Source of the DNA: Candidatus Cloacimonadales bacterium
Lineage (GTDB): Bacteria > Cloacimonadota > Cloacimonadia > Cloacimonadales > DAONDQ01
Reading direction: 5' to 3'
Length of the DNA stretch: 64,000 bases
NCBI GenBank assembly: GCA_963662275.1
Contig: OY759316.1
Span: forward strand, 3,712,001-3,776,000
In this document: piece after piece, positions 1 to 64,000 of the stretch
Layout: the number at the start of each line of letters is the position of its first letter
Position numbering within the stretch: position 1 is the stretch's first letter
Notes under the pieces: generated by a model
What the model saw: the letters and a program-made list of their open reading frames with translations, nothing else
What the model was told of the DNA's origin: nothing
Database searches by the model: none
Made by a program: the position numbers and the translations under genes

Positions 1-1992
1 TATCTCCTCGTAGAAGCAGGAACTGGAATTGGGAAATCTTTTGCCTATCTTATTCCTGCTATCCAGGTTGCCATTGAAAAGAAGGAAAAAGTTGTTATTT
101 CGACGAATACAAAGAATCTCCAGGAACAATTGATGGGAAAGGATTTGCCTTCTATCTGCCGGATACTGCCCCTGCCTTTCAAAGCATTACTCTTGAAAGG
201 AAGAGATAATTATCTCTGTGAAAAGCGCTGGCAGGAGATTATGTTCGATTTTGGCAAGATTCTCAACAGGCAGGAATTGGAAGGTTTATTGTACCTGGTC
301 ACTTGGCGTGAATTCAGCCAAACTGGAGATATTTCTGAAAATGGAGCGTTCGACCGTTCCAGGTATAGCACACTATGGAAAAAGCTGTTGGCAGACAGGT
401 ATTTCTGCCCTGGGAAGAAATGTGCTTCCTATGGTCATTGTCATTTAATGGAATTGAGACAGGAACAGGAATCTGCGAACCTGCTGATTGTAAATCATTC
501 CTTATTGCTGACGGATATCCTGAACGAAAATACGACCTTGGGTAAATATCGATATCTCATTGTTGATGAAGCTCACAATCTTCCCCAGATTGCTTCCAGA
601 CATTTAGGGATTAATTTGAGCTATGGTGACTTTTCCAGTTTCTTTAGCCTCTTATCTCATTCAGGCAAGAATCAGCAAAGTGGTTTAATTCCTTCAATTC
701 ACCAGGCTGCGGAAAAAAGTATGCTTCCGCCCAATAAAATTACTTTAGTGATCAAGCTATGCGAACTTATCACGAATCGTCTTTCTGAAGGCAGGGATAT
801 GATGCTGGAACTCTTCCAGTATGCCACCGCCATTGTGAAAGACCAGGGTACATATGGTAAGCATCGTATCAAGAAAATGGATGATTATCCGCATTTGACC
901 GACCTGTTTACAAAAGCTTTAGAGTATTGGAATGAGCTGGATAAGGAAGTCGCTCATTTACACTTACAGATGTCGGAATTCAATGTCAATCAATTCCCTG
1001 ACTATGATTCCCACCTGGCTAACCTGGAAGGAATCAGAAACCGGCTAACCGAATTTGAAAATGAACTGCAAAAGCTCATTGAGCCGGATATGGTCAATTT
1101 CGCCTATTGGCTGGAAAACACAGGTTTTACAGAATCTGCTTATCCTACTGCCAGTTTCAATTATGCACCCTTGGAAGTGAATGAATTGTTGGCAAAATCG
1201 TTGTATTCAGTTGTGGATTCTATTGTCTTTACTTCAGCCACCATCGCCATAAGAGGTGTTTTCAAGTACTTTGTCCAGCAGATGGGCTTAAATCTCATGG
1301 AAACCAAAATTGTCAGGGAACGCGTTGTTCTATCTCCCTTTGTATTCGAAAGGCAATCTGCTTTACTGATAGCCGGTTTTTTACCAGAACCAAATGATCA
1401 TTTCTTTCCTGCGCAAAGCATTTCGGTTCTAAGAGATGTACTGGAAGCCTCTAATGTTGGAAGCATGGTTCTTTTCACATCCTACAAGGATTTGAATTTT
1501 GTATATGATTCCCTGGAAAAAGAACTGTTCGAGAAAGATATTCCCTTACTCGCCCAAGGCAAAGGTGCCAGTCGTTCTGCCATATTGAATCAATTCAGGG
1601 ATCATGGCAAAGGAGTATTACTAGGCACGAGTTCTTTCTGGGAAGGCATTGACGTACAAGGTGAATCACTTTCCTTACTGATTATTTATAAACTGCCCTT
1701 CCAGGTTCCTTCCGAACCGATCGTGGAAGCCTATATCGAGAAGATTGAGAAAGATGGAAAGAACTCTTTCATGAACTACATCCTTCCCAATGCACTGCTG
1801 AAACTCAGACAGGGCTTTGGTCGCCTGATTCGAAGTAAGACGGATAGAGGTATTGTACTCATCATGGATAACAGGGTTGTAACAAAACAGTATGGCAAGT
1901 ATTTTAAGGAAGTATTGCCGACTAAATGTCATGAGATGAAGAATATCCTGGAACTTGAAAACGCAGTTGCCAAGTTCTTCCGTAAAATGTAA
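1..1992 (+). CDS. dinG: DinG/YoaA-family ATP-dependent Fe-S DNA helicase (5' end outside window)
   Basis: Frame is open from base 1: YLLVEAGTGIGKSFAYLIPA (Walker A), KGRDNYLC and a Cys cluster (Fe-S), IVDEAH, TSAT, FWEGIDV, QGFGRLIR motifs. Confidence 0.85.
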   Translation, partial: YLLVEAGTGIGKSFAYLIPAIQVAIEKKEKVVISTNTKNLQEQLMGKDLPSICRILPLPFKALLLKGRDNYLCEKRWQEIMFDFGKILNRQELEGLLYLVTWREFSQTGDISENGAFDRSRYSTLWKKLLADRYFCPGKKCASYGHCHLMELRQEQESANLLIVNHSLLLTDILNENTTLGKYRYLIVDEAHNLPQIASRHLGINLSYGDFSSFFSLLSHSGKNQQSGLIPSIHQAAEKSMLPPNKITLVIKLCELITNRLSEGRDMMLELFQYATAIVKDQGTYGKHRIKKMDDYPHLTDLFTKALEYWNELDKEVAHLHLQMSEFNVNQFPDYDSHLANLEGIRNRLTEFENELQKLIEPDMVNFAYWLENTGFTESAYPTASFNYAPLEVNELLAKSLYSVVDSIVFTSATIAIRGVFKYFVQQMGLNLMETKIVRERVVLSPFVFERQSALLIAGFLPEPNDHFFPAQSISVLRDVLEASNVGSMVLFTSYKDLNFVYDSLEKELFEKDIPLLAQGKGASRSAILNQFRDHGKGVLLGTSSFWEGIDVQGESLSLLIIYKLPFQVPSEPIVEAYIEKIEKDGKNSFMNYILPNALLKLRQGFGRLIRSKTDRGIVLIMDNRVVTKQYGKYFKEVLPTKCHEMKNILELENAVAKFFRKM

Positions 1993-1996
1993 TATC

Positions 1997-2118
1997 GTAG
2001 CTCCGGGTTTAGCCGGTTGTTCTGTGGTAGCTCCGCCTTTAGACGGTTGGTAGCTCCGGGTTTAGCCGGTTGGTAGCTCCGGGTTTACGCGGTTGTAGAG
2101 CAGGACTCCGATCCTGCT
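1997..2118. repeat. Cluster of GTAG-headed REP-like palindromes (4x GTAGCTCCG-N-TTTA-N-CGGTTG plus GTAGAGCAGGACTCCGATCCTGCT)
   Basis: Units start at 1997, 2027, 2050, 2073 and 2095; reverse-complement copies near 6955, 54225 and 57226. Confidence 0.8.
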
Positions 2119-2149
2119 GAAAAAATATTTATAATATACGAGGTTTCCC

Positions 2150-3052
2150 ATGAATATAATCGACGATTTACGCAATATAATAAATCAAGACCGCATCTTA
2201 ATCGATGAACCCATGAAAAACCACACCTATTTTCAGATTGGTGGAAAAGCTGACTATTTGGTAATACCAGGTTCTATCCCTGAACTCTCAAGCTTGTTGA
2301 AATATGCTTATCAACACAATATCCCATCGATGGTCATGGGCAATGGCAGCAATATGCTCGTTCGAGATGGCGGTATTCGAGGAATTGTCATCAATACGAC
2401 AGGGCTTCAATCATATGAAGTGAAACAGAATGTGATAATTGCTGAATGCGGAATAACCTTGGAAGACCTGGCTAATATTGCGATGACACACGAACTAACC
2501 GGACTGGAATTCGCTTCCGGTATTCCCGGCACACTTGGTGGAGCTGTCGTAATGAATGCTGGTGCCTATGGTGGAGAAATGCAGGATATCGTCTGTAAAA
2601 GCCAATACCTCGACAGTAACAATAACCTGCAGCATCTTACTTTCGAAGAGCATCTCTTTGGTTATCGCAGCAGTTTTTACCAGGGAATGATAGCTACTGT
2701 TACTTCTGTTACTTTAAATTTACATAAAGGTGACTTATCTCAGATTAAGGAGCGTATGGAAGATCTGCATAACCAGAGATGGGAAAAGCAGCCTATGGAT
2801 CAGCCCAGTGGTGGCAGTGTGTTCAAAAGACCGAGTGGAAATTATGTTGGTAAACTCATTGATGATTGCGGTTTGCGTGGTACACGCATCGGAGACGCGA
2901 TGATTTCAGATAAACACTGCGGATTCATTGTCAATGTAGGAAATGCAAAAGCAAAAGATGTATTAGATTTGATCAAACTTACCCAGGAAACAGTCTTCGA
3001 ACGCTTCGATGTAAGACTGGAACCGGAATTGCGTATAGTTGGAGAAGATTGA
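2150..3052 (+). CDS. murB: UDP-N-acetylmuramate dehydrogenase
   Basis: GNGSNMLVRDGG, GLEFASGIPGTLGGAVVMNAGAYG, SGGSVFKRP, KHCGFIVN motifs. Confidence 0.96.
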   Translation: MNIIDDLRNIINQDRILIDEPMKNHTYFQIGGKADYLVIPGSIPELSSLLKYAYQHNIPSMVMGNGSNMLVRDGGIRGIVINTTGLQSYEVKQNVIIAECGITLEDLANIAMTHELTGLEFASGIPGTLGGAVVMNAGAYGGEMQDIVCKSQYLDSNNNLQHLTFEEHLFGYRSSFYQGMIATVTSVTLNLHKGDLSQIKERMEDLHNQRWEKQPMDQPSGGSVFKRPSGNYVGKLIDDCGLRGTRIGDAMISDKHCGFIVNVGNAKAKDVLDLIKLTQETVFERFDVRLEPELRIVGED

Positions 3053-3173
3053 ATGCTCCTAAAACGATACAGTACAGTTGAATCCTAAAATCAAGCAAAG
3101 GGTCAGGATTTTATTGACAACAGAATTCTCATTTTCATACAAGAGTTGTCTATATCAAATATTGAGGTTGATT

Positions 3174-5258
3174 ATGAATCGTATGTTACCCATTCTGATT
3201 TTATTGCTTTCAATGGTTAGTTGTCTTTTTTGTTATGGTGATTTATATGCAATTGCATCACCCAGAGTGTGTAATTCATCTAATTCTTCCTGGAATTTTA
3301 CTTCAACAGGTTATTTAGATGATAACTCAGATATCATGTGCAACGAATTCACAAATTTGCTCTTTCCGAAGAAATGGTACAATCAGAACTGGTTGTATAG
3401 AACGCAGTTTCTAATAGATAATACACAAAATAGAAATACCTTGCTGAATACTCAATTCAAGATTCTACTCTCACAAGATAATTTTTCATATCTGCATGCA
3501 TTGCCAAATGGTGCTGATATCAGATTCACGGATTCAGGAGGAAGAAAATTACTGAATTACTGGATCGAAAGATGGGATACTACTTCAACTAGCCAGATAT
3601 GGGTTAATATACCCGAGGTTACTTCCGGTTCAACTACGACTATATTTATGTATTATGGAAATCCTCACGCCTTGGATCAGAGTAATGGACTAGCAGTTTT
3701 CGAAAATCATGGATTCGATGATTTTGAATCTTATTTTACAGGTTCAATTGTCGGTCAGGTTCCAAAACCCTCTGCCCCATGGAATTGCTATGATGGCAAT
3801 CCGGTACTATCGTCAGGATTTCGCATGAATACTATGTATGGTTTTAGTTCTGTCGTGAAAGATAGTTGTACTTTCCATATGTATTTTACGAAAAAGCCTT
3901 CCATCGGTCACGCCACTTCAACAGATGGATTAAACTGGACTGTAGATCGGGTTCACGGTGAAATTTTAGCGAATGCACTTGTACCTATGGTGTGGAAAGA
4001 AAATAGCAATTGGTATATGTTATACAGACACAGGATTGACTCAACTCATCACAACGGGATAGGATTAGCCACATCCTCAGATGGCATTTCCTGGGTAAAA
4101 TATCAATACAACCCAATTTTAATGGAAAAGGATACATCTTCTTGGCATGGTGGAATCGAGCCATGGGGTATCATCAAAGTTGCGAATACTTATTATTTGT
4201 TTTATAGTGATTGGAATAGTGGATTTGAACAGAGGAAAATAGGTATTGCCAAATCAACAGATCTATATCATTGGATAAAAGATATACATAATCCTATATT
4301 TACAGATGGTCGATTCTGCTGCTTCCCCTTTAAATATGGTGCATATTATTATTTGATCATCCCTCATTATTCATCCCTGAATGACTATTCTGTCCTAGAA
4401 CTTTATCGAGATAAAAACCCCACATTTTATCCGGAAGAAAGAGAATTTGTCAGGAACGTCGTTACTCCTAGTACGGAAGGAACATGGAATTACCAGGACC
4501 AGGATACTCCCTTCGTATTAACAGACGATATTCATAGGGATTCATTTCATCTTACCAATAATGAATTATGGATGTATTTTGCCGGTGCTCCAACCAATAC
4601 CCCTGCAACATGGTTCACAGGTCTGACAATCGAACCGGATATCAAGACAGCTCTGATCCCTCAAAAAGAGAAACCTCTTTGGGTTAGTAAGATCGAGAAT
4701 CATATTATTGTTGATAAACCCACCAAAAACAACAGTGGGAAAGCCTTATTTGTGCACTCTTCCCAAGGTTTTTCTTTGTTAAATGATCTCGATGCAACTC
4801 ATAAGGATGTGATTCAGCTCTGGATGAGAGCAGATAACAATCAGATCAATCAGTTTACTTTAGATATTTTAGATGCACAGGATAATCTTGAAGGCAGTAT
4901 TGGGTTTGGTCGCAGCAATTTTATTTATCATGATACGTTCAAAAGTAGATTTATCCAAACCCATATTCCCTATGCGCAAAACTCTTGGTATTTAATAGCA
5001 TTTGAACTGAATGGCAGTACATATAATGTCGTAGTATATAATGAAAATAACCAGGTAGTTTTCAGACAGGATGGACTTGAACTAGTTGCACCTGTTCATA
5101 AAATCACGATCTCTTCTGATGCTGTGGACAGGAATTCATTTGTCGGTTATGTGGATAATTTCCAGGTATTTCAGGATCAGGGAAAAATTTATCAAAGTAT
5201 TGAACAGCCTGATACTGAGGAATTGGTTTATACTCTTGATGATCATAATTTCAATTAG
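3174..5258 (+). CDS. Secreted protein with a DUF2341-like domain and a five-bladed beta-propeller glycosidase-like (GH32/43/130 clan) domain
   Basis: Signal peptide from ATG 3174; GADIRFTD...LNYWIE...IWVNIP...MYYGNP (DUF2341-like); repeated IGxATSxDGxxW blades. Confidence 0.6.
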   Translation: MNRMLPILILLLSMVSCLFCYGDLYAIASPRVCNSSNSSWNFTSTGYLDDNSDIMCNEFTNLLFPKKWYNQNWLYRTQFLIDNTQNRNTLLNTQFKILLSQDNFSYLHALPNGADIRFTDSGGRKLLNYWIERWDTTSTSQIWVNIPEVTSGSTTTIFMYYGNPHALDQSNGLAVFENHGFDDFESYFTGSIVGQVPKPSAPWNCYDGNPVLSSGFRMNTMYGFSSVVKDSCTFHMYFTKKPSIGHATSTDGLNWTVDRVHGEILANALVPMVWKENSNWYMLYRHRIDSTHHNGIGLATSSDGISWVKYQYNPILMEKDTSSWHGGIEPWGIIKVANTYYLFYSDWNSGFEQRKIGIAKSTDLYHWIKDIHNPIFTDGRFCCFPFKYGAYYYLIIPHYSSLNDYSVLELYRDKNPTFYPEEREFVRNVVTPSTEGTWNYQDQDTPFVLTDDIHRDSFHLTNNELWMYFAGAPTNTPATWFTGLTIEPDIKTALIPQKEKPLWVSKIENHIIVDKPTKNNSGKALFVHSSQGFSLLNDLDATHKDVIQLWMRADNNQINQFTLDILDAQDNLEGSIGFGRSNFIYHDTFKSRFIQTHIPYAQNSWYLIAFELNGSTYNVVVYNENNQVVFRQDGLELVAPVHKITISSDAVDRNSFVGYVDNFQVFQDQGKIYQSIEQPDTEELVYTLDDHNFN

Positions 5259-5422
5259 TGTCTCGTGATACATCATTTGACGGTAGAGTCTCTTCAGTTT
5301 CTCTGAGAAATGCATTAACATTACCATTAAAATATAAGAATTATGTTGACGTAATAGATATTGAAATAATTTTCCTAAAACTGGAAATGATAAATCAGCA
5401 TTTGATAAGGCAAGGGAGATCA

Positions 5423-6184
5423 ATGGACTACGATACTAGGTATATGAACAAACAACTTTGGGAAGAAAATTTGGATACATCATCATTAAAAAACAAAGTT
5501 CCGCTGATTTTTTCCTGGATTCCTCCCGATGTGACAACAATACTTGATATTGGCTGTGGCAATGGCATCCTGACAAATGCACTTGCACAAAATTACGATG
5601 TAACCGGCGTTGATTTTTCCCTGGAAGCTCTTCAATATGTAACCGGAAAGAAAATTCACTCCTCAGCAGCTCAAATACCGGTTGATGAGAAATCGTATGA
5701 TATGGTTTTCTCAAGCGAAATGTTGGAGCATTTATCGGACGATAACCTAAATAAGGCTATCAGTGAAATTAAGAGAATTGCAAAAAAATATATATTTATA
5801 ACAGTTCCTAATAATGAATTTCTTGAGAGTTTGTTTGTTAAGTGCAATAAATGTCACTTTACGTTCCATAAATATGGTCATCTCCAATCTTTCGATGTTA
5901 ATCGGCTGAACTCAATTGTGGGCGTAAAATTCCGCTTGCTGAAATCAGGTTTGTATGGTTCAGAACGCAAGACATTTAATCCATTTTTACTCAATATCAG
6001 AACCAAAATCGCAAATGTTTGGAGTACTGCTGATAAATTTACCTACTGTCCGAATTGTGGAAATAATGATTTTGGGAAAAAGAGAAAAACAATTCTTTCA
6101 AGATGCTGCCATGAAATAAACCAGGTCATTTCCAAAAAAAGTCCATATTGGCTTTTCGTTCTCTACGAACGAATAGAAGAATAG
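5423..6184 (+). CDS. Class I SAM-dependent methyltransferase
   Basis: ILDIGCGNG, GVDFS, SEMLEHL, ITVPN motifs; start moved to ATG 5423 behind an AGGGAG RBS. Confidence 0.85.
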   Translation: MDYDTRYMNKQLWEENLDTSSLKNKVPLIFSWIPPDVTTILDIGCGNGILTNALAQNYDVTGVDFSLEALQYVTGKKIHSSAAQIPVDEKSYDMVFSSEMLEHLSDDNLNKAISEIKRIAKKYIFITVPNNEFLESLFVKCNKCHFTFHKYGHLQSFDVNRLNSIVGVKFRLLKSGLYGSERKTFNPFLLNIRTKIANVWSTADKFTYCPNCGNNDFGKKRKTILSRCCHEINQVISKKSPYWLFVLYERIEE

Positions 6185-6367
6185 AATATGTATCATCACG
6201 TTACTTCTTGTAATTATCGTCACTTTATTTACTGAGACAAACCAGACTGATATAGCTTTTTGATAACTAATAACCAATTTTCATTAATCTGTTCATCGCC
6301 TATGCTTGGGCATCAAGAATTCAACGATTATTTAGAAGCAACAACTTTAGTCGTTGGATGAAATGCC

Positions 6368-6535
6368 GTAGTTCGCGACCTCCGGGCGTGATATAAGGCT
6401 GCCGGGACGTCAGCCCCTACTGTTAGATTATTCCCATTGAAATGGGTTTGGTTTGATGAATCAAACCGGTACAACGAATAAATTCGTTGCTACTGCTCTT
6501 CAGAACTTCTGACTTCGAACCTCGCACTTCGCACT
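6368..6535. repeat. Mixed REP-like palindromes and GTGCGAA-type heptamer repeats
   Basis: GGCTGCCGGGACGTCAGCCCCTAC and CAACGAATAAATTCGTTGCTAC both read GTAG... on the minus strand; followed by ttcgaac-ctcgcac-ttcgcac. Confidence 0.55.
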
Positions 6536-6928
6536 TTCTTTTTGAGGTAGGTTTCATCTAGGGATCATCTAGGCATTATCTAGGGATCATCTAGACTTTC
6601 TTAGATTTTCTTAGGAAGATGCTTTATTCATGTCATTTTTCATCTTTTCTGGTATTACCCGTGGAACCTTTATGGCTCATGAACCGCTCCTAAGTTAGAT
6701 AGTAACCAGGTACTAGTCAGATCCTAACCAGCTCCTAACCAGCTCCTAAAGTATTTTAGTTTTTGGTTAGTTCCTTATTACATTGTTTTTACGTCCAATT
6801 GAATAGGTGGTATAGGAAGAATTTGTGTGCGATTGGTAAAGGCGAAGTGTGAAAGTAAACGTATATATCTTATTAAGCAGTTAATGGAAGGATTGTCTAA
6901 TCTTTGGATCTACCCAAGAGAGGAATTC

Positions 6929-7054
6929 AGCAGGATCTGAATCCTACTCCTTGACCGCGTAAATGCGGAGCTACGGAATAGCAGGATCGGAATCCTATTC
7001 CTTGACCGCGTAAATGCGGAGCCACGGAATAGCTGGATATTAATCCTGCTCCAC
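6929..7054. repeat. 51-bp tandem of two REP-like hairpins (about 2.5 copies)
   Basis: AGCAGGATC...AATCCTA.TCCTTGACCGCGTAAATGCGGAGC.ACGGAAT at 6929 and 6980, partial copy at 7031. Confidence 0.75.
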
Positions 7055-7055
7055 T

Positions 7056-7712
7056 TCAAATAAACGAATCTGTTAGGAATGAATCAATTTGTTCGCGTAT
7101 TTCCTCGACAGAAAACAAGTAGCCTTCCTGCTTCAGGGAAGTTACAAAAGCATCGTGTGTGCGTCCCTGGCGATATCCAGGTTCTTGCTGGGGAGGGTAC
7201 AAATAGCGTGCAATCTCACTAGGTTCCTCAGATACATTCAATACAGCATGATAAAATAACATATCAGGATTGCGATATATTGCAGAACCAAGTATCTTTT
7301 TCTCTCCAATTGCCAAGTCCGATAGTCCTTTGTAATTGATATTTTCAATTCCCAGGCTTTCTAAGGCATTTTGTATTCTAGAACCCATGATATGGAAGAT
7401 TTTTCTAGATTGCAGATCATTGATATTAGTAAACAAAATAGAAATAACGACCATGTTGGGAGTCAGCAGGACAGACTCTCCACCTGTCGGTCTCCTGACG
7501 ATTCGTACACCATCAGCATCAGCTTTATCAACGAAGATAGCTGAATTCAAGTCATTGCTTTGTCCAAGCACCAGCACTTTTTCTTGGGGAATCCAGATCA
7601 ATTTACGTAAACCAAAATCCGAGAAATCAGTTAAAAGCCAGGCATCAGTCAGATCGTATTCTTTTATTCTTTCTGGACTTATTGGCTTAGAAAGTTTTGT
7701 CTTACTCGTCAT
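7056..7712 (-). CDS. Lipoate-protein ligase (BPL/LplA catalytic domain)
   Basis: VRRPTGGESV, SDLAIGEKKILGSA; last gene of the dehydrogenase operon. Confidence 0.85.
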   Translation of the reverse strand: MTSKTKLSKPISPERIKEYDLTDAWLLTDFSDFGLRKLIWIPQEKVLVLGQSNDLNSAIFVDKADADGVRIVRRPTGGESVLLTPNMVVISILFTNINDLQSRKIFHIMGSRIQNALESLGIENINYKGLSDLAIGEKKILGSAIYRNPDMLFYHAVLNVSEEPSEIARYLYPPQQEPGYRQGRTHDAFVTSLKQEGYLFSVEEIREQIDSFLTDSFI

Positions 7713-9043
7713 TACACATCCAGTGATGCCTCGCCAGCATCCATAAATACTTCAGATACGGTTGGATGGGCATGAATTGTCTGTGCTATATCATAAACGG
7801 TTCCTTCCATTGCCATTAATATGGAAGCCTCAGAGATCATATCCGTGGCATTCGGGGCAACGATCTGCACACCGAGTACTTCTCCATATTTAGGTTCTGA
7901 AAGGATACGAACAAATCCTTCGGTATTCCCTTCCGTCTGTGCTTTTCCATTGGCAAGCAGGAAGTAGATACCAACTTTGTATTCCAACCCTTTCTCCTTC
8001 AATTGCTGTTCAGTCAGACCAATTTGAGCAATCTCAGGGTCAGAATAGATATTCATCGGTGCCTTCGTCAAGTCAAAATCCTTATGTATCCCCTTGATAT
8101 TATTCACTACCTGGATTCCCTGGGCTGAAGCAGTATGTGCTAAAAAACTCTTACCTGTAACATCACCAGCTACGTAGATGGAAGGTATGGATGTCTGCAT
8201 GTTTTCATTCGAATGGATAAAGTTGTTTTGATCCATATCCAGTTTGATCTTCATCTCCGGTAAGATTGCCTTTCGATAACTGCAATTCAGGATCATGTCA
8301 AAAGGAATGACTTGTTCTCCCAACTGTAAGGCTGATTCAGGTGTGATTAACAGTTTATCAGTCACAAAAATGGGTATTTTATCCTGTTTGAAGAGTTTTG
8401 TGAGGAAATCTGAGACATAATGATCCACACCCGGCAGCAAATCCGCTGAAGGACTTACCAGTGTGACCTTCTTACCGATCAGATTAAGTAGTTGGGCGTA
8501 TTCCACAGCGACAGAACCATGTCCCCAGATAACGATATTTTCAGGCAGGTCATGCCATTGAAACAGGTTTTCCATTTCCATGACCTTATCCGGAGGAATT
8601 CCTTCTATCGATGTGGGTTTTGAACCGGTGCAAATGAGTATATTTTCCGTCTCATAGACCTGGTTATTGGCTTCTATGTGATGTTCATCAATGATGGTTG
8701 CTTCCGCCTGGAGGAATTCCACACCATTCTTTTTCCAGAGGAATTCAATTCCCCTAACCAGTTTCTTTACTACACTATCAGCACGTTTCAACGCTACAGC
8801 CCAATTGAATACGATGTTTCCAGGAATAATGCCATCAACACCAAAGGAAGAAGCTTCCTTCGTCTTTTTGAGCATCTTTGCGCTTTCCAGCATCGCTTTC
8901 GTGGGAATACATCCCCAATTGAGACACATTCCGCCTATATAGTTTTTATCGATGATCATGACTTCCATGCCTACCTGACCTGCCCTGATGGCAGCGACGT
9001 ATCCGGCTGGACCGGTACCGATAATGATTAAATCGTATTTCAT
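7712..9043 (-). CDS. lpdA: Dihydrolipoyl dehydrogenase (E3)
   Basis: GTGPAGYVAA, GGMCLNWGCIPTK, HAHPTVSE. Confidence 0.95.
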   Translation of the reverse strand: MKYDLIIIGTGPAGYVAAIRAGQVGMEVMIIDKNYIGGMCLNWGCIPTKAMLESAKMLKKTKEASSFGVDGIIPGNIVFNWAVALKRADSVVKKLVRGIEFLWKKNGVEFLQAEATIIDEHHIEANNQVYETENILICTGSKPTSIEGIPPDKVMEMENLFQWHDLPENIVIWGHGSVAVEYAQLLNLIGKKVTLVSPSADLLPGVDHYVSDFLTKLFKQDKIPIFVTDKLLITPESALQLGEQVIPFDMILNCSYRKAILPEMKIKLDMDQNNFIHSNENMQTSIPSIYVAGDVTGKSFLAHTASAQGIQVVNNIKGIHKDFDLTKAPMNIYSDPEIAQIGLTEQQLKEKGLEYKVGIYFLLANGKAQTEGNTEGFVRILSEPKYGEVLGVQIVAPNATDMISEASILMAMEGTVYDIAQTIHAHPTVSEVFMDAGEASLDV

Positions 9044-9051
9044 GAATTCTC

Positions 9052-10431
9052 CTAATACAGCAGCAATGAGCCCGGATCATGCAGATAATCCATGACTTGC
9101 TTCAGGAATCGGGCAGCCTCAGCTCCATCGACGATCCGATGGTCACAGGCAAAGGACAAAGCCATCATGTGAGCTATGACTATTTGATGATCTTTCACGA
9201 TAGGTTTTTCCTGGATTCGCCCCACACCGAGTATTCCCACCTGCGGGTAATTGATCACAGGAACACCGAATGTTCCACCGATCGTACCATAATTGGTGAT
9301 AGTGAAAGTTCCATTCTTGAGGTCTTCGAGAGTAAACTTTCTTTCAGAAGCTTTCGCTTCCAGGGTAAGAAGGTCATTGGCAATTTCATAGATGGACTTT
9401 TTATCTACATCCCTGACGACAGGTACGATTAACCCCTCAGGAGTGTCCATCGCAATACCGATATGATAATAGTGCTTCAAAAGCATCTGGTCATGCTCCA
9501 AATCGAGTTCAGCATTGATGGTTGGGTGGGCTTTCAGGGCATCTACAACAGCTTTCATGATAAATGGCAAATATGTAAGCTTAGAACCTATCTTTATAAA
9601 TTCTTCCTTGTGATGAAGCCGTTCGAGAAAAAGATCGTTCACTTCCACTTCATCCATAGCTGTCATATGCACTGCGTTCTGTTTGGAACGTGTCATGTTC
9701 CTGGCTATCGCTTTGCGTATCATAGTCAATGGTACGGCTTCAACGCCCGTAGCGCCGACTTCAGGCGGTAGTTCTGTTGGTTGTAAAGAAGACTTACTTC
9801 CTAAAGCAGGTGCTACTTTCAGCCGTGTCTTCCCGTCAAAATACAATTGAATATCCTGCTTCATGACCCGTCCGCCTGGTCCAGTACCTACAACTTCACC
9901 AATAATAACACCTAAATCCTTCGCCATCGCCCTGGCAACCGGTGTGGCAAGGACTTTCCTTCCTAAAGGAGGTTTGTCACCGACTAAAGTCGTTTCTACA
10001 CCTTCTAAAGAAGGTGCTACAATAGGTGCTACGGTGGATACTGCAATCCCTTCTGAAGATGCAGGTAAATATGCTCCTTCTCCAGCAATCTCAAGGGTTC
10101 CCACAACTCCAAAGTTCTTTTCTTCAATAGGCTGACTGGTTGCTGACTTGGGCACTTCCACAGCAATTATCTTTGCCTGTTCAGGAGAAACTCCTTCTAT
10201 TTCGAGTTCCACCAGCACATTTCCCACATTGATGACATCACCAACATTTCCATACCTGGCTGCAACGGTACCAGCCTTGGGTGATGGAATATCTGTTACT
10301 ACCTTGTCCGTTTCCATCTTCACCAGGGCGTCCCCTGATTTAATGGATTGACCTTTATCAATGTACCACTGGAGAATCTTTCCTTCCGTAATTCCTTCAC
10401 CGATATCGGGAAACTTGAATGTAAAACGCAT
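9052..10431 (-). CDS. pdhC: 2-oxoacid dehydrogenase E2 dihydrolipoamide acyltransferase
   Basis: Lipoyl domain METDKV, E3-binding ATPVARAMA...GTGPGGRV, catalytic DHRIVDG. Confidence 0.92.
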   Translation of the reverse strand: MRFTFKFPDIGEGITEGKILQWYIDKGQSIKSGDALVKMETDKVVTDIPSPKAGTVAARYGNVGDVINVGNVLVELEIEGVSPEQAKIIAVEVPKSATSQPIEEKNFGVVGTLEIAGEGAYLPASSEGIAVSTVAPIVAPSLEGVETTLVGDKPPLGRKVLATPVARAMAKDLGVIIGEVVGTGPGGRVMKQDIQLYFDGKTRLKVAPALGSKSSLQPTELPPEVGATGVEAVPLTMIRKAIARNMTRSKQNAVHMTAMDEVEVNDLFLERLHHKEEFIKIGSKLTYLPFIMKAVVDALKAHPTINAELDLEHDQMLLKHYYHIGIAMDTPEGLIVPVVRDVDKKSIYEIANDLLTLEAKASERKFTLEDLKNGTFTITNYGTIGGTFGVPVINYPQVGILGVGRIQEKPIVKDHQIVIAHMMALSFACDHRIVDGAEAARFLKQVMDYLHDPGSLLLY

Positions 10432-10446
10432 GTTATGCCCCCTTGC

Positions 10447-11424
10447 TTAAAACTTCACCAGTTTTTCGATTTCGTAAGCAATTCGTTCTGGTGGAATGAT
10501 GTAAAAATGTTCACCAAGCGGAAGAGGAACGATCGTATCGAACCCGCTTAATCGAACCGGTGGCGCTTCCAAGTGCAGAAATGCCTCTTCAATACAAATC
10601 GTCACTAATTCAGCTCCGGCACCAAAGCGTGAAGGGGCTTCTGAAACGATGAGGACACGTCCTGTTTTTTGAACCGATTGCCGAATGGTATCCCGATCAA
10701 TGGGATAAATCGTACGCAGATCGATGAGTTCAACGGAAATACTCTTATCCTTCAGCAAGACCATTGCCCGTTGTACTTCCCGAACCATGGCGCCATAGGC
10801 AATCACGGTGATGTGTTCACCTACATTCAGTACATTTGCTTTGCCGATGGGGATGGTGAACTTCTCTTCCGGTACTTCCTGTTTAATAGCTCTATATAAG
10901 CGTTTAGGCTCCATAAATATGATAGGGTCTTCAGACTCAATAGCGCTGATGAGCAGACCTTTGGCATCGTAAGGAGTGGAGGGAATCACGACCTGCAAGC
11001 CCGGGTATTGGGCAAAGAGAGCTTCAGGGCTTTCAGAATGGTGCTCCAAAGCATTGATGCCTCCGCCATAGGGAAAACGAATGACCATTGGAGCATGGAA
11101 CTTGCCTCTTGAACGGTTGCGTATCCTTGCCACATGTGAGAATATCTGGTTGAGTGCCGGATAGGAAAAGCCATCGAACTGCATCTCCACAATAGGTCTT
11201 AAACCGGCGATAGCCATACCTAAACCGCTACCTGCAATGGCTGCCTCTGCCAGGGGAGAATCGAAGACACGTGCTTCACCGTATTTCTTCTGGAGATTTT
11301 CAGTCACACGGAACACACCGCCTTCCACACCTACATCTTCACCAAAAAGGATGATCTTCGGATCTTCAGCAAGTTTGATATCAAGAGCATTATTGATTGC
11401 CTGTACTAGATTCATGACGCTCAT
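10447..11424 (-). CDS. pdhB: 2-oxoacid (pyruvate or branched-chain) dehydrogenase E1 beta
   Basis: GEDVGVEGGVFRVT, FDSPLAE, EHHSESPE. Confidence 0.92.
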   Translation of the reverse strand: MSVMNLVQAINNALDIKLAEDPKIILFGEDVGVEGGVFRVTENLQKKYGEARVFDSPLAEAAIAGSGLGMAIAGLRPIVEMQFDGFSYPALNQIFSHVARIRNRSRGKFHAPMVIRFPYGGGINALEHHSESPEALFAQYPGLQVVIPSTPYDAKGLLISAIESEDPIIFMEPKRLYRAIKQEVPEEKFTIPIGKANVLNVGEHITVIAYGAMVREVQRAMVLLKDKSISVELIDLRTIYPIDRDTIRQSVQKTGRVLIVSEAPSRFGAGAELVTICIEEAFLHLEAPPVRLSGFDTIVPLPLGEHFYIIPPERIAYEIEKLVKF

Positions 11425-12509
11425 TTTGCCCCCTCAGTTGCTGCAATAAATTGCTCGTATGCTTTTCTCTGGCGTTTGAGTTCATCAGGAACATAGCTAT
11501 ATAAATGGTTAAACACATCATCGAGCGGATAGGTAGAATAGTTTTCTGCTATTTCGAATTCAGTTTCCACCAGCTTTTGATATGTTTGAACCAACTCATC
11601 TTCATCTGCTTGCGTGATCAATTTCTTTTCCTGCAGGTACAAACGTAGGCGAAGAAGCGGGTCTCTTTCCAGCCACAGCTTTTCTTCTTCACCTGTCCTA
11701 TAGCGTGTGGGATCATCCGAGGTGGTATGAGCTCCCTGCCGATAAGTGACAGCTTCTATCAGAACAGGTCCTTTTCCGCTTTCCGCATAAGCCCTGGCTT
11801 CTGTCAGGACATCCAGCATGGCTAAGTAGTCATTGCCATCGACCAGGATACCTGGAATGCCATATGCAATCGCTTTGCTGGCAAGATTGATGGAATTTGT
11901 CTGCTTCTTGATGGGCATGGAGATAGCAAACTGGTTATTCTGGATGATGCAGATCAGGGGCACTTTCCAGACCGAAGCGAAGTTAATTGCTTCATGGAAA
12001 TCACCTTCCGATGTTCCACCATCACCCACAAAGCCAAAGACAACTGACTTTTCCTGTTTGAATTTCATGGCATAAGCGATACCGGTGGCATATTGAATTT
12101 GAGAGGCAATGGGAACAGCCGAAGGGAGTAATCGATTCGCTTTTTCAAAACGGGAACCACGTTCATCACCCCGATAATACATGAAAATCTCATGTAATTC
12201 TGCACCCTTTGCCAACCAAGCTCCCATTTCACGAAAGGCTGGAACCAGCCAATCTTCTTCGCTGATGACCTTCCCCGCTGCGGCTGAAATGGCTTCCTGC
12301 CCAAGATTGGGAGGGAACGTGAACATCCTGCCCTGCCGTTGAAAGCTGACTGCCATCAGGTCAGCAGTTCGGTTGAAAAGCATTGTTTTGAATGCGTCTA
12401 AAAGTAGTTTATCATTGAATTCAAATTGAGTTGGAGAGGCAACTATCTTACCTGTTTGATCCATGATTTGGATCATTTCATTCTTGAGGGGATCGTAGGT
12501 CTCGATCAT
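11421..12509 (-). CDS. pdhA: 2-oxoacid (pyruvate or branched-chain) dehydrogenase E1 alpha
   Basis: QRQGRM, GQEA, TPP motif GDGGTSEGDFHE...NN, GAHTTSDDP. Confidence 0.92.
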   Translation of the reverse strand: MIETYDPLKNEMIQIMDQTGKIVASPTQFEFNDKLLLDAFKTMLFNRTADLMAVSFQRQGRMFTFPPNLGQEAISAAAGKVISEEDWLVPAFREMGAWLAKGAELHEIFMYYRGDERGSRFEKANRLLPSAVPIASQIQYATGIAYAMKFKQEKSVVFGFVGDGGTSEGDFHEAINFASVWKVPLICIIQNNQFAISMPIKKQTNSINLASKAIAYGIPGILVDGNDYLAMLDVLTEARAYAESGKGPVLIEAVTYRQGAHTTSDDPTRYRTGEEEKLWLERDPLLRLRLYLQEKKLITQADEDELVQTYQKLVETEFEIAENYSTYPLDDVFNHLYSYVPDELKRQRKAYEQFIAATEGAK

Positions 12510-12627
12510 CGTTCATCCTCCTATAATCATTACTATTAATTAACTTAGTAAATTAATAGAAGATTATGTTTTTTAAATGTAAAGATAATTCACTTTCAGC
12601 AAAGACAAAAGAAAAAGAAGCAGACGT

Positions 12628-13214
12628 CCACAAGAACCCCAATTATTAGCAACGTATTTACCCGCCATAGAATCTTATATTTCTGCACTATCAGTAGTAG
12701 GAAACACAGCATTTTTGTCAGATATTTCGTTAGGTTTATTGATTGTCGACATTTCTAACCCCCAAGAACCTCAGCTTATAGGTTCCTATATTCCTTCCGG
12801 ATATATCAAAGAGATTGAATCAAGAGATAATCTTCTATATATAATTGAAAACCGTGATTATTTGAAAGTGATCGATGTCTCCAATCCTAATGATCTACAA
12901 ATACTTGGTTCATATGAAACAACTGGCATTGCTCAATCGCTTGCTGTCATTGAAGAGACAGCTTATATCGTAAGCAGCAGTCCAGATTTACTATGTTTGG
13001 AAGTCCTGGATGTTTCTAATCCTGATTTGCCCATCATACTTTTTGATTATCCATTTCATTCTACAAGTCAGATAACAGGAGTATATATTAAAGATAATTA
13101 TCTATTTGTTATGGAACTGATTATGAAGGAAAAGCAATTGCTTCCGGAGTGTATTTTGCTAAGCTAAGCTCAGAAGGAATAAGTACAGGCAGAAAACTGC
13201 TGTTATTGAAATGA
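12628..13214 (+). pseudogene. Relic of an LVIVD-repeat secreted protein fused out of frame to a C-terminal sorting-domain tail
   Basis: LLIVDISNPQEPQ, LKVIDVSNP and LEVLDVSNP repeats with no start or signal peptide; from ~13113 another frame reads GTDYEGKAIASGVYFAKLSSEGISTGRKLLLLK*. Confidence 0.7.
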
Positions 13215-13238
13215 TGAAGATCGCATCATAAGCTGATG

Positions 13239-13556
13239 TTATGCTTGCTGCAGAATATTGATCAGCACTTCCTTGTATTTTTCGAAAGCTCTTCTTCCTC
13301 GATTCGTGAGACGTAATAGGGTATGGGGTACCCGGTTTACAAATTCCTTCATAATCTCGACATAGCCGTTTTGCTCTAATTTCAGTAACTGTGCCGAAAG
13401 ATTTCCTTTAGTCAATCCTGTTTTGCGTAACATGTAAACAAAATCTGCTTTATCCACGACATATAAATATAGCATGATGTTCAGTCGAGCTGGTTCATGG
13501 ATGATCCGATCAATATCTTCAATACTGGTCTCTGTAAGATTGTCTTCAGTTCTCAT
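13239..13556 (-). CDS. Winged-helix transcriptional regulator (ArsR/MarR-like, HTH_34 type)
   Basis: IDRIIHEPARLNIM...LTKGNLSAQLLKLEQNGYV...LTNRGRRAF. Confidence 0.85.
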   Translation of the reverse strand: MRTEDNLTETSIEDIDRIIHEPARLNIMLYLYVVDKADFVYMLRKTGLTKGNLSAQLLKLEQNGYVEIMKEFVNRVPHTLLRLTNRGRRAFEKYKEVLINILQQA

Positions 13557-14151
13557 CTTTCATCACCGGATATACTATCATGAATTTAAGCAACTGGATA
13601 ATTCCGAAGATAAAATCGAAAACACCTAAGATAAAAATGTAAAACATCAGATTGTTATGATGGAGAATGCCAGAATATATTAAAGCAATAAGAGCAAGAA
13701 TTATTACCCCATAAAGAAGAAAGCCTATGTTTTGTTCACAGAAATAACGGTATAAGAGCAAAATTATGATGAAGAGGGCGATACTTATCATTATCCCAAG
13801 GTGCATGTTCTTTTCAATGGCAGGTGAGATACTGTGACTTTGGAAATACAGCATTAAACCAAATCCCAAGATTAGTAGAATGGCTATGAAAATTTGGATG
13901 AAACTCCTGGAAGTTTTCTTATCACTAATTTCTGCATAACCAATCCTGGGGTAAGTGTAACTTTTTTTTAAGATGGATATTAATACAGGAATAAATGGAA
14001 TAAAGATTACAGCAAAATTCATTTTTCCTATTGAACCGAGAATTGCTATTATCATCAGATACAAACCAACAACAATATGAGATATGCCATCCTTATGCTT
14101 CTGTTCATGTAATACATCGATTCTAACTTGAGTAAGAAAGTCATTTTTCAT
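13546..14151 (-). CDS. Integral membrane protein (about 6 TM segments), co-transcribed with the wHTH regulator
   Basis: Hydrophobic segments, YPRIGYA motif, overlap with the regulator start. Confidence 0.7.
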   Translation of the reverse strand: MKNDFLTQVRIDVLHEQKHKDGISHIVVGLYLMIIAILGSIGKMNFAVIFIPFIPVLISILKKSYTYPRIGYAEISDKKTSRSFIQIFIAILLILGFGLMLYFQSHSISPAIEKNMHLGIMISIALFIIILLLYRYFCEQNIGFLLYGVIILALIALIYSGILHHNNLMFYIFILGVFDFIFGIIQLLKFMIVYPVMKDEN

Positions 14152-14168
14152 GATGTTCTCCTTTGATG

Positions 14169-14197
14169 TAAACAGGTTTATGGTGTAAACTTGTTTA
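14169..14197. promoter_or_regulatory. Inverted repeat, probable operator of the wHTH regulator operon
   Basis: TAAACAGGTTTA-tggtg-TAAACTTGTTTA (12-bp arms, one mismatch) just upstream of the 14151 start. Confidence 0.45.
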
Positions 14198-14359
14198 AGA
14201 TAGTATATTCAGTCAAGAAAAATCTCACCCTTTTTTTTGATCCTATTATTAAAAATAACTTGCAGGATTATTTGAATGCATATGTCCTATCACTTTTCCT
14301 TTATATGAATAGAAATTGCATTGTTCATACTTTCCCTAAAAACCTAACTAGGAGGTTAC

Positions 14360-14608
14360 ATGAGGTCTGCAAAAGTCAGTAATCTGGCTATCAGTGACAA
14401 CGGCTTCGTTTTTGATCCGACAACCGGTTACAGCTATAATACAAATGAGATGGGCTTTTTTCTCTTGAAATTAATGGAGGAAGGATTCGAACAGGATGAG
14501 ATCATTACCCGTATCATGGATGAATATGAAGTAAACCATGACACTTTGGAACGTGACCTAGATTTTTTCAGCCTGCAGATGAAATCTCTTGGTTTGCTGG
14601 AAGACTAA
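14360..14608 (+). CDS. PqqD-family / RiPP recognition element (RRE)-like protein
   Basis: 82 aa, AGGAGG RBS; beta segment FVFDPTTGYSYNTNEMGFFLL followed by three helices ending EYEV...LERDLDFF..QMKSLGLL, typical of PqqD. Confidence 0.8.
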   Translation: MRSAKVSNLAISDNGFVFDPTTGYSYNTNEMGFFLLKLMEEGFEQDEIITRIMDEYEVNHDTLERDLDFFSLQMKSLGLLED

Positions 14609-14776
14609 GATGTCATTTTCTTTAGCTCATTTCAAAGGCACGATCGCTGTCAGTGGTCTGAAAACCGGAGATAATCCGCAGCCGGGTGTACCTGTTATCC
14701 GTAGTATCCGCAATGCTGGATTCGAAGGTAAAATCATTGGTTTGATCTATGATTCGCTTGAATCAGGTATCTATGT

Positions 14777-16637
14777 GAGACTGTTCATGAAGTTATTCAT
14801 AATATTCAATAAGTTAGAAAGTAGCAAGTTGAAAAAAGTGGTCGAAACGGTCATAATTTAACATACCTTCCAGAATTGACAGATAAGCTCTGCTAAGGAC
14901 ACCAAATCACAAGTTAAGCTTTTTGACTAAAATTGAAAAACACGCGATTATAAGTAATGTTTCGAAGCCGTTTCTGACTAAATGTGTAGTTAAAATCATA
15001 TAAAATAGTTCTTTACAAGTTTTTTGCTATAGCTTCAATGGCATTTGTTACCTGGTAACAAAAGGGAGGATATTATGACAAAAAAACACTCCAATTCAAG
15101 AAGCGGTAAGTGTTAGTCATGAAAGTAACCAATACCATGTAAGTATTAACGTACCATTTTCATTCACTTTGCCTGAGACAACATCAAACCACAAGTTCTT
15201 AATAGCGTTTCTACGCTTATTAGTAGGAATAGGCGGAGACAACCTCCTTACACTTCAGCAAATAGCTGATCTGTTTAACTACGCAGACCGCAGGAATGTA
15301 CATAATTTCTGGCAAGAGTTTGAGCAGCATGGTCATGATATCCTGGCATATTTAAGCCGGAAAGTTGACCTGCTGGAGTGTATTCCTCAGATCGAGAATT
15401 TTGTTATCAATAACCTGCTTTTACCTTTAAATGTCATGTATCAGGAGTTCATCAGCCATCATGATTTTAAAATGTCCTATACCACTTTCTGCAAATATGC
15501 TTCTCAGGTCAATTCTCTGTCTGTAGTTAAGCAAGCTCAGAAGCTTCTTCTGAAAAAGACAGTAGGCGGTGATGCTGTACATCTGCTGAAACTGCTTGCC
15601 GGTCAGCAGAATACACCTGTTATCTGTGACAGACTCCTGGAACAAATGAAGACTGCTAAAGGCAATACATCCCATAGAACCGCCGATGCAAAGCCGTTCC
15701 ATAGTCTGGAACGCAAGAACCTGTGTCTGCTGGTACATTACCTGGTTGGAAGCGGTATGAACTTCGAGACGATAGCTTTGCTGCTCAACACCTGTAAAGC
15801 TACAGTCTCAAATCTCTGGCATGAAATCGCTGACCTGCAGAGCCTGATTCTGAACTCAATCGGTAAGTGGAGCGGAAAGATCAGCATTGATGAGAAATAT
15901 GTGAAGATCAAAGGTATTCCGTACTATGTCATCAGTATTGTTGATTTTGTGACTCACATCCCTCTGTTTTGTGAGTTGTATCCTGACACAAAGAAAGAAT
16001 CATTCGAAGCATGTTTCAGAACCTTCAGACAGCTCTACAGGAAAGATCCAACCCTGATTGTCAGTGATGGCAGTAAATCGTTAGCAGTTGCAAGAAAAAC
16101 AGTGTTTCCAAAAGTCCATTACCAACTCTGTAAGTTCCATAAGATACGAAATCTCTTCAAAAGAATCAGTCAATGTCATCTCCCTGAAGACAGGGACAAG
16201 TTCTTTAAGAAGAGGATTATGAAAGCTTTCCGAAGAGAAACGGCGGGCGGAAGGAAAAAGGGTATCGCAAGCCTGACAGCTATTACTCCCCCAACCGCCG
16301 CCGAATACATCAAAAGCAATATCATTAGTGATTGGAGACACCTCAGCAAAGGTTTGACTTCCAATGTCTCTGAACGCTGGAACCGCAAAATCAAGAAGGT
16401 GACATCCGGTAGATTTGGACTAAAATCTGAAGAAACCACCCGCAACCTTGTGTTTTCGCTTTGGTTCAAAGAACTGGTCGATAAAGGTCAACCAATCATG
16501 CGTCAGGAATCACTTTTAGCAAGTTTAAATATCTCCCGCATATGTCAAGAAAATGTGGATTGGTCGCACTTAGACCACTTTTTCTCTGTCACTACCAATA
16601 AGGCTGCGTAAAATGGAGGTTAATTTTGAACAGTCTC
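14777..16637 (+). mobile_element. Insertion sequence, 1861 bp, DDE transposase (IS6/IS240-like catalytic motifs, family uncertain)
   Basis: Terminal inverted repeats GAGACTGTTCA / TGAACAGTCTC; 8-bp target duplication ATCTATGT at 14769-14776 and 16638-16645. Confidence 0.92.
15075..16611 (+). CDS. DDE transposase (RBS-linked ATG at 15075 is out of frame by 1 nt at an A7 run; long ORF annotated from 15169)
   Basis: ISIDEKYVKIKG, IVSDGSKSL, QLCKFHK and SNVSERWNRKIK motifs. Confidence 0.8.
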
Positions 16638-17877
16638 ATCTATGTTGACGGTCTTGTGGATAAAGTTTACCAAATGCCCTATCCCTCAGAAGGGGCAGAG
16701 ACATTCATGGATAGGATGGATTACATCCTGTCACATGATAAGATTGATGTCATTATTCCAACCCTAGACTCGGAAATTATTACATATTTACGTCTGAAAA
16801 GTGAATTGATCAATCGTGGGGTGCATACTTTCCTACCTGAAGAAGAACAATTCATCCTAAGAGATAAAACAAAACTCAGCACATTCTTTCCCCCAAAAGG
16901 TATCGCTGTTCCTAAAACAATTATCATGAATGATCCGAGGCAAGCGAAAGATATCTCCAAGGACATACCCTTCCCTGTGATTGTGAAGGGACGATTTTAT
17001 GAAGCTTTTGCAGCAAACAATCCCGATGAAGTAGTTAAATTATACCACCTGATTGAACATAAATGGGGATTACCCATACTTGTTCAGGAGATTATTATTG
17101 GTGATGAATTCAATGTCGTGATCATCGGTGATGGCAAAGGTAAAACAATCGGTATGGTGCCTCAACGAAAACTGGTGATTACAGATAAAGGCAAGGGTTT
17201 CGGGGGAGTTGTTGTTAAGAATGAGAAACTGGAAGCATTTTCCAAGAAGATTATCGAGATTCTGCATTGGCGTGGTCCTTGTGAATTGGAAATCATGAAG
17301 GATAGTAAAGATGATTTTTATCTGTTAGAAATCAATCCCCGCTTTCCAGCCTGGGTAAGATTAGCAGAAGGTGCCGGTCAGAATTTACCCGCTGCAACTG
17401 TAGCCTTGGCTATGGGAGAAAAAGTGGAACCGTTCACCGAATGTAACACCGGAACTCTCTTTATTCGTCATGCAGAAGATTTAATTTCGAATATTGCAGT
17501 GATGGGAGAGATCTCTACAATGGGGGAACTCACGAAGTGCGAAGTGCGAAGTGCAAAGTCCGAAGCGGAAGAGAAGAATAAAACCACGAAACACACGAAA
17601 ATCACGAAAGAAGATAAGTGATAGAATATCTTGCAAAGATGTGTTCCCATTCCTCTCTTTGGATATAGAGAGGTGGTGGTTACTGAGCGTAGTCGAAGCA
17701 TAGTGTCGAAGAGTTTGAGAAACAGTATGTAAATACGAAGTTAAAGAAACTTAGGAAAGATGAAGAGCAGAACTTACTCTCGTCTAATATAGTTGACCCC
17801 CTTAATCCTCCCTTAACAAGAGGGTAAAAGAGCGGGGAACCAGATAAAGACCAGAATTAAAATAAAAGGTGTATAGA

Positions 17878-19227
17878 ATGAAAAAGTCATATAGTCCGCC
17901 CTATATTGAGAAGAACAATGCCGGATTCATGAATAAATTCGCTTATCGCAGCGTCGTGAATTACCAGGATAAAATTGAGAATATTCCGATTGAATCGATT
18001 GTTTCCAAATATGGTTCACCGGTATTTGTTTTTACTGAAGCTACAATTCGTAAAAGATACCGTCGCTTGCTCCAGTCCATAAGTATGCACTATCCGAATG
18101 TGGAAATCTCGTGGTCATATAAAACCAATTACCTGGGGGCAATATGCAAAATATTCCACCAGGAGGGTGCAAAAGCGGAGGTTGTGAGCGGATTTGAATA
18201 TGAAAAAGCACGTGATTTGGGAGTTGCCGGAAGAGATATTATTTTCAATGGACCTGGAAAAAGAGAGCATGAAGTACGCACTGCCATGGAAGATGGAGCA
18301 AAGATACATATCGATCATCTTGATGAATTATTCATGGTGGAAAGAATTGCCAGGGAACTTGGTAAAGTAGCGGAAGTTGCGATTAGAGTCAATATGGATA
18401 CAGGTATCTACCCTCAATGGTCACGTTTTGGCTTTAATTATGATAACGGTGAAGCATATCGAACGATCCAGCGCATCGTTGCCGGCAAGAAATTGAAACT
18501 CACAGGTCTCCATACACACATAGGTACTTTCATTTTAGATGCAAATGCCTATTATGTGGCTGCTTCAAAACTACTGGCATTGGCTCAGAAAGTAAAGGAA
18601 GATTTCCATTTTGCCATTTCCTATATCGACCTGGGTGGTGGATTTGCTTCTAATAACACATTACATGATTCCTATACACCCGGTGAATTCTCTGCCCCAT
18701 CATTTGATCAATATGCACGTGCCATTGGAACAGCGTTCAATGAATCCCAGTTTTCACGGGAAGAATCACCTCTACTCATCCTGGAATCAGGACGTATTCT
18801 TATCGATGAATCAGGTTATCTGATTGCCAGTGTGCTTGGGAAGAAGAACCTTCCAAGCGGAGAGAGAGGTATCATCCTGGATGCCGGTCTGAATATCCTG
18901 TTTACGACTTGGTGGTACAAACTCAAGATAACACCCACCCAGCCATTTAGTGGAACCTATCAGAATACTCTGTTCAACGGTCCTTTATGTATGAATATTG
19001 ATGTAGTTCGACCGCCTTTCAGCTTTCCTGATCTACAGACTGGAGATCACATTCTTGTCAATCCGGTTGGTGCTTATAATGTCACTCAATGGATGCAATT
19101 CATTGAATATCGACCGAATGTCATTCTGATTACAGAAACTGGTGATCTGGAACTCATTCGGGAAAAGGAAACACTCCAGGATGTAATTCAACGGGAACGA
19201 ATCCCTGAGCATTTAAGGAAAATCTAA
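17878..19227 (+). CDS. PLP-dependent fold-type III decarboxylase (diaminopimelate/ornithine decarboxylase-like)
   Basis: YGSPVFV, WSYKTN (PLP lysine), FNGPGK, HTHIG, IDLGGGF, ESGR, GPLCMNID, GAY; N-terminal extension MKKSYSPPYIEK. Confidence 0.85.
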   Translation: MKKSYSPPYIEKNNAGFMNKFAYRSVVNYQDKIENIPIESIVSKYGSPVFVFTEATIRKRYRRLLQSISMHYPNVEISWSYKTNYLGAICKIFHQEGAKAEVVSGFEYEKARDLGVAGRDIIFNGPGKREHEVRTAMEDGAKIHIDHLDELFMVERIARELGKVAEVAIRVNMDTGIYPQWSRFGFNYDNGEAYRTIQRIVAGKKLKLTGLHTHIGTFILDANAYYVAASKLLALAQKVKEDFHFAISYIDLGGGFASNNTLHDSYTPGEFSAPSFDQYARAIGTAFNESQFSREESPLLILESGRILIDESGYLIASVLGKKNLPSGERGIILDAGLNILFTTWWYKLKITPTQPFSGTYQNTLFNGPLCMNIDVVRPPFSFPDLQTGDHILVNPVGAYNVTQWMQFIEYRPNVILITETGDLELIREKETLQDVIQRERIPEHLRKI

Positions 19228-19230
19228 GGA

Positions 19231-21399
19231 ATGTTATCATTCCGCGAAGTCGTCAGTAAAATTGCCTTCATACCGAAAGCGATATTGAACTCATACAGTA
19301 TTATTCTATTTTCATATAATCGCTGGATCGGTTTATTACTATTGTCCAGTACTTTTCTTGCTCCTATTGTAGGGATATCCGGATTGATTGGAGTCCTAAT
19401 CGCACTATTAACAGCAAGGTTACTAGGATTTGAACCTTGGAACTCAACCTCAGGGATCTTGTCATTCAATAGCCTTCTGACTTGCCTTGGAATCGGATTT
19501 TATTTTCCCGTCGCAAGCTATGGTCTTGGTGTGTTATATCTTTTACTTTTCATTGGATCGATATTCACATTATTGCTGTATATCACACTCGATAATTTGC
19601 TCTATGGCAAACTGAAAATACCCTCGATGAGTATGTCATTTTCCATCGTATCTATCTTTATGTGGCTGTTTTTAATGCGCATTGGACATAGTCAGCACTT
19701 GCCTCATAACCAGATGTACGTAATGAATTTCACACCTGTTGTACCTGTATTTGTGCTGAATTATTTCCAAAGTATAGGTGGTATATTCTTTCAACCCTAT
19801 TTCCTGACAGGACTATGTATCGCTGTTGCCTTGTTTTTCATTAGTCGGATAGGATTTCTACTATCAATCATTGGATATACCGTTGGGTATTTTTTCATCA
19901 TTCACTGGGGAGGTAAGGGAGCAAGCGATGTCTTTTATCCCGGTTTCAACATGATGTTGGCAGCTTTTGCGATTGGCGGAATCTTTCTTGTTCCAAGTAG
20001 AATATCCTATTTGTTAGCGATTATAGCTGCCTTCATTGGAATAGTCATTGCGTTCTCCATTGAAACATTATTTCGTGATTTCATGATTCCCCCATTTGCA
20101 TTGCCTTTCAATGTTACCGTTTATATGATAATCTATGCCTTACAATTACGTCTCAAGAATCGAAATCCCTATGTGAATGACTTTAATATACTTCACCCGG
20201 AATTAGCTTTGGAATATTACTTATCCCATATCAACCGTTTTGCCCGTTCAGGAGTTCCCCAGTTCTTCTTACCTATTACAGGTGAATGGACAGTGACCCA
20301 GGGAAATCATGGTGAAATCACACATAAATCAGATTGGGCATATGCCTGGGATTTTGAAATAATGGATCGGGAAGGTAAGAATTATCATCATCATGCCGAG
20401 GAAGTTGATGATTATTATTGTTATGGAAAAGCCGTTTATGCTTCTGCAGGTGGATACGTGGCAAAAATAGTGGATGGTATTGCAGATAATCGAATCAATC
20501 AAATCAATACCGAACAGAAATGGGGTAATTATCTGACCATACAGCACGGTATTGGTGTTTATTCACTTTACGCACATTTAAAATCGGGTAGTGTGAAATT
20601 GAAAGTCGGTGATTATATCCCGCAGGGAGAGAAAATTGCTTTGATTGGTAATTCAGGACGCTCTGCTGTACCGCATCTTCATTTTCATATCCAGACCACA
20701 TATGAAGCCGGCTCAAAAACTTTATTCAGCAATATAGCCAATTATAAGAAACGGGAAAAGGTCAGCCAATCACATTTTATCAGTTTTGGAAATCCGAAGC
20801 TAGCTGATTTGATTTCTCCCCTCATGGCAGAATTGAATTTGCAGGAAATTATGCATTTTCTGCTTTTCCAGAAATTATCCTTTGATGTTACCATTGGGAA
20901 ACGGCATTTTGAAGAAAATTGGGAAGTGGAAGTGACACTAATCGGAACATTTAATATCCACTCTGACCGGGGTAGTTATCTTGATTTCTCCGTTTACAAC
21001 GGTATATATAACGCTCTTGCATTCCGGGGTAATCGGAAAAGTGCCTTATATGCCTTCGCCTTATTGCTTTCCAGATATCCCTATGCAGAGAATCAAACGC
21101 TCGAGTGGAATGATACACCTTCATTCTCTGTAATGATGAAACCATTAATAAAACAAATTGTCTTATTGATTTCTTCTATTGGGAATCCTTTCAAATTTAA
21201 TACAAAATCAATTTCTCATTCGGAAGATAATAAACATGAAGTCGAATCTCTGACAACTGTAAGTTTTTTGGGAAAACTATTGATTAGCTACGAAGGTAGG
21301 ATTCAAATGGAAAAAAAGACTGGTATCGAGATGATCGATATTCACAAGAATGGAAAAGAATATTTACAAGCGCAAAGAATTCAGGATAAGAAATCCTGA
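19231..21399 (+). CDS. Urea-transporter-like membrane domain fused to an M23 metallopeptidase domain
   Basis: N-terminal multi-TM region with GILSFN, SIGGIFF and ALPFN urea-transporter-like motifs; then TQGNHGEITH...AWDF, WGNY, YAHLK, GNSGRSAVPHLHF (M23). Confidence 0.75.
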   Translation: MLSFREVVSKIAFIPKAILNSYSIILFSYNRWIGLLLLSSTFLAPIVGISGLIGVLIALLTARLLGFEPWNSTSGILSFNSLLTCLGIGFYFPVASYGLGVLYLLLFIGSIFTLLLYITLDNLLYGKLKIPSMSMSFSIVSIFMWLFLMRIGHSQHLPHNQMYVMNFTPVVPVFVLNYFQSIGGIFFQPYFLTGLCIAVALFFISRIGFLLSIIGYTVGYFFIIHWGGKGASDVFYPGFNMMLAAFAIGGIFLVPSRISYLLAIIAAFIGIVIAFSIETLFRDFMIPPFALPFNVTVYMIIYALQLRLKNRNPYVNDFNILHPELALEYYLSHINRFARSGVPQFFLPITGEWTVTQGNHGEITHKSDWAYAWDFEIMDREGKNYHHHAEEVDDYYCYGKAVYASAGGYVAKIVDGIADNRINQINTEQKWGNYLTIQHGIGVYSLYAHLKSGSVKLKVGDYIPQGEKIALIGNSGRSAVPHLHFHIQTTYEAGSKTLFSNIANYKKREKVSQSHFISFGNPKLADLISPLMAELNLQEIMHFLLFQKLSFDVTIGKRHFEENWEVEVTLIGTFNIHSDRGSYLDFSVYNGIYNALAFRGNRKSALYAFALLLSRYPYAENQTLEWNDTPSFSVMMKPLIKQIVLLISSIGNPFKFNTKSISHSEDNKHEVESLTTVSFLGKLLISYEGRIQMEKKTGIEMIDIHKNGKEYLQAQRIQDKKS

Positions 21400-21416
21400 T
21401 AGATTAAGGAGACATA

Positions 21417-22025
21417 ATGACTAAGATTTCTTCCATCATAATAATGGTGCTTTTCATAAGTAACATATTATTTGCTCAACCTGCAGCAACACTGCTTCAA
21501 ACATCTTATAATGCAGAAGCCGGCAATAATTTCCAGCTTGCTATTGAATCGATAAAAACCATAGAAAAAGACAACGATGCAGATCCATTTTATAAGTTGA
21601 GACTGGGATGGCTTTATTATAGCTCTGGTCAGTACCAATCTGCTTTGGATTACTATACGAAAGCATCTTCCCTTACAAATTGCCTGGAAGCTAAGGAAGG
21701 TATCATCAATTCTGCTTATTTGCTGGGAAAATGGGATAAAGTCATTGCTACCGGAAATCTGATACTAGATAAATTCCCCGATCATTATTCAGCATTAACA
21801 AAGACTGCTTATTCACAATATGTCCTTAAGAACTATGTAGCTGCTGCCAGTATTTACTATAAGTTACTGAATTATTATCAGTATAACTTGGAAATACGTG
21901 GTTATTACTTAAGCTGCCAGGTTCTTGCAGGTGATCTTGTCAATGCCAAGAGAACATTCCAACAATTGCAGCAATACAGTCCGAACAATCCTTTTATTCT
22001 TGAATATGCCAAGAAATTCCGTTGA
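21417..22025 (+). CDS. Exported tetratricopeptide repeat protein
   Basis: Signal peptide; LRLGWLYYSSGQYQSALDYY and further TPR-like helix pairs. Confidence 0.75.
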   Translation: MTKISSIIIMVLFISNILFAQPAATLLQTSYNAEAGNNFQLAIESIKTIEKDNDADPFYKLRLGWLYYSSGQYQSALDYYTKASSLTNCLEAKEGIINSAYLLGKWDKVIATGNLILDKFPDHYSALTKTAYSQYVLKNYVAAASIYYKLLNYYQYNLEIRGYYLSCQVLAGDLVNAKRTFQQLQQYSPNNPFILEYAKKFR

Positions 22026-22038
22026 TTAAGTTGAAGTA

Positions 22039-23388
22039 ATGAAATTTTCTTTGCTGCTTGTCGTGTTGTGTATTACCAGTATTTTACTTGCTCAATCTAA
22101 TGAAGCAGATGTCCAAGATAGTACCAGGTATATTCAAAACCCTGTTGAAAGTCCAGTTCAACATAATCTGCAAGCTTATGAGTTAATGATGGCTGGTCAT
22201 TATACTCTGGCACTCAAGGAATATGAAATTGCGTTAAAGCTCAATTCATCTGATTCCGTTGCCCGTGAAGGAATTCTCTGGGCTAATAATAGCCTTCATC
22301 GTTGGAAAAATACGATTACCACAGGTCAGAAATACCTGAAAAAGTTTGGTTATGATGCAAACATCGAATTATATCTTGCCTATGCATACTTTGCAAAAAC
22401 AGATTATCTACATGCCCGTCAGTGTTATCTATGGAGCTCTGAATACTTAGGCTGGTATGCAGCAAATACTTCTGGGATGGCTTGGACTTTTCGTATGTTA
22501 GGTGATCATACCAGGGAAAGGAAATTCACTCGAAAATGGGAAATGCTTGTTCCGGATTCACTGAAGGCAATTGTATCTCCCCCCCCCTATCCTCTATATC
22601 TTGGTCATGCTCAATATGCATATTCTACCTGGAATGATAACGAAAAGTCTTTTTTACAGCATTACACTCTTCGCTATCAGAATATTGCAGTTACTTGCGG
22701 AGTAGAAGATATTTGGCAGAATCATCATCTCCTAAGAACTGACTATCTTGCCTCCCTGAATTGGGAAACTCCTATAAGCAGCATGGAATGGAGAGGTAAC
22801 TGGCTGAAAGGGGATTATTCAAATTTATACCCGGCAAATTCGCATTTGATTAGTATCAGTAAACTACTTTATGTATCTAAAACACAGTTAGTTCCGGAAA
22901 TTAATGCAGGATACTCATATTATCCTGTTCTTTCGGTATCACAAATAGCCTTCAAACAATCCTATATTCGTGATTCCTGGTGGTTTAGTTATAGCCATGC
23001 TTTGATATATAAGGATTATGATAGTCCCGGTTTGGATTCCAGGAGTAATTGGGCTACCTGGGATGTTGGGACTAGGTTATTAACTAACCTAACTGTTGAT
23101 TTCTATACATCTCATGGTGATCGGACATTTTATGTGAGCAGGGAAATTGGTGTTGTTGATAACAACGTCTCAGCAAAACTGCAATATGGAGCATACTTAC
23201 AATACAATTACAGAATTTTAAATTTAGGGTGTAGTTACTCTAAATCAAAGCATAAGGATAATGAATATTCTTCAACTGTAAGTGTCAATCTCGGGATTGA
23301 TTATTCCCTGAAGGCAACGTATAACGCTGATCATGTTAAAGCTCATTCTGTAAAGCATGATGCCGAACATGCTGGAGTTAAATTCTAA
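22039..23388 (+). CDS. Exported protein with N-terminal TPRs and a probable C-terminal beta-barrel
   Basis: Signal peptide, TPR helices, aromatic-rich alternating strands, C-terminal Phe. Confidence 0.55.
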   Translation: MKFSLLLVVLCITSILLAQSNEADVQDSTRYIQNPVESPVQHNLQAYELMMAGHYTLALKEYEIALKLNSSDSVAREGILWANNSLHRWKNTITTGQKYLKKFGYDANIELYLAYAYFAKTDYLHARQCYLWSSEYLGWYAANTSGMAWTFRMLGDHTRERKFTRKWEMLVPDSLKAIVSPPPYPLYLGHAQYAYSTWNDNEKSFLQHYTLRYQNIAVTCGVEDIWQNHHLLRTDYLASLNWETPISSMEWRGNWLKGDYSNLYPANSHLISISKLLYVSKTQLVPEINAGYSYYPVLSVSQIAFKQSYIRDSWWFSYSHALIYKDYDSPGLDSRSNWATWDVGTRLLTNLTVDFYTSHGDRTFYVSREIGVVDNNVSAKLQYGAYLQYNYRILNLGCSYSKSKHKDNEYSSTVSVNLGIDYSLKATYNADHVKAHSVKHDAEHAGVKF

Positions 23389-26300
23389 TGAAAGTACGTA
23401 TCTTATTCTTTCTGTGTATCTTCTGCCTTCTCTTAGTCAGTTGCGATAAACGCCATAATAGTAAACTTCCAACCGGTATCTCTCCCTTTGATTATATTGA
23501 AAGTAACATCATTTCCGACAGTACAAATTACCTGGTTCGGAGCACAAATGATGATTCATATATTTTTATTAATAAAACAGCTATTTCCAGTAGTGTCTTG
23601 AAGAAAGGCGATTATCTTTGGTTTTCTCATACCCAGAGTTTTTCAGCCCGTGATTCCGTTGCCATTGCCGATGGGATGAGTCCTATTACAGATGCGCTTT
23701 ATTTCTATGTATATCGTGATTCCATTATGATTCCTATGCAATTCAACACAGGCATGGTCAAGCTCTTTACAAAACCTTTATCAGCTCTTTCCAATGTGAA
23801 AGTGTTGCGTTTTGATGAGAAGTATATTACTTCAGATCATGTGACAGGCATTGCTATGGATAAAGATAATGCCGTCATACCTGTTTCCAAGACAGGTTTC
23901 TTCCAATATTATCAACAGGGGGAAGTTTCCACCTCTGTGGAGTTCACAAGCAACGGTCAAAACTTTTATGCCTGGCATCCTGACTTTTCCACATTTCTTC
24001 CTGCTGATACACAATGGAATGAAAAACATCTGAAATTTACAGAACAAAGCACTTTAACATCCACGCAACAAACACAGGTGGAAACAGTCTTCCCTAGTTT
24101 CGCACAAACGGATAAGATTATTACCTATGAATTATCGGCTGCCGTTACGACAACTCTTTATCCTGAAATCAGGATGTGGAAACAGCCTGCCAAGTTTACT
24201 CCCCAAATGGTTGTATTCCAGCCCGGGACTACAAGTAGCATGTATAGCCTCGATACAGTGGATGATCTTTGGTTAGACCAGGTTACATATAAGGATATAT
24301 ACCTGAAATACCAGGGTACTTATTGCTTCGTCAGCCCTTTATCAGCACAAAACCAGATCACCATTCCTCTCGATGGCACCTTGTCTCAATTGTATTTAAA
24401 CAGGTTATATCTAGATTTGAGAGGGGTTACATTATCGAATGGAAGTCTCAACATCGATCTTTCAAATTACAGCAGAACACTTCCTGCTATATATAATGGA
24501 ACTATTTTCAATGTAACAGATCAAAAACTGCCAGTTACATTTTCTTTTATGCAAAATGGAAGTCCATTAACTGAATTACCGGATTCTCTTTGGATAGAAG
24601 TTGGTATTTCCCTTCCTTCTGGTACAGATACATCAAACCAAAAGTGGTTTGGATATCATTTGGATGATTCTTTGGAAGAATCATTGTACTATTCACTGGG
24701 TACATCTTATGATGCAACGCATTACTCAGTAGCAAATCAATATTTGTTTTTTCCCCTGGCGTTAAGTGGTTTATACTTTTTAGGATCAGATAGCAATACA
24801 TCCCAGTCTTTTACTATCCCTGTCATTCGTGAGTCGGCAATTTACCAGATACGGAATATGACTATCAGTTATGGCGGGGCAATTACGGCAAACTTGAGTC
24901 ATTATTACTTGAATCTGCAACCTCAAGTGGATTTAACACAACCCATATTCCAAGGGAAGCCATATGAGTTAAGCGGAACACAGGCTGCATTCAAGGCTGG
25001 TTTTTTCAAGAATAATGCCTGGACAGATGATGTTCCAAAAACACATCTTATCCAATATCGAAATAACAGACGAAGCCGTAGTAATCATATCCTTATTTAT
25101 AAAAATACTGATGACTGGCAAAAGACGGTTTTACTGACATCAGGTAATCAACTGGATGTAAGCCACTTTGTGCAAAGCGGAACAGATTACACGATTGGTG
25201 GCATCATGGGAGGCAATTACATCCTGACGAATGTGGATAACCTGTCTTCAGCAAGTATCGATTTTGCTCTGTACAGTCACATGTACATAGATTTTGGCTG
25301 CTTGCGAATTTCACGTGATACAGACAATGCAATTCCTTCCGATTATTATCTGCGTGCCCAGATTGATCGCTATATGCCGAGAAACGGCAGGACTTTACCT
25401 GCAATATTCCAGGGTGATATCTTTGATGTGAATGATCCCAAGATACCCGTTACGCTTTCCTATCAGCATAATGGTTCCACTGTAACCAGCCTTCCTGATT
25501 CCTTGTGGATGGAAGTGGGGATTTCACTACCATCAGGTACGGATACTACTGGACAAAGCTGGTTTGGATATCATTTGGACAGCACCATCGAAGAAGAATT
25601 CTATTCGACCCAAGCGACTTCTTATGATGCAAGTCACTATACAGTTGCAAATCAATTCCTGTATATTCCCCTTGCAGTAAGCGGTTTGTATTTTTTAGGA
25701 TCAGACAGCAACACTTCCCAGGAACATTTAATACCAGTTCTACGTGATGCGGCTTATTACCAGATGCCAAATATATCTGTCAGTTATGCAGGAGCTAAAA
25801 CAGCCGGTCTGAGTAAGTACTATTTGAATCTGCATCCGCAGGTTGATTTAACTCAGTCAATCTTTCAGAGTAAACCATATCAGTTGAGTAATACCATTGC
25901 TGCATTTCGTGCTGGGTTCTACCAGGGTAATGATGAGAATGCAACTTGGACTGAAACTGTACCCAGCAGTCACGTCATTCAATATAGAAGTTCAAGACGT
26001 AATCGCAGCAACCATATTTTAATCTACAGCAATACGGATAACTGGCAAAAAGTGTTATTGCAGAAAAATGGCAGCCAGATCGATGGAACACATTTTATGC
26101 AAAGCGGTTCAGATTATACGATTGGTGGTATTTTGGGAGGTACTTATCTATTGGCAAATGTGGATAATATAGCTGCCACTAACATCAATTTCGCTTTGTA
26201 CAGCCATATGTATCTTGATTTTGACCGAGTGAAGCTGTTTCATAGTTCTTCTGATGCTGAGCCAACAGGATACTATCTGAATACCAGGATTGACAATACA

Positions 26301-27071
26301 TTCCCTGATAGCCGAAATATCATTCAAAATCAATATCAATTACAGCAGACATCCTGGAATTACCATATTACTGCATATAATGCCACTTCACAGATTGATG
26401 CAGCCTTTTTGAAGCAGTATCAGCCTGTACTGTATTTTGCTACAACACAAAGGAACACGCCAACATTGGTGCACTTAAATCAAGACCAGGATTACCGTAT
26501 CTACACCTATCCTCAAGGTACAACACTAACTGCATATAATTATATTTCAATTAACGGATTTGAAGAAGTGATACCAAGCTACAATGGCGACTATTGCTCT
26601 TTCAGTGATTCCAGCCCACATACTGCCATCACTACGCTAATACATGCCACGACAACGGAATTAATTACTTCATTATACCAGGCACAATTTATTTTACCCG
26701 CTTTTTTTGTTAATACTGCTTTTCCAGTCGGGTATAAAATAAACCTCTCTGAAACAACAGAAGCGCCCGTGGGTACCCAGTTATTGTCCGGTTATCGCTT
26801 AATTTTTCTTGATAATAACAATAATCCTATTGATTTGAATCTTATTCAAGACTATGTGACTACGAATTACCCTTATATGTATCTGCCTTTCCCCCCAGCG
26901 AATGTTTCCAGCAACTTTCATGTACGATATATCAATGCCTTGGGAGTCAGTACTGATTATTCGAGAGTAACAAGTTTCAGCGGGACTTCCTCTACGGAGT
27001 TTATAGTAGTTGGCAATTGTGTTGTTTTGCCTGTTAATGCAAGGGGAAGATACCTGATTTCTTCTAATTAA
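23388..27071 (+). CDS. Large hypothetical lipoprotein with a ~305-aa internal duplication
   Basis: Lipobox LLVS-C; repeats begin RTLPAIYNG (24474) and RTLPAIFQG (25389); start overlaps the upstream stop. Confidence 0.7.
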   Translation: MKVRILFFLCIFCLLLVSCDKRHNSKLPTGISPFDYIESNIISDSTNYLVRSTNDDSYIFINKTAISSSVLKKGDYLWFSHTQSFSARDSVAIADGMSPITDALYFYVYRDSIMIPMQFNTGMVKLFTKPLSALSNVKVLRFDEKYITSDHVTGIAMDKDNAVIPVSKTGFFQYYQQGEVSTSVEFTSNGQNFYAWHPDFSTFLPADTQWNEKHLKFTEQSTLTSTQQTQVETVFPSFAQTDKIITYELSAAVTTTLYPEIRMWKQPAKFTPQMVVFQPGTTSSMYSLDTVDDLWLDQVTYKDIYLKYQGTYCFVSPLSAQNQITIPLDGTLSQLYLNRLYLDLRGVTLSNGSLNIDLSNYSRTLPAIYNGTIFNVTDQKLPVTFSFMQNGSPLTELPDSLWIEVGISLPSGTDTSNQKWFGYHLDDSLEESLYYSLGTSYDATHYSVANQYLFFPLALSGLYFLGSDSNTSQSFTIPVIRESAIYQIRNMTISYGGAITANLSHYYLNLQPQVDLTQPIFQGKPYELSGTQAAFKAGFFKNNAWTDDVPKTHLIQYRNNRRSRSNHILIYKNTDDWQKTVLLTSGNQLDVSHFVQSGTDYTIGGIMGGNYILTNVDNLSSASIDFALYSHMYIDFGCLRISRDTDNAIPSDYYLRAQIDRYMPRNGRTLPAIFQGDIFDVNDPKIPVTLSYQHNGSTVTSLPDSLWMEVGISLPSGTDTTGQSWFGYHLDSTIEEEFYSTQATSYDASHYTVANQFLYIPLAVSGLYFLGSDSNTSQEHLIPVLRDAAYYQMPNISVSYAGAKTAGLSKYYLNLHPQVDLTQSIFQSKPYQLSNTIAAFRAGFYQGNDENATWTETVPSSHVIQYRSSRRNRSNHILIYSNTDNWQKVLLQKNGSQIDGTHFMQSGSDYTIGGILGGTYLLANVDNIAATNINFALYSHMYLDFDRVKLFHSSSDAEPTGYYLNTRIDNTFPDSRNIIQNQYQLQQTSWNYHITAYNATSQIDAAFLKQYQPVLYFATTQRNTPTLVHLNQDQDYRIYTYPQGTTLTAYNYISINGFEEVIPSYNGDYCSFSDSSPHTAITTLIHATTTELITSLYQAQFILPAFFVNTAFPVGYKINLSETTEAPVGTQLLSGYRLIFLDNNNNPIDLNLIQDYVTTNYPYMYLPFPPANVSSNFHVRYINALGVSTDYSRVTSFSGTSSTEFIVVGNCVVLPVNARGRYLISSN

Positions 27072-27257
27072 TCATTGTAAAGCGGAACTCTGTTCCTGCT
27101 AAATCTCTGAGGACACCACTCCTGTTGAAAACGAATATCTGGAATGGTCTTTATATCTTCTCTTTCAGCAACCAAACGATACCCTATCATTATACCCGAA
27201 TAATCCTTATTCTAATCCAATTTGAAACTTGTATCATTCCAGTTTCTCGAAACAGGA

Positions 27258-27301
27258 ATGAAACTGGCATGAAACTGGTATGAAACTGGTATGAAACTGG
27301 A
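27258..27301. repeat. 11-bp tandem repeat (ATGAAACTGGN)x4
   Basis: Directly visible. Confidence 0.8.
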
Positions 27302-27463
27302 TAGAACTTGGTATAATCTTAGGGGAATATTAGTGAATTGTGACCCTTCCTGGACATAATTTATAATTGATATACATACTCATGAAGGATATGCATCTTG
27401 TCCCAAATTGCAAATGTCTGCATGAAATGTGATTTCACACAGACATCAGCTTAACAGATCGTG

Positions 27464-27712
27464 TTAAATTTCCATAAACTTGGCAGTGACATGCGGTAGA
27501 TCATTCAGCTTTTTCATAAATTCATCCACATTACAAAAATTTGCCCCCAATTGCAGAATAATCAAACCTGAAGAAGAGCATTTATCGGTTTCCACTTCAT
27601 GCAATCCCAGCCTGGTTTTGATACAGCAGCCAAATTCTGTAAGAATATTTTGCACATCAACGGCTTCAGTGTCTCTTTTTTCAATTCGAATCATGATTAA
27701 TTTGTATAACAT
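27464..27712 (-). CDS. Small ACT-like protein similar to the TM1266 iron-only hydrogenase system putative regulator
   Basis: VQNILTEFGCCIKTRLGLHE...GLIILQL pattern; GGAGG RBS. Confidence 0.6.
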   Translation of the reverse strand: MLYKLIMIRIEKRDTEAVDVQNILTEFGCCIKTRLGLHEVETDKCSSSGLIILQLGANFCNVDEFMKKLNDLPHVTAKFMEI

Positions 27713-27807
27713 AATACCTCCATACTTTTTAAAATAATAACTGCTATTGATTTCAAGTCAATTAATTAATCCTGGTTTCGATAATCTTCTATCAGTACCA
27801 GGTTTCC

Positions 27808-27915
27808 TGGGATGGAAAGGATAAGAATAAACTTGCCTGTTCCAGCAGAATATACTTCTGTTGCTTGGAAACACAGTGACAAAGAATCACAAGGAAAATG
27901 CTGCTGCTGAAGTAA
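27808..27915 (+). pseudogene. Orphan 3' end of a sorting-domain gene, paralogous to 30344-30451
   Basis: Reads WDGKDKNKLACSSRIYFCCLETQ*QRITRKMLLLK*, followed by the same GGGAACA heptamers as at 30452. Confidence 0.7.
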
Positions 27916-27940
27916 GGGAACAGGGAACAGATCCAGAAAA

Positions 27941-28050
27941 AGACCCCCCTACCCCCCTTCTCAAGGGGGGATTAGAACGGGGAGACTAAAATTAAGTTCA
28001 GATGCGACTCTCCTTACATTCCCCCCTTGAGAAGGGGGGTAGGGGGGTCT
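27941..28050. repeat. 110-bp MITE/REPIN-like element with perfect 30-bp terminal inverted repeats
   Basis: AGACCCCCCTACCCCCCTTCTCAAGGGGGG (27941-27970) and its exact reverse complement (28021-28050). Confidence 0.8.
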
Positions 28051-28085
28051 AAAGTAAGCGTTCCAATTAGAATCTTGGAGAAGAT

Positions 28086-30451
28086 ATGACAAAGACATTG
28101 TTTTTAACACTGGCTTTTCTCGGTACAGGAATCCTCTGCGCCCTTACTCATTCAGTTAACCTGGACGGTTCTGCCCAGTATACTTCTATCCAGTCCGCAA
28201 TAAACGCATCAGTAGATAATGACACAGTGTTGGTCTATCCCGGTCGGTATTTGGAAAACATTACAATCCTGAATAAAAGAATTATACTGTGTTCCAAAGA
28301 AATGACGACAGGCAATCCCGTTTATATAGGGCAAACCATCATAGACGGTCGGAGATTAGGCAGTTGCATCAAAGTATCTGGAACTGGCTCCAATGGACTG
28401 GCATCAATAATTAGAGGATTCACAATCACGAATGGACAGGGAAGTATGGGTGAAAATGTATTCTATCCGGGGGGGGGGGCACAAATTGGTTATCATGCTA
28501 ATGTGGAGTTAGTTAATAATAGAATTTCTGATAATCGATCTGATGTGGGTGGTGGAATCTATTTATCATCTGGTTCAATAAGTTTGCAGGGAAATAGCAT
28601 CCATAATAATATTGCTTCTGTTATGGGAGGTGGAATATATATTGGTTATGATTCTATTGTTAATTTCAATGCAACTAATCGATGTAATTTCTATAGCAAT
28701 TATTGTGGTCAGGGATCTGATATTTTGTTTGATAATTTTCAAATAACACCTACTATTTATGCAGATACTATATCTGTTTTCACTACATCTACATATTACA
28801 TTAGAAATGATCATGGATTTTACGAAGTTCCTTCTCAGCCTATTATTTTTGCAAATCATGCATATATAACAGAAATCAACCATGATTTATTTGTTTCCCC
28901 TGATGGAAATGATGCTAATGACGGTTTAACTTCTGCAAGTCCATTACGAGCAATTGCCATAGCATTACAAAGAATAGCTTCAGACAGCCTCAATCCCAAA
29001 ACAGTATATCTTGCACCTGGCGAATACCGTCAATCAGAAGGTCAGATTTTTCCGATACAATTAAAAGCATATGTTAATTTCGTAGGGAGTGGTCAGGAAG
29101 ATACACGATTAATCTTAGATGATCCTATTTTCCCTGCAAGTGGAATTGTTGGTAGAGTTATTCAAAATATTGAACTTCGTGAATTTACTTTAAATGGAAC
29201 AAATGTTCAGGGTAATTTTGGCATATTTTTAGCTCCTGAGATTGTAACTGCCAGGGTTCTGATTGATAAAATCTCTCTGGAATATATAAACAGTTTACAT
29301 ATTAATTCAAACGAACCATCATTAGGTATTTTCCAATGTCGCAATGTTATTATTCAGCGTTCTGTTTTTAGAAACAACAGATCTAGTGGTGTAGCAGGAA
29401 TTAGGCTAAATGGTTCTTCCGGTTTAATAGAAGATTGTACTTTTAAAGATAATGTTGCTGATGATCTTTCTCATGAACTGGCACTTGGCTGTGACATTGG
29501 AGCTGAAGTTACTGGTAATTTACAGATTCGAAATTGCATTTTTTCCGGTGGGCAGACCACATTCAATAATCCCGAATCATTGCATGGTATAGTTAGCATA
29601 GAAAGTAAAACCGGAACAGATACTCATATAGAAATTGATAACTGTTTGTTCACTGATAGCCATGCAATGGGTGGAGCTGCTTATACCTTAAGCTGTGAAA
29701 GTCCTGGTGAGATGAATTTAACAAACTGTACTTTTGCCAATAACACGTCACTGGAAACAGCAGCAGTCCTGAATGGTTATATCAATGTGAAGAACTGTAT
29801 ATTTAACAATCCGACAACACGTGAGATCATGCTTGGCTATCAGGGTGCATATGGGGTCGCTACAAATCTTCATATAGATTACAGTGATGTTAGAGGTGGT
29901 GCTGTTTTAATACCTTCTCCCCAATATTATACTTGGGGTGTGGGAAATACTACTTTAGACCCGCTCTTTGCCAGCACGAATCCGCTTGATGACGATTATC
30001 TGTATCTGACAGCTAATTCACCCTGCGTGGACACTGGCACACCGGATACCACAGGGCTTTTCCTTCCTCTTGCAGATTTAGCGGGTAATTACCGTATCTG
30101 GAATAACCGCGTTGATATGGGTTGCTATGAGTTTGGTTCTCCTACAGGGAATGAAGATGAGATACCCGCTGAAGTGGTTGCTACGAAGCTGTGCAATTAC
30201 CCAATCCGTTCAATCCGAGTACGACGATAAGTTTTCATATTCCTGTAAGCTCTCATGTGAGCCTGTCTGTATATAATATCAAAGGGCAGAAAGTAGCACA
30301 GTTGATCAATGAGAATATGCCATTGGGGCAGCATAGCATTGTATGGAATGGAAAAGATGATAATGGAAATGCCTGTTCCAGCGGAATATACTTCTGTTGC
30401 CTGGAAACGCAAGGACAGAGAATCACAAGGAAAACGATGCTGATGAAGTAA
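28086..30451 (+). CDS. Secreted beta-helix (pectin-lyase-like, DUF1565-like) protein with a FlgD/T9SS-like C-terminal domain; frameshift at ~30200
   Basis: Signal peptide, YTSIQSAIN, FVSPDGNDANDG, SPCVDTG...VDMGCYE; the NYP-NPFNP tail continues in another frame (30191-30451). Confidence 0.75.
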
Positions 30452-30492
30452 GGGAACAGGGAACAGGGAACAGTTCAGAGAAAGACTGTTCA

Positions 30493-31484
30493 TTGCGCTA
30501 ATTTCAATAACCTGAAGGATACTGCTGCCGGTCGGTAAGCGCTGTCTTTAGCTTGCGCTTTATCGGTAACCTGAAGAATACCACTACCAGTAGGTAAGCG
30601 CTGTCTTTAGCTTGCGCTTTATCGGTAACCTGAAGAATACCACTACCAGTAGGTAAGCGCTGTCTTTAGCTTGCGCTTGTTTATCTGTAACCTGAAGGAT
30701 ACTGCTGCCGGTCGGTAGGCGCTGTCTTTAGCTTGCGCTTTATCGGTAACCTGAAGAATACCACTACCAGTCGGTAGGCGCTGTCTTTAGCTTGCGCTTT
30801 ATCGGTAACCTGAAGAATACCACTACCAGTAGGTAAGCGCTGTCTTTAGCTTGCGCTTTATCGGTAACCTGAAGAATACCACTACCAGTAGGTAAGCGCT
30901 GTCTTTAGCTTGCGCTTGTTTATCGGTAACCTGAAGAATACCACTACCAGTAGGTAAGCGCTGTCTTTAGCTTGCGCTTTATCGGTAACCTGAAGAATAC
31001 CACTACCAGTAGGTAAGCGCTGTCTTTAGCTTGCGCTAATTTACCGTAACCTAAAGGATACCACTACCAGTAGGTAAGCGCTGTCTTTAGCTTGCGCTTT
31101 ATCGGTAACCTGAAGAATACCACTACCAGTCGGTAGGCGCTGTCTTTAGCTTGCGCTTTATCGGTAACCTGAAGAATACCACTACCAGTAGGTAAGCGCT
31201 GTCTTTAGCTTGCGCTTTATCGGTAATCTGAAGAATACCACTACCAGTAGGTAAGCGCTGTCTTTAGCTTGTGCTTTATCGGTAACCTGAAGAATACCAC
31301 TACCAGTAGGTAAGCGCTGTCTTTAGCTTGTGCTCATTTACAGTAACCTGAAGGATACCACTACCAGTAGGTAAGCGCTGTCTTTAGCTTGCGCTTTATC
31401 GGTAACCTGAAGAATACCACTACCAGTAGGTAAGCGCTGTCTTTAGCTTGCGCTATTTTCGTAACCTGAAGGATACTGCTGCCG
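30493..31484. repeat. Tandem array of a 59-62 bp palindromic unit, 16 full copies plus partial ends
   Basis: TAACCTGAAGAATACCACTACCAGTAGGTAAGCGCTGTCTTTAGCTTGCGCTTTATCGG; units start at 30508, 30567, 30626, 30688 ... 31403, 31462; no unique spacers. Confidence 0.95.
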
Positions 31485-31621
31485 AGTGTTAAGTCATAAT
31501 TCAGGTGAGAATTCCATAGTTGAATAGCAATAAGATTTATAGCGTTGTCTATACAAGTATCAAACGATAACATATAAACCAGTTTATGCAAAGCATCAGT
31601 TATAAAGATTTTACATAATTT

Positions 31622-33267
31622 CAGGCATCCCCCCGTAATTTTCTTAACAATTAGTTTAGAAGCGTTTATAGTAACAGTCAAACGTTTTGCCGACTTTGAA
31701 AATCTGTTTAACATCACTGGTTGGTCAAAACTCCTAAACAGAAACTAGTGCAATTTGTAATTTACGGTAAACAGAAGAGTTGTGTTTTCACGGTAAAAGC
31801 AAAAAGCAGGTATTTTAATAAAACTTATAAAATTATGTGAGAAAATAAGATAACTATATAGAATGTCCATAATAAAACTGTACAAAAAAAGTGTCTCCGA
31901 TCTTTTGTTCAAGCACTAAACCAAACCTAAGAAGGAGACACCCATGATTAATAAGAAGCAAATCAAAACCAGAGAAACCTTGCAAGTAAAATTGTTACAA
32001 TTTCTGAATAATTTTAGAGAAACGCAATCTCTACCTGTGTATAAGTTCATACAGGATATCTGCTTAGGGATACTGAAAAGTAAATCTGTAATTATGCTCC
32101 AAATAGCGAAACAGCTAAATGAACCAATCACGGTTAAAAAGCTCTGCGAACGTTTCACCCGACATTTGAATAAGAAGCCCTTAGGAGATAAGCTGCAAGC
32201 GGAAATAATTAGGCATCAGTGCCAGGGTTTTGATGATGAGACAGGCATCATAGTTGATGAAAGTGATATCGTAAAAACCAAAGCCAAAAAGATGGAGGGA
32301 TTGCAGAAGGTGCGTGATGGCAGCACCGGCAGTCATGATCAGCAGGGCTATGCATTGCTGAATATAATTGCCTATCAGGCAGGCAGTACAGGCTATGAGA
32401 TAAAACCCATCAGTTCAGACCTGATAGCCCGAAACATGGAACTGGATAGCGTCTCTCAGATCATGGAAGACCGGCTAGTGGGGATTATTCTTGCAAGTGG
32501 TAACCGTGGAGTAACTATTTTCGACCGTGGCTTTGACAACCGAAATCTATTCAGCTTTCTGCATGAACATGGACTAAGCTATATCATCAGATCAACAGGT
32601 GAAAGAAGTCTTATCATGGATGGCTGCGAACAGAACTTCATGGCAGTGGCAAAGACAGTGAAACTCGATCATACATTCAATCTGCAAGAATCAGGACAAC
32701 AGATAAAATGTGGTTTAACGCGGGTGAAGCTGCGTTTGAATCCTTACCCTGTAAAATACCCTGATACTACAGATGCCTGGCTTATTGTTGCACAGTTCAG
32801 TCCCGATGCTAGTGGCAGACAGGGATATTTCTATTTCATCTGCGACTTTCCGACACAACCTTATCTGACGGAAAATGCTATCATGGAGAAGGTTTTGCGG
32901 ATGTATCGCATACGCTGGAAAATCGAAGAGGTCCATCGCCATATCAAGCAGGAATATGGTTGGGAAAAGATACAACTGAAATCATATACCCGTCTGAAAA
33001 ACATGAACCAGCTGCTTCTGCTAGCTATGTGCTACCTGTATTCTCTGAAAAAGTATGCTGGCGTATTTTTAGATGCCTTCCCAAATCTTATGAAATACTC
33101 AAATAAACAGTGGAAGCAGATATATGACTTTGTGTATTATCGTCTGTCAATGCTGATAGAGATGTGTTTTGCCACCGTGACAAGGTACAGGCTCAATCCT
33201 TTTGCAGGAAAATGGCTGGATAATCAGCAGCTAAAAATACCTGGTTTGAAAAACGGGGGGATGTGAG
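31622..33267 (+). mobile_element. IS4-family insertion sequence, 1646 bp
   Basis: Imperfect inverted repeats CAGGCATCCCCCCGT / ACGGGGGGATGTGAG; 13-bp target duplication TTTTACATAATTT at 31609-31621 and 33268-33280. Confidence 0.9.
31944..33266 (+). CDS. IS4-family DDE transposase
   Basis: IVDESDIVK, IFDRGFD, YRIRWKIEEVHRHIK (YREK-type motif); stop lies inside the right inverted repeat. Confidence 0.9.
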   Translation: MINKKQIKTRETLQVKLLQFLNNFRETQSLPVYKFIQDICLGILKSKSVIMLQIAKQLNEPITVKKLCERFTRHLNKKPLGDKLQAEIIRHQCQGFDDETGIIVDESDIVKTKAKKMEGLQKVRDGSTGSHDQQGYALLNIIAYQAGSTGYEIKPISSDLIARNMELDSVSQIMEDRLVGIILASGNRGVTIFDRGFDNRNLFSFLHEHGLSYIIRSTGERSLIMDGCEQNFMAVAKTVKLDHTFNLQESGQQIKCGLTRVKLRLNPYPVKYPDTTDAWLIVAQFSPDASGRQGYFYFICDFPTQPYLTENAIMEKVLRMYRIRWKIEEVHRHIKQEYGWEKIQLKSYTRLKNMNQLLLLAMCYLYSLKKYAGVFLDAFPNLMKYSNKQWKQIYDFVYYRLSMLIEMCFATVTRYRLNPFAGKWLDNQQLKIPGLKNGGM

Positions 33268-33567
33268 TTTTACATAATTTAGATTGACAAAAGGTCAAAA
33301 GTTGAAAACTTTGTACAAAATAAGTAATAGAATGTGATTGAAATTGAGAAAATTGAAATAAACGATATGAATGTCTTCAGCATGATTCATGAAATTGTGC
33401 TTCGAAATTCAGTCAAGAGACAGTAAAATTTATTGTTTTCTGTATTCTTTTCTTATAATGTCAGATAGAGATTTGGATTTATCAAGAGAGAAATCCAGGA
33501 AATGGAAAATCATAAACTAATTATTCTAGAGTCAAGACAAATAATAACTAAGGGTTAGGAGTTAAAA

Positions 33568-36500
33568 ATGAAAAGAACCTTGTTCGTAACCATGCTATTG
33601 TCTTTAGGCATATTGTTGTCATCCTTATGGGCAATACCTTTGTCTGAAGGGTTTGAAGGAACTGTTTGTCCACCAAATGGCTGGACAATGAGCTATGCAG
33701 ATCCTGCACCACCGGCTGATAATCTTATGATTATCACAGCCGAGGAGGCGCATACTGGCACAAATTCATTCAGTTTTTCGTCTTATGATTATGCTTCAAA
33801 CTTACAGTATGATCAGTATTTAGTCACACCTTTACTGAACACAACTGCCGGCAATACTACTTTCTCATTTTGGTATATGCCTACAGCAAATGCTGATGAA
33901 GTTTTTAAGGTTGGTTGGTCATCTACAGATAACAATGTAGCCAGCTTTACCTGGTCATCTGAAATTACTGCTGTTGGTGAAGCTGCTTGGGCACATTATG
34001 TGAAAGCAGATCTTCCTATTGGAACAAAATATGTAGCAATTCACTATTACAGTACTTATCAATATTTCCTTTATGTTGATGATGTTCTTGGACCAAATAT
34101 TTCTGGCGGAGCCATTACGGGTGTAGTATCTGCTAATGAAACTCCACTTGCAGGCGCAACTGTAAGTCTTGATGAAGGAGCACTGACATCTACCACAGAT
34201 GCCAATGGTACTTATACTTTGAATATGGTTGGGCTTGGTGTACATTCTGTAACCGCTGCAAAGCTCGGTTATTCTTCAGTCACACATCAAGTTGAAGTCA
34301 CACAAGATAACACAACTACCCAAAACTTTGCGCTATCAACTCTAACTACTGTTACTGTTTCAGGACATGTCGTTACCAGTACAGAGCCAACAGTCGGTTT
34401 AGCGGGAGCTGTTGTTCATTTATCTGGTTATGCACCGTTTTCAGCAACAACAGATGTTTCTGGAAACTTCTCAATAACCGGTGTTTATATTAACCAAACT
34501 TATAATTATTCCGTATCCGCTGCCGGACACCCAACCCTCACAGGTACAGTGCCAGTTGCTGCAGTTGATTTAAATATGGGTACTTTGACAATTTCAGAAC
34601 CACTTTATCCAGCATCACAAGTTGTCGCAGCTGTAAGTGGAAATAATGTAGAAATTACTTGGGGTATTCCAGATCCCAGCGGTGTTGCTGTTACCGAAGG
34701 TTTTGAAGGAACATTCCCTCCTGCTGGATGGGTACATACCACTACAAATACTGGTGCTGCGAATACTTATGGTGTATATCCAACTTGGTGCGAATGTGGA
34801 ACCATTGCTTCAGATCCAGTAAACGAACCACATGGTGGTGTTGGTCATGTCGGTCTTTGGTGGTCAATGGCACATCAAGACGAATGGCTTATCACCCCTG
34901 AATTTATGTGTCCAGAGTCTGGAAATCTGAACTTCTGGTCATACTGTTACCAGGGCTCCACTCATTTAGATCATTATTATGTGAAAGTATCCACAGACAA
35001 CGGCGCTACGTGGACAGTTTTGTGGGATGCTACAGCACTACCTCCTTCGTATGACGACGAAGGTTATAATCTTCCAAACCCTTATGATACACCCTATGAT
35101 GTTTCATTGGCAGCATACTCTGGTCAGCAGATCAAGCTTGCTTATCAAGGTGTGGATGGTGATGGATTAGGACTTTGGTTTATCTGGTTCATTGATGATA
35201 TCACTATTGCTGGCTCAGATGCAGTAATCAGTTTCAGTGCAAGTGATTTAGAACATAGAAGTGCAAACGTACAAGCACAACAAGCACCAGTTACAATCGA
35301 TCCTAACATGCCTACCAGGATGACAAGGAATCCTAATAATCATGCAGTCCCAGTGGTGACAAGAAACGAGAGTCGTCCTGTTTTAGGATATATGATTTCT
35401 CGCTTACATGTTGGAGAAGAAGCGAATCCAGGTGTATGGACAGCTCTTACTACTTCATCAACGGCAAATCTGAACTATTCTGATACAGATTGGACAACAT
35501 TACCTCTTGGAGATTATAAATGGGCAGTCAGAGCTCAATATACTGGAGAGATACTTGCTCCAGCAGCTTTCTCTAATCATATTCAGAAAGTTATTTCAGG
35601 TACTTTATCAGGTGTTGTTACAAGTGCTGCTGTAGAAAACCCTCCGATTGAAGGCGCAACAATTACTGCTGGTGAGATTACAACTACAACAAATGCTAGT
35701 GGCGCATACACAATGACAGTTCCTGTTGGAAACTATACAGTAACCTGTTCAGCTACCAATTTCTTAACGGGAACGGAAACCAACGTTGTTGTTCTTGCTG
35801 ATCCTGCAATAACCACTCTTAATTTCCAGTTGGGACAATCCCAGATTATCTTTACAGATAGTTTCGAAACCTATCCTGATTTCGCAACTTCATTCCCACC
35901 ATGGACAACGAATGATGTTGATGGGTCAGTGACATGGAATATTGGCACACTTACTTTCCCTGGCACAGGTGAACCTTCTGCTTTCAGAGTCTTCAATCCT
36001 ACTACAACTACTCCAGCTATTACTACCGGAGCGGCTGCACATACAGGTACAAAGTACGTTGTCAGTTTTGCTGACTATATGCCACCCGATGGAAATGGAC
36101 CGAACAATGACTGGATGATCACTCCTCGGATTCACGTTGGTGCTACAGGTCAATTCTCGTTCTGGGCAAGAACATATGTTGCTACTTATGGTCTTGAACG
36201 CTTCAAGGTTGGAGTATCCACTACCGGTGTTCTTCCTATTGATTTCACATACATAAGTGGTGATACTTATATTGAAGCTCCTATTGGCTGGACACAATAT
36301 TCATTTGACTTGGCTGCCTATGCTAACCAATCAATCAATATCGGAATCAACTGTGTTTCCAATGATGCATTCCTTTTCTTCCTCGATGATGTATCTATTG
36401 ATTCTCCTGGCGGAGTAGCCAACGATGATCAAATTAATGTACCAATGTTAACAACTTTGGGTGAAAATTATCCTAACCCATTCAACCCGACAACAAGCAT

Positions 36501-36723
36501 TAAGTATTCTGTTTTGAAGACGACTCCTGTTTCTCTTACAATCTACAATGTAAAGGGACAGAAAGTGAAAACCTTAGTGAATGAAGTTGTAAATGCCGGT
36601 AACTATACTGTTGCTTGGAATGGTGTTGATGATAACAATAGAAGCGTATCAAGCGGTGTTTATTTCTATAAGATGAACGCTGGTCAGTACAGCTCTACAA
36701 AGAAAATGATCCTGATGAAATAA
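33568..36723 (+). CDS. Secreted multidomain protein with cleaved-adhesin/choice-of-anchor J-like domains, carboxypeptidase-regulatory-like repeats and a FlgD/T9SS-like C-terminal domain
   Basis: Signal peptide; EGFEGT.PP.GW...EWLITP modules x3; LAGATV...TTDANG.Y repeats; NYPNPFNP...SSGVYFYKM...KKMILMK tail. Confidence 0.8.
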   Translation: MKRTLFVTMLLSLGILLSSLWAIPLSEGFEGTVCPPNGWTMSYADPAPPADNLMIITAEEAHTGTNSFSFSSYDYASNLQYDQYLVTPLLNTTAGNTTFSFWYMPTANADEVFKVGWSSTDNNVASFTWSSEITAVGEAAWAHYVKADLPIGTKYVAIHYYSTYQYFLYVDDVLGPNISGGAITGVVSANETPLAGATVSLDEGALTSTTDANGTYTLNMVGLGVHSVTAAKLGYSSVTHQVEVTQDNTTTQNFALSTLTTVTVSGHVVTSTEPTVGLAGAVVHLSGYAPFSATTDVSGNFSITGVYINQTYNYSVSAAGHPTLTGTVPVAAVDLNMGTLTISEPLYPASQVVAAVSGNNVEITWGIPDPSGVAVTEGFEGTFPPAGWVHTTTNTGAANTYGVYPTWCECGTIASDPVNEPHGGVGHVGLWWSMAHQDEWLITPEFMCPESGNLNFWSYCYQGSTHLDHYYVKVSTDNGATWTVLWDATALPPSYDDEGYNLPNPYDTPYDVSLAAYSGQQIKLAYQGVDGDGLGLWFIWFIDDITIAGSDAVISFSASDLEHRSANVQAQQAPVTIDPNMPTRMTRNPNNHAVPVVTRNESRPVLGYMISRLHVGEEANPGVWTALTTSSTANLNYSDTDWTTLPLGDYKWAVRAQYTGEILAPAAFSNHIQKVISGTLSGVVTSAAVENPPIEGATITAGEITTTTNASGAYTMTVPVGNYTVTCSATNFLTGTETNVVVLADPAITTLNFQLGQSQIIFTDSFETYPDFATSFPPWTTNDVDGSVTWNIGTLTFPGTGEPSAFRVFNPTTTTPAITTGAAAHTGTKYVVSFADYMPPDGNGPNNDWMITPRIHVGATGQFSFWARTYVATYGLERFKVGVSTTGVLPIDFTYISGDTYIEAPIGWTQYSFDLAAYANQSINIGINCVSNDAFLFFLDDVSIDSPGGVANDDQINVPMLTTLGENYPNPFNPTTSIKYSVLKTTPVSLTIYNVKGQKVKTLVNEVVNAGNYTVAWNGVDDNNRSVSSGVYFYKMNAGQYSSTKKMILMK

Positions 36724-36760
36724 GGATTTTTAGGTTAAATAACTTAAAAATACTATAATA

Positions 36761-36795
36761 GAAAAACCCCGGTACATACCGGGGTTTTTCTTTTC
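36761..36795 (+). terminator. Rho-independent terminator
   Basis: GAAAAACCCCGGTAcaTACCGGGGTTTTTC followed by a T-run, 38 bp after the stop. Confidence 0.85.
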
Positions 36796-36860
36796 ATTGG
36801 TACAAACTATATATCCAGCTTATTATGTATAATATCTATTATGAAATATAAGGAGGAAAT

Positions 36861-37367
36861 ATGGCTACTGTTACATTACATGGATTACCTATGCATACGG
36901 TTGGAGATTTGCCAAGAATTGGAACTCAAGCACCTGAATTCATTCTGACGAAGAAAGACCTGACAGACACCAGATTATCGGATTATAAAGGACACAAAGT
37001 GCTTCTTAATATCTTTCCAAGTATTGATACGGGAATCTGTGCGATGAGCGTCAGACGATTCAATTCTGAAGCTGTAAATCTTGGAGATACCCGAGTATTA
37101 TGTATTTCACGTGACCTTCCCTTTGCTCATGCACGTTTTTGTGGTGCAGAGGGAATCGACAAAGTAGAATCTTTATCCATTCTGCGTGACTTGAATTTTG
37201 GCGTTGATTATGGAACTGCTTTAAAAGATGGTCCAATGGCTGGTCTGATGGCACGGGTTGTGATGATACTAGATGAAAACGGTATTGTGCAATATGTGCA
37301 GATTGTTCCCGAAATTGGGCAAGAACCTAATTATGAAGATGCTATACTAGCTTTAAAGCGGGACTAG
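36861..37367 (+). CDS. tpx: Thiol peroxidase (atypical 2-Cys peroxiredoxin)
   Basis: NIFPSIDTGIC, SRDLPFAHARFCGAEG, EPNYE. Confidence 0.95.
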   Translation: MATVTLHGLPMHTVGDLPRIGTQAPEFILTKKDLTDTRLSDYKGHKVLLNIFPSIDTGICAMSVRRFNSEAVNLGDTRVLCISRDLPFAHARFCGAEGIDKVESLSILRDLNFGVDYGTALKDGPMAGLMARVVMILDENGIVQYVQIVPEIGQEPNYEDAILALKRD

Positions 37368-37813
37368 GATTCATTCTTTAATTGACGATCTGTGTCACGT
37401 TGCCTGTCTCTTTCGTGCAGACTTTCGCGCTTGTCGAAACTTCTTTTTCCTTTGGCAAGCGCTATTTTTATCTTACATCTTCCTTGCTCATTAATAAAGA
37501 TTTCTATAGGTACAATTGTCATTCCTTGCTCAGCAACCTTAGATGCAATTCTCATAATTTCCCTATGATGTAACAGGAGTTTACGTTTACGCGTAGCATT
37601 ATGATTAAAAATATTTCCCTTTTCATAAGGACTGATATGCAAGCTATAGAGCCAAAGCTCACCATTATCGACTTTACCGAAACTATCCAGGAAATTCACT
37701 TTCCCTTCCCTGATAGATTTTATCTCCGTTCCCATCAGAACGATCCCAGCTTCATAAACTTGAATAAAAGTATATTCGTGACTGGCTTTACGATTTTTAT
37801 AAGAATTTGACAT
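37364..37813 (-). CDS. smpB: SsrA-binding protein
   Basis: NRKASHEY, EAGIVLMGTEIKSIR, RKLLLH, GKRSFDKR. Confidence 0.96.
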   Translation of the reverse strand: MSNSYKNRKASHEYTFIQVYEAGIVLMGTEIKSIREGKVNFLDSFGKVDNGELWLYSLHISPYEKGNIFNHNATRKRKLLLHHREIMRIASKVAEQGMTIVPIEIFINEQGRCKIKIALAKGKRSFDKRESLHERDRQRDTDRQLKNES

Positions 37814-37872
37814 TATATCCTCTTGAAGTAAACATCAATATCGGCATAGCAGAGTCAACGGATTTTTCAATA

Positions 37873-38565
37873 TTATTTGAACAGAATCACTTCTCCATCA
37901 GGGATTTTCTTCATCCTTCCCTCATCATTGATATCCCTAACTAATCCTGCTTCAATAGAACCGGAATCAGTATAGCCTCTTTTCTCCCAAAAACCAGGAA
38001 CGTAATGATCCATTAACTCAATTTTAACAACACATTTAGCTGATTTATAACCCCAGAGATATGGACAAAAGACGCGCACCGGTCCGCCATAATCTTCACT
38101 GAGATATTCCTCATCGAATTTCCAGGCAAGTAAGGTTTTTGGCATTTCTGCTACAAGAATAGGAATGGAAGTATCATATTTCAAACCATATGACCAAAAT
38201 CGGATATATTTTACAGTGGTATCTGCCGCCACAGCATTCATGATATCTGACACGCGTATTCCTTCCCAATTCCCTCGAACCGACCACCGTGTGACACTTG
38301 TTAAGCGTCCATCTGCAATACTCAACGGTAAGAGTTGTAAATCCTGCCAAGTAAAGATTCGGGGAGTTTTACACAATCCCGTTACTTCTATTTTCCACTT
38401 CTCACGGTCAAGTGCACCTGGATGTCCTTCCGCCCAAAATATGGGAGTACCTAATTTTGCTAATTTCGTCATTGGCTTCTTAACCTCCTTGTTGATGCTT
38501 TTTGCTGAGCATGAAGACATACATATCACAAATAATACTAATGTGGAGATATTTAAGAGACGCAT
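37873..38565 (-). CDS. Molybdopterin-dependent oxidoreductase (sulfite oxidase/MsrP-like), putative lipoprotein
   Basis: WKIEVTGL, TSVTRWS...WEGI, YGGPVR..P.LWGYKSAK, GFWEKRGY. Confidence 0.8.
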   Translation of the reverse strand: MRLLNISTLVLFVICMSSCSAKSINKEVKKPMTKLAKLGTPIFWAEGHPGALDREKWKIEVTGLCKTPRIFTWQDLQLLPLSIADGRLTSVTRWSVRGNWEGIRVSDIMNAVAADTTVKYIRFWSYGLKYDTSIPILVAEMPKTLLAWKFDEEYLSEDYGGPVRVFCPYLWGYKSAKCVVKIELMDHYVPGFWEKRGYTDSGSIEAGLVRDINDEGRMKKIPDGEVILFK

Positions 38566-38686
38566 TCACTACCTCCTGAAAATTCTTTCTATAATTAAAT
38601 CTAACAAAGGCACTACTTTTAGCAAGGAATATTGAGAATTTATTGACATAATACTTATCACCAATGAAATCAGAATGAGGTTAATA

Positions 38687-39532
38687 ATGAAAGAAATCAA
38701 ATGCTTGCATATTTTTAATGCTGTCAGGGATACTTTACGTGAAATCAACCTTTCTCTTGATCCCAAGGTTAGGAATGCAATACAAAAGTATCTTATTGAA
38801 GAGAAGAACCCTTTGGCAATTGATGTTCTAAAGTCTCTGATAACAAATGCTGATTTGGCAATTCAACTCCAAAAGCCATTATGCCAGGACACTGGTGTCG
38901 TACTGGTTTTTATTGAAATAGGGCAAGAAGTTAGAATCATAGAAGGTGATATTAAGTCGACCATAAACCAAGCCGTGAAAACAGCTTATCAAGAGAATTA
39001 TTTTCGAAATTCGATGGTTAGTGATCCTGTCTTTTACCGTAATAATACAAAAACAAATACTCCAGCCATTCTCTATTTTGACTTCGTCCCAGGTGATCAG
39101 CTTAAGTTGATCATTGCTGCCAAAGGTGGAGGGGCTGAAAATATGAGTACTCTTCGAATGCTTTCACCATCCGCTGGAAGAAAAGGAATTATTGATTTTG
39201 TAATGGAAACCATCAATCATGCTGATGGAAAATCTTGTCCCCCAACTATTGTGGGTATCGGTGTTGGAGGAAATTTCGAACAGTGTGCGATTCTTTCCAA
39301 GAAAGCTCTGCTTCGTCCTTTTGGTTCACATCATGAATTACCTGAATGGGCTGACCTGGAGAAAGAACTGCTTACCTCCATAAATGCAACAGGTATCGGA
39401 CCACAAGGATTTGGAGGAAATACAACAGCTCTTGCTGTACAGATAGAAACCATGCCCTGTCACATTGCTTCACTACCGGTTGCTATCAATCTTCAGTGTC
39501 ATTCTCATCGGCATAAGACAGTTGTTTTGTAA
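38687..39532 (+). CDS. Fe-S fumarate hydratase (tartrate dehydratase-like) alpha subunit
   Basis: PLCQDTG, KGGGAEN, CPP.IVGIGVGG, GIGPQGFGG, CHIASLPVA, CHSHR. Confidence 0.92.
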   Translation: MKEIKCLHIFNAVRDTLREINLSLDPKVRNAIQKYLIEEKNPLAIDVLKSLITNADLAIQLQKPLCQDTGVVLVFIEIGQEVRIIEGDIKSTINQAVKTAYQENYFRNSMVSDPVFYRNNTKTNTPAILYFDFVPGDQLKLIIAAKGGGAENMSTLRMLSPSAGRKGIIDFVMETINHADGKSCPPTIVGIGVGGNFEQCAILSKKALLRPFGSHHELPEWADLEKELLTSINATGIGPQGFGGNTTALAVQIETMPCHIASLPVAINLQCHSHRHKTVVL

Positions 39533-39544
39533 GCAGGAGAGCAT

Positions 39545-40075
39545 ATGGAATATCATATCAGACTACCTCTTTCAGCAGAAGATGTGAAGAAACTTCACGT
39601 TGGGGATAAAGTCCTGCTTAGCGGTATCATGTATACAGCTAGAGACGAAGCGCATAAGCGCATGGATGATTTAATCCTAAGAGGTAAATCTCTACCCATA
39701 GATTTGAAGGATCAGGTTATCTTTTATGCTGGACCAACACCTGCTAGACCGGGTCAAATTAGCGGATCGATTGGACCAACAACAAGTGCGAGGATGGATT
39801 CACTCACTCCATTGCTACTCAAACAAGGGCTACGGGGTATGATCGGGAAAGGGAACCGTTCAGATGCATTAAAAGACATAATGCGAGGAAAAGCAATTTA
39901 CTTTACAGCAATTGGTGGAGCTGCTGTCCTGCTTGCTGAAAGTGTTGTAAAAATGGAAGTAGCTGCATTTGATGACCTTGGACCTGAAGCGATCTATCGT
40001 TTGGAAGTTAAGGATTTTCCTTGTTATGTCGCTATTGATCTTGAAGGGAATGATCTCTTCCAGAAATATAGATGA
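39545..40075 (+). CDS. Fe-S fumarate hydratase beta subunit
   Basis: TARDEAHKR, YAGP, GPTTSARM, IGKG, GGAA, LGPEAI. Confidence 0.92.
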   Translation: MEYHIRLPLSAEDVKKLHVGDKVLLSGIMYTARDEAHKRMDDLILRGKSLPIDLKDQVIFYAGPTPARPGQISGSIGPTTSARMDSLTPLLLKQGLRGMIGKGNRSDALKDIMRGKAIYFTAIGGAAVLLAESVVKMEVAAFDDLGPEAIYRLEVKDFPCYVAIDLEGNDLFQKYR

Positions 40076-40106
40076 AGAAGAAAACTAAAATAAGATAGAG
40101 GTTAAA

Positions 40107-41564
40107 ATGAAACAACTCGATATTCGATTACAGAATCTAGGGGAGTCTTTTCCTGAGTCTTTTACTCCTGAACAACGCGCAAAAGCGCAGACACTATTCT
40201 TAAAGACGCTTTCAGAAAAGGCTCATAGATTTTATTGCGGAAAGATGCAAACTCTTCCCAAAGCAGGTATATGGGGCTTTAATTGGTTTAATGTCTGGTA
40301 TACACCAGGCGTATCAAAAGTCTCTACAACGATACGTGATAATCATTTATCTTCCTATGATCTATCTAATCGGGGAAATCTAGTCGCTGTTGTCAGTGAT
40401 TCAACACGCGTACTCGGTGATGGTGACTGCAGTCCATCCGGTGGATTAGGTGTCATGGAAGGAAAGGCTTTCTTGATGAAATACTTGGGTGGAATAGATG
40501 CAATAGCTTTATGTATCGATAGTTATAATGAGAAAGGTAAGCATGATGCTCAAAAAATAATAGATTTTGTAAAAATGGTTCAACCTTCTTTCGGAGCAAT
40601 CAACCTGGAGGATATTTCTCAACCCAATTGCTACTATGTTCTTGATGAATTACGCAAAGTATGTGATATCCCGGTTTGGCATGATGATGCACAGGGAACT
40701 GCCTGTGTAACATTAGCTGGTTTAATCAATGCACTTCACTTGGCAGGTAAGGAAATCCAAACTGTTAAGACCGTGTTGTATGGTTCAGGTGCCTCCAACA
40801 CAACTATCGCCAGTTTCCTCATGCAAGCAGGTATGCCTGGTAAGAATATCATCCTTTTCGATAGTAAATCAGGTGTTCACATCAATAGACTTGATCTCAG
40901 GGATAACCCGGATAAATTCCGCCAATGGAAATTAGCCGAACAAACTAATCCAAAATGTGTTGAAGAAATACAAGAAGCTATGAAAAATGCAGATGTTCTA
41001 ATTGCTCTTTCAACCCCAGGACCTGATACAATTAAACCGGAATGGATCAGATCCATGGCACTTAAACCGATCGTTTTTGCCTGTGCAAATCCTATCCCTG
41101 AAATCTATCCTTATGCTGCAAAGGAAGCAGGTGCTTTTATTGTGGCAACAGGTAGAGGAGATTTTCCCAACCAAGTGAACAATTCTTTGGGTTTTCCTGG
41201 TATCCTGAAAGGTGCTCTCATGGTACGAGCATTGAAGATAACTGACTCAATGGCAATTCGAGCGGCAAGATCTTTGGCTGATTATGCCAGAAAACGCGGT
41301 ATCACAACTGATAATATTATTCCAAACATGGAAGAAGTTGGGGTTTTTCCTGAAGAAGCTGCTTCCGTGGCTATGCAGGCAATCGAAGATGGAGTTGCCA
41401 GGATCAACTTAACATATGAGGAAGCCTATGCAATAGCAAAAAGAGATATCGAAGCAGCACGTCATGCAACACAAGCATTGATGCAGGAAGGATGTATCCA
41501 GGACCCTCCCTTGGAAATGCTGCAGGAAGCATTGGAAGATACGATCAGACAAATTAGCGGATAA
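40107..41564 (+). CDS. NAD(P)-dependent malic enzyme
   Basis: YTPGV, VMEGKA, INLEDI, HDDAQGTA, ACANPIPEI, TGRGDFPNQVNN. Confidence 0.9.
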   Translation: MKQLDIRLQNLGESFPESFTPEQRAKAQTLFLKTLSEKAHRFYCGKMQTLPKAGIWGFNWFNVWYTPGVSKVSTTIRDNHLSSYDLSNRGNLVAVVSDSTRVLGDGDCSPSGGLGVMEGKAFLMKYLGGIDAIALCIDSYNEKGKHDAQKIIDFVKMVQPSFGAINLEDISQPNCYYVLDELRKVCDIPVWHDDAQGTACVTLAGLINALHLAGKEIQTVKTVLYGSGASNTTIASFLMQAGMPGKNIILFDSKSGVHINRLDLRDNPDKFRQWKLAEQTNPKCVEEIQEAMKNADVLIALSTPGPDTIKPEWIRSMALKPIVFACANPIPEIYPYAAKEAGAFIVATGRGDFPNQVNNSLGFPGILKGALMVRALKITDSMAIRAARSLADYARKRGITTDNIIPNMEEVGVFPEEAASVAMQAIEDGVARINLTYEEAYAIAKRDIEAARHATQALMQEGCIQDPPLEMLQEALEDTIRQISG

Positions 41565-41567
41565 TCT

Positions 41568-41598
41568 AGTAGAGACGCCCTATAGGACGTCTCTACTA
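41568..41598. repeat. REP-like palindrome
   Basis: TAGTAGAGACGCCCTATAGGACGTCTCTACTA immediately after the malic enzyme stop. Confidence 0.65.
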
Positions 41599-41638
41599 GA
41601 AAAGAAGGATAGACACATGGGGCTATCCCTACATACTA

Positions 41639-41669
41639 ATAAAAAGGCAGTCGTTAGACTGCCTTTTTT
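41639..41669. terminator. Bidirectional rho-independent terminator
   Basis: AAAAAGGCAGTC-gtta-GACTGCCTTTTTT between convergent genes. Confidence 0.85.
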
Positions 41670-41691
41670 ATGTTATTCTTGATTAGCTATT

Positions 41692-41976
41692 TTAAAAAAC
41701 TCCAAAGACTTTCAACAGTATCAGTATCAATAATACAAAATTAACAGACCAACCAATGTAAAGCCTTAGTCGGACTGTCTCAACGAGAGTACGATTTTCC
41801 TGGATCTTCTTTTCCAGGCGAACAAGCATATTCTCGATAGTTGCAATCTGTTCTTCTGTACGGTCACCTTTGTTGGTAAAACCATCATGTTTAGCTTTTC
41901 TAATCCTTGCCATGATGATTGAAGCAAGGGCAGAGCCAAAGGCAGATAACAATTTCGTTGATACCTTAATACCCAT
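41692..41976 (-). CDS. Hypothetical small membrane/coiled-coil protein
   Basis: GGAGG RBS, coiled-coil segment, C-terminal TM helix. Confidence 0.6.
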   Translation of the reverse strand: MGIKVSTKLLSAFGSALASIIMARIRKAKHDGFTNKGDRTEEQIATIENMLVRLEKKIQENRTLVETVRLRLYIGWSVNFVLLILILLKVFGVF

Positions 41977-41993
41977 GGTTTCAGCCTCCTATC

Positions 41994-42842
41994 TTAAAAC
42001 TGATAACCAACACTAAAGTGATGAGTTGCATCAAGAACAGCATGAATCATATAGGTATAATCCAACTGTATCTTTTGAACTTTAAAACCTGCACCCATTG
42101 AATAAACACTGGGATTATTATGCACACCAAAACGCAAAGCGAACATAGGAAATACGCTGACTTCCACACCACCATGAATTTCTGTGGCTTGACCAAAATC
42201 CTGTTTCAAATCGACTGAAGTGGTAACCCCTTCATAAGGAATATAAGAAATACCGGCATCAAGTCGTTTAGGAAGTTTTTCTTCATTATTCTTACCCATA
42301 TCAGGTGAGTTCAGATTGGAAGCAAAAAATCCGATTCTTGTTCTTTGGTGCAGAACAGCAAGACCACCAAAACCAACGCCAAATGTACTTTCAGAACCGT
42401 ATTCCACCATCTGTAAATGGTAAAGGCTAGCTGTATAGCCTAAAATTATTTGCGAGTGAATGTCCTTCACTAAAGTTAATGAATGCGCAAAAGTATAGGT
42501 ACCTTCACTCATCAGATTCGTATCTTCAAAGTTTACATCGAAACTTTCCATCCCGATTCCGACTGTACCCAGACCCTTGGGAAGAGTATAAATACCGGAG
42601 GCTGTCTTTAACTGTGAAAATTCCATATTGTAGAGATTTGAGAATCCAATCTGAACATTATTTGCTCCAAGTCCGATACCCGCTGGGTTATAAAAAACAC
42701 CACCGGCATCATCAGAAACAGAAGCATAGGCACCACCCATAGCTCGAGCACGGGCAGATGGTTCGTAATTATCAAAGATTGCTGATAATGCAACTGTACT
42801 GATTAAAAAAAGCACGAGTACTAAGATATATTTTGATTTCAT
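41994..42842 (-). CDS. PorV/PorQ-like (FadL-related) outer-membrane beta-barrel protein
   Basis: Signal peptide; SARARAMGGAYASVSDDAGGVFYNPAG; ends HHFSVGYQF. Confidence 0.75.
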   Translation of the reverse strand: MKSKYILVLVLFLISTVALSAIFDNYEPSARARAMGGAYASVSDDAGGVFYNPAGIGLGANNVQIGFSNLYNMEFSQLKTASGIYTLPKGLGTVGIGMESFDVNFEDTNLMSEGTYTFAHSLTLVKDIHSQIILGYTASLYHLQMVEYGSESTFGVGFGGLAVLHQRTRIGFFASNLNSPDMGKNNEEKLPKRLDAGISYIPYEGVTTSVDLKQDFGQATEIHGGVEVSVFPMFALRFGVHNNPSVYSMGAGFKVQKIQLDYTYMIHAVLDATHHFSVGYQF

Positions 42843-42853
42843 TATGTTACCCC

Positions 42854-44344
42854 TTATTTCAACGGTGTGCCGACAACAATAGGTTGAACAGTACTCTGTT
42901 TATCGCCATTTGCTCTATCTATGAGTTCTACATGACAATAATATAGCCCGATAGGCACCATGTTCATCTCAGAATTGCGACCATCCCAATCGACTGAAGT
43001 CACACCACTACCAGAATTAATCACTTCATTGAAAAGCGTTATCACCAAACGACCCTGACTATCATATATTCTTAAAATCCCTTTCATTTTAGAGGCTGTT
43101 GTGGATTCATTTGTCTTTCCTCCAAAATCTATGCGTATCTTTTCCATCTTGGGATTGAAATGATTAAGTGAATATTTAGGATTGTAAGAAAAAGATGGAT
43201 TATAAATATTCATAAACGCCTGCTTTTTCGGAATCATAATACTTACTTTTCCAGCAGATAAATCTTCAATTGCTGTTGTATTGTATTTGAAGTTATACAA
43301 TTTAAGTGGAGAACTTCCAAACAATTTTGTTCTCGCTCTTAGTATTAAGAGAGTATCATCCGCAGCACAGGTCAATACATTCGTGGTTTCATAGGATACA
43401 TAGATTGTATCTGCGCTCAACACGCTATAGGTGATATGAAGAGAATCTGCGATTCCATTTTCGGAAAGAATTGTATTTTCAAAAGTAAATGAATCTTTCA
43501 GAATTTCCAACCGCTGAGGATCATATTCCAAAGCAAAAGAGAACTTCTTGAAGTTATAATCTGACCTCAGAAGTGATGTTACAATGGGAATATCAACAAT
43601 CGAGTTTGAAGTAGCCGATAAATTTTCTGAAATTGAAATTTGAGAGAAGCGAATCATATCTGAATAAGAACGTGGATTTATAGCATATTCATTATGACCA
43701 TAATCAACAACGCCTCTAATCTTATACCAGGTTTCGTTCATGAAAATGGGAGTAGATAAACCAGAAAAGGTAACAACTGATGAAAAACCGTCATCTATCT
43801 GACCAGAACCGCTTCCATCTGTTACTTTCCATTCATAGTAGGTGGCAGTAGGAGTGGCAGTTACTCTGACATTTTTAACCTGGACTAAAACACCTTCATA
43901 TGGTTCGATATTAGCAGCTTGGGTCAACATAAGAGTTGTGATATCAATGGGTCCGGGAATTGGATTTCCACGGCTTATCACTTCCACTGTTGTTACAGGA
44001 CCTAATTCAGTAAGCCCATTATATTCGGAGACAAGTCCTGTTACATTCACAATATCTCCAACTAAAATACTCGTATAATAAGTATTATCATAAACATATA
44101 AACCTGACCAAGGTCCTCCGCCAAGATCAGAAACATACCAACCATGACCGGTAGTACTTCCACTTCCACCAGAATATTCTTTTGCTATCACAACTACATT
44201 CGTAACTGTGACAGATTGCCCTGCAAGTGGTGATGGATAGGTACCTGTAACTGTCGTATACTGGATATCATGAACTGACACGGCAAGAAGTGATGCCGAT
44301 GCCAGAAGGAATAATACCAGAAGCAACCATAGATTTTTTTTCAT
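42854..44344 (-). CDS. Secreted protein with an OB-fold-like N-terminal region and a FlgD-Ig-like C-terminal domain
   Basis: Start reassigned to MKKNLWLL (44344, GGAGG RBS); VHDIQ..SPLAGQSVTV, EPYEGVLVQV; IYDSQGRLV...WDGRN...PIGLY. Confidence 0.65.
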   Translation of the reverse strand: MKKNLWLLLVLFLLASASLLAVSVHDIQYTTVTGTYPSPLAGQSVTVTNVVVIAKEYSGGSGSTTGHGWYVSDLGGGPWSGLYVYDNTYYTSILVGDIVNVTGLVSEYNGLTELGPVTTVEVISRGNPIPGPIDITTLMLTQAANIEPYEGVLVQVKNVRVTATPTATYYEWKVTDGSGSGQIDDGFSSVVTFSGLSTPIFMNETWYKIRGVVDYGHNEYAINPRSYSDMIRFSQISISENLSATSNSIVDIPIVTSLLRSDYNFKKFSFALEYDPQRLEILKDSFTFENTILSENGIADSLHITYSVLSADTIYVSYETTNVLTCAADDTLLILRARTKLFGSSPLKLYNFKYNTTAIEDLSAGKVSIMIPKKQAFMNIYNPSFSYNPKYSLNHFNPKMEKIRIDFGGKTNESTTASKMKGILRIYDSQGRLVITLFNEVINSGSGVTSVDWDGRNSEMNMVPIGLYYCHVELIDRANGDKQSTVQPIVVGTPLK

Positions 44345-44355
44345 AAATAGCCTCC

Positions 44356-44847
44356 TCAGGCTTGCGGGATATTTTTTTTGTGTTCGAAAAATAAAATATA
44401 GATAGCTAATATGCACATCGCAATCACAATAGAACTATCAGCTACGTTAAAAATTGGCCAACGTTGCATGATTACATCAGGAAAGTCACAATCCAAAAAA
44501 TCAGTAACACTTCCTAAAAATATGCGATCAATAACATTGCCAAATGCTCCACCGATAACAAGTGAAAAACCAATATTTTGCCATGTGTTTCGGGAGAGAT
44601 TAAGAAGATATAAGATGAATCCTACAGCAATAAAGGTAATGAAAATAAAAAACAATCTGTTTACTGAAGGACTACCCAAACTTAAACTAAAAGCTGCACC
44701 TGTATTCTTAGTATAAGTTAACATTAAGAATTGCCCTAAGACAGGGATAGACTGACCTTCTGACATAAAATGCCTGATAGTTGCTTTAGATATCTGATCT
44801 AAAATAACAACAGCAAGTGAAAGCCAGAGCCATTTTACATTCTTCAT
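44356..44847 (-). CDS. lspA: Lipoprotein signal peptidase II
   Basis: LDQISK, NTGAAFS, GAFGNVIDR, VTDF, FNVADS. Confidence 0.95.
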   Translation of the reverse strand: MKNVKWLWLSLAVVILDQISKATIRHFMSEGQSIPVLGQFLMLTYTKNTGAAFSLSLGSPSVNRLFFIFITFIAVGFILYLLNLSRNTWQNIGFSLVIGGAFGNVIDRIFLGSVTDFLDCDFPDVIMQRWPIFNVADSSIVIAMCILAIYILFFEHKKNIPQA

Positions 44848-45245
44848 CTCGAATTTTTACTCTTTTTCTTTTCTTCTTTTTCCATACAGGAAATACAATA
44901 TCTTGCATAAGAGATTACTTTTAACCTTTCTTCGGGAATTGCTTTTCCACAAATCTCACAAATCCCATAATTGCCTTCGTAGAGACGCCTTAATGACTGG
45001 TTGAGCATTTTGACCTTCTCTTGTTCTTGCTCCAACATATAGACTTGGTTTTCCATGGAATTTGTATCGGAACCCTGGTCTGCCTGGTGAAACGCATATC
45101 CGGATAAATCACCAGCACTTTCCTTAGCTCCTCGACTTTGCATGTCGTTTATGCTTTTAATCATTTTCAGACTTTCGTCTCGTTCCTTGAGAATGATATC
45201 TTCAAAGAACTTTAGTTGTTTTTCACTTAATACTTTCTCAGCCAT
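44844..45245 (-). CDS. dksA: TraR/DksA C4-type zinc finger protein
   Basis: HQADQGSD, YGICEICGKAIPEERL...YCISC. Confidence 0.85.
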   Translation of the reverse strand: MAEKVLSEKQLKFFEDIILKERDESLKMIKSINDMQSRGAKESAGDLSGYAFHQADQGSDTNSMENQVYMLEQEQEKVKMLNQSLRRLYEGNYGICEICGKAIPEERLKVISYARYCISCMEKEEKKKSKNSR

Positions 45246-45395
45246 CTGTTATCCCTCTCATTCCGTTTTCTTAACGATCGGAAAGCTATGCAAAATCAAT
45301 GGGAGAACTCTCCCAAAGAGTCAAGTATAATTCCATTTTAAGTAAATTGCTGTCAATACAATTTCATAGCAAGTATCAAGGAAAAGTTTTGAAGC

Positions 45396-46208
45396 TTAGA
45401 TCTCCTGCAAAATCTGCATAATCAGAGACTGTAGATTCTTCTTTGCTTTCCCGGCATAAAGATTGATTTCTTCTTGAGAATGGGGTTCTGAATGGAATAT
45501 ATTACTCATATTGGTAGCAACGGAAATAGCTAAAACACGAATACCTGCTTGCCTGGCTGTGATTACTTCCGGTACTGTGGACATGCCCACCAAATCTGCA
45601 CCTAATAGGGCAAAAGCTTTGCATTCTGCTCTTGTTTCCATACTGGGACCGCTTACGGCAAGGTAAATTCCTGAAAACAGATTGAATCCTTGTTTTTTAG
45701 CGATCTCAAATGCCTTGACTCGTAATTCGTGATCATAAGGTTCATTAAGAGATGGAAATCTTTCTCCAAGTTCAGGATCATTAGTTCCAATCAACGGATT
45801 TGTGCCCATAAAATTGATATGATCTTCCAGGAGTACCAGTGAACCGGGCTGAAATTCTTCGTTCAGGCTACCCGCGGCATTTGTTACTATCATCGTTTTG
45901 ACACCCATAAGTTGGAATGCCCTGACGGTGATAATTACTTTTTCCATCGGATGTCCTTCATAAAAATGAAAACGACCTTGCATAACAGCTACTTTTGTCT
46001 TTCCAAGATTACCAATTACTAAATTACCAGCATGTGAGGGAGCTGTCGTCTTTGTGAAGCCCGGTATGTCACGGTAGGGAATGACCAGCGGATCACTGAC
46101 AAAATCGACCAGGTCATTCAAGCCAGTCCCCAAAATAATCCCGACTTCCGGTTTACAAGGTATGTGTTCATCCAAATACTGTTTCATGGCTATTAGTTGT
46201 TCATTCAT
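45396..46208 (-). CDS. punA: Purine-nucleoside phosphorylase
   Basis: GIILGTGL, QGRFHFYEG, TNAAG, GADLVGMSTVPE; start taken as MNEQ (46208). Confidence 0.92.
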   Translation of the reverse strand: MNEQLIAMKQYLDEHIPCKPEVGIILGTGLNDLVDFVSDPLVIPYRDIPGFTKTTAPSHAGNLVIGNLGKTKVAVMQGRFHFYEGHPMEKVIITVRAFQLMGVKTMIVTNAAGSLNEEFQPGSLVLLEDHINFMGTNPLIGTNDPELGERFPSLNEPYDHELRVKAFEIAKKQGFNLFSGIYLAVSGPSMETRAECKAFALLGADLVGMSTVPEVITARQAGIRVLAISVATNMSNIFHSEPHSQEEINLYAGKAKKNLQSLIMQILQEI

Positions 46209-46767
46209 TATTACCTTCAATTTTTGGAACAACATCTTCCTTGATCATTTGAAATTCTTTATCAAGTCGTTGTTCCTGGTCTTTTATTAGTAGTGGATCT
46301 TTGTTGATCCTTTCCATAAATGTTTGTAATTCTATCCGGAACTGCATCAGGAATTGCCGTTTTTGCTCTTTCATGCTCATATATTGGTGTTCGAGTACAC
46401 TCAGATATTGGCGTGCTTCCTGGATGGTCTTTTTCGCTTTTAATTCTGCTTCATGGATAATATTTTCCCCTTCCTGTCTGGCATTAGCAATGATATCTGC
46501 CTTTGTTTTCTCTGCCAGGACGAGTGTACGAGTAATCAGTTCTTCCCTTCGTTTCAAATCAGATATGGCTGAATTGGCACTCCTTGCTTCTTCTTCTGCA
46601 GAATGATGCTGACGTATTGACTCATCAGCCTTACGTTCCCATTGGAGTTTAAATTCCTCCATCTCATCAGCGATCTGCTCCAGAAATGCCATAACATCAT
46701 TTTTATTAAAACCTGAAAAAGAAGTACGAAATTCTTTGTGTCTAATATCTACAGGATTGATTGCCAT
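46201..46767 (-). CDS. divIVA: DivIVA domain protein
   Basis: INPVDIRHKEF...GFNKNDVMAFL followed by coiled coil. Confidence 0.85.
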   Translation of the reverse strand: MAINPVDIRHKEFRTSFSGFNKNDVMAFLEQIADEMEEFKLQWERKADESIRQHHSAEEEARSANSAISDLKRREELITRTLVLAEKTKADIIANARQEGENIIHEAELKAKKTIQEARQYLSVLEHQYMSMKEQKRQFLMQFRIELQTFMERINKDPLLIKDQEQRLDKEFQMIKEDVVPKIEGNNE

Positions 46768-46786
46768 TGATAACTCCCGTTCGTAT

Positions 46787-47026
46787 TTATCTTACTAATA
46801 GTATTTTAATGCCTTCAATGACCAGGATCACAATCATCGGCGAAAAATCTATCCCCGACATGGGAATGATGCGTCGGATAGGATTCATGACCGGATCAGT
46901 AATGTCTGATAAGAAACGAATAATGTGATTATTTGGATCTGGATTGAACCATGACAAGACAGCTCTGATTACGATCAGAATTTCATAAACATTCAGAATG
47001 GCAATCAGGAGTCTCAATAGATTCAT
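46787..47026 (-). CDS. yggT: YggT family membrane protein
   Basis: [25 protein letters not shown]. Confidence 0.9.
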
Positions 47027-47586
47027 GAATCCAATACCTCATGACAATTCCGACAGCGAGCTTCATAAATATCACTTGCTCCAACCAGGATCGTATCGCC
47101 ATCTTTTACCAAACGTTGGGTTCGATTCGCAGGATTTCCACATTTCATACAAATTGCCAGATTTTTTGTGATATATTCTGCTATCGCCAATAATTGAGGC
47201 ATTGGTCCAAATGGCTTTCCTGTAAAATCCTGGTCAAGTCCGGCAACGATGACTCTCTTTCCCATATCCGCTATGCGTTCACACACATCGATTATTCCAT
47301 CATCTAAAAACTGGGCTTCATCTATGGCAACGACTTTGGTCTTGGGCTTCAGTCGTTCCAGTATTTCAGCGGAATTACTAATGATTTCCGAAGGTGCTTT
47401 CATCATGGAATGAGATACAATGTTCATTTGATCGTATCGATTATCAATCGCTGGTTTAAAAACTTGTACTTTTTGCTTCGCATATTCAGCCCTGCGAATT
47501 CGACGAATTAATTCTTCCGTCTTACCGCTGAACATACTACCACAAATGACTTCTATCCATCCGGTTTGATGTACAGTTATATTCAT
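47023..47586 (-). CDS. tdk: Thymidine kinase
   Basis: [25 protein letters not shown]-terminal Zn-binding cysteines. Confidence 0.96.
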
Positions 47587-47908
47587 AAGCCTTTTTCTCC
47601 CTCGACATTAAAATTAGGACTTCCCAAAAGTGTCAATTAAATTGTCCTGTACAATTAGCAAGCGTGAAATGTTAGAAATTTGCAGTTAGAAATATAGGTG
47701 GTGATATAGCATCATTAATCTTGTCTTATAAAATAGTTTTTCTTTTCTTTTTTCGATGTTTTGAACATGGTGTCTATTATTCCAGGATCAGCACCAACTA
47801 AAGTCGGCGTTTCAGAATTCTATTCAGAATATTAAAAAATAAAATAATACTTGACGCACATAAATTTAGTTCTCCCTATTGCCACATACTCTAAAGGAGG
47901 TCTTCACT

Positions 47909-49147
47909 ATGCGACGATATTTATTTATTCTCATTTTTCTCTTCATCACTGTAGCAGCTATGGCAATTGATTCATTTTCCAAACCTGTTGATATGCATAC
48001 TTTAAATGGACCTATGATGAATAATCCAGGACGTGGATGGAGGTTAAGTCAAGAACTTCAGGAAAACTTTAATGATGAAACATGGAGTTATGATAACAAA
48101 AGCGAATGCTATTATAATTCAGCTCATCCAACGGCAATAGACAGTACAGTGACGTTCAACTACTATTCAGGTACATGGAATCATTATGAAACTGATATCT
48201 ATGTTTATGATCCTACATTTGAATATTTAAATGCATTAATTATTGATAATAATTTTACCAATGCAATCTACGAATACAATGATCAGCATTATTTGACAGA
48301 AAAACTGGTGTGGGCATATAGAAATCATTATCAATATATCAATAATAGATTGTCTGCCATCTATTCATGGCAATGGAGTCCTAGTAATCCTTCGTATCAC
48401 AAAGAAATACCTGATTTTGATACATCTGGTAGAATTATAAGTTCGACTAATCAGGTATCCCCTGATTCTACAAATTGGGTTAATTTTGAACATGTTGATA
48501 GAAGCTTTCATAGTCATGACACAACTACCGGTGACATCTTCAATACTAATTTTGCACATCAATATCCGCTTGGGGGCTTTTTCAACTCTAACCCTTACGG
48601 AATGGTTTCGCAAGAAATCTATAAAAGTTGGTCTAATGGTGAATGGATAAATGACAGAAGATACGATTATTCCTATGATGCTTCTGATAAACGAACATTC
48701 TATATTAAAATGATATGGAATGATACTTCATGGGAAAATGAACAACAGATAATATCAAGCTATGATATCAACGGCAATATTTCAGTAAGACTTGGTCTAT
48801 GGTGGAATCCTGACTCTTTATCATGGGAAAATAGTTACAGGGTAACATATACTTGGGAACAAACAACAGCCAATGATGATCAAACTACACCCGTTGTTAA
48901 GGGACTATCCTTATCAGCCTATCCCAATCCTTTCCAATCCCATGTGGATATCCAAGTGAATACCAAATCAAATCAACCAATCCAAATTGAAGTATTCAAC
49001 ATCAAAGGACAATCAGTATATCATGCAAAGGCAATGCCAAACACACAAATCACTATGGATGGAAAGTCGCTTAGTTCAGGAATCTATTTCGTGAAGGCAA
49101 AGCAGGGAAATGAGACCAGTGTACGGAAGGTGCTGAAGCTGAAATGA
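47909..49147 (+). CDS. Secreted Tyr/Trp-rich repeat protein with a T9SS-type-A-like C-terminal domain
   Basis: Start ATG 47909 after GGAGG; W.N..R..Y.YD repeats; AYPNPF...SSGIYFVK...KVLKLK. Confidence 0.75.
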   Translation: MRRYLFILIFLFITVAAMAIDSFSKPVDMHTLNGPMMNNPGRGWRLSQELQENFNDETWSYDNKSECYYNSAHPTAIDSTVTFNYYSGTWNHYETDIYVYDPTFEYLNALIIDNNFTNAIYEYNDQHYLTEKLVWAYRNHYQYINNRLSAIYSWQWSPSNPSYHKEIPDFDTSGRIISSTNQVSPDSTNWVNFEHVDRSFHSHDTTTGDIFNTNFAHQYPLGGFFNSNPYGMVSQEIYKSWSNGEWINDRRYDYSYDASDKRTFYIKMIWNDTSWENEQQIISSYDINGNISVRLGLWWNPDSLSWENSYRVTYTWEQTTANDDQTTPVVKGLSLSAYPNPFQSHVDIQVNTKSNQPIQIEVFNIKGQSVYHAKAMPNTQITMDGKSLSSGIYFVKAKQGNETSVRKVLKLK

Positions 49148-49200
49148 CACGTTTTACCCTGATTGATAGATAACCCAAGATCACCAGCAAGGAGGTTTGT

Positions 49201-49653
49201 ATGTTCAGAGTTATATTCCTCGTTTTATTAATTATCATTCCGTTTCAGTTGTATTGTGATGTCATGTATGTCCATCTCACAAATGGAACTACTGCGGAGT
49301 TCCAGGTTCAGGATATTCAGCAGATCAATTTCAGTAATGTCTCCAATAATGATTGGGTTGCGTTCCTGCCTAAAGTTCCCATTAAGTTTTTAACCAATTA
49401 TCCTAATCCGTTTAATCCCTCAACAATCATCAAGTTTGAATTGTCAGAACCGTATCAGACAGAGGTTTCGATCTACAATATCAGAGGTCAACTGGTGAAG
49501 GTTCTGGCAAAAGACTATATGACTAAAGGTATTCACGAGTTGACCTGGAACGGCTTGAATGAAACCGGTAATACCTGTGCCTCGGGTCCTTATATTTATA
49601 AGGTCAAGTGCAATGACCAAATCAAAGTCAATAAAATGCTGATGTTAAAATAG
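49201..49653 (+). CDS. Small secreted protein: short N-terminal beta module plus FlgD/T9SS-like C-terminal domain
   Basis: Signal peptide, MYVHLTNGTTAEFQVQDIQQINFS, then NYPNPFNP...KMLMLK. Confidence 0.8.
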   Translation: MFRVIFLVLLIIIPFQLYCDVMYVHLTNGTTAEFQVQDIQQINFSNVSNNDWVAFLPKVPIKFLTNYPNPFNPSTIIKFELSEPYQTEVSIYNIRGQLVKVLAKDYMTKGIHELTWNGLNETGNTCASGPYIYKVKCNDQIKVNKMLMLK

Positions 49654-49662
49654 GAGCATACG

Positions 49663-50553
49663 ATGTACAAAATATTATTGATTAGTTGCCTTATCCTTTT
49701 AACTTCTTTTCTTTTTGCGCAGACTCAGATGAATGTGCATACTACAAACGGTATGACCACTTTCAATCTGAATGAAATCACGGATATCACTTTCAGTCAG
49801 GGAACAACTCCTGACCAGATGGTACTTGTACAGGGCGGTACTTTCAATAATGGCACATCTGATGTAACGGTATCATCCTTTTACATAGATAAGTATGAAC
49901 TTACACAGTCTGCCTATCAGACAGTGATGGGAGTGAATCCATCCTATTTCTCTGGTGTAACAAATGGTCCGGTGGAATATGTATCCTGGTTTGATGCGAT
50001 AGAGTACTGCAACAAACGCAGTATAAATGAAGGTCTGACACCCTGCTACAGTTACAGCACTTATGGGACGAATCCCGCGACCTGGCCAACGGGCTGGAAC
50101 ACAGACTACCAGAATCATACTAATGTTTTCTGCAGTTGGACAGCGAGTGGCTATCGCCTGCCCACGGAAGCGGAATGGGAATTTGCCGCGCGTGGAGGTA
50201 ATTCCACACATGGTTATACCTATAGCGGTAGTAATACGCTAGGTGATGTCGCTTGGTACTCTTCGAACTCCGGCAGTACAACTCATGCAGTTGGAACCAA
50301 GACAGCCAATGAACTGGGTTTATTTGATATGTCAGGCAACGTCTGGGAGTGGAATTGGGACATCTATGGCTCTTACCCGGTTAGTGCACAGACCAACCCG
50401 CATGGTGCTTTCAGCGGGAGTTTCCGTGTGTACCGTGGCGGTTGCTGGGACTACAATGCCACCTTCTGCACCGTTTCCAATCGGTACAGCGACTTCTATG
50501 CGACTATCAGAGCCGTCAACATAGGCTTTCGCTTGTGTAGGACTTCCCCTTGA
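49663..50553 (+). CDS. Secreted FGE-sulfatase (SUMF1)/C-type-lectin-fold protein, candidate DGR target
   Basis: MVLVQGGTF, FYIDKYELTQ, YRLPTEAEWEFAARGG, NELGLFDMSGNVWEW, RVYRGGCW...IGFRL. Confidence 0.88.
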   Translation: MYKILLISCLILLTSFLFAQTQMNVHTTNGMTTFNLNEITDITFSQGTTPDQMVLVQGGTFNNGTSDVTVSSFYIDKYELTQSAYQTVMGVNPSYFSGVTNGPVEYVSWFDAIEYCNKRSINEGLTPCYSYSTYGTNPATWPTGWNTDYQNHTNVFCSWTASGYRLPTEAEWEFAARGGNSTHGYTYSGSNTLGDVAWYSSNSGSTTHAVGTKTANELGLFDMSGNVWEWNWDIYGSYPVSAQTNPHGAFSGSFRVYRGGCWDYNATFCTVSNRYSDFYATIRAVNIGFRLCRTSP

Positions 50554-50749
50554 TTTTTGTATTTTATCCTTTTGCAAAATGCTCGTAACATAGTTTGGCA
50601 AACTGTTGTATTCGACAATGGTATTGTCGAATTCTGCCAAGATCGTGTATTGTCAATCTACTCTAATAATAGGTTTTTCTTGACGCAATTTCTATATTAA
50701 AAATATTATATTATTAAAACTAAATAATTAAATGATTATATGAGGACTT

Positions 50750-51555
50750 ATGGAAATTAAAGAAGTACATAGTACGTCATAGTTTTTGACAAACATTGAA
50801 ACGTTTTCTTAAGAATCATCTAATCCACTATGGTTCAAGGAATAGGTAATGTTCAAAAATATGAATTGATTCCTTCTTTGTATCGAAGAAAAGATATCTC
50901 AGATATTGATGAGTTTATTAAAATTGATATGGGAATTACAGAAGATTTAGAGTTGAAGGGCGTTGCATATAATAGCGAAATATCAACTAATACATATTTT
51001 CATAATTTGTTCATTCTACAACATTATGGGTGCCCAACAAGGTTGTTAGATTGGACAGAGAATCCATTTGTTGCTCTTTTTTTTACCTTAGAATCAGCAT
51101 TAAGATATAATGTAGCTCCAAAAGAAAATGCTTGTGTATGGGTTTTGGATCCTATTAATTGGAATAACATGGTTCATTCAGGATATTCAACAAACCCTCC
51201 TAACAAAATCCTATCCCACAAAGACGATCAAGTGAAAGCATATGATATTAATGAATTGAGGAAATCTGACCGAAAATATCCTATTGCGATTTCGGGTACT
51301 CATAATAGTAGAAGAATTGTTGCCCAAAAAGGGACATTTGTTATTTTTGGGAAAAATACTAAAAGTATGGACAAAGTTCTATTAGATTTCCCCCATGCTA
51401 ACACATCAATATTAAGAAAACTGGTACTTCCCAAAAAATTATTATCCGAAATTTTCAGAGATTTGCAAAGATACGGAATAACTGATTCTGTTTTATTCCC
51501 AGAGCTTGACGGACTTTGTAAAGAGTTGAGTCGAAAATATGGATATAGGAGTTAG
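50750..51555 (+). pseudogene. FRG-domain protein, 5' end disrupted
   Basis: ATG 50750, in-frame TAG (50780) and TAA (50810), frameshift at ~50837 within the WF(R)G motif; the rest has LIPSLYR, LQHYGCPTRLLDWT, RIVAQKGTF, LFPELDG. Confidence 0.75.
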
Positions 51556-51556
51556 T

Positions 51557-52630
51557 ATGTTTGAAGTTACATCATTTGATGCAAAAAGCCTAAGTTGGTG
51601 GTATTATAACCGAGATAAAATTGATATGGAACCAATTTATCAACGTAAAGGCAATATTTGGAATGATCACTCACGTGCTTTTTTAATTGACTCAATCCTT
51701 AATAGCTTTGATATTCCGAAATTGTATATTGCTGATTTTGTTCTACAGAATTCTTCATTAAATTATAGGAATAATACTATGCTATTATTGATGATAAACA
51801 AAGACTAGATGCTATTTTTGGCTTTTTTGAAGATAAATATTCTCTTTCTGATGATTTTGTTTATTATGATAATCCCAGTATTTGTCTGGGAAATATGTTT
51901 TATTCAGATTTAAAAAAAACACTATGACATTGCTTTAAAGTTTGAGAATTTTAATTTATCAGTTATGCGAGTGAGAACTGATAATGAAAGTATGATTAAT
52001 GAGTTATTTATTAGATTAAATCGAGGAAAGGCATTAAGTGGGGCTGAGATAAGAAGTGCTATGAGTGGGGTAATTCCACTATTTATTAAGGAAATATCAT
52101 CTACTGTTTTTTTTCAACAAAAAATCAGATTTAATGTGCAAAGAAAACAAGACGAGAATACAGCTGCAAAATTATTGTTGATAGAATTTAGAGGTAGTTT
52201 TGTAGATACAAAGAAAAGAATGCTTGATTTGTTTGTGGAAGAGGCAATTACTTCAGAAAGTGAGAATTTTGAAAGTGCAAAAGAAAGAGTGATTGCTAAT
52301 CTTTTACTGATGGAACAGCAATTTTCTGATAGAGATATGTTACTCAGATCAGCAAGTTTAATTCCTATTTTCTATTGGTTTTTTCGTAACCATCATAGTA
52401 ATCAAGTGAATTATCATGACTTTATACAATGGTTTGTAAATACAAACAATGTTATGAAAAAATCAAATTATTCTTATGAAGCATTTGTAGCAAGGGAGAA
52501 GGTAGAATCTTTTTATAACTTTAATTTGAGTATCAAAAATGCTAATGATCGTGATAGCTTACAGCAATGCTATTTTATTCTAGAATCTCTTTATGATTAC
52601 TGGTATCAAGTGGTAAATGATTTTATATAG
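51557..52630 (+). pseudogene. DUF262 (GmrSD-like ParB/Srx) domain protein, frameshifted
   Basis: PIYQR, DSILNSFDIP, IIDDKQRL (degenerate DGxQR), LFIRLN; frameshifts at ~51775 and in the A-run at ~51915. Confidence 0.72.
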
Positions 52631-52870
52631 TATTTGTGATTAGGTTTGTTATTTAATTATTACTATCTTAATCAAGCTATCTTAGAAAAGTGATTCAAAT
52701 TAGACCAAAATTGCTATCTAGATTTTGTTATTAAAAAGAAGTTCTTTAAGATTAACACCGATAATAAAAATGCTATTTCAAACACACCTTAAATTACGAA
52801 GTCGATAAAACAAGCGGATAATCTTGATAAGAGACTTGCAGATTTCATCCTTGAACTCCTTGTCTTATCC

Positions 52871-53995
52871 TTAGAAGAGTTCTACATATTTGTTAAATAT
52901 ATACAATTTATTACGCTGATTACCAGTAATTTCCTTTAGAATTCCAAGCTTTTCGAAATCATTTATTAACTTATATGAAGATACTTTGGTTAAACCGGTT
53001 GCTTGTGAAACATCTTCAGCTTTTACAACTGGATTAGAAAATAGATAAGTGAGTAGTTTATTTCCCTTATGCATTTTTCTTCCCAGCTTGGGTAGAAGTT
53101 GAGTCTCGCAATCTTGCTTAATAGAGATAATCGTCCGAAGACCCTGGATTGCATTGTCGCATGTTTGTTCAATGCCGGTTAATACGAATCTGTACCAGTT
53201 ATTCAAATCATTTTCAGTACGCACCTTCATCAGGTTTTGATAATACAAATCACGATTCATTTCAAAATATTCAGATAGATAAAGAACTGGTTTTCTTAAG
53301 ATACTAGTAGAAACAAAATATAAGGTAAATAACGATCTTCCGATTCTGCCATTCCCATCCAGAAAAGGATGTATTGTCTCAAATTGATAGTGAGCAAGGG
53401 CAATACGTAAAATAGGTGGTAAGCCAGTTTTGTCATTATGCAGGAAATTCTCCAGATCTCCCATCAGTTTATTAACTTCTTCCCAAACAGGCGGTATGAA
53501 ATATGCTGATGCAATACTTGCTCCTCCTATCCAGTTCTGGCTTCTACGAAATTCACAGGGAGATTTATGTTCTCCTCTCACTCCTTGCAGTAAGATAGAA
53601 TGCATTTCTTTGAGTAACCTGGATGAGATCGGAATCCTGTTTAATTGCTCGACGCCGTAATTCATTGCCTCAACATAATTGTTTACTTCTTTCCAGTCAT
53701 TTCTTTTCTCGGGATTAATATCCTCTTCATTCATCAATGCTTCATCAATATTAGTTCGCGTACCTTCGATTCTACTTGATAAAGTAGCTTCCTTGAATAT
53801 ATGCATTTTAATAAATAGATCAATATCTGGAACCAAGTCAGAGTAAGCGCTTAATTCGCCAAGTTTACGACTTGCTTTTTCATATAAGGATAGTAGATCA
53901 GTTTGATCGAAATGATATGGTCTATTGATTAGAGAAGGCTGAAATGCCTTATAAGTGTTATTTTGAATATATTTTCCTGCTTCGAAGTCCTTCAT
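52871..53995 (-). CDS. Fic family protein (class II-like, N-terminal inhibitory motif, C-terminal HTH)
   Basis: HPFLDGNGRIGR; EATLSSRIEG. Confidence 0.92.
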   Translation of the reverse strand: MKDFEAGKYIQNNTYKAFQPSLINRPYHFDQTDLLSLYEKASRKLGELSAYSDLVPDIDLFIKMHIFKEATLSSRIEGTRTNIDEALMNEEDINPEKRNDWKEVNNYVEAMNYGVEQLNRIPISSRLLKEMHSILLQGVRGEHKSPCEFRRSQNWIGGASIASAYFIPPVWEEVNKLMGDLENFLHNDKTGLPPILRIALAHYQFETIHPFLDGNGRIGRSLFTLYFVSTSILRKPVLYLSEYFEMNRDLYYQNLMKVRTENDLNNWYRFVLTGIEQTCDNAIQGLRTIISIKQDCETQLLPKLGRKMHKGNKLLTYLFSNPVVKAEDVSQATGLTKVSSYKLINDFEKLGILKEITGNQRNKLYIFNKYVELF

Positions 53996-54056
53996 GATAA
54001 CCTCCTTAGGAATAACTCAAAATTGATAATTATTACTTTATTGTATTTGGCAAGCT

Positions 54057-54171
54057 TTAATTAAGTTTCAGCCTCTAAACTTAACTAAGGATTTTGTTAA
54101 TTAATTTTCAGCCTCTAAACTTAACTAATGAATCTGTTAATTAAGTTTCAGCCTCTAAACTTAACTAAGGA
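54057..54171. repeat. 40-bp tandem repeat x3 upstream of the Fic gene
   Basis: TTAATTAAGTTTCAGCCTCTAAACTTAACTAA at 54057, 54097 and 54137. Confidence 0.85.
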
Positions 54172-54201
54172 ACATGTGAAATACGAAGTTCGAAAGCAGA
54201 T

Positions 54202-54277
54202 AGCAGGAACGGCGTCCTACTCTACAACCGTCTAAAGGCGGAGCTACGAAGACAGCAAGATTGGAATCTTATGCCAC
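54202..54277. repeat. REP-like cluster
   Basis: AGCAGGAACGGCGTCCTACTCTAC (identical at 57122), CAACCGTCTAAAGGCGGAGCTAC (reverse complement of the 2027 unit), AAGATTGGAATCTTATGCCAC. Confidence 0.8.
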
Positions 54278-54305
54278 AACAGAAGATTCCTGAAGTAATC
54301 TTTAC

Positions 54306-55391
54306 TCAATTCACACAAGTCCAAACAAACTTCCGAATGATGTTATTGAATTTGCTCCATTGATTGGTTGCATGTTGATAATGTCCAGCAACAATACCAG
54401 GAGCAATTCCGATTTGCTTAGCAAGAATGTTAACATCATTCTCTGTTTTCATAAGAGGAATTTGGTCTCTGTATTCCGTGGGAATCAGCATATCTGAGGC
54501 AAAATCATCCGCTTCAACTTCTCTGGGGTCGTTACGGTCATCCTGATCGTTGATGAATACATCACGTTTATCATGCAGCATGACATGTCCGGCTTCATGA
54601 AAGAAAGAGAACCAGAACCTGTCTTCTTTTTTACCCCGTAAATTCAGCATGATAAGGATTTTATCCTTGGAGAGCCATTCAGTAGCACCGCTCCAGGGAA
54701 CATTCTTCATTTCAGGTACTAAGGCAAGAGCTACACCTGATTCGGCACAAAGCTTTGTCAGTGTTGGACAAAATTCTTTCGGTTCTTGTAACGTTAATGA
54801 TCGGATTTTATGTAGATTCTTGAGAAAAGTCGCTCCGTTGTAGGGCTTGCAGTCCATATTTTTTGCCTGTAATTCACCCATACGTATCCATGTGGCAGCA
54901 GCATAGGGATTCGTGCTGAAGCAGGAGGAACGGCGGGTGGCAATTTGGGGTGCTGCCCAATAGTCATGCCATGACTTGACACTGCCAACTCCGAAGAATG
55001 AAAGAACACTCCTGAATTGTTCCATAGAATCTTTATATGGTTTGATGAATCCTCTTTTTATCAGTTCATTCACAGGAATATGAGAAAGCCATTCAAGATC
55101 ACTGGCTAATTGTTCCTTCTCTTCAATTCTCAATAGTTGTGCTCTATATAGAGCTTCGTAATTATTCCAAAACCGGGCAGGTACCCCTGTTACCAACTCC
55201 AATTTATCAGCCGTTTCATAGGTTACCGGTTGTTCCCCTTTAAAAATACGTATAAGAGACTGTTCAGTGATACCCAACCTGATCGCAAACTCTTTTTGAC
55301 TCATGGAAAGATCTTCCATGGTTTCTTTTATTGTACGCCCTGGGGCAACGGCATAATCAGGCATTTGTGCCTCTTTTCTTTTTGCACACAT
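54306..55391 (-). CDS. higA: HigA-family antitoxin, XRE-HTH fused to an ImmA/IrrE (DUF955) metallopeptidase domain
   Basis: AVAPGRTIKE...MSQKEFAIRLG...ARFWNN; FWFSFFHEAGH. Confidence 0.85.
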   Translation of the reverse strand: MCAKRKEAQMPDYAVAPGRTIKETMEDLSMSQKEFAIRLGITEQSLIRIFKGEQPVTYETADKLELVTGVPARFWNNYEALYRAQLLRIEEKEQLASDLEWLSHIPVNELIKRGFIKPYKDSMEQFRSVLSFFGVGSVKSWHDYWAAPQIATRRSSCFSTNPYAAATWIRMGELQAKNMDCKPYNGATFLKNLHKIRSLTLQEPKEFCPTLTKLCAESGVALALVPEMKNVPWSGATEWLSKDKILIMLNLRGKKEDRFWFSFFHEAGHVMLHDKRDVFINDQDDRNDPREVEADDFASDMLIPTEYRDQIPLMKTENDVNILAKQIGIAPGIVAGHYQHATNQWSKFNNIIRKFVWTCVN

Positions 55392-55400
55392 TCTAGCCTC

Positions 55401-55736
55401 CTAATGTGTATCTGTAATTTCTATGATTTCAATTTCTGTTACAGCAGAAAGATCAATACCTGTATCAGCAAACCGAGGAACAGGATCGTTAGTAACTTGA
55501 AAGATTAAACGTAAAGGGTGAGTCAAATCGACAGAGAACTGTTCCTTCCGATTTCCTATAAGCATATGACATCTCGGTCTTGGAAAGAGGAATAGAACTG
55601 CTAAAGTTTCAGCTGAAAGTAAATCAAACATGCGTTGTTCAAGCTTCTCTGCACAAAAACTTCCTAACTGCTTTACCATTTCTTTTTTGTCAGTACATAA
55701 TTTCTCAAGCTTCTTTGAATGATAAGTTACTTGCAT
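55401..55736 (-). CDS. higB: HigB/RelE-like toxin (killer protein)
   Basis: KKLEKLC...RCHMLIGNRKEQFSVDLTHPLRLIF...EITDTH; upstream of higA. Confidence 0.82.
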   Translation of the reverse strand: MQVTYHSKKLEKLCTDKKEMVKQLGSFCAEKLEQRMFDLLSAETLAVLFLFPRPRCHMLIGNRKEQFSVDLTHPLRLIFQVTNDPVPRFADTGIDLSAVTEIEIIEITDTH

Positions 55737-55751
55737 ATGCCATCCTTGTCA

Positions 55752-55790
55752 AGTATAATATATTAACATAGCATGTTAATAAGTTATACT
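55752..55790. promoter_or_regulatory. Palindromic operator upstream of higBA
   Basis: AGTATAA-ta-TATTAACAT-agc-ATGTTAATA-ag-TTATACT. Confidence 0.55.
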
Positions 55791-55904
55791 GTATTATCTC
55801 CACAATTATATACGATATCCGATACAAATCTTCTTGCCTTTTTGACTGCTAAATGATTAGCTAAGATGATTATAAGCAGAATGGATTGTCAATGGAAATC
55901 GTGG

Positions 55905-56032
55905 GAAGTTCGAAGTGCGAATGCAGAGAGTAAGAACGGAGTCTTACTCAACGCAAAGTCTCTATTTCCATAAGATCGGAATCTTATGCCACGAAAGTTA
56001 TAGGTTCAGTAGGATCGGAATCCTACTCCACC
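55905..56032. repeat. REP-like cluster with heptamers, overlapping the 3' end of the DUF488 gene
   Basis: GAAGTTCGAAGTGCGAA, GAGTAAGAACGGAGTCTTACTC, CATAAGATCGGAATCTTATGCCAC, AGTAGGATCGGAATCCTACTCCAC. Confidence 0.7.
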
Positions 56033-56882
56033 CAAGATCTTTCGTTCTTTTCCTTATCTCTTCAGCCAAGACATGGCGGTGGCAATTCTTAAAATCTGCT
56101 TCAAAACAGGTGAGTGAAATGCGTTTGTTAGAGTTCAGTATTTCCATAATCCTTCCGATGTTCCCATTGTGTTGTGGTAATAAGTTTTCTGAATAGAATG
56201 TAAACAAAGCAGTCTTATTTTGAAATTCTTTCCGATAGCTGGTAGGAATTCCCATTTCAGGGATGTGCAGGTATTCGATTTCGAGCATCTTACAATGCTT
56301 AGCGATGTTCGAGCCTATGAATTCCTTTTTCATACTATAGCTGCTTGCCCTGACATCGACCAGTACCTGGATGTTGTTTTCTATTAGCTGAGATAAGTAC
56401 TTATCTATACTTTTTCCTTCGTAACCGATGGTAAATAAGGTCAGTTCATTTTGTTTCGGTTTGCAACTAGTGACGGCATCCATTTCCTGGGCAGTCAGGA
56501 GTTCCTGCGCTTTGATGCTGTTGATCGCATAACGGGGATAGTGGATAGAGACATATTTCATTAAGTCGTTGGTATTATTGTGTCCGAATTGAACGAGCAT
56601 ATCATCCAACTCGGCTTTTCTCTTTGCACTGATCTTTATAGGAACAGAGCTTTTAATCGTATATTTTTCATCTGCAAAAGCAAGAAAGTCATTTTTGCAT
56701 AATTGATCCAGATCATGCTGAAGAGTAATTGAATAAGGTCCATAACGGTATGGGAAAAAGTCAAAGGATGGGTCATCAGATTCGAGAGTGGATAAGAACA
56801 TCAGCTTTTGCAGCTTAGTTTTGCCTGATTGCTGAAGTTTATCAACCATGTAAAGCAGTTCTTTTTGACGATTAAATAGCAC
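55998..56882 (-). CDS. DUF488-domain protein with an N-terminal wHTH-like region
   Basis: KTKLQKLMFL...PYRYGPYS; LFTIGYEG, LVDVR, YLHIPEMG, CFE...CHR. Confidence 0.78.
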   Translation of the reverse strand: MLFNRQKELLYMVDKLQQSGKTKLQKLMFLSTLESDDPSFDFFPYRYGPYSITLQHDLDQLCKNDFLAFADEKYTIKSSVPIKISAKRKAELDDMLVQFGHNNTNDLMKYVSIHYPRYAINSIKAQELLTAQEMDAVTSCKPKQNELTLFTIGYEGKSIDKYLSQLIENNIQVLVDVRASSYSMKKEFIGSNIAKHCKMLEIEYLHIPEMGIPTSYRKEFQNKTALFTFYSENLLPQHNGNIGRIMEILNSNKRISLTCFEADFKNCHRHVLAEEIRKRTKDLGWSRIPILLNL

Positions 56883-57090
56883 TACACCCTCTCATGCATA
56901 AGATGCATTTAGAAATAGATATACCGCATAGGTTGTCAATAAAAAATCATCGTTAGTGATTAATATGTCGATGCTATCGACATGTTCTTTTAACGTGTCG
57001 ATTTTGACGATGAAAATCGACACGTATTGATTCTTAATTAAGTTTTGATAGGTAACTTGTGGCTGAAGAGAAGACGGAAAGTCTCAGGTT

Positions 57091-57248
57091 CCATAAGATT
57101 GGAATCTTATGCCACGGTTTCAGCAGGAACGGCGTCCTACTCTACGCAGAGCAGAACTAACTCTCCCCTTCGACTACGCTCAGGGAACACCTAACCCCTC
57201 TCTTTGCAAAAGCGAGGGAACAGCACCGGCTAAACCCGGAGCTACGTA
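57091..57248. repeat. REP-like cluster
   Basis: CATAAGATTGGAATCTTATGCCAC, AGCAGGAACGGCGTCCTACTCTAC, CTTCGACTACGCTCAG (reverse complement near 17683), ACCGGCTAAACCCGGAGCTAC. Confidence 0.8.
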
Positions 57249-57262
57249 GCAATTTTTAGTTA

Positions 57263-57919
57263 TTAGTTTTTAGCTTTTAGTTTTGAGATATTATCTGTCA
57301 GCGTTTTATCATCTTCTGACCAATAATGACCTGCAATAAGATACCTGAAAGGGTACTTCTTATAAGATTCAAGTGTATTGATGAAGATTTCACGGCTGAC
57401 ATCGTTCTCATAAAGTTCGGGTTCTTCCACATTATCGCCAACGATAAGAACCTGGTCGATTGAGTCATAGATGGATATGGAATCAGAAGTATGACCTGGA
57501 GAATGGAAGATCCCAACCCTTTCATTAAGAAACGTTATCTTCTCTGAGAATGTGATGTTGGGGATGGGTATCTCAATTTGGTCACGTATGTATTTTTGAT
57601 TTTCTTTCAGTTGCTCAGCGAAATGGATTCCCAATTCCTTTGAGAATAGATCATGGGCTACGAATAAGCCTTGAGGAAAGGCAGAGTTACCCCAGATATG
57701 ATCCCAGTCATAGTGAGTATTAACAATGACAGTTTTACGAGTTTCAATTAATGCTTCGAGGTATTTCAAAACAGGTTCTATATAAGAAGCTCCAAGGTAG
57801 GTATCGATAACAAAAACGTGCTCTTCACCAATGATTACATAGACATGAGTTGAAAAGCCAACCAAATCATCAAAGATGAATAGTTGACCGCGTTGTCCAA
57901 TTGAATACTGTTTCATCAT
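57263..57919 (-). CDS. MBL-fold metallo-hydrolase
   Basis: VIDT, NTHYDWDHIWGN, SPGHT, VGD, AGH. Confidence 0.88.
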   Translation of the reverse strand: MMKQYSIGQRGQLFIFDDLVGFSTHVYVIIGEEHVFVIDTYLGASYIEPVLKYLEALIETRKTVIVNTHYDWDHIWGNSAFPQGLFVAHDLFSKELGIHFAEQLKENQKYIRDQIEIPIPNITFSEKITFLNERVGIFHSPGHTSDSISIYDSIDQVLIVGDNVEEPELYENDVSREIFINTLESYKKYPFRYLIAGHYWSEDDKTLTDNISKLKAKN

Positions 57920-58749
57920 TTGATCTCAATCATATCAATGCGATTCTCCATCATCACAGGCAAGACGAGGATATTTTTTACTGGATTATAACCAATATCC
58001 GCAGGTCCGTTATAGCCATCCTTCACTAGTACTGGTGTTTTTTTGAAATCAGGGTCGAGTTTGAATACTCCTTTTGATCCCCAACTGGTAATATAATAAT
58101 TCCCCTTTTGATCACGGGTAAAGCCATCCAGGCTGGAAAATGTGGTTGTCATGACTGTTTCAATTTTTTGCGTATCCCAATATAAAGCCTGGATTGGAGA
58201 ATTATCAATTTGGGAACAAATGAGCAGTCTCTTGTTGGTGGCATCATACAAAATACCGTTCGGTTTGATGAGTTGAGGGTTTTTAAAGACTTCCATTTTC
58301 TTGGTGTTGAGGTCAATCCGATAGATCAGGCTTGCATTGGAATCCGAGCAGAATAGATAATGTGAATCATCCACTTCAATATCATTGGGGAACTGTGAAT
58401 TCGGTAAGTTCAATAGCCGAAGCTGTTTTCCATCCTTCAGGGAAAAAGCCCTTACTGCATCTATATCTGATACATACAAAATATCTTTGCGAATAGCCAG
58501 ACCTTTGGGTCCTTTCAGTCCACTTGCAAAAAGAGTTAATCTGTTGCTATCATCCATTGATATGATGTTTTTTCCTGCCACATTGGAAATCAAATACCTA
58601 TGATATGAAGCATCATAGACAACACTTTCCGGATGATTTAAGGAAATTTTGCCTGATACGGGTTTCGAACATGACAAATTAGAACTGATTAATACGCACT
58701 GAAAAGCAATAAAGGAAATTGTTAAGCATCTGGAAATCACATTATTCAC
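57916..58749 (-). CDS. SMP-30/gluconolactonase-like beta-propeller exported protein
   Basis: HPESVVYD, GPKGLA, FPNDIEVD, KPNGI, LDG, GPADI blades. Confidence 0.75.
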   Translation of the reverse strand: MNNVISRCLTISFIAFQCVLISSNLSCSKPVSGKISLNHPESVVYDASYHRYLISNVAGKNIISMDDSNRLTLFASGLKGPKGLAIRKDILYVSDIDAVRAFSLKDGKQLRLLNLPNSQFPNDIEVDDSHYLFCSDSNASLIYRIDLNTKKMEVFKNPQLIKPNGILYDATNKRLLICSQIDNSPIQALYWDTQKIETVMTTTFSSLDGFTRDQKGNYYITSWGSKGVFKLDPDFKKTPVLVKDGYNGPADIGYNPVKNILVLPVMMENRIDMIEIK

Positions 58750-59073
58750 ATCTACCTCCCTTTGATTGTGGATAAGGAATAAAAAATTTCTGTCAGTAAT
58801 AACTGAATCATAATAAGTAAGTTAATTCATACACATAAAAAAGGCAAGGAATTTGATAATCGAAGTTAAAACTATACGTTTAATACAGATATCAATCGTG
58901 GATCAGATGAAGGGAATAAAGGATATAAACAAAAAGATGGAATAAATGTTTGACAGCAGATGGGGAGGCTCTTTTTTTTGCTCACAGGTAATTTTTGTTC
59001 TTTGAAACACGCGATGAGTGGGAAAATAATGGTTGACACAAAAGAAGTGGTTAAATTTCAGTGATATTCACGT

Positions 59074-59148
59074 GCCGATGTAGCTCAACGGTAGAGCTAT
59101 TGATTTGTAATCAATAGGTTGGGGGTTCGATTCCCTTCATCGGCTCCA
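59074..59148 (+). tRNA. tRNA-Thr(TGT)
   Basis: Cloverleaf, anticodon loop TT-TGT-AA, GTTCGA T-arm, CCA end. Confidence 0.95.
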
Positions 59149-59156
59149 TATTCAGT

Positions 59157-59242
59157 GGTGGGGTTCCCGAGTGGTCAAAGGGAACAGACTGTAAATCTGT
59201 CGGCGGACGCCTTCGGAGGTTCAAATCCTCCCCCCACCACCA
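59157..59242 (+). tRNA. tRNA-Tyr(GTA)
   Basis: CT-GTA-AA anticodon loop, long variable arm, CCA end. Confidence 0.95.
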
Positions 59243-59273
59243 TCCTTTATTTTAATGACGTCAGAATGCATGT

Positions 59274-59350
59274 GCGGGAATAGCTCAGTTGGCTAGAGCA
59301 TCAGCCTTCCAAGCTGAGGGTCGCGGGTTCGAATCCCGTTTCCCGCTCCA
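59274..59350 (+). tRNA. tRNA-Gly(TCC)
   Basis: CT-TCC-AA anticodon loop, CCA end. Confidence 0.95.
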
Positions 59351-59360
59351 TTTTATAACC

Positions 59361-59436
59361 GCTCATGTAGCTCAGTCGGTAGAGCACCTCCTTGGTAAGG
59401 AGGAGGTCACCGGTTCAAATCCGGTCATGAGCTCCA
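59361..59436 (+). tRNA. tRNA-Thr(GGT)
   Basis: TT-GGT-AA anticodon loop, CCA end. Confidence 0.95.
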
Positions 59437-59502
59437 TATTTTCTTTTTCTACCAAAAAGAAATAAACTAACAGATCAACGATAATCAAGTCCGGGAGGAG
59501 TT

Positions 59503-60687
<1,185 letters not shown>

Positions 60688-60696
60688 GTTGTAATA

Positions 60697-60846
60697 ATGA
60701 GAGATATCATTACCTTAGCTTGTGAAGAATGTAAGAATAGAAATTATACGACAACAAAGAATAAGCGCAAAAATCCTAACAGGATGGAACTGAAGAAGTA
60801 TTGTCCTTTCTGTCGTAAACATACCCCTCACAAGCAGACACGTTAG
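60697..60846 (+). CDS. rpmG: 50S ribosomal protein L33 (Zn-binding type; not in the ORF track)
   Basis: [49 protein letters not shown]. Confidence 0.96.
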
Positions 60847-60856
60847 CACAAATTGC

Positions 60857-60932
60857 AGGATAGTAGCTCAACTGGTAGAGCATCGGTCTCCAAAACCGAG
60901 GGTTGCGGGTTCAAGTCCTGCCTGTCCTGCCA
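60857..60932 (+). tRNA. tRNA-Trp(CCA)
   Basis: CT-CCA-AA anticodon loop, CCA end, canonical position before secE. Confidence 0.95.
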
Positions 60933-60945
60933 GTATAAATATATA

Positions 60946-60979
60946 GGAAGTCCAGCAATCATTTGATTGCTGGCTTTCC
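60946..60979 (+). terminator. Hairpin after tRNA-Trp (terminator or processing site)
   Basis: GGAAGtCCAGCAATC-attt-GATTGCTGGctTTCC; lacks a long U-tail. Confidence 0.45.
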
Positions 60980-61006
60980 TAATCTCAAGGAAAGGGACGG
61001 TTTAAT

Positions 61007-61192
61007 ATGTTCCATAAGTTTATCAAGTTTCTGAAAGATGTCAAAGCAGAAATGAAATCAGTCAGTTGGCCTTCTAAAGCTGATATTACCGAAGGTACAA
61101 CCGTAGTTATTGTGATGTCAGGCATAGTATCCATATTTTTATCTATCGTTGATCTGACCTTTCAGTTTATTGTCGGCAAGATTTTTTACTAG
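61007..61192 (+). CDS. secE: Preprotein translocase subunit SecE
   Basis: FLKDVKAEMKSVSWPS, one TM helix. Confidence 0.95.
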   Translation: MFHKFIKFLKDVKAEMKSVSWPSKADITEGTTVVIVMSGIVSIFLSIVDLTFQFIVGKIFY

Positions 61193-61197
61193 GTTTG

Positions 61198-61722
61198 ATG
61201 ATGAAATGGTATGTAGTTCATACGTATGCTTCACATGAAAATCGCGTGAAGGAAACGATCGATAAAGGTAAATTGGGCACAGCCCTGGAAACCAGAATCG
61301 GTCAGATTCTGATCCCAACACAGAAGACTTTTCATATTCGTGATGGGAAAAAGATTGAACGAGAAAAGAAGCTCTTCAATAGTTATATAATCATGGAAGC
61401 AGAATTAGACCCTGAGGTAATAGGATTTGTGACCAATATTGCAGGTGTCACAAATTTCCTTGGTGATGGGAAGCGTCCTGTCCCTCTAACGGATTCAGAG
61501 GTGAATCGTTTATTAGGAATTGCCGATAGGGATAAAGATGATGTTCATAATTATGAATATCTACCAGGCGATATGGTCAAGATTATAGCAGGACCATTTA
61601 CCGATTTTGACGGAGTGATTGAAAAAGTCAGTGATGGCGGTGCAAAACTAGTCGTCAACGTTTCCGTTTTTGGCAGGAGTACACCGGTTGAGGTGAATAC
61701 TGACCAAGCTGAAAAGAAATAA
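61198..61722 (+). CDS. nusG: Transcription termination/antitermination factor NusG
   Basis: KWYVVHT, GPFTDFDG KOW motif, VFGRSTPVE. Confidence 0.97.
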   Translation: MMKWYVVHTYASHENRVKETIDKGKLGTALETRIGQILIPTQKTFHIRDGKKIEREKKLFNSYIIMEAELDPEVIGFVTNIAGVTNFLGDGKRPVPLTDSEVNRLLGIADRDKDDVHNYEYLPGDMVKIIAGPFTDFDGVIEKVSDGGAKLVVNVSVFGRSTPVEVNTDQAEKK

Positions 61723-61742
61723 ATAGAAGATAGAGGTATAAA

Positions 61743-62174
61743 ATGGCATTACCCAAAGATGTAGTAAACGTAATTAAATTGCAACTGCCTGCTGGAAAGG
61801 CTACACCAGCACCTCCCGTTGGACCTGCTTTAGGTCAAGCCGGTGTAAATATTCCTGATTTTTGCCGTCAATTTAATGAAAGAACTTCCGATCAACCCGG
61901 TATGGTTTTTCCGGTTGTGATCTATGTGACAAAGAAAAAGACCTTTACTTTTGAAATCAAAACACCTCCGGCAGCTATCCTAATCAAAAAGGAAGCAAAC
62001 CTGGCAAAAGGTTCCGGAGTTCCCAATAAAACAAAAGTTGGGAAGATTAATAAAGCTCAAGTTAAGAAAATTGCAGAATTAAAAATTCAAGATATGAATT
62101 GTTTTTCCCTAGAGTCCGCCATGAGTATGGTCGCAGGCACTGCAAGAAGCATGGGAGTAGTTGTAGAAGACTAG
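61743..62174 (+). CDS. rplK: 50S ribosomal protein L11
   Basis: [15 protein letters not shown]. Confidence 0.98.
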
Positions 62175-62208
62175 GCTCCACGCAGGAGACAATATTCAAG
62201 GAGAGTAA

Positions 62209-62913
62209 ATGAAACGTAGTAAAAGGTATGAGCAAGCCAGCAAATTAGTGAATCGCCAGATTCGTTATGAGCTTGATGGAGCCATCGAATTGATTAAAAG
62301 CTTACCAGCTTCCAAGTTTGATGAAACCATTGAGATTCATATGAACCTTGGTGTGGATCCACGAAAGGCTGAGCAGCAAATACGCAACTCTCTCGTTTTA
62401 CCGAATGGTACAGGTAAGACTGTGAGAGTTTTAGTTTTTGCTGAAGGTGAAAAAGCCGAAGAAGCTAAGGCTGCCGGTGCCGATTATGTTGGTGTGGATG
62501 ATTTAATGGAGAAGATCAGCGGTGGCTGGTATGACTTCGATATGGTGATTTCCACTCCCAATTTAATGGGTAAGATCGGTAAGCTGGGTCGTGTTCTCGG
62601 TCCTCGCGGTTTAATGCCAAATCCAAAAGTCGGAACAGTGACAATGGATGTAACAAAAGCTGTTATGGAATCAAAGTCAGGAAAGGTAACCTATCGAGTC
62701 GATAAGTTTTCAAACCTGCATATTCCAACCGGTAAAGTCAGTTTTACCAAAGAGGACTTGAAAGAGAACATCAAAACTATAATCGCTGCAATTTTGCGCG
62801 ATAGACCGGCCACGTTGAAAGGGATATTCATCAAGAGTATCACCTTAACATCAACGATGGGACCAGGCATCAAAATCAACGTCGCAAGCGCATCAGCCGA
62901 AGCGAAGAGTTAG
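62209..62913 (+). CDS. rplA: 50S ribosomal protein L1
   Basis: KFDETIE, LGPRGLMPNPK, STMGPG. Confidence 0.98.
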   Translation: MKRSKRYEQASKLVNRQIRYELDGAIELIKSLPASKFDETIEIHMNLGVDPRKAEQQIRNSLVLPNGTGKTVRVLVFAEGEKAEEAKAAGADYVGVDDLMEKISGGWYDFDMVISTPNLMGKIGKLGRVLGPRGLMPNPKVGTVTMDVTKAVMESKSGKVTYRVDKFSNLHIPTGKVSFTKEDLKENIKTIIAAILRDRPATLKGIFIKSITLTSTMGPGIKINVASASAEAKS

Positions 62914-62921
62914 GAGGCAAC

Positions 62922-63452
62922 ATGGTGCAAGCTTACAAAGAAGATCTGGTATACGAATTAAAGACGCGACTTAAAGATGCCAAAGCGATTATTCTGGTGG
63001 ATTACAAGGGAATTAACATCGAAGAAGTCAACGCCTTGCGCAACCGGTTGAGAAATGCCGGTGTGGACTATTTTGTCCAGAAAAACACCTTGATCAAGAT
63101 CGCCTTACATGATCTTGGAATCAATGATCTGGATACGTTTTTAGTAGGTCCGACTGCCGTTGCGGTGTGCAAGAATGATGAAGTAGCTCCAGCCCGGGAG
63201 ATATCCAAATTTGTGAAAGAAGTGATGGAGGAAAAAGGTTTCCCATCTTTCAAAGTTGGGCTGGTCAATGGTGATGTTTTATCAGCGAACCAAGTATTAG
63301 CGCTGGCAAAGCTACCATCGAGAGAAGAATTACTATCGAGAGTCATCGGCAGTATGAATTCACCGCTTACCGGATTTGTCAGAGTGCTCCAAGGGGTCAT
63401 TCTACAATTTGTCTATACCGTAGAAGCGGTTGCCAAAAAAAAGGCAAACTAA
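62922..63452 (+). CDS. rplJ: 50S ribosomal protein L10
   Basis: DYKG, KNTL, LAKLPSREEL. Confidence 0.97.
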   Translation: MVQAYKEDLVYELKTRLKDAKAIILVDYKGINIEEVNALRNRLRNAGVDYFVQKNTLIKIALHDLGINDLDTFLVGPTAVAVCKNDEVAPAREISKFVKEVMEEKGFPSFKVGLVNGDVLSANQVLALAKLPSREELLSRVIGSMNSPLTGFVRVLQGVILQFVYTVEAVAKKKAN

Positions 63453-63477
63453 ATAAATTATAAACGATGGAGGAACA

Positions 63478-63849
63478 ATGTCCGATAAAAAGAATCAAGT
63501 AATCGATATGATTAAAGAAATGACAGTACTTGAACTGTCCGAATTAGTGAAAGAAATGGAAACCATATTTGGTGTATCTGCTACTGCCCCTGTGGCTGCT
63601 GCAGCCGCTGCAGCTCCTGTTGCCGTGGAAGAAGAAAAGTCAGAATTCGATGTTATCTTAGCTGATGCCGGTGAAAAGAAAATCAACGTCATTAAGGTCG
63701 TCAGAGAGATCACCAAGCTTGGACTGAAAGAAGCCAAGGATCTTGTCGATACTGCACCGAAACCAATCGTGGAAAAAGTATCTAAGGAAGAAGCCGAAAG
63801 CGTAAAGAAAAAGCTTGAAGAAGCCGGCGCACGAGTTGAAGTTAAATAA
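63478..63849 (+). CDS. rplL: 50S ribosomal protein L7/L12
   Basis: [25 protein letters not shown]. Confidence 0.98.
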
Positions 63850-63864
63850 TCAATATAACCATCG

Positions 63865-63905
63865 GGAAGTGGGTATAGTCTACCCACTTCCATTTTGTAT
63901 TTTTA
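63865..63905 (+). terminator. Terminator/attenuator between rplL and rpoB
   Basis: GGAAGTGGGTA-tagtc-TACCCACTTCC followed by a T-rich run. Confidence 0.75.
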
Positions 63906-63960
63906 GAAAGAAGTTCATTAAGCGATCTATATCGCTTGATTTTATACAAGGAGAGTGCTT

Positions 63961-64000
63961 TTGAGACCAATCAAAAGTTATTCCCGCATATCCAAGCGGT
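63961..64000 (+). CDS. rpoB: Probable start of RNA polymerase beta subunit (runs out of the window)
   Basis: AGGAGA RBS, TTG start, MRPIKSYSRISKR; identity rests on conserved synteny after rplL. Confidence 0.6.
   Translation, partial: MRPIKSYSRISKR

Follow-up and report, generated by a model that had tools for sequence, protein, structure and literature searches.

What is made by a gene run in which a PqqD-family RRE protein stands beside an ATP-grasp ligase, a fold-III PLP decarboxylase, a urea-transporter (UT)-M23 fusion and TPR proteins? We addressed this question for positions 14360..27071 of the window, the whole stretch of 64,000 nucleotides that was analysed. All seven genes are present in the same orientation with the domains that the preliminary description had assigned (PqqD PF05402, ATP-grasp, fold-III PLP decarboxylase, UT plus M23, TPR), and a structure model confirmed the combination of TPR and β-barrel (Table 1). 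The claimed tight spacing applies to most of the run and breaks down at 17621-17878, where a gap lies; this gap and the 3' end of the ligase gene carry two small repeats that recur across the genome (21 and 25 matches). Nor is the ATP-grasp gene the one whole gene it had been taken for, as it is split by an insertion sequence. The preliminary description mentioned neither this break nor the leader-like tail of the decarboxylase. The ORF finder starts the decarboxylase at GTG 17869, as opposed to the ATG at 17878. Across 12500-28200 no Rfam match was found, and a promoter scan gave a count of 14, which is not above that of shuffled sequences (9.0 ± 3.5).

Table 1. Features of the cassette locus, in positions of the window.
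Feature	Positions	Strand	Basis or remark
Stand-alone RRE, PqqD family, 82 aa	14360..14608	+	PF05402, E 1e-10; PDB profile matches
ATP-grasp ligase gene, 5' part	14610..14776	+	Ends in first copy of 8-bp target duplication, 14769-14776
IS256/Mutator-like insertion sequence, 1861 bp	14777..16637	+	Transposase ORF 15169-16611; no component of the system
ATP-grasp ligase gene, 3' part	16638..17621	+	PF15632/PF02655; stretch includes second target-duplication copy (16638-16645)
Leader-like N-terminal tail of decarboxylase, codons 1-22	17878..17943	+	Y5-x-x-P8-x-I10 ... K20 (codon 17935-17937)
Fold-III PLP decarboxylase, FigC/FslC-like, 449 aa from ATG	17878..19227	+	7kh2 best PDB match
UT-fold channel (~1-310), M23 zinc peptidase (~340-505), C-terminal β-sheet domain (~535-720)	19231..21399	+	
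Exported TPR protein, 202 aa	21417..22025	+	TPR families; hydrophobic N-terminus in sequence; conserved neighbour
Signal peptide, TPR and ~14-stranded outer-membrane β-barrel, 449 aa	22039..23388	+	AF2 model, Foldseek
Putative lipoprotein, 1227 aa, Cloacimonadota-specific partner	23388..27071	+	No family match

Subsequently, the neighbourhood was followed in other genomes, using the best 80 of about 600 matches per scan; in the contig profile search an alignment query recovered the loci, and a single-protein query gave no match. Within this sample six of the genes recur together as a conserved cassette in Cloacimonadota, Bacteroidota, Myxococcota and other phyla. The ATP-grasp ligase accompanied the fold-III decarboxylase at 63/63 and, in the second scan, 64/64 loci with enough flank, the RRE was present at 60/60 loci, and the UT-M23 gene adjoined the decarboxylase at 69 of 70, an adjacent copy being missing at 3 of 63 loci of the second scan. 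Linkage and gene order were kept whichever of the two baits was used. Co-occurrence is far beyond chance, which bears out the earlier proposal of a dedicated conserved system with ligation and decarboxylation chemistry, whose genes were to be sought together in other genomes. As had been supposed, no characterised pathway combining these genes was matched in the literature and database searches, and no published description of the cassette was found in the literature searched. The cassette occurs in 87 of 232 Cloacimonadota genomes, in 5 of 61 sampled Bacteroidota and in further phyla, with a patchy distribution within genera. A plasmid search gave only two matches, archaeal LysA at 30%. An Acyl_transf_3 gene is occasionally located inside the cassette or adjoins it (5 full-length copies among the 80 loci), and no urease genes were found near it.

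In this genome the cassette copy is probably inactive, because the ligase gene is interrupted after about 56 codons by the insertion element, which is bordered by the 8-bp target duplication and has 11-bp terminal inverted repeats. The genome holds 39 full-length copies of it, 29 of them 100% identical and 36 with 8-bp duplications. Against the intact homolog at locus L026, the 5' part of the ligase is 72% identical (residues 3-59) and the 3' part 61% (residues 49-352), its last ~28 codons overlapping a small genomic repeat. Both junctions are covered by contigs from runs of two studies; no joint skipping the element was seen among the matches listed from these contigs, an assembly form that drops rare alleles. 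Intact cassette copies are present in two cultured strains, and the present one would amount to a natural ligase knockout with a lipoprotein partner added.

The decarboxylase is often labelled diaminopimelate decarboxylase in databases. Judged by its sequence it is FigC-like, not LysA, and of the conjugate-decarboxylating type: its best PDB match is 7kh2 (E 2e-62), while its family scores stay below the cut-offs (NF041039, 245 bits versus 500; lysA TIGR01048, 215 bits versus 297.9, and 205-228 bits in five other cassette genomes). K82, C371 and M372 are invariant among 55 sequences, so that Met, not an acidic residue, follows the catalytic Cys in 55/55; the Cys-acidic pair of LysA-type enzymes binds the distal amine (excerpt of PMC7857480). 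The same excerpt describes the FigA/FigC (FslA/FslC) rhizoferrin route and SbnH, with which the WSRFGF segment and the Cys-Met loop are shared. The order suggested earlier, decarboxylation of a basic amino acid followed by ligation, is disfavoured by this loop, as FigC acts on an already ligated substrate. In contrast to FigC, the citrate-binding H357/R387 are replaced by invariant I374/Q404, which suggests that the acyl chain of the substrate is uncharged. The cassette also differs in lacking a siderophore receptor or MFS exporter and, among the best 80 of about 600 matches, an NIS synthetase as conserved neighbour, and FigC has no leader-like tail. The ligase has generic best PDB matches (CarB, 2pn1).

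An ATP-grasp enzyme, a fold-III PLP decarboxylase and a partner of ~80 aa likewise make up closthioamide CtaE/CtaD/CtaF and butirosin BtrI/BtrJ/BtrK, where CtaD/CtaF, iteratively, and BtrJ/BtrK ligate and then decarboxylate (excerpts of PMC7183216 and PMC7857480). The excerpt of PMC7183216 reports that CtaF is inactive on free Asp and that 95% of CtaD homologs lie near a phosphopantetheinyl carrier. The small partner is such a carrier in those systems as excerpted, whereas here it is an RRE, and the role of carrier is proposed for a Lys of the decarboxylase tail; furthermore, the cassette has no transacylase or tailoring set, and its core includes a channel-peptidase and an outer-membrane barrel.

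This tail bears a lasso-type [Y/F]xxPx[I/V] motif, and the nearest solved relatives of the RRE are the lasso B1 proteins TbiB1 and TfuB1 (PDB profile search; 5v1u, E 5e-13; 6jx3, E 2e-8). P8 and K20 are invariant in 55/55 decarboxylases, and the motif with Lys at +15 from Tyr/Phe recurs in 149/149 complete N-termini and in 120/120 of another set (best 80 of about 600 matches per scan). Tail columns are conserved almost as well as the core (0.65 and 0.71), and the linker less (0.38). In lasso leaders YxxPxL spans -17 to -12 (excerpt of PMC10368454), and therefore the invariant Lys sits at lasso position -2. The cassette shares RRE family, leader motif and spacing with lasso B1 proteins, LppB of LPP systems and fosfazinomycin FzmZ (excerpts of PMC10368454, PMC13381572 and PMC13622209), of which FzmZ exemplifies small-molecule assembly on a YxxP-led peptide (excerpt of PMC13622209). 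Unlike in lasso systems, the leader is fused to an enzyme, position -2 is Lys, and a cyclase, a B2 protease and a separate precursor are lacking. The earlier remark that no precursor is evident thus holds for a separate gene but overlooks that the decarboxylase's own N-terminus is the leader-like segment. A tail profile run over 160 loci found no copy off a decarboxylase, except at locus L047, split at an N-run (best 80 of about 600 per scan). No conserved short ORF was found near the cassette, short YxxP ORFs being scattered and unconserved among the matches listed, and this genome has no second tail or RRE. A conserved-looking 65-aa upstream ORF was rejected as precursor, as it belongs to larger secreted proteins, being their C-terminal sorting domain. 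Tail-less decarboxylase relatives (one LysA, one ODC, one lone enzyme, two with unresolved frames) are uninformative on carrier proteins.

The modelled RRE-tail complex scored 0.58 versus 0.02 for the best control, its runs sharing at least 81% of contacts with a partner pLDDT of at least 57. The mark used is reached by 116/157 solved and 2/215 mismatched pairs, and scores up to 0.60 are a weak range that holds 18 of the 157 solved pairs and both false passes. Binding of the tail is thus weakly supported by modelling; the score may derive from likeness to the solved lasso B1-leader complexes, and Lys20 could be structural or substrate-binding instead of a carrier.

The UT domain matches 3k3f (Z 37) and keeps the aromatic (Phe), Asn and Leu residues of urea channels. 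Both central selectivity-filter threonines, which we take to be T130/T294 in dvUT numbering, are replaced (Ser in 48/49; Ala/Ser in 39/49). Their importance is described from Thr-to-Val data only (PMC12171576). Because the channel aromatics and Asn residues are retained, the pore may still be urea-sized. The M23 zinc site is intact, with H365, D374 and H484 as well as H449 and H482 invariant in 49/49. Past the last helix Lys and Arg amount to 0.16 per residue, against 0.003-0.07 in the loops on the outer side; from this bias, and from the intracellular ends of the UT domain, the peptidase is predicted to face the cytoplasm. It is probably not a wall hydrolase because of this orientation, which makes the formerly proposed coupling to peptidoglycan doubtful. 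The C-terminal domain has middling fold matches (Z 9.5 to 4fvs, 7.6 to LolA). Hence folds, pore residues and zinc site are those of UT/SLC14 channels (dvUT) and M23 peptidases (LytM, MepM, Csd1), whereas the fusion, the filter replacements, the predicted cytoplasmic peptidase and the additional domain set the protein apart.

In the AF2 model of the TPR-barrel (pLDDT 87.6) the top Foldseek match is BcsC 9b8a (E 1e-9, with a TM of only 0.33); PelB and the polysaccharide secretin 4y25 are in the top 12, and ranks 3-7 are generic porins. The VIA Z to OmpG and FadL is 19. ESM Atlas neighbours are named YaiO-family barrels, and the YaiO Pfam model matched none of 40 TPR-barrel members. The model resembles polymer-export porins but fits generic 14-strand porins equally. 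An inner-membrane channel, periplasmic TPR and barrel, in fused and split TPR/barrel forms, are likewise found in synthase-dependent exopolysaccharide export (BcsC, PgaA, PelB, AlgK/AlgE; excerpt of PMC9384988); in contrast to it, the inner-membrane part here has the UT fold, the barrel is smaller, and a polysaccharide synthase or glycosyltransferase gene is not among the conserved neighbours (best 80 of about 600 matches). The lipoprotein, whose sequence reads LVSC, similar to a lipobox, at residues 16-19, has no Pfam or NCBIfam match; residues 20-640 gave no usable ESM Atlas match, which is not informative on novelty, and residues 363-660 and 668-969 are an internal duplication (63% identical). 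It is found in 41/50 Cloacimonadota genomes with the cassette and 0/64 others, and at none of the cassette loci outside this phylum (best 80 of about 600 matches). Its place in the core, left uncertain before, is that of a lineage-specific partner, not a universal member.

Our leading, still tentative, reading is a trans-envelope assembly and export line for an unbranched amide product, with the decarboxylase tail as carrier. The RRE would grip the tail motif and, judging by the lasso register, present Lys20 to the ligase, which would link the amine of this Lys to the carboxylate on the side chain of an acidic amino acid, be it Asp, Glu or aminoadipate. The PLP enzyme would then strip the alpha-carboxyl from the tethered residue to expose a new amine, and the two steps could repeat, as CtaD/CtaF do to reach tri-beta-alanine. 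The cytoplasmic M23 domain would release the product from the carrier by hydrolysis at the channel mouth, and the side-chain-free product could pass through the UT pore and on by way of the TPR proteins of the periplasm and the barrel. With its ligase gene split, the line is probably switched off in this genome. A further-reaching form, which we regard as unlikely, is a processive synthase and secretion system for a nylon-like homopolyamide (poly-beta-alanine, poly-GABA or poly-aminovalerate). Ligase and decarboxylase would alternate on the tail Lys, offered by the RRE as primer, the side-chain-free chain would thread a urea channel put to new use, its filter binding planar amides, and M23 would cut it in the cytoplasm before exit through the TPR-barrel like cellulose or PNAG. 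Against the assembly line stand the weak range of the complex score, the few loci without adjacent UT-M23, the fit of the barrel to generic porins, the retained pore residues of urea channels and the free substrate of FigC. In addition, known pairs of these enzymes use a phosphopantetheinyl carrier, and none is conserved here, the only conserved small protein being of the PqqD family (best 80 of about 600 matches).

It is possible, if somewhat unlikely, that the RRE is a scaffold only, clamping the decarboxylase tail to the ligase or UT-M23 in a metabolon that handles free substrates in FigA/FigC style: an acid would be joined to Orn or Lys at its side-chain amine, the conjugate decarboxylated, and the resulting acyl-diamine trimmed and exported. 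FigC, the closest characterised enzyme, takes free N-citrylornithine (excerpt of PMC7857480), a stand-alone RRE, as FzmT shows, can be dispensable for chemistry (excerpt of PMC13622209), and an ornithine-decarboxylase-like gene occurs in the genome along with dapB/dapF. Such a scaffold leaves unexplained, however, the invariant Lys at a fixed distance past the binding motif, and why a small diffusible amide needs a zinc hydrolase-pore fusion and its own TPR-barrel. TPR with a 14-strand barrel is also the layout of Slam. Envelope tailoring, in which the cytoplasmic enzymes and M23 edit a surface protein or a wall or lipid-linked precursor (for example by placing a diamine on a stem peptide) and the TPR-barrel is a Slam-like translocon for the lipoprotein, would use this layout, the M23 likeness to wall hydrolases and the lipoprotein downstream of the barrel, restricted to cassette genomes. 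We consider it quite unlikely: TPR_Slam matched 1 of 40 barrel members (E 0.006), the lipoprotein is missing outside Cloacimonadota, mur/dcw genes are not among the conserved neighbours (best 80 of about 600 matches), the cassette has a patchy occurrence within genera and a broken copy here, and M23 is predicted to be cytoplasmic.

RiPP-like processing, with the tail as fused leader or precursor that the RRE hands to M23 for cleavage after F21, switching the enzyme or releasing a modified peptide, seems very unlikely. The exact lasso register, Gly at +1 in 50/55 tails and the presentation of leaders to membrane peptidases by RREs of LPP systems (excerpt of PMC13381572) speak for it, but position -2 holds Lys instead of Thr/Ile/Val, a variable core and a separate precursor are both missing, the ligase has no role, and a 450-aa enzyme per peptide is costly. 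Passive UT channels do not fix the direction of transport, and an AraC-type regulator lies near the cassette at 15/80 loci, mostly just upstream (best 80 of about 600). Nevertheless, uptake of an amide or amine through barrel, TPR and UT, with cleavage by M23 and activation by ligase and decarboxylase for catabolism, is improbable, as the conserved cassette genes (best 80 of about 600 matches) include none for a dehydrogenase, a transaminase or a TonB receptor, and pairs of an ATP-grasp enzyme and a conjugate decarboxylase are biosynthetic in the cases described in the excerpts of PMC7183216 and PMC7857480. Finally, a housekeeping lysA with unrelated neighbours can hardly be at issue: dapB/dapF, the database name and the failure to find any other LysA-like gene in this genome fit an only and canonical LysA, the case named before as a refutation, but the scores are below the LysA cut-off here and in 5/5 other genomes, 4/5 of which have a separate LysA, Met follows the catalytic Cys throughout, and the gene travels with the cassette.

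The cassette is common and has no described product, and its annotations (lysA, urea transporter, carbamoyl-phosphate synthase) mislead. An RRE that reads an enzyme-fused leader would, if true, broaden the roles of RREs and account for a class of precursor-less RRE clusters, and export by way of a UT channel, with its peptidase in the cytoplasm, into a TPR-barrel would take a new route. Should the product be a polyamide, it would amount to a nylon of biological origin, relevant to biofilms and to materials; RREs and UT channels would then be put to a new use, under a carrier logic that is also new, to make a new class of extracellular bacterial polymer.

All seven genes of the preliminary description are present in the window, and the PqqD, ATP-grasp, fold-III decarboxylase, urea-transporter (UT) plus M23 and TPR domains assigned to them were all detected. 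With an alignment of the UT-M23 fusion as bait, the best 80 of 592 confirmed loci, counted where the flank was long enough, carried the decarboxylase in 69/70 cases, the ATP-grasp ligase in 63/63, the PqqD-family RRE in 60/60 and a match to the barrel profile, which takes in the TPR part, in 55/66. In seven of the 11 barrel-profile misses a barrel of 272 aa without the TPR part is present and can be aligned to the profile (hhalign 95.5%); three have forms of ~600 aa with weak matches and one has none. Starting from the decarboxylase in metagenomes, the best 80 of 599 matches gave the ligase in 64/64, the RRE in 61/61, UT-M23 in 60/63 and the barrel in 33/37. The order of the four-gene core is nearly invariant (median spacing -4, 18 and ~10 bases), the TPR and barrel genes are swapped between lineages, and split cassettes were seen at four loci (L093, L122, L148 and L164). 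Record titles of the UT-M23 loci include Cloacimonadota, Bacteroidales, Cyclobacteriaceae, Ignavibacteria, Chlorobiota, Balneolaceae, Rhodothermaceae, Myxococcales and proteobacteria; a full-length strong match was found in 5 of 61 genomes of a Bacteroidota sample, the centre genome among them. Those close homologs that carry an organism name come from Cloacimonadota, and the cassette is intact in two cultured strains, Rhodonellum psychrophilum DSM 17998 (locus L038) and Algoriphagus sp. CAU 1675 (L068). UT-M23 occurs in 87 of 232 Cloacimonadota genomes, the decarboxylase in 50 of 114 near-complete ones (50/50 also UT-M23-positive) and the C-terminal part of the lipoprotein, whose place in the core had been left uncertain, in 41 of these 114, all within the decarboxylase-positive 50 and none among the 64 others, the genomes being related and hence the counts not independent. 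The lipoprotein was not found at non-Cloacimonadota loci among the best 80 UT-M23 loci.

Some loci carry further genes. An IF-2B/ribose-1,5-bisphosphate-isomerase-like gene lies between decarboxylase and UT-M23 in four Bacteroidales loci (L037, L047, L054, L065) and an Acyl_transf_3/HGSNAT gene within or beside the cassette in five (L034, L041, L050, L051, L084); both are possible tailoring clues. A conserved secreted protein of ~285 aa with a T9SS-like tail is encoded directly upstream of the RRE in L041, L045, L056 and L090 and belongs to the variant with the TPR-less barrel.

The decarboxylase begins with ~22 residues reading [Y/F]xxPx[I/V]...G...K[F/Y/H]G, in which Pro8 and Lys20 are invariant among 55 aligned sequences. 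Together with Lys at exactly +15 from the Tyr/Phe, the motif was found in 149/149 locus decarboxylases with a complete N-terminus, truncated frames being left out, and in 120/120 database homologs, which were picked by a tail-including profile and may overlap the former set. Within the first 40 residues it is found in 0/68 ligases and 0/56 RREs. The lasso precursor YxxPxL occupies positions -17 to -12, with the recognised residue at -2 (PMC10368454), and discrete lasso RREs recognise [Y/W]xxPx[L/V/I/F/A] (PMC13381572); in this register the invariant tail Lys corresponds, by sequence, to lasso position -2. The closest solved relatives of the RRE are TbiB1 and TfuB1, and the RRE is predicted to bind the tail: the modelled pair scored 0.58 versus 0.02 for the best control (contact agreement at least 81%, partner pLDDT at least 57), a mark passed by 116/157 solved and 2/215 mismatched pairs, with 18 solved and both mismatched pairs among the passes at 0.60 or under. 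The score may stem from similarity to B1-leader complexes that are already solved. Since very short precursors are easily missed (PMC13622209), a dedicated search was made, and no conserved separate precursor was found by a tail profile in the loci and the source genome or among short ORFs near cassettes. Thus the claim that no precursor gene is evident held for a separate gene, the leader-like motif being located on the decarboxylase itself.

Carrier-bound tri-beta-alanine is built by the alternating action of an ATP-grasp enzyme and a decarboxylase from the family of the cassette decarboxylase, the butirosin pair performs one such cycle with Glu, and a carrier protein is encoded close to 95% of CtaD homologs (PMC7183216). 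The cassette shares the enzyme pair but not the carrier protein, in place of which it has the RRE and an enzyme-borne leader with its invariant Lys. In the most economical reading, which we put forward tentatively, Lys of the tail would be loaded, the loaded monomer would be decarboxylated, the cycle might be repeated, and the product would then be released and exported. Nearly as likely, and doubtful when taken by itself, is a scaffold-only function, in which the RRE would clamp the tail to partner enzymes acting on free substrates in the manner of FigA/FigC; FigC itself lacks the tail, judging by the alignment offset.

Beyond the enzyme pair, the cassette has an amide hydrolase of predicted cytoplasmic location on a pore binding planar amides, plus the TPR-barrel protein. 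The AF2 model of UT-M23 (pLDDT 91.5) has the UT fold (Z 37 to 3k3f) and an M23 domain (Z about 13), with middling structural matches for its C-terminal sheet, and the M23 residues H365, D374, H449, H482 and H484 are invariant (49/49). The pore retains Phe, Asn and Leu, and its two central threonines, which we take to be dvUT T130 and T294, are replaced, one by Ser in 48/49 and the other by Ala or Ser in 39/49. A Thr-to-Val change, different from the Ser/Ala here, hampers urea flow (PMC12171576). Lys/Arg density alternates between the loops, being 0.003-0.07 per residue in outside loops and peaking at 0.16 directly behind the last helix, and the linker joining tandem UT domains is described as intracellular in the same paper, on which grounds the peptidase is predicted to face the cytoplasm. 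The 449-aa protein is modelled as TPR plus about 14 strands. Foldseek placed cellulose-export BcsC on top (E 1e-9, TM 0.33), with PelB at rank 8, a polysaccharide secretin at rank 12 and generic porins among the ranks, while a wider structure search returned TPRs and the barrels of OmpG and FadL. Its Atlas neighbours bear the name YaiO-family barrel, and the YaiO Pfam model matched none of 40 barrel-protein members. A Slam-like role is a rival for this protein. Each of the operons for PNAG, alginate, cellulose and Pel includes a gene for an outer-membrane TPR protein guiding the polymer to a porin (PMC9384988).

The closest solved relative of the decarboxylase is FigC/FslC (7kh2, E 2e-62, versus 2e-38 for LysA). 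In ODC, ADC and DAPDC the distal amine of the substrate is bound by the acidic residue that follows the catalytic Cys; FigC has Met at this position, and conjugated amino acids are decarboxylated by FigC, SbnH, MccE and BtrK (PMC7857480). The cassette enzyme shares this Met, whereas the FigC citrate contacts H357 and R387 correspond to invariant I374 and Q404. Because C371-M372 is invariant in 55/55 cassette decarboxylases and both citrate contacts are replaced, we infer that the substrate would be a ligated amino acid, its acyl part probably uncharged. Identity with LysA was rejected, the score lying under the LysA cut-off in the source genome and in 5/5 other cassette genomes, although the source genome has just one other fold-III enzyme, which is ODC-like. 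The check for a separate lysA, called for earlier, was positive in 4/5 other genomes tested; canonical lysA was not found in the source genome, possibly a lysine auxotroph that makes DAP for its wall.

In this closed 4.38-Mb genome the ligase gene is interrupted by an IS256/Mutator-like element whose ends are 11-bp inverted repeats and which is flanked by an 8-bp target duplication; the element is very active as judged by 39 full-length copies, 29 of them identical. Judged by length, the two ligase halves share one frame (380 codons), and they are 72% and 61% identical to an intact homolog. Contigs from runs X1 and X2 of two studies end within the element at both junctions, read depth over it is ~30x that of the flank, and none of the joints listed for these contigs skips it. 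The insertion is genuine and of recent date; the cassette copy in this genome is probably inactive, and its remaining genes are full length. A C-terminal FlgD-Ig/T9SS-like sorting domain is found on 235 reading frames of this genome, which for an organism outside Bacteroidota is a very large set of secreted proteins.

Features of the window and of contig C1 (OY759316.1) of the source genome G000
Feature	Position	Remark
2-oxoacid dehydrogenase operon	window 7712-12509	ordinary neighbour
LVIVD-repeat fragment and separated sorting-domain remnant	window 12715-13211	probable pseudogene
IS256/Mutator-like element, 1861 bp	window 14777-16637	within ligase gene
Small dispersed repeat	window 17532-17615	21 genome hits; at ligase 3' end, adds ~28 codons to ligase frame
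Small dispersed repeat	window 17644-17722	25 genome hits; in gap upstream of decarboxylase
Tandem array of 11-nt units	window 27249-27314	immediately 3' of lipoprotein gene
CPF_0552/TM1266-like protein	window 27464-27712	ordinary neighbour
Perfect 31-nt inverted repeat, 48-nt spacer	window 27941-28050	222 BLAST hits in G000, of which 40 span 40 nt or more; resembles a REP-like element or a small non-autonomous repeat
Secreted beta-helix protein	window 28086-30451	sorting domain in another frame (30191-30451); probable pseudogene
DDE_Tnp_1 transposase	window 31944-33266	ordinary neighbour
Ornithine-decarboxylase-like gene	G000 C1:1273098-1274297	
dapB-dapF	G000 C1:2312278-2313812	

A literature search covering journals outside subscription returned no description of this gene combination. 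The text and one supplement of an RRE survey (PMC12710340) mention neither decarboxylase, urea nor M23, and its large data tables could list the cassette RRE. Each module has a precedent, but each family tested has a defining feature that the system lacks.

Follow-up and report, generated by a model that had tools for sequence, protein, structure and literature searches.

RREs are treated as markers of RiPP clusters, and genome-mining tools use them in this way. In the butirosin BtrI/BtrJ/BtrK and the LysW/LysX systems, a small protein, an ATP-grasp ligase and a fold-type III PLP decarboxylase occur together. In the excerpted parts of one paper, known discrete RREs are described as delivering substrates to enzymes (PMC13381572), and PqqD, FusE, McjB and StsC are grouped, in an excerpt of another, as binders of a W/Y/LxxP/L/I sequence (PMC12710340). 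In scaffold-peptide pathways (PEARLs and fosfazinomycin FzmZ), a ribosomal polypeptide serves as the handle or template for small molecules, and these pathways partly use ATP-grasp enzymes, such as FzmF with FzmZ, as far as the excerpted source goes (PMC13622209).

Here we analyzed a window of 64,000 nucleotides (the whole stretch of DNA) from a Candidatus Cloacimonadales bacterium (contig OY759316.1), in which a lasso-type RRE seems to recognize part of an enzyme as its leader, in a cassette for which we found neither a precursor gene nor a published product. Our sequence comparisons and models indicate that a PqqD-like protein most likely grips the N-terminal tail of a decarboxylase as a leader. 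Positions are those of the window, and all features described below are on the forward (+) strand.

Gene order and an interrupted ligase gene

The cassette consists of genes for the PqqD-like protein, an ATP-grasp ligase, the decarboxylase, a urea-transporter/M23 fusion and TPR proteins, in this order, and was found in several phyla on well over a thousand contigs, with more than 1,100 of them matching. A PqqD gene was present upstream of the decarboxylase in 165 of 190 loci (74/80, 63/80 and 28/30). Among the loci without it, 24 of 25 end at a contig boundary within 1.2 kb of the decarboxylase, and the 2.2 kb available upstream in locus L202 gave no PqqD match. In most loci, the gene for the RRE runs into that for the ligase or directly adjoins it. 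Directly past the decarboxylase, in nearly all loci with enough DNA, lies the fusion gene (19231..21399; 722 aa), whose product contains by Pfam a urea-transporter-like membrane domain (UT, 3.5e-49, residues 16-303) and an M23 peptidase domain (Peptidase_M23, 1.2e-16, residues 399-490), followed by an unassigned region at the C-terminus. It is followed by genes for two proteins of 202 and 449 aa with TPR Pfam matches (21417..23388), which are putatively secreted, as both carry N-terminal signal-peptide-like sequences as judged by eye; a homologue of the 202-aa protein is encoded downstream in most loci. The cassette was not described in the papers that we found, none of which joins PqqD, ATP-grasp and diaminopimelate decarboxylase or unites three of urea transporter, M23, ATP-grasp and PqqD.

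The ligase gene, whose start overlaps the end of the PqqD gene, is interrupted by an insertion sequence (IS). In a tblastn search with the intact homologue from locus L001, ligase residues 1-55 matched 14610-14774 with 76% identity, which defined the 5' part (14610..14776), and residues 50-355 matched 16626-17543 with 67% identity. The 3' part, from homologue residue 50 on (16638..17621), showed Pfam matches to ATPgrasp_Ter and ATP-grasp_3. The IS between them (14777..16637; 1861 bp; transposase ORF 15169-16611) ends in 11-bp terminal inverted repeats and is flanked by the 8-bp target duplication ATCTATGT at 14769-14776 and 16638-16645. Its transposase scored above the Pfam thresholds for MULE (32.6 vs 27.6) and Transposase_mut (27.7 vs 21) and below the cut-off of the NCBIfam IS256 model (47.8 vs 150). 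The same genome contains 39 full-length copies, at least 32 of them at 100% identity among the matches listed. With its transposase, inverted repeats, target duplication and multiple copies, the element is of the IS256/MULE type. Because it splits the ligase gene, the cassette is probably non-functional in this genome at present; intact cassettes are those of the Pedobacter and Mucilaginibacter loci L020/L021, for instance. When the ligase family profile was compared with the PDB, the large chain of carbamoyl-phosphate synthetase and biotin carboxylases were closest; PDB searches with the single sequence and the profile gave generic matches only, including D-Ala-D-Ala ligase, and no clue to the substrate.

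The earlier note on this DNA had remarked on a missing precursor, and the search bore this out. In 80 loci, all ORFs 12-90 aa long that lie no more than 2.5 kb from the cassette were clustered, and no conserved precursor gene emerged; the largest small-ORF family was present in 17 of these loci and seems to be a flanking gene translated in another frame. Additionally, the 11 proteins scanned between 12715 and 23388 gave no match to a B2 leader protease or an Asn-synthetase-like cyclase C.

The PqqD-like protein resembles lasso-peptide B1 proteins

The PqqD-like protein (14360..14608; 82 aa) is the proposed reader of the decarboxylase tail and belongs to the discrete RREs of lasso-B1 type. It scored 42 bits against Pfam PqqD (PF05402; cut-off 23.4) and matched the NCBIfam lasso_PqqD models only below their cut-offs (28.4 vs 70 and 24 vs 80). 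Its AlphaFold2 model (pLDDT 86.7) revealed strands at residues 16-19 and 24-27 and helices at residues 30-40, 45-55 and 60-76, the β-sheet followed by three helices of a winged-helix-like fold. The top Foldseek matches of the model were the TbiB1 structures 5v1u and 5v1v, with TM scores of 0.85-0.88 and sequence identities of 30-32%, and the profile search of the PDB retrieved TbiB1 (6e-13), TfuB1 (2e-8), PbaB1 (1e-5) and LppB (4e-3). The solved PqqD structures were weaker structural matches (5sxy, E 0.2; 3g2b, E 2.2). As judged from the model and from sequence, the protein is closest to the lasso-peptide B1 proteins.

Among 137 sequences, N29 was present in 136, F70 in 128 and D66 in 78, and D66 was replaced where the decarboxylase carries Phe at position 5. 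Upon profile alignment, D66 corresponded to LppB D70 and PbaB1 Q79, and N29 to LppB N33 and PbaB1 G42; in the excerpts of the paper on these proteins, these are the Tyr/Trp-binding and the Pro-fixing residues, respectively (PMC13381572). The leader-binding residues of the lasso-B1 proteins, an Asn where the pairing strand ends and an Asp and a Phe on the last helix, are kept in the PqqD-like protein according to this alignment. We also considered the protein as a LysW-like carrier acting through a conserved C-terminal acid and rejected this because its C-termini vary in both length and sequence.

A conserved tail precedes the decarboxylase fold

The decarboxylase (17878..19227; 449 aa) matched Pfam Orn_Arg_deC_N and Orn_DAP_Arg_deC (PF02784, 112 bits; PF00278, 31 bits), as is characteristic of the fold-type III (Orn/DAP/Arg) PLP decarboxylases. 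In the family alignment, K82, H212, H214, G253-G255, E303, C371, D375 and Y400 were invariant core residues, which we take to have catalytic roles. The protein reached 215 bits under the lysA equivalog TIGR01048 (cut-off 297.9) and 245 bits under the FslC model NF041039 (cut-off 500), so that by curated sequence cut-offs it is neither LysA nor FslC. The best PDB match was FslC (7kh2, 2e-62), and BtrK matched at 1e-32.

The program-listed start of the ORF is a GTG at 17869; the start is likely the ATG at 17878, since the homologues begin at an MKK that matches this codon. Positions 17878-17940 then translate to residues 1-21, MKKSYSPPYIEKNNAGFMNKF, and the ORF ends at 19227. Two motifs were evident in this tail. 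Residues 1-13 (MKKSYSPPYIEKN; 17878..17916) contain the leader-like recognition motif K-K-x-Y-x-x-P-x-I, numbered K2-K3-x-Y5-x-x-P8-x-I10, and residues 16-22 (GFMNKFA; 17923..17943) form a second conserved motif, G-x-x-N-K-F-G/A, with an invariant K20. The extension that the earlier note had placed ahead of the normal fold proved to be real: the lysA and FslC profile matches begin only at residues 31-32, the PDB alignments begin at residues 30-40 (except 3vab, from residue 16), and the first strand of the AlphaFold2 monomer is at residue 32. The mean pLDDT of this monomer was 51, 38 and 56 for residues 1-10, 11-20 and 21-30, respectively, and below 50 for the motif at residues 16-22, and the remainder of the model was confident; the tail is unstructured in this model.

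All 160 decarboxylase family members (loci L001-L160) carry [YF]xxPx[ILV] and a Lys 12 residues past the Pro. A single match to [YF]xxPx[ILV] is by itself weak evidence, as 13 of 921 unrelated long ORFs (1.4%) have one within their first 16 residues. P8 and K20 were invariant in 49 of 49 sequences and, in a larger set, in 137 of 137, in which G16 was found in 116, F21 in 127 and G22 in 131. The basic-YxxP-x-aliphatic motif that had been proposed from this one sequence held in this wider form; its Tyr did not, being Phe in 51 of the 137 sequences. The distance from Pro to Lys was 12 residues in 151 of 154 scored sequences, and that from Lys to GSP was 26 in 147 of 154. An argument from spacing, in which a fixed distance between the tail motifs is set against a variable linker to the fold, does not discriminate, as both distances are fixed; residues 14-30 are likewise conserved and equally fixed in length.

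The comparison with ordinary LysA, suggested earlier, came out as anticipated. In three of the four relatives' genomes searched, separate LysA genes scored 382-488 bits (lysA cut-off 297.9), and the tail motif carried by the cluster homologues was not visible at the N-termini of these bona fide paralogues. Lasso-like cleavage and ring closure after G22 was considered and rejected because, by eye, an acidic residue 7-9 positions past G22, common in Bacteroidota, is absent in Cloacimonadota.

Predicted binding of the tail and covariation with the RRE

The complex prediction for the PqqD-like protein and the decarboxylase tail gave ipSAE values of 0.62, 0.57 and 0.61, whereas the best of three controls reached 0.03. 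The partner pLDDT was at least 58, and the contact agreement between runs was at least 98%. Of 157 solved complexes, 116 attain the mark of the complex tool, as do 2 of 215 mismatched pairs, a calibration that holds only roughly here because the prediction was run on our own alignments; furthermore, solved RRE-leader complexes with this motif exist, and the score may reflect memory of them. The whole predicted interface lies between tail residues 1-13 and RRE residues 24-32, 52-58 and 62-77, and decarboxylase residues 16-22 are absent from its confident part. In particular, tail residues 1-13 were placed in the canonical leader groove in the strand-addition mode, the outcome expected beforehand. 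The confident contacts of these two residues were those of Y5 with RRE residues 56-57 and of D66 with tail residues 7-8; a direct contact of Y5 with D66 was not among them.

Y5-D66 was also the top MI-APC pair (0.469; next pair, 0.324) of all 449 x 82 (36,818) inter-protein columns. Y5 was accompanied by D or N at residue 66 in 111 of 111 loci, and F5 by D66 in none of 54, so that the loci show a natural swap of Tyr/Asp and Phe/Tyr at tail residue 5 and RRE residue 66; the exceptions among the F5 loci were Asn in one locus and Glu in one locus. Decarboxylase column 5 predicted the class of residue 66 with one error in 137 sequences, and the next best decarboxylase column made 18. In solved complexes, as given in an excerpt, the RRE Asp equivalent to D66 forms a hydrogen bond with the leader Tyr (PMC13381572). 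We counted about 4-5 switches between Tyr and Phe on the best trees and 2 and 1 on well-supported branches. A phylogeny-aware sign test of the covariation was not significant, and with only about 4-5 switches it cannot reach significance; a further 80 metagenome and 30 genome loci added more residue pairs and hardly more switches.

A proposed built-in leader and the competing explanations

The best explanation overall, which we regard as probable, is that the tail is a built-in leader and that docking of the RRE brings the decarboxylase to the ligase. The docking itself is argued for computationally by the conserved motif, the shared gene order, the disorder of the tail, the interface in the complex model and the covariation of Tyr with Asp. 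This is the interpretation that the earlier note had put forward, and it is supported by the predicted complex (ipSAE 0.61 against 0.03 for the best control) together with the Y5-D66 pair; none of the findings named there as refuting it emerged from our computations.

According to this explanation, decarboxylase residues 1-13 (K-K-x-Y/F-x-x-P-x-I) would be the leader peptide, which the RRE (14360-14608) would take up as an added β-strand in the groove of its third strand and last helix. Asp66 would hold the Tyr hydroxyl, the Asn29/Phe70 pocket the Pro and a second hydrophobic pocket the Ile, a proposed geometry that equals the one solved for lasso and LPP leaders. The RRE may be seated on the ATP-grasp ligase because the two genes overlap. 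Docking would then set the decarboxylase beside the ligase, together with the invariant tail segment G..N-K-F-G, and an amide made by the ligase could be decarboxylated at once and its product passed to the urea-channel/M23 protein. Within this scheme, we only infer that the RRE touches the ligase, which reactions take place and what purpose docking serves, and the conservation of residues 14-30 is not explained by docking to the RRE.

A second explanation shares the docking step, differs only in its purpose and appears possible, if rather doubtful. The tail would be the substrate, and the decarboxylase its own carrier protein: the RRE would hold residues 1-13 and present the segment behind them, the ligase would load a building block onto Lys20 of the floppy tail, and the tethered group would be decarboxylated in the active site of the same subunit or of the other subunit of the dimer. 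The cytoplasm-facing M23 peptidase would cut the product free into the attached urea-type channel for export, in a carrier-type biosynthesis like that of BtrI/BtrJ/BtrK, LysW/LysX or the scaffold peptides. The near-invariance of K20, F21 and G22 (137, 127 and 131 of 137) in a disordered segment outside the confident RRE interface favors this explanation, as do the lack of any other carrier or precursor among the small ORFs of 80 loci, the fusion of the peptidase domain to a channel protein and the use of conjugated or tethered amino acids by the closest solved relatives, FslC and BtrK. However, the ligase profile is nearer to carbamoyl-phosphate synthetase and biotin carboxylase than to known peptide or protein ligases, and Lys20 could equally be a contact residue. 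To our knowledge, there is no precedent for an enzyme that serves as its own template.

It is unlikely that the stretch at the N-terminus simply serves structure or catalysis in this decarboxylase subfamily, for instance as a lid or dimer contact, and that the PqqD-like protein binds a peptide encoded elsewhere or the ligase alone. The conservation of residues 1-30 throughout at a fixed length would fit such a role, as would the N-terminal extensions of similar length in other family members (from PDB alignment offsets), and a contact with a partner subunit could not show in our monomeric AlphaFold2 model. Nevertheless, Y5/F5 tracks RRE residue 66 (one error) beyond any residue of the decarboxylase body (at least 18 errors) and Y5-D66 tops the 36,818 inter-protein pairs, the complex prediction passes its controls, and no precursor family was found. 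Docking that is purely regulatory, in which the RRE inhibits or activates the decarboxylase by its tail with no link to the ligase, shares the evidence from complex prediction and covariation but is quite improbable, as the overlapping or adjoining genes of RRE and ligase in most loci are typical of co-made partners, and the role of known discrete RREs in the excerpted literature is substrate delivery to enzymes (PMC13381572). A chance likeness to a leader, without function, which the earlier note had allowed for a motif this short and which the 13 of 921 unrelated ORFs with the motif near the N-terminus illustrate, is very improbable and is contradicted by its occurrence in 160 of 160 members, its spread over several phyla, the invariant P8 and K20 and the covariation with the RRE.

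Docking of the RRE on the tail would be the recognition device of peptide antibiotics applied to a whole enzyme. If binding is confirmed, leader/RRE recognition might be reusable for assembling enzymes or for employing an enzyme tail as a template. If true, the built-in leader would also explain "orphan" RREs without precursors and open a way into the chemistry of a widespread, uncharacterized pathway by means of a defined peptide, defined point mutants and the Tyr/Asp to Phe/Tyr swap seen in nature, and a decarboxylase acting as its own carrier would mean RiPP-style leader-guided chemistry on a full-size enzyme, yielding a small molecule.

Comparison with known systems

The PqqD-like protein shares its fold with the lasso B1 RREs (TbiB1, 5v1u/5v1v; TfuB1, 6jx3; PbaB1, 9x90) and the LPP RRE LppB (9x8z), and the binding residues Asn, Asp and Phe occur at the same spacing (PMC13381572, in excerpt). 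The ligand motif, [Y/W]xxPx[L/V/I/F/A] with a preceding Lys, is also the same, as far as the excerpted text describes the lasso and LPP leaders (PMC13381572), and the strand-addition mode of these RREs was likewise predicted in our complex model. The most significant difference is the ligand: a precursor of 30-60 aa in the lasso systems, and here the N-terminus of an active-looking enzyme of 449 aa. The lasso cluster further contains a B2 protease and an Asn-synthetase-like cyclase, neither of which was matched among the scanned cassette genes; the RRE here instead has as its partners an ATP-grasp ligase and a channel protein with a fused M23 peptidase. PqqD with PqqA in the PQQ system is similar in the Pfam PqqD score and as a small stand-alone peptide chaperone, whereas no radical-SAM partner or PqqA-like ORF was seen among the cassette genes.

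Among solved structures and curated models alike, the decarboxylase has its closest relative in FslC of the FslA/FslC (FigA/FigC) rhizoferrin route, a kinship that by analogy suggests a side-chain-conjugated amino acid as the substrate. FslC aligns only from residue 31 on in the alignments seen, and the route uses an NIS synthetase, whereas the cassette has an ATP-grasp ligase and no NIS synthetase among the scanned genes. Like the BtrI/BtrJ/BtrK and LysW/LysX systems, the cassette unites a small protein, an ATP-grasp ligase and a fold-type III PLP decarboxylase; the small protein is an acyl carrier or LysW in those systems and an RRE here. Finally, the PEARL and FzmZ scaffolds are small dedicated peptides, whereas the candidate scaffold here would be the tail of an enzyme of the pathway itself.

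Organization and distribution of the cassette

The cassette genes were all found on the + strand. They encode the PqqD-like protein (14360-14608), which scored above the Pfam PqqD cut-off and is referred to here as the RRE, an ATP-grasp ligase, the decarboxylase (17878-19227), a urea-transporter domain fused to an M23 peptidase (19231-21399) and, at the end, two TPR proteins; a large lipoprotein is an extra member in Cloacimonadota. The ligase gene, located between the RRE and decarboxylase genes, is split in this genome, with residues 1-55 at 14610-14774 and the remainder from 16626 onward. An insertion sequence of 1861 bp occupies 14777-16637; it ends in 11-bp terminal inverted repeats, is flanked by an 8-bp target duplication and encodes a transposase of the MULE/Mutator type. 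The insertion appears to be recent. This genome of 4.38 Mb contains 39 full-length copies of the element, of which 32 were listed with 100% identity, and these copies point to a recent transposition burst. The cassette is probably inactive here, and its biology is to be read from intact relatives.

The decarboxylase family had at least about 600 matches in the genome collection and at least about 600 in the metagenome collection. The gene order was repeated in the best 80 of the genome loci, whose record titles named Cloacimonadota, WOR-3, Bacteroidota, Ignavibacteriota/Chlorobi, Thermotogota, Thermovibrio and one Myxococcota MAG. Upstream of the decarboxylase, a PqqD gene was present at 74 of the 80 genome loci, 63 of the 80 metagenome loci and 28 of the 30 additional genome loci; 24 of the 25 loci lacking it had a contig end within 1.2 kb on the upstream side of the decarboxylase. 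At the remaining locus (L202), no PqqD match was found in the 2.2 kb upstream. In the phylum to which one Bacteroidales carrier belongs, the family was patchy, with 31 of the 401 genomes sampled having it.

Several additional features were observed in and around the cassette. The gap between the ligase and decarboxylase genes (17622-17877) is unusually long at 256 nt, compared with less than 100 nt in most relatives, and contains, on inspection by eye, a short inverted repeat (CCTCCC..GAGGG). On a Thermovibrio contig (L064; 167-917 and 2517-3846), a second, truncated PqqD-like gene and the start of a ligase gene precede a complete cassette by about 2.3 kb. In the fusion protein, the urea-transporter domain spans residues 16-303 and the M23 peptidase residues 399-490, followed by approximately 230 C-terminal residues with no domain assignment. 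With the usual topology of UT channels, the fused peptidase would face the cytoplasm, an uncommon orientation for M23 enzymes. The 449-residue secreted protein at 22039-23388 gave one weak TPR match and has a C-terminal half that appears rich in β-strands; together with the 202-residue TPR protein, it gave us the impression of a TPR-plus-barrel export module. The 1227-residue lipoprotein-like ORF at 23388-27071 shows, by eye, a long internal duplication of two similar blocks of about 300 residues, and its homologues lie downstream of the cassette in three Cloacimonadota loci (L002-L004). On the opposite strand, three ORFs (9052-12509, -) were read by eye as E1-alpha, E1-beta and E2 of a 2-oxoacid dehydrogenase complex.

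The decarboxylase and its N-terminal extension

The ORF prediction placed the start of the decarboxylase at a GTG (17869); among 120 database homologues, most begin at MKK, matching the ATG at 17878. The resulting 449-residue protein (17878-19227) belongs, by its Pfam matches (Orn_Arg_deC_N, 3e-32; Orn_DAP_Arg_deC), to the fold-type III PLP decarboxylases, and its residues 1-21, translated from 17878-17940 (+), read MKKSYSPPYIEKNNAGFMNKF. The earlier note had described an extension ahead of the normal fold, and we found this extension to be real: all profile and PDB alignments began at residues 30-40, with the sole exception of PDB 3vab (residue 16), and the AlphaFold2 monomer (mean pLDDT 82.6) had its first strand at residue 32, with mean pLDDT values of 51, 38 and 56 for residues 1-10, 11-20 and 21-30, respectively.

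The protein scored 215 bits against the lysA profile (curated cut-off 297.9) and 245 bits against the FslC profile (curated cut-off 500), below the cut-off in both cases. Its nearest solved structure was the N-citrylornithine decarboxylase FslC (7kh2, 2e-62), followed by LysA structures and BtrK (1e-38 to 1e-32). The likeness to FslC and BtrK suggests that the substrate may be a conjugated or tethered amino acid. Since three of the four relatives' genomes searched additionally encode a bona fide LysA (382-488 bits), the cassette enzyme is not the housekeeping LysA; the tail motif was not visible by eye at the N-termini of these paralogues. The only other fold-III decarboxylase in the window's own genome at E<=1e-5 (L162; G000:C1:1273167-1274246) scored 171 bits against lysA, under the cut-off of 297.9, and a canonical LysA may be absent from this genome.

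Conservation of the tail motif

The tail contains two conserved blocks, residues 2-10 and 16-22. In 137 aligned sequences, Pro8 and Lys20 were invariant, and conservation was high at Lys2 (131), Glu6 (130), Ile10 (131; the rest Leu or Val), Gly16 (116), Phe21 (127) and Gly22 (131). The YxxP(x)I/L pattern put forward earlier was thus kept at the proline and the aliphatic position, while position 5 was Tyr in 86 sequences and Phe in 51. The pattern [YF]xxPx[ILV] followed by a Lys 12 residues past the Pro was present in all 160 family members from genome and metagenome contigs, as against [YF]xxPx[ILV] within the first 16 residues of 13 of 921 unrelated long ORFs. A lone match near an N-terminus is therefore unremarkable, but among the decarboxylase relatives the aligned sequences mark it as a family signature, and the chance match that had been feared can be set aside.

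The PqqD-like protein resembles lasso-peptide B1 proteins

The AlphaFold2 model of the PqqD-like protein (pLDDT 86.7) revealed a layout of strands plus three helices. The top structural matches were the lasso-peptide B1 proteins TbiB1 (5v1u/5v1v) and TfuB1 (6jx3), and PqqD proper was a far weaker match. Superposition on TbiB1 gave a TM-score of 0.85-0.88 at 30-32% identity, with an rmsd of 1.3-1.7 Å for four of five chains and 2.7 Å for the fifth. The family profile matched exactly four PDB sequences, TbiB1 (6e-13), TfuB1 (2e-8), PbaB1 (1e-5) and LppB (4e-3).

According to PMC13381572, such RREs bind [Y/W]xxPx[L/V/I/F/A]; in LppB, D70 hydrogen-bonds the leader Tyr hydroxyl, as in the lasso complex from actinobacteria, the kink at Pro is held in place by N33 and F74 lies between two hydrophobic pockets. 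In PbaB1, which prefers Trp, Q79 and G42 take the places of D70 and N33. Lasso leaders carry YxxPxL at -17 to -12 (PMC10368454). In the profile alignment, RRE Asp66 corresponded to LppB D70 and PbaB1 Q79, and Asn29 to LppB N33 and PbaB1 G42; the four-residue spacing of Asp66 and Phe70 equals that of D70 and F74. Asn29 was found in 136 and Phe70 in 128 of 137 sequences.

Predicted binding of the tail by the RRE

The earlier note had proposed that the RRE, for lack of a precursor peptide, docks on this built-in leader. When all ORFs of 12-90 residues within 2.5 kb of the cassette were clustered across 80 loci, each family was confined to 17 loci or fewer, and the largest ones looked like alternative-frame products of flanking genes; no other candidate ligand was found in these surroundings. 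Complex prediction with the RRE (50-row alignment) and tail residues 1-32 (49-row alignment) gave ipSAE values of 0.62, 0.57 and 0.61, compared with 0.03, 0.02 and 0.01 for three controls; the partner pLDDT did not fall below 58, and the runs had 98% or more of their contacts in common. Of 157 solved complexes, 116 attained the mark for this score, as did 2 of 215 mismatched pairs; this calibration is only rough here because our own alignments were used. Tail residues 1-13 faced RRE residues 24-32 (the pairing strand), 52-58 and 62-77 (the last helix), which form the canonical leader groove. Because solved complexes of this type exist, the prediction may partly reflect memory, and it shows likeness rather than binding.

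Covariation was independent of any structure model. Mutual information with APC over all 449 x 82 column pairs of 75 paired loci ranked tail Tyr5-RRE Asp66 first (0.469; runner-up 0.324). Among 165 pairs, Tyr5 was accompanied by Asp66 (103) or Asn66 (8) in all 111 cases, and Phe5 by Tyr (36), Ser (9), Thr (3), Phe (2) and His, Leu, Glu or Asn (1 each), with Asp in none of 54. Column 5 gave the class of residue 66 with one error in 137 (next best decarboxylase column, 18), and residue 66 gave column 5 with one error (next best, 24). The covariation thus appears to exceed simple clade hitch-hiking, and it is as expected if Asp66 holds the Tyr hydroxyl, like D70 in LppB. The Y/F switch occurred four to five times on the best trees, and two times and once on well-supported branches, too few for an independent-pairs sign test to reach significance. 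The direct Tyr5-Asp66 bond is drawn from solved homologues, since the confident contacts pair Tyr5 with RRE residues 56-57 and Asp66 with tail residues 7-8. Taken together, the leader-like motif is confirmed, its docking interpretation is supported computationally, and we consider it likely that the RRE grips decarboxylase residues 1-13.

What docking might achieve

In the simplest reading, the RRE-ligase pair would recruit the decarboxylase through its tail, given that the genes of the RRE and the ligase overlap or lie directly side by side and that discrete RREs bring ligands to the enzymes they work with (PMC13381572). The product of the ligase would be decarboxylated immediately, after which the channel/peptidase protein would receive it. 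Gly16, Asn19, Lys20, Phe21 and Gly22, the second conserved block of the tail, fall outside the RRE interface predicted with confidence and are disordered in the monomer model; this block might anchor the tail a second time, on the ligase, or be a site of chemistry. The latter, in which the tail would serve as substrate or carrier and the ligase would load a building block on Lys20, seems to us rather doubtful. The closest matches to the ligase family profile, carbamoyl-phosphate synthetase and biotin carboxylases, point to no substrate.

Comparison with known systems

The gene content of the cassette is similar to that of BtrI/J/K and LysW/LysX, but its small protein is of another nature: the C-terminus of the RRE is not conserved, and a role as a LysW-type carrier was therefore rejected. 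A lasso-peptide cluster was likewise rejected, as neither the B2 protease nor the cyclase of such clusters was among the cassette genes scanned and no precursor was found. We found no description of the cassette in the literature searched, including passages of PMC7470986, PMC12710340 and PMC13622209, and supplementary lists of RRE neighbourhoods (RRE-Finder) could still contain it. The RRE-tail system would work like lasso and LPP leader recognition; the application of such recognition to an enzyme is supported computationally, in keeping with the non-RiPP use of an RRE suggested earlier.

Follow-up and report, generated by a model that had tools for sequence, protein, structure and literature searches.

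A variable repeat in a TvpA-like gene of a Cloacimonadota bacterium, most likely an orphaned or non-adjacent target of a diversity-generating retroelement

The closest described counterpart of the gene studied here is TvpA of Treponema denticola, which has an FGE-type C-type-lectin fold with a C-terminal variable repeat (VR) and is reported to be without formylglycine-generating enzyme (FGE) activity (PMC5758913). The T. denticola diversity-generating retroelement (DGR) has the HRDC-containing architecture C in Wu et al. 2018 (PMC5758913) and many paralogous targets, some of which are non-adjacent; in the account given there, seven non-adjacent targets are credited to it. The same survey reports 73 non-adjacent targets for 45 of 372 DGRs, and FGE/TvpA-type proteins as the largest class of DGR targets (19% of the 372 elements). 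DGR reverse transcriptases (RTs) of Cloacimonadota have already been noted as well (PMC11661182). In Mtd of Bordetella phage BPP-1 the 3' end of the gene carries the VR, template adenines direct the variation and an inverted repeat is found downstream (PMC3240598). The DGR targets of phages, as described by Guo et al. 2011 (PMC3240598), carry a 7-10-bp GC-rich stem with a 4-nt GRNA loop, at a distance of 4-34 bp to the VR. TvpA-type DGR variable proteins, multi-target DGRs and non-adjacent targets are, hence, already known, and the gene at 49663-50553 appears to be one more example, from Cloacimonadota. It shares with TvpA the predicted fold and the position of the VR, and with Mtd the VR at the 3' end, a downstream inverted repeat and, apparently, the pattern of variation, but unlike TvpA it belongs to a Cloacimonadota host and no RT or template repeat (TR) is tied to it.

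The following features were found in the window, i.e. the whole stretch of 64,000 nucleotides (64 kb) that was analysed:

49663..50553, forward strand: TvpA-like secreted-protein gene, from the ORF list, PF03781 and a match to 2y3c
50413..50540, forward strand: variable repeat (VR), from homology to template repeats of related DGR cassettes, adenine mismatches and codon bias
50544..50588, forward strand: conserved T-rich stretch 3' of the VR (TTCCCCTTGATTTTTGTATTTTATCCTTTTGC...), common to relatives' targets and about 7 nt shorter here
50595..50640, no strand: AT-rich extended hairpin, from DNA folding (inner stem 50610-50619 / 50623-50632, outer stem 50595-50600 / 50635-50640)

The product of 49663-50553 has 296 aa and comprises an N-terminal hydrophobic, signal-peptide-like segment, an FGE-sulfatase/C-type-lectin domain and a variable C-terminus. 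Comparison with Pfam gave FGE-sulfatase (PF03781, E 1.4e-44, residues 51-292). Searched against all solved structures, the protein had its top match in 2y3c, T. denticola variable protein 1 (TvpA), with an E-value of 3.8e-42 over residues 64-292, and the alignment continues through the VR and the C-terminal tail, whereas the solved catalytic formylglycine-generating enzymes matched at 4e-11 to 7e-8 only. The comparison with TvpA that had been drawn in an earlier note on this DNA is, therefore, sound, 2y3c being by far the best solved relative. From these two matches, the VR is predicted to lie at the C-terminus of a C-type-lectin (FGE-type) fold. The 90% cluster of the protein has the protein itself as sole member. 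The gene is the last of three genes for secreted proteins that stand head to tail at 47879-50553. The FGE protein (49663-49800) and the 150-aa protein encoded upstream (49201-49330) have an N-terminal motif, VH.TNG.T..F....I..I.FS, in common after the signal segment, and the upstream protein bears a T9SS C-terminal sorting domain.

The VR makes up the last ~45 codons of the gene, with the variable codons at 50422-50523. Starting at 50425, codons 1-17 of the 33 that run from RV.RGG up to the Ile preceding GFR read CGT GTG TAC CGT GGC GGT TGC TGG GAC TAC AAT GCC ACC TTC TGC ACC GTT, and codons 18-33, ending at 50523, read TCC AAT CGG TAC AGC GAC TTC TAT GCG ACT ATC AGA GCC GTC AAC ATA. NNY codons account for 27 and NNC codons for 19 of these 33. 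NNC codons make up 62/254 in the rest of the gene and 18.0% in 20 other ORFs of the window (10,141 codons), against which 19/33 has a binomial p of 4e-7; the highest count in any stretch of 33 codons in the 20 ORFs was 15, and none attained 19. The C-ending bias seen at first reading is, hence, real, and the sequence is as it had been described. The VR contains neither a stop codon nor a frameshift. A DGR variable repeat is recognisable by its codon pattern alone.

A second copy of 50300-50660 was not found in the window by blastn (word size 7, relaxed scoring, both strands), the longest chance match being 49 nt with 67% identity. None of the 54 ORFs of at least 100 aa in the window matched RVT_1, an RT profile run over six-frame ORFs of at least 50 aa had no match, and no similarity to Avd, HRDC or the TR spacer was seen in the 64 kb. 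When the TR and spacer of a related locus (L001, see below) were used as blastn query for a template in the window, the VR alone was matched. The statement that the segment has no second copy, and no RT or template repeat nearby, holds for the whole window on these negative results. Rfam, applied to 49000-52000 of the window, returned a chance-level Yfr10 only (E 0.85). The 4,378,784-bp contig that holds the window was covered by protein searches with the L001 RT. It was absent from the best 120 of 7,477 matches of 188-601 aa, which reach down to 45% identity, and from the best 120 of 227 matches of 30-187 aa; an RT of another clade, below about 45% identity, would fall outside these, and the contig given for a match may be that of the cluster representative only. 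The same search method listed ten FGE paralogs from this contig among the best 120 of 7,964 matches.

One scan of genome contigs yielded 78 loci of relatives, the best of which is 77% identical, and 82 target genes from them were scored for their flanks; the relatives named in the protein search were Cloacimonadota. Comparison of the 78 loci with themselves revealed three (L001, L022 and L025) with TR/VR pairs in which the mismatches are concentrated on one base. Mismatches between each VR and its own TR were at TR adenines in 19/19 (L001), 22/27 (L022) and 22/24 (L025) cases, and 0, 5 and 0 of 84 non-adenine positions, respectively, were mismatched. The three templates do not differ from each other at any of 41 adenines. 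In all three loci, genes for HRDC, bAvd and RVT_1 proteins adjoin the TR/VR pair, so that these cassettes, like the T. denticola DGR (PMC5758913), combine HRDC, Avd and RT. The order of features in L001 is:

10604-10728: VR, in the target gene
HRDC gene (E 6.6e-16)
bAvd gene (E 3e-16)
RT gene (RVT_1, E 1.2e-26)
12636-12760: template repeat, overlapping the RT stop
12764-12901: RT-14-like stretch

L001 is a complete diversity-generating retroelement. Rfam RT-14 (RF02921) was matched over its full length (model 1-144) directly 3' of the TR in L001 as well as in L022 (4545-4689) and L025 (3546-3687), with scores of 40-44.5 bits in the three intact cassettes, slightly below the gathering score of 48.1. 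In this clade, the RT-14-like stretch probably represents the spacer portion of the DGR RNA. Other loci hold remnants. L040 (3399-4729) has kept HRDC and Avd, but its RT is cut at 190 aa and there is no template; in L008 (10871-11555) HRDC residues 1-88 are joined to RT residues 289-343, and the template is retained; seven loci (L076, L029, L024, L023, L036, L038 and L017) hold HRDC or spacer scraps only. Judged from these gene remains, decay of cassettes beside FGE targets is common in the relatives.

The window aligns at 50413-50540 with the VRs and TRs of L001, L022 and L025, and blastn with the L001 TR as query matched 50413-50533 with 76% identity. Against each of the three TRs the window VR has mismatches at 19 of the 41 adenines, and elsewhere at 11/84 (L001), 13/84 (L022) and 8/84 (L025) positions. 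The excess at adenines is significant (Fisher p 1e-5 to 4e-4), with the templates being those of other species. As controls, genuine VRs (L001, L022 and L025) were compared with another species' template, which gave 19-22/41 adenine and 7-10/84 other mismatches; the pattern of the window VR is like that of true VRs set against a foreign-species template. Ranked by non-adenine mismatches to the nearest foreign template, it stands 33rd of 83 VRs, which range from 0/84 to 43/83. Adenine substitution in the template can yield 22 of the 23 residues at variable codons, the lone exception being an effect of the alignment end, and the third positions of the variable codons agree with the templates in all but 1-2 of ~19. 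The window VR is one codon longer than the TRs of the three loci, and we infer that its own template exceeded these by one AAC-type codon. The target proteins of L001, L022 and L025 are 77%, 71% and 70% identical to the 296-aa protein over residues 50-296, and 66-75% over the C-terminal 130 residues. The T-rich motif 3' of the stop codon is common to these three loci and the window. What follows differs: in the three loci HRDC, bAvd, RT, TR and RT-14-like RNA come directly downstream, whereas in the window 275 nt of unrelated sequence separate the target gene from an FRG-domain gene.

From these comparisons of sequence, we hold with high confidence that the tail of 49663-50553 was written by adenine-mutagenic retrohoming, from a template of the L001/L022/L025 family. 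The claim of a DGR-type variable repeat in an FGE/C-type-lectin (TvpA-like) gene is, hence, upheld by the mismatch distribution together with the 2y3c match. Alternatively, the tail could have arisen by ordinary divergence of paralogs under diversifying selection, with the NNC bias reflecting a preference for Tyr, Asp, Asn, Ser and Phe in a lectin site. This origin finds some support in the paralogs P0010 and P0030, which carry E, M and Q residues unreachable by adenine mutagenesis, and in the lack of a template in the window and of an RT from this genome among the matches listed, but it was already disfavoured and we consider it extremely improbable, since the mismatches to bona fide templates of relatives concentrate at adenines and since the scaffold codons, synonymous positions included, match the GC-rich templates despite 18% NNC in other ORFs of the window. 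Moreover, the VR is more conserved towards the templates than the adjoining coding sequence is towards its orthologues: identity to the templates is 87-90% at non-adenine VR positions, but no more than 67-70% to those loci in the 300 nt upstream. When the genome of a VR is out of reach, it can be confirmed with templates of related species.

The T-rich motif 3' of the stop codon is present in 42 of the 82 genes of relatives. Blastn of 50541-50900 against the 78 loci gave, in many loci, matches of 27-35 nt with 83-97% identity, beyond which no similarity was seen; the homology of the window flank stops at ~50573-50588. A GC-rich hairpin, GCAGGGGGA-N4-TCCCCCTGC, with a 9-bp stem and a 4-nt loop, lies no more than 140 nt 3' of the stop codon in 24 of the 82 genes; among these 24 are the targets of the three intact cassettes and, for the cross-contig co-target pairs described below, both genes of a pair; the second gene of L018, with only 84 nt of flank, could not be scored for it. 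Together, the relatives' T-rich motif and GC hairpin are a candidate target-recognition module. The 3' flank of the relatives (0-140 nt past the target stop; e.g. L036, 10753-10870) is conserved across species, while the genes are only 60-75% identical. Unlike L001, L022 and L025, the window is without the GC hairpin, which is absent within 400 nt. This absence is weak evidence of target incompetence: VRs with template-like scaffold in L009, L016, L023, L037 and L039 are without a GC hairpin within 140 nt, so that loss of the hairpin need not disable a target.

A different hairpin, ATTCGACAAT-ggt-ATTGTCGAAT, is located at 50610-50632 of the window, exactly as first noted, with a perfect 10-bp stem (3 G-C pairs of 10) and a 3-nt GGT loop; a 6-bp outer stem extends it. 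It starts 57 nt past the stop codon and 69 nt past the end of the TR homology. The fold has a z-score of -3.2, and no equally good fold arose in 200 shuffles; the window contains 5 distinct perfect hairpins with a stem of at least 10 bp, compared with 0.47 expected from 30 first-order Markov simulations. As an intrinsic terminator it was rejected: a scan of 49000-52000 flagged nothing at 50595-50640, and there is no T-run after the stem (TCTGCCAAGATCG). Nor is it a repeated element, with no other copy in the window.

That this hairpin serves as the DGR target-recognition hairpin of the window VR, as had been suggested, might be argued from the fact that hairpins follow VRs both here and in the relatives and from the report that the Bordetella phage element depends more on the structure of the stem than on its sequence (PMC3240598). 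The suggestion did not survive the comparison and is very unlikely to be correct. The GC-rich hairpin with a 4-nt loop near the VR 3' end known from BPP-1 Mtd (PMC3240598) is not what was found: the stem here is AT-rich, the loop has 3 nt and the distance from the TR homology is large, and according to the same study function in the phage is much reduced by replacing four G-C pairs with A-T or by altering the size of the loop. Furthermore, it has no homology to the relatives' GC hairpin, blastn of 50541-50900 found nothing similar to 50595-50640 in the 78 loci, and a promoter-like site (50680-50709) that would serve the next gene, the one with the FRG domain, follows it at a distance of only ~50 nt. 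The AT-rich hairpin would, rather, stand outside the DGR machinery: it is located where other sequence has taken the place of the conserved flank, bordering a low-GC island.

At least ten FGE paralogs, including the query, are encoded on the 4,378,784-bp contig, which represents this genome (among the best 120 of 7,964 matches). Aligned together with four orthologue-like proteins, they are well conserved up to RV.RGG and then hypervariable until GFR.CR. The VRs of this genome fall into two length classes, the 296-aa protein, P0011 and P0044 being one residue longer than the rest. Among the paralogs, 14-19 of 19 A-free scaffold codons are unchanged and 17-23 of 23 residues at A-containing codons are reachable from the template. 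Since there are two length classes, scaffold changes and unreachable residues, not all of the paralogs are kept in step, i.e. homogenised, by one template.

In the relatives, VRs on different contigs of one assembly have the signature of co-targets: of 42 columns with a template adenine 18-25 differ, compared with no more than 0-3 of the 90 remaining columns, and the 300 nt upstream are only 57-81% identical. The non-adenine differences amounted to 1/90 for L002/L064, 0-2/90 for the two L006 genes compared with L040 and 3/90 for L005/L011; a tandem pair on one contig, in L018, has the same signature (1/90). Neither L006 nor L002 has an RT in its 10-kb flanks. By these sequence signatures, non-adjacent targets are real in the relatives. 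The only RT seen in the L006/L040 assembly is truncated, yet its VRs look freshly written; a fresh-looking VR is, therefore, no proof of a live RT.

Taken together, the VR is most likely a DGR target that is either orphaned or non-adjacent. Of the two, we lean slightly towards the tail of 49663-50553 being an orphaned, or at least currently unserved, target. By descent, the 3' end of the gene is a DGR VR, being homologous to the VRs beside intact Cloacimonadota cassettes: a template repeat would have been reverse-transcribed with adenine mutagenesis, and the product would have retrohomed into the part of the gene that encodes the C-terminal lectin surface of a secreted TvpA-like binding protein. 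In a weaker step of the argument, this genome would later have lost or inactivated the cognate cassette, as occurred repeatedly in relatives. The specificity of such an orphaned tail would be frozen, its sequence changing as that of any coding region does, and the variable tail may indeed be a frozen relic. Since agreement with the template family persists at third-codon positions and in scaffold codons, the last rewriting would be recent compared with the divergence of the species; the near absence of synonymous decay fits recent or continuing homing equally well. In favour of an orphaned tail are the missing RT, HRDC, Avd and TR spacer in the 64 kb, together with the lack of an RT match on the 4,378,784-bp contig among the matches listed, the cassette decay in relatives (L040, L008 and the seven loci with scraps), the paralogs in two length classes with scaffold changes and unreachable residues, and the loss, past ~30-45 nt, of the relatives' flank, GC hairpin included.

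The non-adjacent targets of relatives, and the seven reached by the Treponema element of the same HRDC architecture (PMC5758913), are a point against an orphaned tail. A template repeat and RT may possibly lie elsewhere in this genome, outside the window, and such a DGR, with a template one codon longer, could rewrite the VR in trans, along with P0011 and P0044. The cross-contig co-targets and the matching Treponema architecture speak for this, as do a VR without stop, frameshift or inaccessible residue and with almost no third-position decay, and the agreement of P0001 and P0011 in scaffold residues and length class. Nevertheless, no protein of the 4,378,784-bp contig is among the matches listed in the two RT searches, and the 3' flank kept after the relatives' co-targets, GC hairpin included, is missing past ~50588, so that we regard continued rewriting in trans as unlikely, albeit plausible enough to be taken seriously. 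If the genome holds a live element, the locus would help to define the minimal needs of a remote target. Distinctly less probable is a large trans-acting DGR network in the 4.38-Mb genome, with at least ten TvpA-like targets and an RT outside the known Cloacimonadota clade, that still rewrites this copy despite its loss of the family's GC hairpin and its unrelated AT-rich one. The two VR length classes would demand at least two templates in such a network and, if it existed, target recognition in this lineage would need no conserved flank. Returning to the orphaned tail as the favoured reading, many such tails in this lineage adjoin decayed cassettes or none, so that a clean VR signature is no sign of ongoing diversification.

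Downstream of the gene, the window has a low GC content at 50830-56882 (32.5-39%). This stretch opens with the FRG-domain gene and further contains a Fic gene, a gene with HTH and ImmA/IrrE (M78) domains and a DUF488 gene, besides two ORFs without Pfam match (51539-51808 and 51965-52630); an integrase was not seen in it. It looks like an inserted accessory island, with four tRNA genes (59074-59436) and tuf following ~2 kb past its end. Two transposase genes, at 15169-16611 and 31944-33266, represent the Mutator/MULE and DDE_Tnp_1 types. The other perfect hairpins of the window with a stem of at least 10 bp are found at 36762-36789, 41641-41668, 56996-57022 and 63865-63891; three of these four are located just past gene ends and have A and T runs on either side, as in bidirectional terminators.
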